Assembly: GCF_016908635.1 (NCBI RefSeq)
Contig: NZ_JAFBEG010000002.1
Span: forward strand, 83,725-115,724
Direction of reading: 5' to 3'
DNA length: 32,000 bases
Source: Sporohalobacter salinus
GTDB taxonomy: Bacteria; Bacillota; Halanaerobiia; Halobacteroidales; Acetohalobiaceae
Under the pieces are notes generated by a model. The model worked only from the letters and a program-made list of their open reading frames with translations, was not told the DNA's origin and made no database searches. Both the position numbers and the translations under genes were made by a program. Below, piece by piece: positions 1 through 32,000 of this stretch. Every line of letters begins with the position of its first letter. Position 1 is the stretch's first letter.

Positions 1-5
1 ATAAG

Positions 6-413
6 ATGGCTAATACCGTTCAGGTTGATATTTTAACTGCAGAGCGGACTGTCTATAGTGAAGAAGTAGAGATGGTAATTGTTCCTGCTATAGATGGTGA
101 TTTAGGCGTTCTGCCTAATCATGCGCCGTTGGTTACAGGTTTAGATATAGGTAAAATTAGAATAAAAAAAGATGGAGAAGAGATTAAATTGGCTACTAGC
201 GGCGGTTTTATGGAAGTAAAGCCTGATCAAGTTAATATTTTAGCTGATACAGCAGAATTTCCCGATGAAATTGATATAAAGCGAGCTAAAGATGCTAAAA
301 ATCGGGCTGAAAACCGTCTGCAGAAAAATAAAGATAGAATAAATGATACTAGAGCTGAAGTTGCTTTGCAGCGGGCTATTAATAGAATTGATGTAGCTAA
401 CAAAGGGGAGTAA
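6..413 (+). CDS. atpC: F0F1 ATP synthase epsilon subunit
   Basis: 135 aa. The N-terminal beta-sandwich pattern (VDILTAERTVYSEEVEMVIVPAIDGDLGVLPNHAPLVT...GGFMEV) and the C-terminal helical hairpin (RAKDAKNRAE...) are typical of AtpC. A strong terminator follows. Confidence 0.93.
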   Translation: MANTVQVDILTAERTVYSEEVEMVIVPAIDGDLGVLPNHAPLVTGLDIGKIRIKKDGEEIKLATSGGFMEVKPDQVNILADTAEFPDEIDIKRAKDAKNRAENRLQKNKDRINDTRAEVALQRAINRIDVANKGE

Positions 414-441
414 GGGAGAAATCTCTTATTCTCCTTTTTTT
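414..441 (+). terminator. Rho-independent terminator after atpC
   Basis: GGAGAA (415-420) pairs with TTCTCC (429-434) around an 8-nt loop, followed by T7 (435-441). Confidence 0.8.
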
Positions 442-493
442 GTATTTTATAGTTCTAATTCAGATATGATATATTTAGGGAGGTATTTGATAA

Positions 494-1084
494 ATGGGAC
501 CAAAGGATGAAGAGATAGAAGAAGAAGCAATTTTAAATCAGGACAAGAGCGAGTTAGAACAGACAATTTCTGCCGGGATTCATGGTGGTTTTGAGTTAAA
601 GAAAGGTGAAAAAAGAAGGTTTTTAGGTGAATTTAAAGAACGGGTAATTAAAACTTTAACTTTTAGCCAAATTGAAGAACCGGGAGTTTATCCAGAAATA
701 TTGGAAGCCATTAGAGATTCAAAAGCTAAAAAATTAATTATAAATCGGCAGGTTAATATGAAAGCAGCTAAAGAATATATTGATTTAGCACGTAAAAATA
801 AACTTTCATTTAAAAAAGTAGAATCGGATGAATTTAAAGGAAATATTGGATTGGTAGTAGTTAGTGACAAAGCAGTAAATAGGGAAAAGATAAAGGTTCC
901 TAATAAGAAAGAAAAATTTAAAGAATTAAATTTACCAGTGGAGTTAGTAGATAAAGCCGGTGAAAAGATTTGTGCTGAATGTTATGCTAAGATAGCTGAT
1001 GAAGCCCCAGAAGAATTAATAAATTTTGAAAAGATGAACTGGTTTGATAAATTATTTAATTCTTCTTGTTTTTGTCAGAAATAA
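494..1084 (+). CDS. YueI/DUF1694-like protein with an extra Cys-rich C-terminal tail
   Basis: 196 aa. The core GIHGGFELKKGEKRRFLGEFKERVIKTLT ... GLVVVSDKAVNRE resembles the DUF1694 (B. subtilis YueI) pattern as I recall it. SD AGGGAGG lies upstream of the ATG. The tail carries CxxC...CxC. Confidence 0.5.
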   Translation: MGPKDEEIEEEAILNQDKSELEQTISAGIHGGFELKKGEKRRFLGEFKERVIKTLTFSQIEEPGVYPEILEAIRDSKAKKLIINRQVNMKAAKEYIDLARKNKLSFKKVESDEFKGNIGLVVVSDKAVNREKIKVPNKKEKFKELNLPVELVDKAGEKICAECYAKIADEAPEELINFEKMNWFDKLFNSSCFCQK

Positions 1085-1214
1085 TTAAGTGATAAATTTA
1101 ACTTTTAAGCAGGATATTAGAATTAGAGCTCGAACTAAAAATAGTAGGAAAAGGAAAATTAAGCTAATATTTAAATATATTTTAATAGTAATTATATAGG
1201 AGGTAAGCTATCTA

Positions 1215-2465
1215 GTGCGTAAATTAGTAGTCAAAACAACTGATTATTTAGAGGGGAACATAAGTGTCAGTGGAGCTAAGAATGCAGCTTTACCTATTAT
1301 AACTGCTGCTTTATTAGGAGAAGGAAGTAGTAAATTAAGTGGAATACCGGATTTAAAGGATGTTAATAATTTAGTTAGTATTCTGTCAAATTTAGGTGCT
1401 GAAATTAATTTTACTGATAGTGAATTAGAGCTTAATACAGATGAGATTAATAAATATAGTACAGAGAGTGATTTAGCTAGAAAGATGAGGGCTTCTTATT
1501 ATACTTTAGGGGCTCTATTAGGTCGTTATGGTCAGGCCTGTACTGTTTTACCAGGAGGGTGTGAGATTGGAAATCGTCCTATTGATTTACATTTGAAAGG
1601 GTTTTCTGCTTTAGGAGCAGAAGTTAAGTTAGATCATGGAGTGGTAAAATTAGAAGCTGATAGATTAAAAGGAGCTAATATTTATCTTGACTATCCTAGT
1701 GTAGGAGCCACGATAAATATTATGTTGGCAGCTGTTATGGCTGATGGTGAAACTGTAATAGAGAATGCAGCTAGAGAACCGGAGATAATAGATTTAGCAA
1801 ATTATTTAAATATTATGGGAGCTGAAATCACTGGAGCAGGGACTGACATAATTAAGATTACAGGAGTAAATAAGCTAATAGGTAAAGATTATACTATTAT
1901 TCCTGATCGTATTGAAGCAGGGACCTATATGATGGCAGTGGCAGCAGTAGGTGGAGATGTTGTGATTGAAAATGTATTGGTAGAACATGTACGCCCCTTA
2001 ATAGCTAAGTTAAAAGAGATGGGAGTAGAAATAATTGAGGATATTAATCAGGTAAGAGTAAAATCAAACCAAGGCTTAAAAGGAACAGATATTAAAACTA
2101 TGCCTTATCCAGGTTTTCCAACTGATATGCAGGCTCAGTTTATGACTTTATTGACACAAGCAAGTAGCGAAAACTTAGTCATAGAGACAGTTTTTGAAAG
2201 AAGGTTTGGACATGTTGATGAATTAAGAAGAATGGGGGCTAAGATTAAAGTAGATGGAAGAAGTGCAGTAGTTGCCCAAGCAAATTTGGAAGGAGCTCAA
2301 GTTGAAGCTACAGATCTGCGAGCTGGAGCAGCACTCATTATTGCTGGTTTAGCAGCTAAAGGACAAACAGAAATTCAGAATATATATCATATTGAACGCG
2401 GTTATGAAGATATTACTGATAAGTTGAAGGGAATTGGAGCCAATATTGAATTAGTTGTAGAGTAA
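1215..2465 (+). CDS. murA: UDP-N-acetylglucosamine 1-carboxyvinyltransferase
   Basis: 416 aa with a GTG start after SD AGGAGG. Full-length MurA pattern: GNISVSGAKNAALPII, CEIGNRPIDLHLKG with the catalytic Cys, and PGFPTDMQAQF. The atpC...murA-spoIID synteny matches Bacillus and Clostridia. Confidence 0.96.
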   Translation: MRKLVVKTTDYLEGNISVSGAKNAALPIITAALLGEGSSKLSGIPDLKDVNNLVSILSNLGAEINFTDSELELNTDEINKYSTESDLARKMRASYYTLGALLGRYGQACTVLPGGCEIGNRPIDLHLKGFSALGAEVKLDHGVVKLEADRLKGANIYLDYPSVGATINIMLAAVMADGETVIENAAREPEIIDLANYLNIMGAEITGAGTDIIKITGVNKLIGKDYTIIPDRIEAGTYMMAVAAVGGDVVIENVLVEHVRPLIAKLKEMGVEIIEDINQVRVKSNQGLKGTDIKTMPYPGFPTDMQAQFMTLLTQASSENLVIETVFERRFGHVDELRRMGAKIKVDGRSAVVAQANLEGAQVEATDLRAGAALIIAGLAAKGQTEIQNIYHIERGYEDITDKLKGIGANIELVVE

Positions 2466-2605
2466 TATAATAAATTATAATTAAAATAACCAGTATATAA
2501 TTCCCTCCTTTAACATAGGGGTTTAATAAGCCCAAATTTAGGGAGGGAATTGGAATAAAGAGACTAGTTTCAATCATTATAATCTTAAGTTTATTTACAA
2601 TACTG

Positions 2606-3472
2606 TTGGTACCAACAGTATTAATTGTAGGTGGAGATCTAATATTTAATTTTGGAACTAAAAAAATTACAGTTAAGGTAACAACCGAAGATAACCGAAT
2701 AATAGAATTGGAATTAGAAGAATATATTAAGGGAGTAATAGCAGCAGAAATGCCGGCAAGTTTTAGACTAGAAGCACTTAAGGCTCAAGCTGTAGCGGCA
2801 AGAAGTTATATTTTAACCCGTTTACAGGGAACAGACAAAAGAGAAGTATCTATTACAACAGATATTAATGTTGATCAAGCTTGGATTAGTAAACAGAAAT
2901 TGCTTGAAAAGCGAGGGAATTTAAAGAATTGGTTTAAAATATCTGAAGCTGTTAATTCTACAAGAGGGATATTTTTAACCTATAATGGTAAAATAGCAAC
3001 AACAGTTTATCATTCTGCTAGCGGGAATATAACAGCATCAGCTAAAAATGTATGGGGGAGAAAGGTACCTTATCTACAGCCAGTAAGTAGTAATTATGAA
3101 GCGGATTCTCCCTATAATCATTTTGTACAGAAATATTCGTTTGAAGATTTTGCTCGTAGGTTGGAGATAAGAGTATCTTCAGTAACTGATATAGAGATTT
3201 TAACTAGAAGTCCTAGTCAGCGGGTGTTAAAACTTCAGATTGGATCTCGAATTTTCACTGGAAAAGAGTTAAGAAGAGAATTAGGTTTAAAATCAACTAA
3301 TTTCAAGTATCAGATAAAGGATAATTATATTAAATTCATTACTACTGGTAATGGTCATGGAGTAGGAATGAGTCAATATGGAGCTAATGGAATGGCTGAG
3401 CAAGGATATAATTATCTAGAAATTTTAAAGCATTATTATCCAGGTATAAAAGTTAGGAAATTAAATTATTAA
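2606..3472 (+). CDS. spoIID: Stage II sporulation protein D (lytic transglycosylase); true start probably upstream at about 2549-2555
   Basis: SpoIID signatures EMPASFRLEALKAQAVAARSY, YHSASGN and GHGVGMSQYGANGMA. The track start (TTG 2606) falls inside the predicted N-terminal membrane anchor. The frame is open from 2519, and a strong SD GGGAGGG (2541-2547) precedes ATT 2549 and ATA 2555. Confidence 0.9.
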   Translation: MVPTVLIVGGDLIFNFGTKKITVKVTTEDNRIIELELEEYIKGVIAAEMPASFRLEALKAQAVAARSYILTRLQGTDKREVSITTDINVDQAWISKQKLLEKRGNLKNWFKISEAVNSTRGIFLTYNGKIATTVYHSASGNITASAKNVWGRKVPYLQPVSSNYEADSPYNHFVQKYSFEDFARRLEIRVSSVTDIEILTRSPSQRVLKLQIGSRIFTGKELRRELGLKSTNFKYQIKDNYIKFITTGNGHGVGMSQYGANGMAEQGYNYLEILKHYYPGIKVRKLNY

Positions 3473-3499
3473 TAAAAAATAGAATCTAAGTAAATAAGT

Positions 3500-3528
3500 G
3501 TATATTTATCTTGCCTCTGGAGATAATA
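3500..3528 (+). promoter_or_regulatory. Putative forespore sigma-F-type promoter upstream of the spoIIQ-like gene
   Basis: GTATA (3500-3504), N14, GGAGATAATA (3519-3528) compared with the recalled sigma-F consensus GYATA-N15-GGnnAnAHTR. The spacer is 1 nt short and the predicted TSS would fall right at the SD. Confidence 0.3.
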
Positions 3529-3547
3529 ATTGATGGAGGTGAGATAA

Positions 3548-4438
3548 ATGTCTGATAGAGATGACAAAAAAAATGAGAGAAATAAGGAACAGAATGGATC
3601 GAAGGAAAAGAAGAAATTTCCTTTTTCAATTAAGAAAGACAGAGATAACATCAAATTAAAATTAAAAAAGAATATTGAGGAGTTAGCTAATAAATTTTCT
3701 TGGAAACGATTCGTAACTAGATTTGTAACTAATAAGAAATTTTTAGTTGGATTAGCAGTAATAATTTTAGCCGGAATTATTTTTATACCTCAATTAAGTG
3801 ATTCAACTTCTCAATCTAATCCATCTAATTCTGAGTCTAGTCGAGCTCAAGATAAGGTTATAACTTACGAACATATTCCATCTCAACAAGAAAAAGTTAA
3901 GCAAAACAACCAACAGCAGCAAACGGCGACAAAGAAGAAGGAGAAAGTAACTTCAAAGGAAGAAGTCAAAACTGATGTAGGAGATGACAAGGAAAGTAGT
4001 GTAGATGAGAATAAAAGTAAGCCTGTAATTCAACAAGCGAATATACAACCCAAATTCAATCTACCGGTAAAGGGGTCTGAGATTAGTCGTCCTTATGGTT
4101 GGAGCAAACATCCAATGTTAGAGGATTGGCGTTACCATCAAGGTATTGACTTGCAGGTAGCAAAGGGAACTTCAATCAAGGCTGCTGCTAGTGGTAAAAT
4201 AACTAAAATAAAAGAAGATGACTATTTAGGCTTGATTTTAATTATTAAACATAACAGTGATTATCAGACTATTTACGGCCATGCACAAGAATTTTATTTA
4301 AAAGAAGGTCAGCAGGTAAAAGCAGGGCAGGCCATAGGAAAAGTAGGATCTTCTGGTTTAGTTATAGAACCTACTTTTCATTTTGGTGTTTTAAAGGGGA
4401 ATGAAACAGTAGATCCAACTGAATATATTAATTTATAG
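3548..4438 (+). CDS. spoIIQ: Membrane-anchored LytM/M23-domain protein, SpoIIQ-like
   Basis: 296 aa. It has a basic N-terminus, one TM (FLVGLAVIILAGIIFIP), a low-complexity Q/K/E/S linker, and a C-terminal M23 domain (YHQGIDL, YGHAQE, GSSG, PTFHFGV). It sits between spoIID and spoIIID, as spoIIQ does in Clostridia. Confidence 0.55.
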   Translation: MSDRDDKKNERNKEQNGSKEKKKFPFSIKKDRDNIKLKLKKNIEELANKFSWKRFVTRFVTNKKFLVGLAVIILAGIIFIPQLSDSTSQSNPSNSESSRAQDKVITYEHIPSQQEKVKQNNQQQQTATKKKEKVTSKEEVKTDVGDDKESSVDENKSKPVIQQANIQPKFNLPVKGSEISRPYGWSKHPMLEDWRYHQGIDLQVAKGTSIKAAASGKITKIKEDDYLGLILIIKHNSDYQTIYGHAQEFYLKEGQQVKAGQAIGKVGSSGLVIEPTFHFGVLKGNETVDPTEYINL

Positions 4439-4450
4439 TTAAGTGATTTA

Positions 4451-4481
4451 GTAGAGAGATTCTCATCTCTCTACTTTTTTT
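4451..4481 (+). terminator. Rho-independent terminator after the spoIIQ-like gene
   Basis: Perfect 10-bp stem GTAGAGAGAT (4451-4460) / ATCTCTCTAC (4465-4474) with a 4-nt loop, followed by T7. Confidence 0.85.
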
Positions 4482-4525
4482 ATTTAAAAAGTACGGTAAA
4501 ATCTTGTTCCTCCTCGATTTAAAAC

Positions 4526-4551
4526 ATATTTTTTAAAAAATCACATATATA
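4526..4551 (+). promoter_or_regulatory. Possible sigma-E-type promoter upstream of spoIIID
   Basis: ATA (4526-4528), N15, CATATATA (4544-4551) compared with the recalled sigma-E consensus ATA-N16-18-CATACAnT. The match is imperfect in both spacer and -10. Confidence 0.2.
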
Positions 4552-4584
4552 TTTATCAAGAATAGGGTAGGAGGGACAAAATTA

Positions 4585-4845
4585 ATGAAGGATTATATTT
4601 ATCAACGAGTATTAGAAGTAAGTAACTATATATATGAAACTAGAGCGACCGTTCGACAGGCAGCAAAAATATTTGGAGTGAGTAAGAGTACAATTCATAA
4701 AGATGTAACAGAAAGACTACACAAAATTGATAAGAGGCTAGCTAAAAAGGTAAAAAAGGTTTTAGAGTATAATAAAGCAGAAAGGCATATTCGAGGTGGG
4801 CAAGCTACTAGAGAAAAGTATTTATCTGAAGAGGAAAATAAATGA
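4585..4845 (+). CDS. spoIIID: Stage III sporulation protein D, mother-cell HTH transcription regulator
   Basis: 86 aa. MKDYIYQRVLEVSNYIYETRATVRQAAKIFGVSKSTIHKDVTERL...RHIRGGQATREKY is near-colinear with B. subtilis SpoIIID. SD AGGAGGG lies upstream. Confidence 0.95.
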   Translation: MKDYIYQRVLEVSNYIYETRATVRQAAKIFGVSKSTIHKDVTERLHKIDKRLAKKVKKVLEYNKAERHIRGGQATREKYLSEEENK

Positions 4846-4945
4846 TCCTTCTTTTTTTGGTTATAAAACAGGAGAATTTTATTATGTCTAGAATAAAAAA
4901 GGATAAGGGAAATAAGAGGAAATGATATAAAAGTGAGGTGAAATT

Positions 4946-5683
4946 ATGTTGAGAGGACTTTATACTGCTGCTTCTGGAATGAATGCAGCATTGGAGAGAA
5001 CTAATATAATTACTAATAATTTATCTAACTCAAACACTCCAGGTTATAAAAAAGACCAGACTGTGAATAAATCTTTTTCGGAAATGTTATTAAACAGAAT
5101 GCCGGATCAAGAAGCAATTGGTAAAGCTGGTTTAGGAGCCAAAGTAGATCAGACAGTGACCGACTTTAGTGCTGGTAGTGTACATAGGACTGATAATTCA
5201 TTGGATTGGGCGATTGAAGGCGAAGGATTCTTTGCAGTTCAGACACCAAAAGGTGTCCGTTATACTAGGAGTGGAAATTTCACTCTAAGTCAGGATGGAC
5301 AAGTAGTTACTCAAAATGGTAACCCAGTTTTGGGGCAGGGAGGTTCTTTGCAGGTAGTTGGTGAGCAGGTTAATGTTGATAATCAGAATAATTTAGTTGT
5401 TGATGGTCAGGTAGTAGACCAAGTTAGAGTAGTGACCTTTTCTGATAATAATGGGTTAGTTAAGGAAGGCGACGATTTATATCGAGCTACTCCGGATGTA
5501 GGGAACCAATTTATGGCTACAGGTACTATTAATCAAGGTTATCTTGAGTCATCTAATGTGAATGTAGTCGAATCAATGACAAATATGATTGAAGCAACTC
5601 GTCATTATGAAACAAATCAGAGAGTAATAAAGACTTATGATAAGAGTTTAGATAAGGTAGTTAATTCTGTAGGTAGATTATAA
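4946..5683 (+). CDS. flgF: Flagellar basal-body rod protein, FlgF/FlhO-like
   Basis: 245 aa. N-terminal rod motif GLYTAASGMNAALERTNIITNNLSNSNTPGYKKD and C-terminal GYLESSNVNVVESMTNMIEATRHYETNQRVIKTYD. Confidence 0.8.
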   Translation: MLRGLYTAASGMNAALERTNIITNNLSNSNTPGYKKDQTVNKSFSEMLLNRMPDQEAIGKAGLGAKVDQTVTDFSAGSVHRTDNSLDWAIEGEGFFAVQTPKGVRYTRSGNFTLSQDGQVVTQNGNPVLGQGGSLQVVGEQVNVDNQNNLVVDGQVVDQVRVVTFSDNNGLVKEGDDLYRATPDVGNQFMATGTINQGYLESSNVNVVESMTNMIEATRHYETNQRVIKTYDKSLDKVVNSVGRL

Positions 5684-5784
5684 TTAGGGGCTGGACTTAA
5701 AAAAGTGGCCTGGAATTGCGGACTGATAGAAGCAATTCTGTAATTTATCTAGTTGAAGTTAGATTTATAGGAGGTTAAAAAGTA

Positions 5785-6573
5785 ATGATTAGATCTTTAT
5801 GGACAGCAGCAACAGGAATGAAGGCACAACAGTTGAATATAGACACTATATCTAATAATTTAGCCAATGTAAATACAAGTGGATTTAAAAAGAGTAGAGT
5901 GAATTTTCAAGATTTAATGTATCAGTCATTGAGAGAAGCAGGAACACCTAATAATCAGGGGTCTCAAGTTCCGGCAGGAATAGAAGTGGGGCATGGTGTT
6001 CGCCCGGCTGCTACTCAGAAATTGTTTGCACAGGGTAGTTTTCAACAGACTGAAAATCCGTTGGATATGGCTATTGAAGGCGACGGCTTCTTTCAAGTAG
6101 TAAGACCAAATGGACAGGTAGCTTATACGCGTGATGGTTCATTTAAACGCGACAGCGATGGACGGATAGTTACTTCAGATGGTTATCCTCTTGAATCTGA
6201 TATTACAATTCCTGAAGATGCAACTGAGGTAAGTATTACTGCTGAAGGACGAGTAATGGTTAAGCAACCAGGTAATGAAGAGGTAACTGAAGTAGGTCAA
6301 ATTGAGTTAGCTCGATTTTCTAATCCTGCTGGATTAAAAAGTATTGGCCGAAATTTGTTTGCAGAGACGCCAGCTTCAGGAAATCCTACTGTTGATATAC
6401 CTACAGAAGATGGCTTTGGTACTATATCCCAGGGATATTTAGAGAAGGGGAATGTGAAAGTGGTTGAAGAGATGACAAATATGATTGCTGCGCAGCGAGC
6501 CTATGAAGTGAATTCTAAGGCTATTAGAGCTTCTGATGAGATGCTGCAGCAAGCTAATAATCTAAAGCGATAA
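5785..6573 (+). CDS. flgG: Flagellar distal rod protein FlgG
   Basis: 262 aa. [38 protein letters not shown] ... [38 protein letters not shown] is the canonical FlgG pattern. Confidence 0.92.
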
Positions 6574-6588
6574 GTGAGTTGATATCAA

Positions 6589-7578
6589 ATGGTTAACTGG
6601 AGACAGTTGCCGCTATTTAAATTAACCTTTCTATTATTAATTTTGTTATTACTAATTAGTTCAACAGGTTTTGCTCAGGATAAGATTAAGCTTGAAATTA
6701 ATCATAAAGTTAAGGCTGAGAAACAGAGCTTGCATTTAGGAGATATTGCAAAAATTGAAGCACCGTTAAAATTAAAGGAGCAACTAAGTACTATCAATTT
6801 AGGTCAGGCTCCTTTACCTGGCTATACCCGTGTGTTAAAGCGGGATTATATTCTTTCAGCACTGCAAAGAGAGGGATTTAATTCTAACAAAATTAGTTAT
6901 AAAATTCCTAAACAGATTAGAGTAACTACTCCTTATCAAGTGCTAGATAGGGAACAATTGGAAAAGAAAGTGCAGCAATATATTAAACAAAATTTGGCTG
7001 TCGGATCAGAAGATATTGAGATTGAGATTCAAAAAACAGATAAAGAAGTACGGCTTCCAGTTGGTAAAGTTAAATTACAGATTGGTAATGTTAATACAAA
7101 AAAATTATTAGGTCGAATAGCAATACCAGTTAATATCTATGTTGATGGAAAACTGGCTAAAAAGAAGTATGTTCAAGCTCAGATAACTGCTTATCAGAAA
7201 GTTTTGGTGGCTAAAGAATCAATTGAACGCCGTCAGAGTTTAGCAAAGGATTTATTCAAGTGGGAGAAAAGAGAATTAGCTAAACTTTATGGTAATCAAC
7301 CTTTTACAAATTTAGATTCTCTTTCGAATTATAGATTAGAACGAAGAATTAATTCTGGACAGATTTTAACTAAAAATTTAATCGAGATTCCCCCTTTAGT
7401 TAAACGAAGAGATAAGATAAAGATTGTGGCTGAAGTAGGTCAAGTTAGAGTTAGTACAGTTGGAGTTGCTTTGGAATCAGGAGCTGAGGGGGATATTATT
7501 AAAGTTAGGAATATAAAAAGTGATCAGGAGATAATGGCTAAAGTAATAGAGAAAAAGGTTGTAAAAGCAATTCTTTAA
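6589..7578 (+). CDS. flgA: Flagellar P-ring assembly chaperone FlgA
   Basis: 329 aa. Signal peptide (LLLISSTGFAQD). The C-terminal SAF/FlgA pattern is SGQILTKNLIEIPPLVKRRDKIKIVAEVGQVRVSTVGVALESGAEGDIIKVRNIKS. It lies immediately upstream of flgH-flgI. Confidence 0.8.
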   Translation: MVNWRQLPLFKLTFLLLILLLLISSTGFAQDKIKLEINHKVKAEKQSLHLGDIAKIEAPLKLKEQLSTINLGQAPLPGYTRVLKRDYILSALQREGFNSNKISYKIPKQIRVTTPYQVLDREQLEKKVQQYIKQNLAVGSEDIEIEIQKTDKEVRLPVGKVKLQIGNVNTKKLLGRIAIPVNIYVDGKLAKKKYVQAQITAYQKVLVAKESIERRQSLAKDLFKWEKRELAKLYGNQPFTNLDSLSNYRLERRINSGQILTKNLIEIPPLVKRRDKIKIVAEVGQVRVSTVGVALESGAEGDIIKVRNIKSDQEIMAKVIEKKVVKAIL

Positions 7579-7598
7579 GAAAATTGAGGTGTTAATTT

Positions 7599-8186
7599 AT
7601 GAAACATTCTACAATGAAGTTTTTTTTAATAGTAGGGTTAATTGCTATTTTGTTTTTAGCTACTAATCCATTATTAGCTGCTTCACTATATGAGGATAAT
7701 AATTCTCCTTATGGCGAACATAAAGCTAAAGAAACTGGGGATTTATTGACAGTTATTATTAGTGAAAGTTCAACGGCTAATCAACAGGCCAGCACTGAAA
7801 CGGAACAGAGTAATGAAGTAAATGTAGGACCAGGGGCTGGAGAATTAGATTTTGTTAAATTATTTCAACTTAGTCAAGATGATAGTTCTTCCGCTGATGG
7901 GAGTACCAGCCAGAGTGGAAGTTTAACTGCTCAAATGACAGTTCAAGTTACAGAAACATTGTCTAATGGTAATTTAAAGATTGAAGGTACAAAGGAAATT
8001 ACTATTAATGCTGAAACACAGAAGATTAAAGTATCAGGAATAGTTAGACCTGAAGATATTACTATTAGTAATACAATTAACTCTACAAAGATAGCTAATA
8101 GTAAGATTAAATATGTAGGAGAAGGTGCAATTGGTGATCGACAGCGGCCTGGTATATTAACTAAAATATTAAATATCTTTTTCTAG
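7599..8186 (+). CDS. flgH: Flagellar L-ring protein FlgH (no lipobox)
   Basis: 195 aa. FlgH core: SLYED...KAKETGDLLTVIISES...NGNLKIEGTKEITINAETQKIKVSGIVRPEDI...IKYVGEGAIGDRQRPG. It has an SPase-I-type signal peptide (PLLAAS) and no Cys residue. Confidence 0.9.
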   Translation: MKHSTMKFFLIVGLIAILFLATNPLLAASLYEDNNSPYGEHKAKETGDLLTVIISESSTANQQASTETEQSNEVNVGPGAGELDFVKLFQLSQDDSSSADGSTSQSGSLTAQMTVQVTETLSNGNLKIEGTKEITINAETQKIKVSGIVRPEDITISNTINSTKIANSKIKYVGEGAIGDRQRPGILTKILNIFF

Positions 8187-8220
8187 TTTGGATTATTTAT
8201 TTTGGTGAGGTGGATATAGT

Positions 8221-9375
8221 ATGCGTATAAATCGATTTTTTATTATTTTAACTATAATTTTAGGTTTGAATTTGATATTTAGTCTGCCGCTGTTAGCTCA
8301 GGAAGAAGCTTCATTTCAAGACCCTCTAGTGCGGATTAAAGATATTACCAGAGTACAAGGGGTTAGAAGTAATAAGTTGACTGGTTATGGTTTGGTAGTT
8401 GGACTGAATGGAACTGGAGATGGTGATTCAGCAGCTACTGTTCGATCAGTGGCCAATATGCTGCAAAATTTTGGTATTAACATTAATCCTGGTCAGGTTG
8501 AATCTGAAAATGTAGCAGCAGTAATAGTTACAGCTGAGCTGCCGCCTTTTGGTAGAGTAGGAGATAAAATTGATGTAAATGTTGCTTCCATGGGTGAGGC
8601 TGATAGCTTGCAGGGAGGAACACTTCTAATGACTCCACTATTGGGTCCGAATCAAGACCAAGTTTATGCTTTAGCTCAAGGACCTATATCTATTGGAGGT
8701 TTTAATACTGGACAAGGAGGAAGTTCAGTACGAAAGAATCATGCTACAGTAGGTATGGTTCCAAACGGTGCTACGATAGAAAAAGGAGTTGAGACTAAGT
8801 TTTCCGACCAACATAAGGTTACTCTTTTATTAGATGATCCTGATTTTGCTACTGCTCAAAGAATCTCTAATGTGATTAATCAGAAGTATGGTTATAATTC
8901 AAAGGGAGAGAATGTTGCTCAAGCTGTAGACCCAGGGCGGATTAAAGTTTCAGTTCCTAAATATTTTAAGGATAGATTGGTAAGTTTTGTAGCGCAAGTA
9001 AATAGATTATCAGTTAGACCAGATAGAGAGGCCAAAGTAATAGTAAATGAACGTACTGGAACAATAGTAATGGGCCATAATGTTAGAATTTCTACTGTGT
9101 CAGTAGCTCATGGTAATTTAACTGTTACTATTTCCTCTGAAGAAGAAGTTTCTCAACCGCCTCCTTTGTCAGAAGGGGAGACTAAAAAGACTAAAGATAC
9201 AGAGGTTAAGGCTAAAGAAGAGAAGGGTAGATTAATAAAACTACCTAAAGGTTCTAGTATTTCAGATGTTGTTAAAGCTTTAAATGGAGTCGGGGCTACA
9301 CCACGTGATACAATAGCTATTTTACAGGCAATTAAGGCTCAAGGAGCTTTACATGCTAAATTAAAGACTATGTAA
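8221..9375 (+). CDS. flgI: Flagellar P-ring protein FlgI
   Basis: 384 aa. Signal peptide, then RIKDITRVQGVRSNKLTGYGLVVGLNGTGD ... VAAVIVTAELPPF ... LQGGTLLMTPL ... AILQAIKAQGALHAKL, the canonical FlgI pattern. Confidence 0.95.
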   Translation: MRINRFFIILTIILGLNLIFSLPLLAQEEASFQDPLVRIKDITRVQGVRSNKLTGYGLVVGLNGTGDGDSAATVRSVANMLQNFGININPGQVESENVAAVIVTAELPPFGRVGDKIDVNVASMGEADSLQGGTLLMTPLLGPNQDQVYALAQGPISIGGFNTGQGGSSVRKNHATVGMVPNGATIEKGVETKFSDQHKVTLLLDDPDFATAQRISNVINQKYGYNSKGENVAQAVDPGRIKVSVPKYFKDRLVSFVAQVNRLSVRPDREAKVIVNERTGTIVMGHNVRISTVSVAHGNLTVTISSEEEVSQPPPLSEGETKKTKDTEVKAKEEKGRLIKLPKGSSISDVVKALNGVGATPRDTIAILQAIKAQGALHAKLKTM

Positions 9376-9392
9376 TAAGCAGGTGATTTTAA

Positions 9393-9755
9393 ATGAAGAT
9401 TAATAGCGCACAAAGAATGAAGATGATGGCTGAAACATCTAAGATTCAGCAGCGCCAGCATAAACAGAATAAATTTAAAAATAAATTAGAGAAATTACAA
9501 CAGCAAAATTCAAAAGATGTAGTAAATGAAAATAAAGAATTGAAAAAGGTAACTAAGCAGTTTTCTAGTATATTTGTTGGGCTAATGTTAAAAGAAATGC
9601 GTAAAACTATACCTGACTCAGGTTATTTAGATGGTGGATTAAAGGAAGATATATTCAAAGACATGTTAGACCGGAAATATGCTAAAGAAATTTCTAATTC
9701 TAAACAGTTGAAATTAGCAGAGAAACTTTATCAACAGTTAAGCCAAAAGAGATAG
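9393..9755 (+). CDS. flgJ: Rod-binding protein (FlgJ N-terminal domain only, no muramidase domain)
   Basis: 120 aa. The Rod_binding pattern FSSIFVGLMLKEMRKT...FKDMLDRKYAKEIS...LAEKLYQQL is present. It sits after flgI. Confidence 0.72.
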   Translation: MKINSAQRMKMMAETSKIQQRQHKQNKFKNKLEKLQQQNSKDVVNENKELKKVTKQFSSIFVGLMLKEMRKTIPDSGYLDGGLKEDIFKDMLDRKYAKEISNSKQLKLAEKLYQQLSQKR

Positions 9756-9817
9756 TGAAATTGTATTAATATCTATTTTTAGGTCTTCTGGTGGTTAACA
9801 GAAGGGATGGGATTTAA

Positions 9818-11704
9818 TTGCGTAAGTATAGTATTATGATGTTAGTAATATTATTCTGTGTTTTATTAGTTACACCGGTAATGGCAAGTGATAATGCTGC
9901 TCCACAAGAAATTTTACCGGTTAATAAGATTGAAAAAGGAATGACTGGAATTGGAAAGACTGTTATATCAGGTACAGAAGTAGAAGAATTTAAAGCAAAA
10001 GTTCTAGGAGTTTTAAAGAAACAAGGTGTTAATCGTGATCTAATTTTAATTAAAGTTAGTGGAGATCTAATTGAAAAGACAGGTGGGATTGCTGCTGGTA
10101 TGAGCGGGAGTCCTATTTATATTAATGGGAAATTGATCGGCGCAATCGGTTATGGCTGGCAGTTAACTGAGCATAAAATAGGAATGGTAACGCCAATTAA
10201 AGATATGATGAATATTTGGCAGTTAGACGAAATTAAAGAAGGGACAACAGCTCAATTACCAGAGCCAGTAAAAATAAATGGTAAATCTGTAAAAAAGGTT
10301 TGTTTTAGTGCAGATAAGTTTAGTAGTAATCAATCTAATTCTTTAACTGCTTATCCAGTAAAGACGCCACTATTGGTTAGTGGTTTAGATAAACCAGCTT
10401 TGGATTACTTAAGTAAAGAGTTATCTGATTATGATTTAAAACCAGTTCAGGGTACAACTTCAGCAAAGATATCGAATAAAGAAAATGATAAATTAGTTCC
10501 TGGGAGTGCAATTGCGGTTCAATTGGTGAGAGGAGATATTGATATTTCGGCAATTGGAACCTTAACTTATAGAGAAGGAAATAAGATTTTAGGATTTGGT
10601 CATAGGTTTATGGGATTAGGTGATAGTAATTACTTTCTTTCTTCTGCTTATATTCATCATATGATTAAAAGTATGAAGATGCCTTTTAAGTTAGGAAGTC
10701 CATCAAACTTAAAAGGAATTATAAGCCAGGATCGATCAGCAGGAGTAGGAGGTACAATAGGTAAGTCGCCTAAAATAGTACCGTTAGAAGTGACTGTTAA
10801 AGATAAAGATTTAAATAGAGAGCAAAAAATTAATGCCCAAATAATTAGAAATGAGGAATTACTGCAGTCCTTAACTGGTTCAGTGATTTATCAGGCAATT
10901 AATAGTACTATTGACCGTCGCGGTGGTGGAACGGCTGAAGTGGAAATGGAGATTATGGCTAATAATTTAGAAGAGAATGTTATAAAACGCCAAAATATTT
11001 TCTATAGCCGTAGAGATGTAGGGGCCGTAGCATTAAGAGATTTTTCACAGGCACTAAGACTACTTACTCAGAATCCATTTCAGAAGATTAATTTGATAGA
11101 TGTAAAATTAAATGTAGATATTAAGGAAAGGCCGCAGGTTGCTTTAATTAGAGAAGTAAATGTATTAACAGATAAACTTAGACCAGGAAAAGAGGTAAAA
11201 TTAGAAGTTACCTTTCAGCCTTATCGTAAAGAAACGATAGTTAAAAATTATACCTTTACATTACCTAAAGATATAGAATCGGGGGTAGCTCATATGGAAT
11301 TAGTTGGTGGGCTTGAAGCTAACTTTACTGCTGAACAACAGCAGGTTAGATCTGAAGAAAAAGAATATGGCTATGGTAAGAATGAAACATTTAAGAATTT
11401 AGAAGAAGTCATAACTGCCTTTAAAGAACAGAAGATCAATAGTGATTTGGTGGTTAGGGTCTTTCCTAGTTATAATAGTCCTGAAGCAGTACCGGTTAAT
11501 AAAGACAGTACTGAAAAGAAAACTGAAGATACTAAAGATGAATCTACACCAAAAGCACAGGCCCGAGGGGTTGATTCTGAAGCTACAGGTACTTTAACGG
11601 AAGAGACTTTTAAGACGGATTATATTCTTGAAGGTAGAGTAAATACTGAAATTGATATTAAGCCGAAGGTTAAAGAGAAAAAGAAGGAAAAGACTGAAGA
11701 GTAA
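9818..11704 (+). CDS. Secreted peptidase S55 (SpoIVB-family) domain protein with atypical architecture
   Basis: 628 aa with a TTG start. Signal peptide ending VMA/SD. SpoIVB-like Ser-lobe motif GGIAAGMSGSPIYINGKLIGAIGYGW (aa 89-114). SpoIVB-like His-lobe motif AIGTLTYREGNKILGFGHRF (aa 245-264). About 300 further aa end in a K/E-rich tail. Confidence 0.75.
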   Translation: MRKYSIMMLVILFCVLLVTPVMASDNAAPQEILPVNKIEKGMTGIGKTVISGTEVEEFKAKVLGVLKKQGVNRDLILIKVSGDLIEKTGGIAAGMSGSPIYINGKLIGAIGYGWQLTEHKIGMVTPIKDMMNIWQLDEIKEGTTAQLPEPVKINGKSVKKVCFSADKFSSNQSNSLTAYPVKTPLLVSGLDKPALDYLSKELSDYDLKPVQGTTSAKISNKENDKLVPGSAIAVQLVRGDIDISAIGTLTYREGNKILGFGHRFMGLGDSNYFLSSAYIHHMIKSMKMPFKLGSPSNLKGIISQDRSAGVGGTIGKSPKIVPLEVTVKDKDLNREQKINAQIIRNEELLQSLTGSVIYQAINSTIDRRGGGTAEVEMEIMANNLEENVIKRQNIFYSRRDVGAVALRDFSQALRLLTQNPFQKINLIDVKLNVDIKERPQVALIREVNVLTDKLRPGKEVKLEVTFQPYRKETIVKNYTFTLPKDIESGVAHMELVGGLEANFTAEQQQVRSEEKEYGYGKNETFKNLEEVITAFKEQKINSDLVVRVFPSYNSPEAVPVNKDSTEKKTEDTKDESTPKAQARGVDSEATGTLTEETFKTDYILEGRVNTEIDIKPKVKEKKKEKTEE

Positions 11705-11717
11705 TTCGTTTATTATT

Positions 11718-11752
11718 AAGCAGTAACCTGTGATAGGTTGCTGCTTTTTTAT
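11718..11752 (+). terminator. Rho-independent terminator after the S55 peptidase gene
   Basis: 12-bp stem AAGCAGTAACCT (11718-11729) / AGGTTGCTGCTT (11735-11746) with one G-U pair and a 5-nt loop, followed by a T-rich tail. Confidence 0.75.
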
Positions 11753-11802
11753 TTTAGATCAAATAATTACCACAATTATAAATAAATAACTAAGCCTAGC
11801 TA

Positions 11803-11831
11803 TTGAATATTTTAAAAAAATGTAATATCAT
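11803..11831 (+). promoter_or_regulatory. Putative housekeeping-sigma promoter for the tamB-bamA-skp-lpxD unit
   Basis: TTGAAT (11803-11808), N17, TATCAT (11826-11831). It lies downstream of a terminator and 38 nt upstream of the tamB ATG. Confidence 0.35.
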
Positions 11832-11868
11832 AAGAGTAGTTTGAGAATATGCAGCTGGAGGCTATAGT

Positions 11869-14800
11869 ATGATGCCGGTAGCCCGAAAATTTAAAAGGAT
11901 TATTCCTTTATTGGTAATAGTTTTGTTAGGATCATTCTTTTTTATGTTGATCTTAATAAAATGGAATGGAATTTTAAAAAGAATTAAAAATAGAGTGATT
12001 ACAGAAGTAGAAACAAAATATGGACATAAAGTTAGTTTAGATAGAATTGAGATTAAAGGATTTAATGAATTAAAAGTTTATGATTTTAGTTTAAAGACTA
12101 AAGAAGGTCACCTTTTATTGAGTGATCAAATTCAGTTATCTTATAATTTATGGGGAGTAATTTTCAATAATTCTGATTCAATAGAGAGTATTACAGAAGT
12201 TAAATTGATTAATCCTCGTTTTAACTGGAAGCAGTCTTTTCAAAATCAGGTTGAAGAAACAAATAATTTTCAAGAATTATTTAATTCTGTTCCAATTTTA
12301 AATCGATTTTCTGGTCAAGTAACTATAAAGAATGGAAAGATATTTACTAATAGAATAGATGGAATTAATAGAATTAGAATTAATAAAGGAAATTTAGATC
12401 TAACAAAGAATGATTTGAAGGTTAAGTTAGATTTAAATTTACCTGAATTAGGAACAGAGGACTTAATTATTAACGGGAGTACTAATAAAAATCAATTTAA
12501 GTTAAGTGCAAGATTAGATAACTTAAATTTAAGTGCTTTGTCTGAAGAATGGGATGAACTTATAACTAGAGAGAAATTTCAATTTATAGCTGGAAAATTA
12601 AAAGGAAATATAGATATAGAAGGAAAACTTAATTTTGATACTTTATCTGACCTTAATTATAAAGCTGAATTAAATTTAACAGAGGGGATAGCTAATTCTG
12701 ATTATTTATCCTCAGATATTCAGATTATAGATAGCAATTTTGAGATAAATAGTAAGGGAATAGTTATTAATAAATTGGTAACTGATGTTGGTAATAGTAG
12801 GTCAAAAATTTATTTAAGCGGTTTAATACATGGTTGGCAAAAACCTACATTTCATTTGGGATATAGAAGTTCCCAGTTGGATTTAAACAGCATTAAAGAA
12901 TGGTTGCCTTCAGAGATAGAATTAAAAGGGAGAGCAAGAATAGATGGACGATTGCGGGGGTCATTAGATAATCCTACTATTAAAACTAATGTAAAGTTGC
13001 CTGTTGGAAGTATCAATGGCTATCAGGTAAATAAATTAAACTTTAATTTATGGTATAAGAATAATTTACTTACTTTTAATGATTTTAAAACAGAGTTAGC
13101 TAAGGGGACTTTAACGGGACGCGGGACAATAAATTGGCCTAAAGATGAGGGTGCCTTATATACAGCTTCTTTGGAAGCAAAGGCAATTGATTTAAAACAA
13201 TTACCTATTGCACCTCAATCTCCTAATTTAACAGGTAAATTAAATAGTAATTTAGTAATTAGTGGTCAGAACTCACTTGATGATTTAAGTTTTTTTGGAA
13301 ATGCTAAAATTACTGATGGATCTTTGAAGAAATATGAGTTTGATACTCTAAATAGTAATTTTTGGTTTAGTAATCAGCAGTTATTAATTAGTAATTTAGA
13401 TTTAAAATCTAAAGGAAGTGAATGGCAAGCACGAGGTCTAATTGATGCAGAGCGAAATTTAAATTTGAATATTACTGCTGATAATGTTAAGTTATCTCAG
13501 CTGAATAATCTACATAATTATCAAAATTTAGCTGGGACCGCGACTTTGCAAGGTCAATTAAAAGGAAAGCTTAGTGATCCACATTTTTTAGGTGAAGTTC
13601 AAATAAAAGATGTTGGTTATTCAGGAAAAAGGGTTGATGAGGTAGTAGGAGTTGTGGGTTATAGGCATAAAGTAGTAGATCTAAATGATGTCATTATTAG
13701 TGAGCAAAATCGAAAATATCGATTAACTGGAGAGATAAAATTAGATCAAAAGCCTAAACTTGATTTAAATCTAAAGACTAAAACAGGAGAATTAACAAGT
13801 TTATATAAATTAATTAGTGTTAAACCTTCCTTTGAAGTTGATGGGCAATTTAGTGGTGATTTAGGAATTATAGGTCCGATTGATGATTTGAAGATGATAG
13901 GTGAAATTAATTTATTAAATGGTCAGATTCGAGAAATGGAATTAACTTCCGGTTCTTTAAGTTTTATCTGGCAGAATGATATTTTAAGGTTAAAAAATAT
14001 AAAATTATTTGGTTTGGAATCTCAGCTTATAGGGAGCGGTAGAATTGAGGAAGATGGAAAGTTAGCTCTTGATTTAGAAGTTGAAAATATAGATTTAGCT
14101 AAATTAGATTTTAGTAATTATGATATTTCTGGTAGTAGTGATATTAAGGGGAGGTTAGATTTTTCAGGGGAAATAAAAGGAAGTACTTCCCAACCTGTTT
14201 TAGCAGGTAAAGTTAACTTAAGCAAATTGTTTGTGGATGGATATGAATTTCAGACAGTGGAAGGTAATGTAAAATATATAGAGAACAAGCTAAATTTAGA
14301 TAACTTAAAAGCAGTTCAGGGAGCAACAGAGTATAGTATTAAGGGAAGTTTGAATTTACAGGAAAGAAGGTTTTTAAATTTAAGTCTAGACTTGGTTGAT
14401 GGACGTTTGAATGAAGTGATTAAATTACTGCCACTTAAGGAAGTAAAGCATGATATTCCCCATAGCTTTTTTGGAACTGTAGAGATAAGTGGTAGATTTG
14501 AAGCTCCAAAGGTTAAAGGAAGATTGATAGCAAAAGATATTGATCAAAATGGATATCTTTTAGTGGATGGTAGTTATAACTTTAATTCTGGGGCTAATCT
14601 TAATTTGGAGACTCGAAATTTTGCTTTAGCTCCGTTTAATCAATTAATTCCGGAGTCAGAAACTATAGGAGGAGATTTGAATTTAACTGCTAAACTTGAA
14701 GGTAAATTAGAGAAGTTAAATATGGAATCTAATATAGAGATTAGGGATGGTCAATTTGGAACTTTAGAGTATGATAATTTAAAAGGAGGGTTGGACTTAA

Positions 14801-16257
14801 CTAAAGGAAAACTAGTGGAGCTAAGTGAACCATTGAAATTAAAGGTGAATGATGATAATTTATTTGAAATCAATGGTTACTTACCTCTAAGGAATAACAA
14901 AGCAGCTTTGCACCTTAATATTAATCTTAATGAAGGAAATTTAAATTTATTGTCGCATTCTTTCAAAGGTATAAAAGAGGCTAGAGGAGAATTAAATGCT
15001 GAATTAACGGTTTCAGGCAGTAGGATAAATCCTAACTTTGCTGGGGATATTAAAATTGATTCAGGCAAATTGGATGTAGTAGGATTAAAAGAAGGCATTT
15101 CTAATTTAGAGGGAAAAATGGAGATTAAAGATCAAGAGATAGATCTTAAATATTTAACTGGTCAGCAGGATAAGGGGGGGGTTGAGGCTCAAGGAAGTGT
15201 AGAGATTAATGAATGGCACCTTGGGAAAGCAGACTTTAGCTTGTCAGGAAAACGGATTGCTATTGAGCATGGTTCCTGGAAGGGAAGTAATGACCTTAAT
15301 ATTGAAGTTAAGGGAGACATTAATAATCCTTTAATTAGCGGTAATATTTTGGCTTATGATACTAGAATTTCTCTTCCGTTTGAATGGCCGAAAAGAAAGT
15401 CAAATTCAAAATTACCGATTAAACCTAATTTTGATATTAAGCTTGAGCCTGGTGATAATGTTAAAGTTCAGAATGACAATATAGATATTTTAGTGGAAAA
15501 AGGTGGTTTGCAATTAGTAACTATTGGAGATGATATCAAATTACAAGGAAGAGTAAGTTCTAAAACTGGGAACTTTAATTATTATAATACGGATTTTGAA
15601 CTGGAATCTGGTTCGGCTATTTTTAATAAATATGAAAAGAATATTCCTTATCTTAATTTGACAGCTACTACTAAGGTAACTGGTATTCAACAGTTACCGA
15701 AGGATAGTAATCAAGTTGGGGAAACAGAAAATCAAACTGTTTCTCAAAAAACAATAGATGATCAGTTAGATACAAAAGAAGTAACTATTATACTGAATTT
15801 AAGTGGTTTGGCTGATCAAATGGAGGTTGAATTTGAGTCAGACCCGCCGTTGAGTAGGCAAAAGATTATTAATCTTTTGGTTCAGCAAGGAGGCTTGCGT
15901 GGTTTATTGACTAAGGATTATGATAAGATGATTCAGGCTGAACTCTTTAGAATGCTGGAATCTAAAGTTGATATAGAAATTCTATCTAACATTGAAGAAA
16001 CACTAGAAGATAAATGGGATCTTGATAGATTTAAGATATATACTGGATTAAGTAATGGTTTACAGATCAAAATGGGGAAAAATTTAACTGATGACTTGAT
16101 GCTTAAGTATAATCAGGAATTTAATGATGATGGGGAACATACGCTTGGTTTTGAATATGAATTTATGAATAGTATGAAGGATATAGTTTTAGATGGATCT
16201 ATAAATAATGATGAAGAGTATAAATTAGAGTTAGAGGTTAATTTTCCCTTTAACTAA
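11869..16257 (+). CDS. tamB: TamB/AsmA-like translocation and assembly module protein
   Basis: 1462 aa. N-terminal membrane anchor (IIPLLVIVLLGSFFFMLILI), then a very long repetitive beta-rich region (repeated G-L/I-x-G motifs). The C-terminal DUF490-like end is DDLMLKYNQEF...LGFEYEF...KLELEVNFPF. It lies directly upstream of bamA. Confidence 0.8.
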   Translation: MMPVARKFKRIIPLLVIVLLGSFFFMLILIKWNGILKRIKNRVITEVETKYGHKVSLDRIEIKGFNELKVYDFSLKTKEGHLLLSDQIQLSYNLWGVIFNNSDSIESITEVKLINPRFNWKQSFQNQVEETNNFQELFNSVPILNRFSGQVTIKNGKIFTNRIDGINRIRINKGNLDLTKNDLKVKLDLNLPELGTEDLIINGSTNKNQFKLSARLDNLNLSALSEEWDELITREKFQFIAGKLKGNIDIEGKLNFDTLSDLNYKAELNLTEGIANSDYLSSDIQIIDSNFEINSKGIVINKLVTDVGNSRSKIYLSGLIHGWQKPTFHLGYRSSQLDLNSIKEWLPSEIELKGRARIDGRLRGSLDNPTIKTNVKLPVGSINGYQVNKLNFNLWYKNNLLTFNDFKTELAKGTLTGRGTINWPKDEGALYTASLEAKAIDLKQLPIAPQSPNLTGKLNSNLVISGQNSLDDLSFFGNAKITDGSLKKYEFDTLNSNFWFSNQQLLISNLDLKSKGSEWQARGLIDAERNLNLNITADNVKLSQLNNLHNYQNLAGTATLQGQLKGKLSDPHFLGEVQIKDVGYSGKRVDEVVGVVGYRHKVVDLNDVIISEQNRKYRLTGEIKLDQKPKLDLNLKTKTGELTSLYKLISVKPSFEVDGQFSGDLGIIGPIDDLKMIGEINLLNGQIREMELTSGSLSFIWQNDILRLKNIKLFGLESQLIGSGRIEEDGKLALDLEVENIDLAKLDFSNYDISGSSDIKGRLDFSGEIKGSTSQPVLAGKVNLSKLFVDGYEFQTVEGNVKYIENKLNLDNLKAVQGATEYSIKGSLNLQERRFLNLSLDLVDGRLNEVIKLLPLKEVKHDIPHSFFGTVEISGRFEAPKVKGRLIAKDIDQNGYLLVDGSYNFNSGANLNLETRNFALAPFNQLIPESETIGGDLNLTAKLEGKLEKLNMESNIEIRDGQFGTLEYDNLKGGLDLTKGKLVELSEPLKLKVNDDNLFEINGYLPLRNNKAALHLNINLNEGNLNLLSHSFKGIKEARGELNAELTVSGSRINPNFAGDIKIDSGKLDVVGLKEGISNLEGKMEIKDQEIDLKYLTGQQDKGGVEAQGSVEINEWHLGKADFSLSGKRIAIEHGSWKGSNDLNIEVKGDINNPLISGNILAYDTRISLPFEWPKRKSNSKLPIKPNFDIKLEPGDNVKVQNDNIDILVEKGGLQLVTIGDDIKLQGRVSSKTGNFNYYNTDFELESGSAIFNKYEKNIPYLNLTATTKVTGIQQLPKDSNQVGETENQTVSQKTIDDQLDTKEVTIILNLSGLADQMEVEFESDPPLSRQKIINLLVQQGGLRGLLTKDYDKMIQAELFRMLESKVDIEILSNIEETLEDKWDLDRFKIYTGLSNGLQIKMGKNLTDDLMLKYNQEFNDDGEHTLGFEYEFMNSMKDIVLDGSINNDEEYKLELEVNFPFN

Positions 16258-16260
16258 AGT

Positions 16261-18027
16261 ATGGATATTTACTTAAAGGAGGAGTCAATTTTGGATAAAA
16301 GATCAAAGTTTTTAGTTTTAGTGCTTACTTTGGCAGTTTTATTAGCCAGTAGTAATTTAGTCTGGGCAGCAAAGAAAGAAATAAATAATAATTTGATTAC
16401 TGCGATTGAAGTTGTGGGGAATAAGAAAATATCTGAAGATGAAATTTTAAAAGCAGTTAAGACTAAAGTAGGAGAAAAGATTTCTAATAAAAAACTGCAA
16501 AAGGATTTACAAGCTATCTTTGAGCTAGGATACTTCTTTGATGTACAAGCTTCATTTGAGAATTATCGCAATGGTATTAAGTTGATTTTTGAAGTAGTAG
16601 AGAATCCAGAATTAAAGAAATTAAAGTTTAAAGGAAATGAATCTATTACTAGTAAGAAATTAAAAGAGAAACTAAATCTTAAACAAGATAAATTATTGAA
16701 TACTAATAAGTTGAATAATGGTTTGCGAAAGATAGAATCTTATTATAAAGAGCAAGGCTATGTTTTGGCTAAAGTAGAAGATGTTTTAATGGAAAAAGAT
16801 GGGACATTGGTAATAACAATTAATGAAGGTAAACTATCAGAAATTAAGATTAAGGGTAATGAAAAGACTAAAGATTTTGTAATTAAACGTAAGTTATCAA
16901 TGGAACCAGGAGATGTCTTTAATGCAGAACAGATGAAAAAGGATCTCCGTGGTATTTATAATTTAGGTTTGTTTAAGGATATCAAGCCTGAACTGAGTCA
17001 GAGTTCTGCAGAGAAAAATGAAGTAAGATTGACTATAAAAGTAACAGAGCGAAAGACAGGTAATGTTGGTATTGGAGCCGGTTACAGCAGTTCTGACGGC
17101 TGGTTAGGGAATTTTAAGATTCAGGAAAAGAACTTTATGGGACGTGCTCAAAAATTAGGATTTCGTTGGGAAGTTGGAGAAGAGAATACCACCTATGAAT
17201 TGAGCTTTTATGAACCTTGGGCTTTTGGAAGTGATACTTCTGTAGGATTCAGTATTTATGACCGTACTGATGAACTAACTAGTGATTTTTCTGATGATTA
17301 TGGCTCTAGTTATGGAGAAACAGATTATGAGGAGCGGGAAAGAGGAGGAAGTATTACTCTAGGACATCCGCTCGGTTACGATATAGAAGGAAATTTAACT
17401 TATGAATATGAGGAGACAAGTAAAGAAGTACTGGATGAAGAAACTAATGTTCTTCCGCCAGCAGAAGAGGAAGGTACTACCAGTAGTTTAACTACTAGTT
17501 TTGTGAGAGATACAAGAAATGATATCTTTAACCCAACAGATGGTCGTAAAGATAAGCTTTCTGTTGAATATGCTGGTCATGCATTAGGAGGAGATAATGA
17601 CTTTATTAAGTATCAACTGGACCTTAGAGATTATACACCTGACTTTATGTTTGAGGATAATAGCTGGGCCTTTCGTCTAAAAACAGGTTTGAGTGAAGGA
17701 TTAGACGAAAAAGGACTTGATCATGAAAAGTACCGAATTGGTGGACCACAAACTTTACGAGGCTTTGAAGATGATGAATTTGTTGGTGAAGAGATGATGT
17801 TATGTAATATTGAATATAGAATTCCATTTGCTGATAACTTTACTGGGGTTTTATTTACTGATGCTGGTAAAGTTTGGGATAAAGATAAAGACTTTGATTT
17901 TGATAATATTAAGAAATCAGCTGGAGTTGGAATCAGATTTAAGACACCGATGGGGCAATTACGCTTAGATTATGGATGGCAAGAAGAAGATTCTAGATTA
18001 CATTTCAGTATAGGTCAGTTATTCTAA
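16261..18027 (+). CDS. bamA: Outer membrane protein assembly factor BamA (Omp85), 3 POTRA domains
   Basis: 588 aa. Signal peptide, three POTRA-like units (IEVVGNKKISEDEIL..., LKFKGNESITSKKLKE..., IKIKGNEKTKDFVIKRKL...) and an Omp85 barrel (GNVGIGAGYSS...IGGPQTLRGF...GVGIRFKTPMGQLRLDYGW...SIGQLF). The more likely start is TTG 16291, with SD AAGGAGGAG 7 nt upstream, giving MDKRSKFLVL.... Confidence 0.92.
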   Translation: MDIYLKEESILDKRSKFLVLVLTLAVLLASSNLVWAAKKEINNNLITAIEVVGNKKISEDEILKAVKTKVGEKISNKKLQKDLQAIFELGYFFDVQASFENYRNGIKLIFEVVENPELKKLKFKGNESITSKKLKEKLNLKQDKLLNTNKLNNGLRKIESYYKEQGYVLAKVEDVLMEKDGTLVITINEGKLSEIKIKGNEKTKDFVIKRKLSMEPGDVFNAEQMKKDLRGIYNLGLFKDIKPELSQSSAEKNEVRLTIKVTERKTGNVGIGAGYSSSDGWLGNFKIQEKNFMGRAQKLGFRWEVGEENTTYELSFYEPWAFGSDTSVGFSIYDRTDELTSDFSDDYGSSYGETDYEERERGGSITLGHPLGYDIEGNLTYEYEETSKEVLDEETNVLPPAEEEGTTSSLTTSFVRDTRNDIFNPTDGRKDKLSVEYAGHALGGDNDFIKYQLDLRDYTPDFMFEDNSWAFRLKTGLSEGLDEKGLDHEKYRIGGPQTLRGFEDDEFVGEEMMLCNIEYRIPFADNFTGVLFTDAGKVWDKDKDFDFDNIKKSAGVGIRFKTPMGQLRLDYGWQEEDSRLHFSIGQLF

Positions 18028-18045
18028 AACAAAATTCTGATATAA

Positions 18046-18585
18046 TTGAAAGGGGTTAAAAATATAATGTTGCAAGAAAAAAAATTAATTAAAATATTAG
18101 CATTGACATTAGTTTTAAGTGTAGGAGTGGGAGCAGTATTCTTTTTATCACCGCAGGTAAAGGCTAAGTCTGAAGTTGAGAAGGCAGTTGCTTATGTTGA
18201 TTTTGATAAAATATTGAAAAATCATCCTAAGCGAGATGAAATAGATACTCAGTTCAAACAATATTTTCAAAGCTTAAAAAAGCAGTTGAGTTCTGAATTA
18301 CAATCGAAGGTAAAAGATGTTAGTGGTAAAGAACGTCAGAAGTTATTGCATGATTATAATCAGAAGTTAAAGAACCAGATTGAACAGAAGAAAGCAGAAT
18401 TACTACAGCCGCTTAAGGAAGATATCAATACTACTATTAAAGAAGTAGCAGACCAGCAGGGAGTTGCCGTAGTACTCCATAAAGAGACGGTAATTTATGG
18501 AGGTAATGATTTGACAGATAAGGTCTTATCTGCAATTAAGAAAAAAGAAGAAAAAGATACTAAATCTAAGACTGAAAGTAATTAA
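18046..18585 (+). CDS. skp: OmpH/Skp-family periplasmic chaperone (paralog 1, SPase-I signal)
   Basis: Signal peptide ending QVKA/KS. Skp-like ends VAYVDFDKILKNHP... and ...VADQQGVAVVLHKETVIYGGNDLTDKVLSAIKKK flank a coiled-coil middle. The likely true start is ATG 18067 (MLQEKKLIK...). Confidence 0.8.
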   Translation: MKGVKNIMLQEKKLIKILALTLVLSVGVGAVFFLSPQVKAKSEVEKAVAYVDFDKILKNHPKRDEIDTQFKQYFQSLKKQLSSELQSKVKDVSGKERQKLLHDYNQKLKNQIEQKKAELLQPLKEDINTTIKEVADQQGVAVVLHKETVIYGGNDLTDKVLSAIKKKEEKDTKSKTESN

Positions 18586-18617
18586 GCAGCCGTGAGAAGC
18601 TTATTAGGAAGTGAGGG

Positions 18618-19796
18618 ATGAAGATGCGGCGCAAGTTTTGGTGGAAATTAGGAAGTCTGTTAATTATAGTTTTATTTCTGCTTCAGTTGGTTGGCTGTAA
18701 TAACAATTTAGCTACTAATGATTCTAAACAGAATAAAAATGTATCTAACAAAGATTCTCATCAAAGTAGTAAAGCTGTAGCTAATAAGATAGGAATAGTA
18801 GATCTAGAAAAATTAAAGGCAGTTCATCCTGAAGCAAAAAGATTAGAAGAATTAAACAAACAGATTAGGGATAACCAAGTTAACTTAGATGAGCAGCAGG
18901 GCGTTCTAAATCTTACTGCTCAAAATAGAGAAGAACATTTACAGAGTATTAATGAGCAGATAAATAAACGTCTTCAGGATATTAAATCAAAATATCAAAC
19001 TAAGATAGATGAACATGTGAAAGATACAAAGGAGAAATTAAATTCTTATAAAGAAAGTCTCAAGCAGCAGACGAAACAGAAGTTTAAAGAGAAAAAGGCA
19101 GAAATTAGACAAGAAATGGAAAATCAAATAAATGAAAAGAAAGAAGAGCATAGTAAGAAAATACAAAATTATCAGCAAAAGTTAAATAAGAAGTATAATA
19201 GGAAAATTTTAAATTTGAGATTAAAACTTCAAATGTTAAATTTGTCTGCTAAAGAACGCAAAAAGTATCAAAATCGTTTAGCAGAAGTGGAAACAGAACG
19301 TAAAGAAAAATTAAATAGTAAGAAAAAGGAATTTCAGAAAAAATTACAGGAATATGCTTCAAAGCAGCAGAAACAAGCAGAAGAAAGATTGCATTCTTAT
19401 CAACAAAAATTAACTAAGAAGATGCAGCAGAAAATAAATGCTAAAAAAGAAGAAGCTAATAAGGAATTACAGAATTATGTTAAAGAACAGAATCAGTTTT
19501 TACAACAGGAAATAAAAACAAAGAGAAAAAATCTAACTACTAAATTGCGGGATACAATTGTAGAAGCAGAGAAGAACCTGGATGATAACATTACAGAAAG
19601 AAATAGAGAATTAACAGATAATTTAAAGAAACTTAAAGCAGATAGAAAGAAATTAAAAAAGAAGATTAGAGAAGATATTAAGGAAAAGATATCTGAGGTA
19701 GCTCAAACTAAAGAGCTGCAGGTAGTATTGACTACTTCTAGTAAGAATCTATCTGCAATTAATATTACAGAGGATGTAGTTACTAAATTGAAGTAA
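18618..19796 (+). CDS. Expanded OmpH/Skp-like coiled-coil lipoprotein (paralog 2)
   Basis: 392 aa with lipobox LVGC. The Skp-like N-terminal edge (KIGIVDLEKLKAVHPEAKRLEELNKQ) and C-terminal edge (VAQTKELQVVLTTSSKNLSAINITEDVVTKLK) flank a K/Q/E-rich coiled coil of about 270 aa. ATG 18624 is an alternative start. Confidence 0.6.
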   Translation: MKMRRKFWWKLGSLLIIVLFLLQLVGCNNNLATNDSKQNKNVSNKDSHQSSKAVANKIGIVDLEKLKAVHPEAKRLEELNKQIRDNQVNLDEQQGVLNLTAQNREEHLQSINEQINKRLQDIKSKYQTKIDEHVKDTKEKLNSYKESLKQQTKQKFKEKKAEIRQEMENQINEKKEEHSKKIQNYQQKLNKKYNRKILNLRLKLQMLNLSAKERKKYQNRLAEVETERKEKLNSKKKEFQKKLQEYASKQQKQAEERLHSYQQKLTKKMQQKINAKKEEANKELQNYVKEQNQFLQQEIKTKRKNLTTKLRDTIVEAEKNLDDNITERNRELTDNLKKLKADRKKLKKKIREDIKEKISEVAQTKELQVVLTTSSKNLSAINITEDVVTKLK

Positions 19797-19827
19797 TGAG
19801 TTTACAATTTAGGAGGGGAATTTTTAG

Positions 19828-20244
19828 ATGAATAAAAGATTAAAATTATTATTAATCGGGTTGGCTGTTTTAATATTATTTACCGGTTGTACCCAGCAAA
19901 GCAAAGTAGCCGTTGTTGATATGCAGAAGATAGTAGAAAATAGTGATCGTATTCAAGATTATCAGCAGCAATTAGATAAAAAATTAAAAGAGCTACAGAC
20001 TGAATATAAAACTAAATTAAATAATATAGATGATGAAGAGAAATTAAAAGTAAAAAGAGAAGAAGCCTACCAGAAAAGCCAAAAGATTAAGTCAGATATT
20101 GAATCCAAAGTTAAAGCAGATATACAGAAGGTTATTAGTGAAATAGCTAAGGAGCAAGAAATAGATGTAGTATTAAATAAAAATGATGTTAAATATGGAG
20201 GAGTAGATATTACTGACCAGGTTATTAAGGCTTTAAAGAAATAG
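19828..20244 (+). CDS. OmpH/Skp-family chaperone lipoprotein (paralog 3)
   Basis: 138 aa with lipobox FTGC. Skp pattern: VAVVDMQKIVENSDRIQDYQQQLDKK...IAKEQEIDVVLNKNDVKYGGVDITDQVIKALKK. Confidence 0.75.
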   Translation: MNKRLKLLLIGLAVLILFTGCTQQSKVAVVDMQKIVENSDRIQDYQQQLDKKLKELQTEYKTKLNNIDDEEKLKVKREEAYQKSQKIKSDIESKVKADIQKVISEIAKEQEIDVVLNKNDVKYGGVDITDQVIKALKK

Positions 20245-20284
20245 CTTAGAATTGAGTTTGTGTTAAAGGGAGGCTTATAAGAAG

Positions 20285-21316
20285 TTGACAGTATCGTTAA
20301 AAGAACTGGCAAACTTAGTAAATGGAGAAGTAATAGGAAATGATGAAGTTATAATTTCTGGTGTAGGTGGGGTTGAGAATGTAACAGAAGGAGAAATTAC
20401 ATTTGTTCAGAATGATAAATATTTAAAAAAAGCAGAATCTAGTTCAGCAGCGGCAATTATTGTTAATGATAGGATCGAATCAAATAAAGCTTTATTAAAA
20501 GTAGATAATCCTAGATTAGCTTTTGCGAAGATTGCTCATGAATTCACACCTCAGTTATATAAGACTAATGAAATTCATCCTACAGCAGTGATAGCCAATG
20601 ATGTAGAATTTGGTAGTGATGTTTCAATAGGATCACAAGTTACAATTGAATCCGGGGTTTCAATTGGAGATAATGTGAGAATAGCCCCCGGGGCTTATAT
20701 AGGTGCTCAAGCTCAAATTGGCAACGAGACCATTATCCATCCTAATGCAGTAATTATGCATGAGACTGAAATAGGTAACAGAGTAATTATTCAAGCAGGT
20801 TCTGTAATTGGAAGTGATGGTTATGGATTTGAAACTACTCCTAATGGTCATTATAAAGTACCGCAGTTTGGTAATGTAATAATTGAGGATGATGTAGAAT
20901 TAGGAGCGAATGTGACTGTAGATCGTGGTGCTACTGGTTCAACAATTATTGGCAAGGGTACTAAGACTGATAACTTAGTGCATATTGCCCATAATGTAGA
21001 GATAGGTGAGGGCTGTCTTTTAATTGCTCAGGTGGGTATTGCTGGTAGTGCTAAGATTGGAGAGGGGGTGACATTAGCCGGGAAAGCTGGAGTAGTTGGT
21101 CACTTAGAAATAGGTGCTAATACTACTGTAGCAGCTCAAAGTGTTATTACTAAGGATGTACCACCAGATTCTTTCTATTCTGGCTATCCAGCTCAAGACC
21201 ATAAGTCAGAAATGAGAATTAAGGCAGCAAGACGTAGATTACCAAAGATGGTAAAAGAACTGCGGGCATTAAAACAGGAAATAAGTGAGTTAAAAGGAAA
21301 ATTAGAGGAGGAATAG
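20285..21316 (+). CDS. lpxD: UDP-3-O-(3-hydroxyacyl)glucosamine N-acyltransferase
   Basis: 343 aa with a TTG start after SD AGGGAGG. It has the LpxD N-terminal domain (LKELANLVNGEVIGN...), long left-handed beta-helix hexapeptide repeats, the VHIAHNVEIG catalytic-His region, and a C-terminal helix. Confidence 0.95.
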   Translation: MTVSLKELANLVNGEVIGNDEVIISGVGGVENVTEGEITFVQNDKYLKKAESSSAAAIIVNDRIESNKALLKVDNPRLAFAKIAHEFTPQLYKTNEIHPTAVIANDVEFGSDVSIGSQVTIESGVSIGDNVRIAPGAYIGAQAQIGNETIIHPNAVIMHETEIGNRVIIQAGSVIGSDGYGFETTPNGHYKVPQFGNVIIEDDVELGANVTVDRGATGSTIIGKGTKTDNLVHIAHNVEIGEGCLLIAQVGIAGSAKIGEGVTLAGKAGVVGHLEIGANTTVAAQSVITKDVPPDSFYSGYPAQDHKSEMRIKAARRRLPKMVKELRALKQEISELKGKLEEE

Positions 21317-21321
21317 ATTAC

Positions 21322-21981
21322 ATGGTAGTTAGGAAAGAATTAAATATAATAATAATCACACTAATCGTTGGAGCAATGTTAATTACCACAGGTAATGCTT
21401 TTGCTGTTACTGCTTTTGAAGGTGGATTTAGCGGTTTGATTAAAACCCCTACTGCTAATGTCTTACCTTATAATAAAGCAGCAGTGGGATATCAACATAC
21501 TGACAGTGCCAATTTAGCTTCATTTAATTATGGAGTTTATGATAGTTTTGAATTAGGTTTAACAAATTATTGGTATGATGAAGACGAAGTTGAAGATGAT
21601 GATCTGTTTTTAAATGCTAAGCTACAATTGATGCAAGAAAATAATAATCAGCCAGCTGCAGCTATGGGGGTAGTAAATGAGGATTTTTATGGAGTAGTTA
21701 GTCAAAATTTAGATTACGGTTTAAGGGGACATATTGGACTTGGAGATGGAGATTTTGATGGCTTATTTGCAGGAATAAGTAAAACTCTTAATCCAGTAAC
21801 TATTTCTAGCGAAGGAAAGAATCAAACTCAGATACCGGTGACTACTTTAATGATGGAATATATTGATGAAGAATTTAATGCAGGGGCTAGATTAAAGTTA
21901 ACTCCACAGCTTAACTTTAATTTAGCATTAGAAGATCTATCTGATCTATCTGCTGGAATTAATTTTGAAACTCAGTTTTAA
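21322..21981 (+). CDS. Uncharacterised small predicted outer-membrane beta-barrel protein
   Basis: 219 aa. Signal peptide ending NAFA/VT. Amphipathic alternating segments (AAVGYQH, FNYGVY, FELGLTNYWY, LNFNLALE). The C-terminal OMP beta-signal-like end is SAGINFETQF with a terminal Phe. Very acidic. I recognised no family with confidence. Confidence 0.5.
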   Translation: MVVRKELNIIIITLIVGAMLITTGNAFAVTAFEGGFSGLIKTPTANVLPYNKAAVGYQHTDSANLASFNYGVYDSFELGLTNYWYDEDEVEDDDLFLNAKLQLMQENNNQPAAAMGVVNEDFYGVVSQNLDYGLRGHIGLGDGDFDGLFAGISKTLNPVTISSEGKNQTQIPVTTLMMEYIDEEFNAGARLKLTPQLNFNLALEDLSDLSAGINFETQF

Positions 21982-21999
21982 ATAAGAGTATAGTTTTGA

Positions 22000-22034
22000 T
22001 TAACCTCCCAAAATTAACTGGGAGGTTAATTTAT
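22000..22034 (+). terminator. Hairpin / probable weak terminator after the small OMP gene
   Basis: Perfect 11-bp stem TTAACCTCCCA (22000-22010) / TGGGAGGTTAA (22019-22029) with an 8-nt loop, followed only by TTTAT, a short U tract. Confidence 0.5.
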
Positions 22035-22069
22035 GTCTAAGCTATCCATTAATTACCTTCTTTGCTCTA

Positions 22070-22098
22070 TTTACGCCTCTTATCTTAGATGGTATAAT
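22070..22098 (+). promoter_or_regulatory. Putative extended -10 promoter for the ABC module (and possibly lpxC-fabZ-lpxA...)
   Basis: TGgTATAAT (22090-22098) is a perfect extended -10. The weak -35 TTTACG (22070-22075) is at 17-nt spacing. Confidence 0.4.
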
Positions 22099-22112
22099 TA
22101 CAAGGGATAGGA

Positions 22113-24584
22113 GTGAAAACAGTGGATATTTTAAGACATAAATTCCGAAACGACTTATTAATTTGGCTGATTATTGTTGTTTTGGTTGGTAGTGGTTTAT
22201 CTGGAGGAATAGGTTATTTAGCTGATAATTACTTTGGGGATACTATGAATAATTTATTGGGAGATTACGGCAAGTATGACTTTTTACTAACAGTTAATCA
22301 GGAGATGACTGATTCTGCTGTTAGTGAAATAGAAGAGATTATTGAGCAGAAATTTCCTGGTTCAAAGTTAAAAAAAGGAATTACTGTAGCAGGAACAGTT
22401 AATTATTTTTTACAATTAGATGAAGAATTGCGTACTAAAGCTGTTTTTTCTAAGGTAGATGACCAATTTGAAGAGATAATTGGGGTTGATAATGTATCTC
22501 TGATGGCAGAACCTAAAATTTCTTTACAGGGAATGATTGGTGATACTAAAGATTTCTTTAATAAAAAGATAAGTAAGTTGCCTGAGGTTGATTTTATATT
22601 ATCTACTGGTTCAGGATTAGATATTATTTTAAAACAGTCTGCTGATTTGCAGGTAGTTACTGAAAAAATTGAAAATATTCTGGATAATTATAAGTTATTA
22701 CAGATTAGATTTCCAATTGCTCAATCACCACAGAAGATTACTGATTTGAATGTAGATTTGCGTCAAGAATTAAAAAAAGAATTTTCTTCACAACAGATTC
22801 AGAGTCTTAGTTCTGGTCAGCGAGAAAATTTAGATGACTTAATTAAGACAATGACTCAAATGAAGAAATTTCTTGTGGAATATGCTACTGTTGTTGAAGT
22901 CAAATTGCCTTCAAATTTAAAGGTTAGTTCAACTGAAACTTTTGCTTTAGCTAGTAAAGAAGATGGCTCACTATCTGTTGGAGATAAGATTACAGAAGAT
23001 ACAGTTCTTTTAACACCGCTGCAGAAAGAAGATGGATTATTGGAGTTAATTATTAGTCGAGGCGATGGTACTGAAATTGCAGGTCAAAATCTCTGCTTAG
23101 TTAGTCAAGAAGGGATAGTGAAGCGAAAACTGCAGGTGGCTAAGATACAGAAGCCGCGTTATTTGCTTAAGAAGGCTGTAGGAGAAACGAAAGAGTTAGT
23201 ACCTAAATTGACTTCGATTGTAAACAGTGCTGAAGAGGTTAATAAGAATTTTTCAAGCTGGTTAACAAAATATCAACAGGGAATAAGTCAAATTCAGCAA
23301 TTAAAAGAAAAGTTAATCAATCAGCAGAGCAAATTGACAAGTTTATCTTCAAATGGAAACATACAGGAGTTAGCAACAACAATAAATAATATTTCTACTA
23401 TTACTACTAACTTAGAAGAAACCATGACTCAGATGTACCAATTAAGAGAAAAATTAATTGATATTAATTCTAATTTTAAGAGTTTTGAGCGTAATATAGA
23501 AAAACAGATAGCTGCTTTATCTTTAGTAGGTGCTAAGAATGAAAGATTAAATAATCTGCGGGATTCAATTAATGCTTTACAGCAAAAGACAGATGGAAAA
23601 ATGAATACAATAATTAGCAGAATTAATTCCTACAATCCACTTTTAAATAAGTTACAAAAGTGGAATAATAACTTAGAAGCAATGCAAGATTTATTAAGTA
23701 CTACTTCTGATTTAGATTTAAATTCACCAAAAGTAAAAAGAACTTTTGGACAAGTAGTAGGAAATTTAGATGAGGTAATGACTAGTCTGGACAATATTAA
23801 TTATCCAGAATTAAAAGAAGAATTAGTAACATTAAAATCTGGTGTTGAAGATTTAAATCAGTTAAACTTTAAATTAATTATTAAAGAGTTAAATCATATG
23901 CAAAATGTCTTACCCAATCTTAAAGATGAAGAGATTACAGGAACAATTCAATTGCTGGATAAACATTTAGCTGGACAGGTTGTTCCAGGGAAAGTGCTTT
24001 ATTTTCTGGTCAACCAAAATATTAAGAAAGGTTCATTAGAGGCTAAAATTAATAATTATTTTGCAAATAAGAATCAGGATATTGAGTTGTTATTTACAAC
24101 GCCTGGTCTGTTGCAGCCTAATGTTAGGGGAGAGTTTTTTAGAATTTTAGGAGAAGTAAGAGCGGTTTTAACAGCAGTTATTGCCTTAGTTTTCACGGCT
24201 TTTGTATTATTTATGGATCAGTCTTTAGTTATGGTAACTATTCAACGAAGGAATAAACAGAAGAGTAATAGACTATTTAAAGCTTTAAATTCCAGTTATT
24301 TATACGGTTTTATACTAGGAGGATTATTGTTGAGCAGTATCTTTTACATTTCACAAGCGAAACTGCCATTTTTAAATCTTAAGTATATATTTATTATAGG
24401 TGGTGGTTTAGGTATACTAGCGGCTAATAAAGCAAGTTCTATTAATCCTCTTAATGAAGCTGAATTTTTGGCTGGAGAGGCACTAGGCTTAAACTATACT
24501 GAAATTATGCATGAGATTGTCATTCCTAAAGGAAGACCAGGGTTATTAACAATATTAAATAAAAGGAAGATGGTTTTTGAGTAA
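22113..24584 (+). CDS. Giant ABC-associated membrane protein with 1+3 TM topology and a roughly 645-aa coiled-coil-rich extracytoplasmic domain (FtsX/MacB-like architecture; unassigned family)
   Basis: 823 aa. TM1 is at aa 15-36 after a basic N-terminus. A long soluble region has heptad-like Q/N/L/K stretches. Three C-terminal TMs span about aa 684-771. Loop QRRNKQKSNRLFKALNSS and post-TM4 INPLNEAEFLAGE resemble FtsX-family landmarks. An EAA-loop-like tail follows. The partner ATPase gene is immediately downstream. The likely start is GTG 22122, since SD AGGAG (22109-22113) overlaps the track start. Confidence 0.5.
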   Translation: MKTVDILRHKFRNDLLIWLIIVVLVGSGLSGGIGYLADNYFGDTMNNLLGDYGKYDFLLTVNQEMTDSAVSEIEEIIEQKFPGSKLKKGITVAGTVNYFLQLDEELRTKAVFSKVDDQFEEIIGVDNVSLMAEPKISLQGMIGDTKDFFNKKISKLPEVDFILSTGSGLDIILKQSADLQVVTEKIENILDNYKLLQIRFPIAQSPQKITDLNVDLRQELKKEFSSQQIQSLSSGQRENLDDLIKTMTQMKKFLVEYATVVEVKLPSNLKVSSTETFALASKEDGSLSVGDKITEDTVLLTPLQKEDGLLELIISRGDGTEIAGQNLCLVSQEGIVKRKLQVAKIQKPRYLLKKAVGETKELVPKLTSIVNSAEEVNKNFSSWLTKYQQGISQIQQLKEKLINQQSKLTSLSSNGNIQELATTINNISTITTNLEETMTQMYQLREKLIDINSNFKSFERNIEKQIAALSLVGAKNERLNNLRDSINALQQKTDGKMNTIISRINSYNPLLNKLQKWNNNLEAMQDLLSTTSDLDLNSPKVKRTFGQVVGNLDEVMTSLDNINYPELKEELVTLKSGVEDLNQLNFKLIIKELNHMQNVLPNLKDEEITGTIQLLDKHLAGQVVPGKVLYFLVNQNIKKGSLEAKINNYFANKNQDIELLFTTPGLLQPNVRGEFFRILGEVRAVLTAVIALVFTAFVLFMDQSLVMVTIQRRNKQKSNRLFKALNSSYLYGFILGGLLLSSIFYISQAKLPFLNLKYIFIIGGGLGILAANKASSINPLNEAEFLAGEALGLNYTEIMHEIVIPKGRPGLLTILNKRKMVFE

Positions 24585-24617
24585 AAATTTAGTTTTAATA
24601 TTTAGAGATGATGTGAT

Positions 24618-25355
24618 ATGTTAATGTTAGAAGTAAACGAATTATATAAGGCTTATGATGAAGTGGAGATTCTTAAGGGAGTTAATTTTAGTATTGAACA
24701 AGGGGAAACAGTTATTATTATGGGACCTAGTGGTTGTGGTAAATCGACTACTATTCGCTGTATAAATCGTTTGACAGAACCAGACAGCGGTCAAATAATT
24801 TATAAGGGTTGTGATGTATTACAGTTAAGCAAATCCGAGCTTTTAGAAGTAAGGCAAGATATTGGTTTTGTTTTTCAAAATTTTCATTTGATAGATCGAT
24901 TAACAGTCTTTGATAATATCATGTTAGGTTTGTTCAAACAACAAGGACTATCGTTAGCTGAAAAAAAAGAGTTTGTTAGAGAGAGTCTAAAGCAAGTTCA
25001 ACTTAGTGAATTTAGTAATAGATATCCGCAAGATTTAAGTGGAGGTCAAAAGCAACGGGTAGCAATGGCTAGAGCTTTAGCTTTAAAGCCTGATTTGATG
25101 CTTTTAGATGAACCAACTGCTTCTTTAGATCCAATTTTAGTTAGAGAAGTTTTAGAGGTGTTGGAATCAATAACTACTAATCAGAATAGAACATTATTGA
25201 TTGTAACGCATGAAATAGATTTTGCTTATCGAGTAGCTGATAGAATTCTTTTGATGGATAATGGAAAGATAGTAGAAGAAGGGGCTCCAAAGAAGATTTT
25301 TGAGAATCCAAATTCAAAACTAGGTAAGAAATATAATAATTTGTTTAGAAGGTAA
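24618..25355 (+). CDS. ABC transporter ATP-binding protein, polar-amino-acid (GlnQ/HisP)-like sequence type
   Basis: 245 aa. Walker A GPSGCGKST, RCINRLTEPDSGQI, Q-loop FQNFHL, signature LSGGQKQRVAMARAL, Walker B LMLLDEPTASLDP and H-loop VTHEIDFA. Confidence 0.9.
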   Translation: MLMLEVNELYKAYDEVEILKGVNFSIEQGETVIIMGPSGCGKSTTIRCINRLTEPDSGQIIYKGCDVLQLSKSELLEVRQDIGFVFQNFHLIDRLTVFDNIMLGLFKQQGLSLAEKKEFVRESLKQVQLSEFSNRYPQDLSGGQKQRVAMARALALKPDLMLLDEPTASLDPILVREVLEVLESITTNQNRTLLIVTHEIDFAYRVADRILLMDNGKIVEEGAPKKIFENPNSKLGKKYNNLFRR

Positions 25356-25433
25356 TAAATTTTATAGAAAAAGTTGAAGGATATAGACAGTTTTTTATGG
25401 AAATAGTTAAAAGTCGGGAGGAAGGAGGTAATT

Positions 25434-26276
25434 ATGCGCACAGGTTCTGAGCAGCAGACAATTCAACAAGAATTTACTTATACAGGAATTGGTTTGCATA
25501 CAGGAAGTCAGGAAATAAATATGACTTGTAAGCCTTTAGCTGTTAATAGTGGTATTAGACTTAAAAGAGTTGATCTTCAATCTGAGCCGGAGATAGAAGC
25601 TACAGTCGATAATATAGTATCTACTAAACGGTCTACTTCTCTAGGAACTGAAGAGTGGCAGATAAGTACTGTTGAACACTTATTGGCTGCCTTAAATGTA
25701 TTAGGAATTGATAATCTTTTAATTGAACTTGATGCTGGTGAAGTGCCGGTAACTGATGGTAGCTCTAAGGTTTTTACAGAACTATTACAGAACGCCGGTA
25801 TAAAAAAGCAGAATGAAAAACGTGAAATTTATACTATTGAAGAAGCAGTTTGGGTTAGAGAAGAAGATACCTATTTAGTAGTTTTGCCTTATCCAGAGTT
25901 TAAGATTACTTATACTTTTGTTTCTAATCATCCGGCAGTAGGGAATCAATTTGGAGAGTTTACTATAGATAAGGATACTTTTGTTCATAAGATAGCTCCT
26001 AGTCGGACCTTTGGTTTTGCTAGTGAACTAGAAGCTTTGCAAAAGGAGGGGTTAGCTTTAGGAGGAAGTTTAGAGAATGCAGTTTTAATTGGGGAAAATG
26101 AAATTATTAATAATTTAAGGTTTAAGGATGAGATAGTGCGACATAAGATTTTAGATATAATTGGTGATATGGCTTTAATTAAGCCTTTTAAAGGACATAT
26201 TGTTGCGGTTCGTTCTGGACATGCTTTAAATAGAAAATTAGCTAGAAAAATTAAGCGGCAGGTGATGCCTTATTAA
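25434..26276 (+). CDS. lpxC: UDP-3-O-acyl-N-acetylglucosamine deacetylase
   Basis: 280 aa. QQTIQQEFTYTGIGLHTGS..., STVEHLLAALNVLGIDNL, PVTDGSS, RTFGF, HKILDIIGD and GHALN are LpxC hallmarks. Strong SD GGAGG. Confidence 0.95.
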   Translation: MRTGSEQQTIQQEFTYTGIGLHTGSQEINMTCKPLAVNSGIRLKRVDLQSEPEIEATVDNIVSTKRSTSLGTEEWQISTVEHLLAALNVLGIDNLLIELDAGEVPVTDGSSKVFTELLQNAGIKKQNEKREIYTIEEAVWVREEDTYLVVLPYPEFKITYTFVSNHPAVGNQFGEFTIDKDTFVHKIAPSRTFGFASELEALQKEGLALGGSLENAVLIGENEIINNLRFKDEIVRHKILDIIGDMALIKPFKGHIVAVRSGHALNRKLARKIKRQVMPY

Positions 26277-26300
26277 AAGTATATAGAAGGAGGATTAGGA

Positions 26301-26732
26301 ATGTTAGATATAAATGAGATTAAGGATATTTTACCACATCGTTATCCTTTTTTATTAATCGATAGGATTTTAGAATTTGAAGAAAAGGAAAGAGTTGTAG
26401 GTTTGAAGAATGTAACAGTCAACGAAGAGTTTTTCAATGGTCATTATCCTGGCCATCCAGTGATGCCTGGAGTATTAATTGTTGAGTCTATGGCTCAAGT
26501 AGGTGGTTTTGTTATGATGGATAGTAGTGACGAGGATAGGGAACAGCTTTCCTATTTTGCAGGGATTGACAAGGCTAGATTTAGAAAACCGGTTGTACCT
26601 GGTGACCAATTGAAGATTGAAGCTGAAGTTTTAAAATTAAGGGGAAGAATTGGGAAAATATCAGCTACAGCATCAGTCGATGGAGATGTTGCAGCTGAAG
26701 CTGAACTAATGTTTGCTATGCAAGATAAGTAA
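26301..26732 (+). CDS. fabZ: 3-hydroxyacyl-ACP dehydratase
   Basis: 143 aa. [14 protein letters not shown]...[26 protein letters not shown]...[17 protein letters not shown] is the canonical FabZ pattern. Confidence 0.97.
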
Positions 26733-26781
26733 TGAAAGTTATTTTTATTAGTGAGGAGTAATGATGGGAGGATAATAAATA

Positions 26782-27594
26782 ATGAAAGAAGTTAATAAGC
26801 AAAGCAATGTTCTTCACATATCTGAGGTGCATGAAACAGCAATTGTTAAATCGGGAGCTAAGATAGGGAAAGATGTAGAAATTGGTCCTTACAGTATCAT
26901 TGGAGAGAATGTTAAGATTGGTGAAGGTACAAAAATAGGTTCTCATGTAGTGATAGATGGCTGGACTGAGATTGGAAAGAATAATGAAATCTTTACCGGG
27001 GCTTCTATTGGGATGGAACCGCAGGATTTAAAATTTGATGGGGAAAAAAGTTTTTTAGCAATTGGAGACAATAATACAATTCGTGAGTATGCAACTATTC
27101 ATCGAGGAACTGAAGAAGGCGGGCTCGAAACAAAGATTGGTAATAATAACTTGATTATGGCCTACTGTCATGTGGCTCATGATTGTAAATTAGGTAATAA
27201 TATAAGGATGGCTAATGCCACTAATTTAGCTGGTCATGTGATAGTTGAAGATTCAGCAGTGATTTCAGGTTTAGTAGGTGTTCACCAATTTGTTAGAATT
27301 GGTAGAATGGCAATGGTAGGAGCTAATTCTAAAGTAGTTAAAGATATTCCGCCTTATATTTTAGTTGATGGTCATCCGGCGGCTGTTAGTGGAATAAATG
27401 TAGTTGGGTTAAGAAGAAATGGTGTCGAGCCGGAGTTGAGGAAAGAAATCAAACAAGCATATAAATATCTATATCGGTCAAGTCTAAACATTTCACAGGC
27501 AGTTGAGAAGATGGATCAAGAATTAGATAGCAGTCCTGAAATTGAGCATTTCTTACGATTCTTGCGTAATGCCCAGCGTGGAATTTGCAGATAG
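26782..27594 (+). CDS. lpxA: Acyl-ACP--UDP-N-acetylglucosamine O-acyltransferase
   Basis: 270 aa. Hexapeptide beta-helix, IREYATIHRGT, CHVAHDCKLGN, NLAGHV, and a C-terminal helical domain (GLRRNG...IKQAYKYLYRS). Confidence 0.95.
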   Translation: MKEVNKQSNVLHISEVHETAIVKSGAKIGKDVEIGPYSIIGENVKIGEGTKIGSHVVIDGWTEIGKNNEIFTGASIGMEPQDLKFDGEKSFLAIGDNNTIREYATIHRGTEEGGLETKIGNNNLIMAYCHVAHDCKLGNNIRMANATNLAGHVIVEDSAVISGLVGVHQFVRIGRMAMVGANSKVVKDIPPYILVDGHPAAVSGINVVGLRRNGVEPELRKEIKQAYKYLYRSSLNISQAVEKMDQELDSSPEIEHFLRFLRNAQRGICR

Positions 27595-27613
27595 ATTTTT
27601 TAGGAGGATAAGA

Positions 27614-28414
27614 ATGAATAAAGTAGGACTGATTGCCGGTAACGGGAGATTACCGCTTTATTTTGCTCAGGCGGCTAAGGATAGAAATGACGAAGTAGTG
27701 GCTATTAGTGTGACTGAGCAGGCTTTGGTTAATGAGTTAGATTCAATTGTAGATGAAAGTTATGAAATAAGTGTTGGAAAGTTGGATAAATTAATAAATA
27801 AACTGCAAGCGGCAGAAGTTGAAGAAGTGGTAATGGTAGGTAAAGTAAATAAAGATTTAATGTTTACTTTGGAATTTGATGAAAGAATGACTAAATTATT
27901 AATGAATTTGGATGAAAAAAATGATGATACCATTCTGTTGGCTTTAGTTGAGGAATTAGAAAAAGCTGGAATAGAGGTTAAAAAACAGACAACTTATTTA
28001 GAAGATTTACTGTCGCAGTCTGGAACTTTGACTGAAAGTGAGCCGTCTGCAGATATAATTAGTGATATGGAGTTTGGATTTAAGATGGCTAAAGGAATTG
28101 GCGGTCTGGATATTGGTCAGACAGTTGTAGTTAAGGATAGGGCTGTAATAGCAGTAGAAGCTATTGAGGGAACTGATCAAGCTATTTTACGTAGTGGTCA
28201 ATTAGCTGATGGAGTAGTAGCAGCTAAAGTTAGCAAACCAGAGCAGGACTTTAGGTTTGATATTCCTACTGTTGGGAAAAATACAATTAAGAACTTAATT
28301 GAGGTTGGAGCTTCAGGACTTGTGATTGAAGCTAAAAAGACTTTTATTTTAGATCGTAAGGAAGTATGTCAGTTAGCAGATAGAGCAGGAATTCCGATTG
28401 TAGCAATGAGGTGA
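27614..28414 (+). CDS. lpxI: UDP-2,3-diacylglucosamine diphosphatase, LpxI type (DUF1009)
   Basis: The start is placed at ATG 27614 (SD TAGGAGG 7 nt upstream) rather than the track start 27542, which overlaps lpxA. Motifs: GLIAGNGRLPL..., GGLDIGQTVVVKDRAVIAVEAIEGTDQAI, AKVSKPEQDFRFDIPTVG. It lies between lpxA and lpxB. Confidence 0.85.
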   Translation: MNKVGLIAGNGRLPLYFAQAAKDRNDEVVAISVTEQALVNELDSIVDESYEISVGKLDKLINKLQAAEVEEVVMVGKVNKDLMFTLEFDERMTKLLMNLDEKNDDTILLALVEELEKAGIEVKKQTTYLEDLLSQSGTLTESEPSADIISDMEFGFKMAKGIGGLDIGQTVVVKDRAVIAVEAIEGTDQAILRSGQLADGVVAAKVSKPEQDFRFDIPTVGKNTIKNLIEVGASGLVIEAKKTFILDRKEVCQLADRAGIPIVAMR

Positions 28415-28418
28415 AAAG

Positions 28419-29567
28419 ATGGCAACGGTGTTAGTAGTAGCTGGAGAAGCTTCTGGAGATCTACATGCTGCTCATGTGATTAAAGAGATGAAGAAATTAC
28501 ATTCTGAATTAAATTTTATTGGTCTTGGTGGGGATAAGATGGCTGAGGCCGGGGTTGATATTATCTTTGATCCTACAGAGTTAAGTACTATTGGCTTTGT
28601 AGAGGCGTTAAAACATTTAAGATTGATGTATAAAGTACTGAATCAATTAGAAGAAGTAATTAAAGAATATAAGCCGGATGTAGCTTTGTTAGTTGATTAT
28701 TCTGGTTTTAATTTAAAAGTAGCTAAATTAACTAATAAATATGAAGTTCCTACAGTAAATTATTTTGCTCCTTCAGCCTGGGTTTGGGGTAAGTGGCGGG
28801 CAAAAAAGATGGCTCGTCGTCAGGCTAAGATTGCTTCAGTCTTTCCTATGGAAGCGGAAGTTTATCGTGAAGCTGGAGCAGAAGTTAATTTTGTTGGCCA
28901 TCCTTTATTGGATATAGTTGAGCCTGAATTAACTTCAGAGGAGTTAGCCTGTAGGTTGAATATAAATTCTGATTCGGAAGTAATTGGGATTTTACCTGGT
29001 AGTAGAAAACAGGAAATTGAGAAATTGTTGCCGTCTATGTTAGAAGCGGCTGAAATAATAGCAGCTAAGCGAAAGAAAGTAGAATTTGTTTTGCCGGTAG
29101 CTGAAACAGTCTCTCAACAATTAGTTGAAAGGATAATTAATAATTATCAAGTGGAGATTAAATTAATTTCTGGTTATTCTTATGCTGTTATGGAATTAGC
29201 TCGGCTTCTACTGGTAACTTCTGGAACTGCTACTTTAGAAGCAGCCTGTCTAAATACACCTATGGTTATCACTTATCGAACTTCTCTACTTACCTGGTGG
29301 CTAGGAAAATTATTAGTTAAGATTCCCTATGTTGGATTACCAAATATTATTATGGATAGAGAAGTAGTGCCAGAGCAGCTTCAAGAAGATGTTAGCGGAG
29401 ATAAGATTGCTAAATCTAGTTTAGAGATATTGAATTCAGATAATTATTATCAACAGATTAAGCAAGATTTGTCTCAGGTAGTGACTAAGTTAGGGAATGA
29501 AGGAGCAACTCAGCGGGTAGCTCAGATGGTATTAAAAACTGGAGGAGTGACTATAGATTGGAATTAG
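28419..29567 (+). CDS. lpxB: Lipid-A-disaccharide synthase
   Basis: 382 aa. VAGEASGDLHAAHVIKEM..., GLGGDKM, PGSRKQEI and SGTATLEAA are LpxB hallmarks. Confidence 0.95.
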   Translation: MATVLVVAGEASGDLHAAHVIKEMKKLHSELNFIGLGGDKMAEAGVDIIFDPTELSTIGFVEALKHLRLMYKVLNQLEEVIKEYKPDVALLVDYSGFNLKVAKLTNKYEVPTVNYFAPSAWVWGKWRAKKMARRQAKIASVFPMEAEVYREAGAEVNFVGHPLLDIVEPELTSEELACRLNINSDSEVIGILPGSRKQEIEKLLPSMLEAAEIIAAKRKKVEFVLPVAETVSQQLVERIINNYQVEIKLISGYSYAVMELARLLLVTSGTATLEAACLNTPMVITYRTSLLTWWLGKLLVKIPYVGLPNIIMDREVVPEQLQEDVSGDKIAKSSLEILNSDNYYQQIKQDLSQVVTKLGNEGATQRVAQMVLKTGGVTIDWN

Positions 29568-31294
29568 TTAAACGAATATTGACTTATGTTAAACCTTATC
29601 GGAAACGATTAGTAGCAGCAGTTGCATCAATGATTCTCCATTCCCTGTTAACAATCCTCTTTATTAAAGGTTTCCAAGATTTAATTGATACTATGATCAA
29701 CAATATTTCTAATAGCGGCGAAGGATTTATTAAGTTAAGCTGGGTAGCAGCAGGGATTGTTGTTGTTTATTTCTTTAAGGGAGTTGCTTATTATGGACAG
29801 AAATATTTGACTTCTTATGTAGCCCAGCGGGCAATTATGGATATTAGAAATGATCTTTACCGTCATTTACAGGATCTTTCTTTGAGTTTCTATGATGAGA
29901 TGAAGACAGGACAGATTATGTCGAGAGTAACAAATGATGTAGGTAAATTACAGAGTGCTATTGTTTCGGGAGCAATTAGCATTTTTTATAAAGCCTTTAC
30001 TTTAATTGCCGGGCTTGGTTATTTATTTTATTTAAGTTGGCAGCTTTCACTTGCGGTATTGTTTATCTTTCCACCGGTAACCTATGTATTCATTAAGTAT
30101 AATCGCCGAATAAGAAAAGTAAGCCGCAGGGTGCAAGCCAGAATAGCAGATGTTACTGATATTTTGCAGGAAACGATTACCGGTGTTAGAATAGTTAAGT
30201 CCTTTACTCAGGAAGATTATGAGTATGATAAATTTAGTCAAGAAAATCATGCTAACTTTCGGGCTAATATGAAAAATACACAGTTAAGTGCTAGCTTAAC
30301 ACCAATTGTAGAGATTTTAGCTTCTTTTGTTTTTACTTTTGTTTTATGGTATGGAGGCTACCAGGTGATGAAGGGACAAATGACACCTGGAGAATTACTT
30401 GCTTTCTTTACATTGTTGATTACTATTTCTGGTCCAATTAAATCCCTTAGTAAGTTATCAAGTACTATTCAGAAAGCTTTAGCAGCAGCAGATAGAATCT
30501 TTGAGATTATAGATTTAGAGGTTGAGATTAAGGAGAAGGAAGATGCTATTAAGCTTGAAAAAACTGAGGGTAAAGTGGAGTTTAAGGATGTTTGGTTTAG
30601 TTATAATGAAGAAGAGATGGTCTTAAAAGATATTAATTTAACAGCAAATCCAGGTGAAGTGGTAGCTTTAGTTGGCCCTAGTGGAGCTGGGAAGTCGACT
30701 TTAGTCGATTTAATTCCGAGATTTTATGAGCCCCAGAGCGGAGAGGTATTATTAGATGGATATAATATTGAAGATTTGACTATTAAATCACTACGTAGCA
30801 AGATAGGGATTGTTCCCCAAGATAATATTCTCTTTGGCGGAACTATCGGGGATAATATTGCTTACGGTGATTTAGATAAAGAACAAGAAGAGATTATTAC
30901 AGCAGCTAAAGCAGCTAATGCTCATGACTTTATTATGGAATTTCCTAATGGCTATGATACTAAAATTGGTGAGCGAGGAACCGGATTATCCGGTGGGCAG
31001 CGTCAACGAGTTTCTATTGCTCGAGCTATCTTGAATGATCCTAAGATATTGATTCTTGATGAGGCTACTTCTGATCTCGATACTGAATCAGAAGCCTTAG
31101 TTCAGGAAGCTTTAGATAGATTAATGGAGGAGAGAACGACTTTTGTTATTGCTCATAGGTTGTCCACTATTCTAAATGCTGACAAGATAGTAGTTTTAGA
31201 TGAAGGGGAGATTGTAGAGCAAGGCACACATGAAGAATTATTATCCCAACAAGGTTTATATAGCCATCTTTATGAAATGCAGTTTAATGATTAG
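29558..31294 (+). CDS. msbA: Lipid A/LPS flippase-type ABC exporter (fused TMD-NBD), MsbA-like
   Basis: 578 aa. Six-TM exporter domain plus an NBD (GPSGAGKST, LSGGQRQRVSIARA, ILILDEATSDLD). The TTG start overlaps the lpxB stop by 10 nt. It sits in the lipid A operon. Confidence 0.85.
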   Translation: MELVKRILTYVKPYRKRLVAAVASMILHSLLTILFIKGFQDLIDTMINNISNSGEGFIKLSWVAAGIVVVYFFKGVAYYGQKYLTSYVAQRAIMDIRNDLYRHLQDLSLSFYDEMKTGQIMSRVTNDVGKLQSAIVSGAISIFYKAFTLIAGLGYLFYLSWQLSLAVLFIFPPVTYVFIKYNRRIRKVSRRVQARIADVTDILQETITGVRIVKSFTQEDYEYDKFSQENHANFRANMKNTQLSASLTPIVEILASFVFTFVLWYGGYQVMKGQMTPGELLAFFTLLITISGPIKSLSKLSSTIQKALAAADRIFEIIDLEVEIKEKEDAIKLEKTEGKVEFKDVWFSYNEEEMVLKDINLTANPGEVVALVGPSGAGKSTLVDLIPRFYEPQSGEVLLDGYNIEDLTIKSLRSKIGIVPQDNILFGGTIGDNIAYGDLDKEQEEIITAAKAANAHDFIMEFPNGYDTKIGERGTGLSGGQRQRVSIARAILNDPKILILDEATSDLDTESEALVQEALDRLMEERTTFVIAHRLSTILNADKIVVLDEGEIVEQGTHEELLSQQGLYSHLYEMQFND

Positions 31295-31312
31295 ATCACT
31301 GGAGGATTTGGA

Positions 31313-31960
31313 ATGAAGCGGATTAAGACCTATTTGATTTATCTAGTAGCTTTAATTTTAGTAACGGTGACTAATTTGACTTTGCGTCTACAGGTTACTG
31401 GTGAAAAAAAGGTTAAAAGATTAAAACAGCAAGGAAAGAATTTAATCTTTGCTTTCTGGCATGGTAAAATGCTAGTTCCTATTTATTATCTACGCCATCG
31501 TGGTTATTATGGTTTAGCTAGCCGTAGTAGAGATGGTGAGTATATCAGTAGAGTCTTAAAGAAGCTAGGTTGGAATGTAGTTCGCGGCTCTACTTCTCGT
31601 GGAAGTGTACGAGCATTGTTGAAGTTAATTAAGGTCTTAAAGCAGGGGGAAGATGTTGCTATTACACCTGATGGTCCGCGTGGTCCGCGGCATACCACTA
31701 AAGCTGGTGCTGTTTATTTAGCTAAAAAGAGCAGTGATAGTTTAATTATTCCAATAGGAGTAGCCTTTACTAACAAGAAGGTAATTAACAGCTGGGATCG
31801 ATTTAATCTTCCATATCCATTTACGAAAGGAAGCCTATTTTTTGGAGATCCAATTGAAGTAAGTAGTGATGCTGATGAAGACCAGATAGAAACTAAACGT
31901 AAGCAAGTAGATAATGCATTGAAGACTGCTTTTAAGAAGGCAGAACAATCATTAAATTAA
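31313..31960 (+). CDS. DUF374-domain protein (lysophospholipid-acyltransferase-like, typically Kdo-transferase-associated)
   Basis: 215 aa with an N-terminal TM. FAFWHGKML...SRSRDGEYISRVLKKLGWNVVRGSTSRGS...ITPDGPRGP matches the DUF374 pattern as I recall it. Confidence 0.75.
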   Translation: MKRIKTYLIYLVALILVTVTNLTLRLQVTGEKKVKRLKQQGKNLIFAFWHGKMLVPIYYLRHRGYYGLASRSRDGEYISRVLKKLGWNVVRGSTSRGSVRALLKLIKVLKQGEDVAITPDGPRGPRHTTKAGAVYLAKKSSDSLIIPIGVAFTNKKVINSWDRFNLPYPFTKGSLFFGDPIEVSSDADEDQIETKRKQVDNALKTAFKKAEQSLN

Positions 31961-31976
31961 TAGGGTGGCTATTAAT

Positions 31977-32000
31977 ATGAATCGAAGCCTAGAAGAATAT
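31977..32000 (+). CDS. 5' end (8 codons) of an unidentified downstream CDS
   Basis: ATG 31977 lies 8 nt after GGGTGG. Only MNRSLEEY is visible, which is too short to identify. Confidence 0.2.

Follow-up and report, generated by a model that had tools for sequence, protein, structure and literature searches.

The window analysed in this study is a stretch of 32,000 nucleotides from Sporohalobacter salinus, and a pair of genes lies in it between lpxD and lpxC. Pfam and NCBIfam profiles identified tamB, bamA, three skp genes, lpxD, and a gene for a YjbH-like outer-membrane protein as the 5' neighbours of the pair. The genes and signals around the pair are as follows.

21322..21981, + strand: gene for a YjbH-like small outer-membrane beta-barrel, directly 5' of the large gene
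21998..22031, + strand: terminator-like stem-loop, a 13-bp perfect stem followed by UUUAU, just past the stop codon of the YjbH-like gene
22070..22098, + strand: candidate promoter, TTTACG-17 nt-TATAAT with an upstream TG (extended -10), a consensus match only
22113..24584, + strand: large membrane subunit gene (ORF, GTG start, 823 aa)
24618..25355, + strand: ABC ATPase subunit gene (ORF, 245 aa), of the GlnQ/polar-amino-acid-importer type
25434..31294, + strand: lipid A genes lpxC, fabZ, lpxA, lpxI, lpxB, and msbA (profile matches), the context outside the module

The stem-loop had a folding energy of -20.4 kcal/mol (z = -5.0), and none of 200 shuffled sequences folded as well. It was not called by a consensus terminator scan because its T-run is short. 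The pair seems to stand first in a transcription unit extending into lpxC-fabZ-lpxA-lpxI-lpxB-msbA. The Shine-Dalgarno sequence AGGAG at 22109-22113 overlaps the first GTG of the large gene, and the second GTG, at 22122, lies 8 nt past AGGAG and gives a protein of 820 aa, with which the N-termini of homologues agree. Hence, GTG 22122 is the likelier start than the first GTG, which gives 823 aa. The YjbH-like gene is kept directly upstream of the pair in Halanaerobiales, and together with an LpxL gene it is kept directly 5' of the pair in Sporomusaceae-type Negativicutes. Its A. longum orthologue, F7NM17, is a predicted 12-strand outer-membrane protein (PMC13018214), and the barrel is possibly an outer-membrane partner of the module.

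The ATPase matched Pfam ABC_tran (1.3e-38), and its best NCBIfam matches were GlnQ, ProV, TcyN, and PhnC. In blastp, E. coli GlnQ was the nearest protein (45% identity, 213 bits), and LolD (136 bits), FtsE (132), and the MacB nucleotide-binding domain (NBD; 126) were the furthest. The Walker A, Q-loop, LSGGQ, Walker B-E, and H-loop motifs are all intact, and no additional regulatory domain was detected on the 245-aa protein by Pfam profiles or blastp.

Hydropathy analysis of the large protein gave only four transmembrane (TM) segments: one at the N-terminus with its core at residues 15-33, and three at the C-terminus at 682-700, 728-746, and 753-771. About 648 residues separate TM1 from TM2. 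The positive-inside rule assigns both termini and the TM2-TM3 loop, which has 6 K/R, to the cytoplasm. Furthermore, in some members (P0150-P0154) the large protein and a C-terminal NBD form one natural polypeptide, encoded at the same operon position. As the NBD is fused at the C-terminus, that end must be cytoplasmic, and the fusions independently prove the topology; the large domain faces outside. These results agree with the original prediction, in which an 823-aa protein with one plus three TMs and about 645 aa outside the membrane was followed, 33 nt downstream, by a stand-alone ATPase gene of the GlnQ/HisP kind.

The AlphaFold2 (AF2) model of the large protein (pLDDT 89.2), combined with hydropathy and profile comparison, divided it into the following parts.

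22155..22211, + strand: TM1 hydrophobic core, residues 15-33 (hydropathy), inside the long AF2 helix 11-49
22281..23150, + strand: extracytoplasmic alpha/beta region, residues 57-346 (~290 aa; AF2, pLDDT mostly >90)
23154..23969, + strand: helical bundle, residues 348-619 (~270 aa; AF2)
23994..24116, + strand: second beta-alpha-beta unit, residues 628-668, directly before TM2 (AF2)
24123..24428, + strand: TM2-TM4, residues 671-772 (hydropathy and AF2)
24456..24569, + strand: cytoplasmic EAA loop, residues 782-819, AGEALGLNYTEIMHEIVIP...GRPG (profile-profile comparison), right after which the protein ends

Helix 11-49 (39 residues) carries TM1 past the membrane as a stalk. The alpha/beta region opens with a beta-alpha-beta unit directly after TM1 and includes a 7-strand beta region at residues 260-346. 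In the family alignment, residues 50-205 were of fixed length and well conserved (majority-residue frequency 0.44), and residues 206-347 were more variable (0.29). The bundle consists of four long antiparallel helices, each of ~55-63 residues and ~80-95 Å, and showed the lowest conservation and the greatest length variation within the family (122-278 aa). The only Foldseek matches to it were unspecific long helical bundles (ClyA, AhlC, and designed proteins, for example). The TM2 helix extends over 46 residues and bears the invariant D702, the basic cytoplasmic TM2-TM3 loop holds a short helix (720-725), and another short helix lies at the very end (811-819). A giant coiled coil that could span the periplasm had been proposed for this protein; instead, AF2 predicts alpha/beta domains and an antiparallel bundle that is folded back and about 90 Å long.

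The best-conserved part of the large protein is the EAA loop (majority-residue frequency 0.60). When this loop was compared with type I permeases by hhalign, the probability was 95.4% (E 1.7e-8) over 41 columns, and the reversed control gave 0.7%. In a profile search of the PDB, 8 of the 11 matches were type I permeases, including PotC, MetI, Art, and PotB, aligned on their EAA loops. The spacing A-[AG]-x3-G-x9-[IV]-x-[LIV]-P was present in 62 of 65 family members, and the loop was closest to that of GlnP (AGLALGLSRWETIRYVILP in GlnP and AGEALGLNYTEIMHEIVIP here). The post-TM4 motif INPLNEAEFLAGE, previously likened to FtsX/MacB/LolC, turned out to be the start of this classical type I loop, which is predicted to be the coupling element for the ATPase. 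BPD_transp_1, a profile named in the original prediction, was the only recurrent non-coiled-coil Pfam signal, found in 6 of 21 members; all scores stayed below the gathering cut-off of 26.4 bits, with 18.4 bits for the best member and 14.3 bits for a C-terminal fragment of the window protein. When the PDB was searched by Foldseek with the model of the C-terminus (pLDDT 91), the three top matches were likewise type I permeases, at a level that was not significant (best E 0.34, TM ~0.3). Together with the GlnQ-like ATPase and the names given to members in IMG (amino-acid or arginine ABC permease), these matches count for a type I, GlnPQ-like ancestry. Outside the EAA loop, however, the TM helices have no significant match to known ABC folds, and the loop could be recruited or convergent.

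Compared with GlnPQ, HisQMP, and ArtQMP, which are type I importers of the BPD_transp_1 family, the module has in common an EAA loop with the correct spacing after an out-to-in TM helix, an ATPase of the GlnQ/HisP/MetN class with intact motifs, and separate membrane and ATPase subunits encoded side by side. The differences are equally clear. In type I importers two pore helices follow the EAA loop, whereas both were absent from every family member examined: 17-29 residues (median 18) lie past the motif in the family, versus 77-90 in ten E. coli permeases. Since the large protein stops about 18 residues beyond the loop, it lacks the last two pore helices. Its TM helices gave no significant alignment with those of importers by hhalign or Foldseek, and an additional TM at the N-terminus precedes an inserted outer domain of ~620 aa. 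No binding-protein gene was found in the window or in the inspected neighbourhoods, and the context is lipid A biosynthesis rather than nutrient uptake. The early stop, the four TMs, and the lack of a binding-protein gene count against an importer. It is therefore very improbable that the module is still a polar-amino-acid importer or sensor whose outer domain is a fused, highly diverged substrate-binding module: the loop and the ATPase are nearest GlnP and GlnQ, IMG calls members amino-acid permeases, and the SBD-TMD fusions of lactococcal GlnPQ, with periplasmic domains joined N-terminally to the TMD, provide a precedent, but the two helices are missing throughout, no SBP_bac Pfam signal was found in 21 members at E<=1, and the lpx/lpt synteny is too conserved across deep lineages for the operon position to be incidental or to reflect precursor supply.

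The large protein was also compared with type VII systems (MacB, FtsEX, LolCDE, and YbbAP), whose hallmark is four TMs, the first two of which are separated by a large extracytoplasmic domain (PMC5985334). The module shares this 1+3 layout, TM1 and TM2 helices that exceed the bilayer like stalks (39 and 46 residues), and an envelope-biogenesis context; in the AF2 model, beta-alpha-beta units lie beside both stalks and flank the inserted domain, at the level of secondary structure. In type VII proteins, two such motifs around an insert make up the porter subdomain, which connects directly with the TM1 and TM2 stalk helices. Periplasmic work is expected in both cases, because there are too few TMs for a pore. 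On the other hand, the ATPase is of the importer class and not of the LolD/FtsE/MacB class, the main conserved coupling element is the C-terminal EAA loop instead of the major coupling helix between TM2 and TM3, and the outer domain, which exceeds theirs 2-5 times in size, contains a long helical bundle. The resemblance to FtsX/MacB/LolC noted in the original prediction thus held for topology and failed for sequence, profile, and fold. Pfam FtsX (PF02687) and MacB_PCD (PF12704), which had been suggested as search profiles along with MCE, did not match the window protein, nor any of 21 members even at E<=1. In hhalign against LolC/LolE/FtsX/MacB the probability was 14.7%, and Foldseek found a sole type VII structure, FtsX (8x61_C), at rank 13 with an E of 5.3 and a TM of 0.18-0.22, in a PDB target set rich in MacB, LolCDE, FtsEX, and YbbP structures.

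These data bear on the possibility that the module is a divergent true type VII member, in which the C-terminal minor coupling helix has converged on, or been swapped for, an EAA-like sequence suited to a GlnQ-type ATPase. Such a protein would act exactly like FtsEX or LolCDE: it would either switch on an enzyme in the periplasm or expel a lipidic substrate (LPS, lipoprotein, or phospholipid) from the outer leaflet. Every topological hallmark described in PMC5985334 is matched at the secondary-structure level, down to the short helix in the TM2-TM3 loop and the helix after TM4, and the low-probability hhalign match sets TM2-TM4 in register with LolC 251-399. Nevertheless, we regard this as unlikely in view of the failed profile and fold searches and of an ATPase that scores lowest against LolD, FtsE, and MacB.

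The family of the large protein comprised 187 representatives at 50% clustering, annotated as "hypothetical". Pfam and NCBIfam hold no model for it, and no member reached the cut-off of any of their models. In a synteny survey of 80 species-level loci, the ATPase gene was directly 3' of the large gene at all 78 testable loci, and the two genes overlapped by 7-8 nt in L090 and L091. This adjacency, the overlaps, and the fusions count for the two proteins working as one complex. The gene next after the pair was lpxC at 63 of 75 loci, where the downstream gene order seen in the window is kept, with a 4-nt overlap between the ATPase gene and lpxC in L091, and LPS or outer-membrane genes were in the neighbourhood at 68 of 80. 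Even the most divergent members and the fusions keep the LPS-gene context, and at some loci of pairs or fusions lptFG, an lptD-like gene, lptC, and lptA lie immediately upstream. These observations count for a link with LPS. The association with lipid A and outer-membrane genes, proposed from one window, is real and far stronger than that window could show; the substrate, however, cannot be read from operon position alone.

Two known groups of envelope proteins were considered and rejected. LptB2FGC, the type VI extractor of LPS from the periplasmic leaflet, is likewise an ABC system in or next to LPS gene clusters. The module did not fit LptB2FG: LptF_LptG (PF03739) was absent from the window protein and 21 members by Pfam, no beta-jellyroll signal was seen, some loci have lptB and lptFG genes of their own in addition to the pair, and the ATPase shares only ~30% identity with the LptB encoded there. 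The polysaccharide co-polymerases Wzz and Wzc and proteins of the MCE/PqiB type are membrane-anchored and periplasmic, combine an alpha/beta or beta base with helical hairpins or bundles of ~100 Å, and act in LPS, capsule, or lipid pathways. They are architectural analogues of the large protein only, and coupling to an ABC ATPase via an EAA loop would set the module apart from them. No Wzz, GNVR, MCE (MlaD), or MlaE Pfam match was obtained for the window protein and 21 members. An MCE/Mla-Pqi-Let system was accordingly rejected, the sole signal being a weak TIGR00996 (Mce) match (E 0.021) on helices 467-580.

The position of the pair raises another possibility, namely that the module senses and regulates the committed lipid A step by feedback, as a functional analogue of YejM/PbgA-LapB-FtsH of E. 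coli. The pair stands immediately 5' of lpxC at most loci, and the overlap in L091 is in line with this. Our literature search found no LpxC regulator described for diderm Firmicutes, and an accessory regulation would fit the absence of the pair from reduced host-associated lineages. The evidence is positional throughout, however, and control of LpxC by an ABC ATPase has no known precedent. Moreover, the membrane subunit exposes little besides the EAA loop to the cytoplasm, so that any regulatory output must pass via the ATPase, a 245-aa protein with no extra regulatory domain. We consider this reading rather improbable.

Taken together, we lean slightly towards a GlnPQ-derived ABC system that has become a mechanotransducer of the periplasm with a link to LPS biogenesis. 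The two gene products would form one ABC complex, presumably 2:2, descended from a GlnPQ-type importer of polar amino acids (type I) that has since lost import. The membrane subunit would have retained the anchor helix at its N-terminus, three further TM helices, and the EAA loop, which by homology should dock into the ATPase; it would have lost the two pore-lining helices kept in every real permease, and gained ~620 extracytoplasmic residues as a domain separating TM1 from TM2. The GlnQ-like dimer would bind and hydrolyse ATP, and the EAA loop, together with the long helices of TM1 and TM2, would transmit this to the outer domain. Since the energy would be relayed there, the work would take place on the periplasmic side of the cytoplasmic membrane by mechanotransmission, the mode of MacB, FtsEX, and LolCDE, presumably with no solute passing through the subunit. 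As the pair is locked between lpxD and lpxC and co-oriented with msbA, and sometimes with lpt genes, the target is most likely nascent LPS or lipid A, or a periplasmic or outer-membrane factor of LPS/outer-membrane assembly or feedback control.

The phyletic and neighbourhood profile proposed with the original prediction placed the family in several diderm Firmicutes lineages, namely Sporomusaceae-type Negativicutes, Halobacteroidaceae, and Limnochordia, and no monoderm context was seen among the loci inspected. Some Sporomusa and Pelosinus genomes have a second copy without lpx neighbours. According to gene-order data for the lpxD-lpxC locus, the pair is missing there in Veillonella, Megamonas, Mitsuokella, Selenomonas ruminantium, Phascolarctobacterium, and Halanaerobium, and in Veillonella, Selenomonas, Megamonas, and Halanaerobium the gap is too small for it. 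As all of these organisms make LPS outer membranes, the module is accessory, and neither a core LPS step nor a general need of the diderm-Firmicute outer membrane. A lack of Lol in the lineage had also been assumed. This is wrong for Halanaerobiales, all of which have LolA and LolCDE, and Negativicutes are without them (Antunes et al. 2016); the idea of a Lol replacement thereby loses its premise. The description of an uncharacterised two-gene ABC module was upheld, as profile, PDB, and Foldseek searches yielded no full-length match to a characterised system; nor was a monoderm context or a cytoplasmic large domain, each named beforehand as speaking against it, encountered.

More tentatively, the module may represent a new structural class of ABC systems, in which a type I motor and coupling loop drive a type VII-like periplasmic mechanotransducer, for a previously unrecognised ATP-dependent step in the biogenesis or homeostasis of LPS and the outer membrane that only the free-living, mostly spore-forming members of these diderm lineages would have. 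If so, the step could be, for example, LPS handling at the periplasmic face after MsbA, feedback control of LpxC, or help in converting an inner-type membrane back into an outer membrane when spores germinate. Where an accessory step is missing in the assembly or control of the LPS outer membrane, the module is a good candidate for it.

The gene order in the window, which has 33% G+C, is that of the conserved diderm-Firmicute envelope locus of Antunes et al. 2016 (PMC5007114). At the far 5' end lie murA, spoIID, an M23 peptidase gene, flgF/G, flgA, flgH, flgI and genes for a rod-binding protein and an S55 peptidase. Nearer the pair come tamB, bamA, the three paralogues of skp, lpxD and a gene for a small YjbH-like OMP, and the 3' side comprises lpxC, fabZ, lpxA, lpxI, lpxB, msbA and a gene for a DUF374 protein.

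Features of the pair and its surroundings (window positions)
21322-21981: YjbH-like predicted OM beta-barrel, 219 aa, adjoining the pair on the 5' side
about 22070-22098: putative promoter-like site with extended -10, TTTACG-17-TGgTATAAT, preceding the large gene
22113-24584, plus strand: large membrane protein, 823 aa from the first GTG in the ORF listing
24618-25355, plus strand: ABC ATPase, 245 aa, 33 nt past the large gene
31313-31960: DUF374 protein, 215 aa, immediately past msbA

A stem-loop of 13 bp (dG -20.4 kcal/mol, z -5.0) was found after the upstream OMP gene. Because the Shine-Dalgarno sequence AGGAG overlaps the listed start of the large gene, GTG 22113 (window 22109-22124), and leaves a proper spacing of 8 nt to GTG 22122, the latter is the likelier start. 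Indeed, the N-terminus read from GTG 22122 (MDILRH...) agreed with those of the homologues, and a length of 820 aa is more probable than one of 823 aa. The YjbH-like OMP corresponds to A. longum F7NM17, given as a predicted 12-strand OMP in PMC13018214; its gene is kept 5' of the pair in Halanaerobiales and Sporomusaceae-type loci, and it could be a candidate OM partner of the ABC module.

Several other features of the neighbouring genes were observed. The three skp/OmpH paralogues stand in a row (18046-20244), a layout also kept in Negativicutes loci, and the middle one (18618-19796, 392 aa) has a long apolipoprotein-like helical N-terminal extension ahead of its OmpH domain. In the window, which is Halobacteroidaceae-like, skp adjoins bamA and no gene occupies the position between bamA and the first skp that is described for SonA in PMC13018214; at that place, two Negativicutes-type loci encode a protein of about 420 aa without a Pfam match (L091, 1634-2887; L092, 1096-2373). 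The lpxI ORF as listed (TTG 27542) overlaps lpxA by 53 nt (27542-27594) and the NCBIfam LpxI match begins at residue 27, so that the true start probably lies downstream of the lpxA stop. In five loci (L003, L004, L006, L088, and L090), a second, divergent LpxB-like glycosyltransferase with about 25-28% identity to the window LpxB is encoded between lpxB and msbA. The DUF374 protein, encoded within the lipid A operon, has counterparts of 65-71% identity in the identical place in two Halanaerobiales loci (L075 and L078). Just 5' of tamB-bamA, the flagellar P/L-ring genes are flanked by sporulation-type genes (2606-4438 and 9818-11704), which encode SpoIID, a SpoIIQ-like M23 peptidase and a protein of 628 aa whose S55 peptidase domain is of the SpoIVB type. 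One stretch thus joins genes for sporulation, for a diderm-type flagellum and for OM biogenesis.

Subsequently to be considered is the large protein, which matched no Pfam or NCBIfam model at the cut-off. A word-indexed search gave six relatives, from Acetohalobium (74%), Selenihalanaerobacter (51%) and MAGs, and its repetition with a 65-sequence alignment gave nothing beyond these six. When an exhaustive profile search covering 1.84 billion cluster representatives was used, 187 family members were found, 107 of them at E<=1e-30, with lengths of 570-990 aa. With the Sporomusa acidovorans member as seed, a search yielded 223 proteins, each "hypothetical" and none with a precomputed Pfam domain; a few bear spurious names (Smc, YjgD, "ABC-type amino acid transport system permease"). 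The clusters of 30 family representatives contained mostly environmental sequences. Profile scans of the family for MCE, Wzz and HlyD domains gave no support, and these identities were rejected. The pair is also unmentioned in PMC5007114 and PMC13018214, two papers dissecting this gene cluster. Conservation was highest at the C-terminus and lowest in the helical middle, as follows.

Conservation along the large protein (majority-residue frequency; length)
First 205 residues: 0.44-0.45; about constant
Helical middle: 0.22; 122-278 aa
TM2-TM4: 0.41; 91-117 aa
Last 51 residues: 0.60; 50-52 aa

Hydropathy placed the TM cores at 15-33, 682-700, 728-746 and 753-771. The two termini and the TM2-TM3 loop are rich in basic residues, which indicates that the middle part of about 648 residues faces outward. 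An AF2 model built with the 65-sequence alignment reached a pLDDT of 89.2.

Segments of the AF2 model (residues)
11-49: TM1, one long helix
57-346: alpha/beta domains, opening with a beta-alpha-beta unit straight after TM1
348-410, 417-470, 477-530, and 539-599, plus 605-619: helical bundle, the first four being long antiparallel helices
628-668: second beta-alpha-beta unit
671-716: TM2, a long helix, followed by a short helix (720-725), TM3 and TM4
782-790, 795-806, and 811-819: three short cytoplasmic helices

The original prediction had described a giant coiled coil able to span the periplasm. The model instead favours a folded-back bundle about 80-95 Å long on about 290 residues of alpha/beta fold, and a single periplasm-spanning coiled coil was accordingly rejected. 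Foldseek with the full-length model against the PDB gave only generic helical bundles (ClyA, AhlC, designed bundles) and was uninformative on function, because the bundle dominates the matches. A ClyA-like membrane-inserting tip at the distal end of the bundle is unlikely, judging from the distal loops (~411-416 and ~531-538), which are polar and poorly conserved.

Both genes belong to one ABC machine. The family alignment retrieved 80 species-representative genomes (148 confirmed matches). Wherever the contig reaches far enough to show it, in 78 of 78 loci, the ATPase gene lay directly 3' of the large gene; the median gap was about 32 nt, and L090 and L091 have an overlap of 7-8 nt between the two genes. 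Furthermore, the subunits are naturally fused in five family representatives (P0150-P0154, 930-990 aa), where the large protein with its EAA-like loop continues through a linker into the same GlnQ-like NBD. These fusions place the C-terminus of the large protein in the cytoplasm and, with it, the large domain outside. Two fusion genes were located, in L087 (4466-7300, 944 aa) and L088 (6001-8961, 986 aa), both ahead of lpxC. In L088 the public call is a 268-aa minus-strand ORF, and tblastn places lpxC on the plus strand there (9025-9831); the minus-strand call is probably a miscall in high-GC DNA.

The ATPase has all its catalytic motifs intact and was closest to E. coli GlnQ (45% identity, 213 bits), compared with 126-136 bits for LolD, FtsE and MacB. 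The C-terminal consensus of the large protein, E-x2-A-G-x-A-L-G-L-x4-I-M-R-E-I-V-I-P-x-G-R-P-G-L, resembles the EAA loop of type I importers, and the closest motif is that of GlnP. BPD_transp_1 gave a sub-threshold match on the C-terminal fragment of the window protein (E 0.035) and was the only recurrent non-coiled-coil Pfam family, in 6 of 21 members (best 18.4 bits versus a cut-off of 26.4). In a PDB profile search with the C-terminal 164 residues, 8 of 11 matches were PotC, MetI, Art permease and PotB, all aligned on their EAA loops. We compared the family by hhalign with E. coli K-12 sets of type I (MetI, GlnP, HisQ/M, ArtQ/M, and PotB/C/H/I) and type VII proteins (LolC, LolE, FtsX, and MacB-TMD). 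The type I set aligned at 95.4% probability (E 1.7e-8) over the 41-column EAA loop, whereas the type VII set gave 14.7% and the reversed-profile control 0.7%. Of 65 members, 62 carry the pattern A-[AGS]-x3-G-x9-[IVL]-x-[LIVM]-P, as do 7 of the 10 type I permeases and none of the four type VII proteins. Only 17-29 residues follow the EAA motif in the family, versus 77-90 (two TM helices) in real permeases.

A separate model of residues 620-823 (pLDDT 91.2) had no significant Foldseek neighbour in the PDB; its three best matches were type I permeases, namely ArtQ 4yms_C (E 0.34, TM 0.31), PotC and OppB/C, and FtsX ranked only 13th. Hence, the FtsX/MacB resemblance proposed originally is one of layout. 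The overall layout does mimic the type VII class as defined in PMC5985334, but the coupling loop and the motor, both of polar-amino-acid importers, are the only demonstrable homology of the pair, and no solved fold comes close to the TM body. A true type VII protein whose coupling loop was swapped in or arose by convergence would fit the layout and is, given the hhalign and Foldseek results, an unlikely reading. Among the ABC types compared, the combination of an importer motor and EAA loop, a four-TM truncated partner and a giant periplasmic domain is undescribed.

The genomic setting points to lipid A. The ATPase gene is followed by lpxC in 63 of 75 loci, overlapping it by 4 nt in L091, and lpx, bamA or msbA genes were present in 68 of 80. 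The lipid A context was unchanged for the most divergent members (P0147, P0031, and P0035).

Gene orders around the module
Sporomusaceae-type Negativicutes: bamA, skp x3, lpxD, YjbH-like OMP, LpxL, pair, lpxC, fabZ, lpxA, lpxI, lpxB, msbA
Limnochordia-type MAGs: pair heading lpxC, fabZ, lpxA, lpxI, lptC, lptA, lptB, lptFG
Fusion-bearing genomes (72-76% G+C): lptFG, LptD-like gene, lptC, lptA, fusion, lpxC, fabZ, lpxA, lpxI, lpxB

Three bins labelled Betaproteobacteria, Bacteroidota and Patescibacteria (L007, L010, and L042) come from one project, PRJNA950955, as probably does the "Syntrophothermus" bin L001. Since the PRJNA950955 bins carry the Firmicute-type operon (pair, then lpxC, fabZ, lpxA, lpxI), their taxonomic labels look unreliable. 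In some Sporomusa and Pelosinus genomes the pair occurs a second time, outside any lpx neighbourhood (L046, L055, L056, L058-L060, L062, L063, L065, L067, L072, and L074). In Sporomusa rhizae (L063) this copy follows a TetR, HlyD-type MFP and AcrB-type RND operon; no other paralog locus does so, and a general MFP-RND association was rejected.

How many genes separate lpxC from lpxD was read from the order of accessions in the tables supplementing Antunes et al.

Count of genes separating lpxC from lpxD
3: Acetohalobium
4: Acetonema, Pelosinus, Sporomusa ovata, Thermosinus
1 (waaM/LpxL): four Veillonella species
1: Megamonas, Mitsuokella, Selenomonas ruminantium, Phascolarctobacterium, Succinispira
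0: three Halanaerobium species

The rows with three and four genes agree with the loci retrieved here, and the family searches gave no named protein from the genera with one or none. The module is lineage-restricted, to Halobacteroidaceae, Sporomusaceae-type Negativicutes and Limnochordia-type organisms; such limits indicate that it is not needed for making an LPS outer membrane as such. The carriers appear to be free-living, largely spore-forming diderm Firmicutes, a correlation that we infer. The earlier statement that the lineage lacks Lol was wrong: Halanaerobiales have LolA and LolCDE (Antunes et al. 2016) alongside the pair, and a replacement of Lol was rejected.

The pair is therefore a real, conserved and uncharacterised two-gene ABC module in the lipid A operon, as originally predicted. 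The prediction also survives on the three points that it had named as refuting it: no characterised system matched over the full length, no monoderm context was found among the loci retrieved with the family alignment, and the large domain was not placed in the cytoplasm. It is a two-subunit system with an outward 620-residue domain, an EAA coupling loop and a catalytically intact GlnQ-like ATPase, tightly operon-linked to lipid A genes and sometimes to Lpt genes. We lean modestly towards a mechanotransmission machine with an LPS-related target, a function proposed rather than proven, in which the ATPase dimer would drive the outer domains by way of the EAA loop and the two long helices, TM1 and TM2. 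The target may be LPS/lipid A itself, or a factor of LPS/OM assembly or of its control. A feedback sensor of LpxC, a sub-case of this LPS-related role, would suit the adjacency to lpxC; we regard it as rather improbable. A leftover amino-acid importer or sensor would share the motor and loop, and is very improbable for a pair with neither pore-completing helices nor a binding protein.

Diderm Firmicutes hold a key place in the debate about the origin and loss of outer membranes. Repeated surveys have covered their OM gene cluster (PMC5007114, PMC13018214), and a conserved ABC pair in the middle of its lipid A operon has neither a family model nor a name, nor a mention in the literature searched. 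The module is distributed patchily: Sporomusa, Pelosinus, Acetonema, Halobacteroidaceae and Limnochordia have it, Veillonella, Selenomonas and Halanaerobium lack it at the lpxD-lpxC locus, and this pattern offers a comparative handle on its function. If the module acts on LPS or LpxC, it would represent a new ATP-dependent step or checkpoint of envelope biogenesis without a proteobacterial counterpart. It would also show that the mechanotransmission design, a four-TM ABC partner doing its work outside the membrane, arose at least two times, in this case, on the mechanotransmission reading, from an amino-acid importer.
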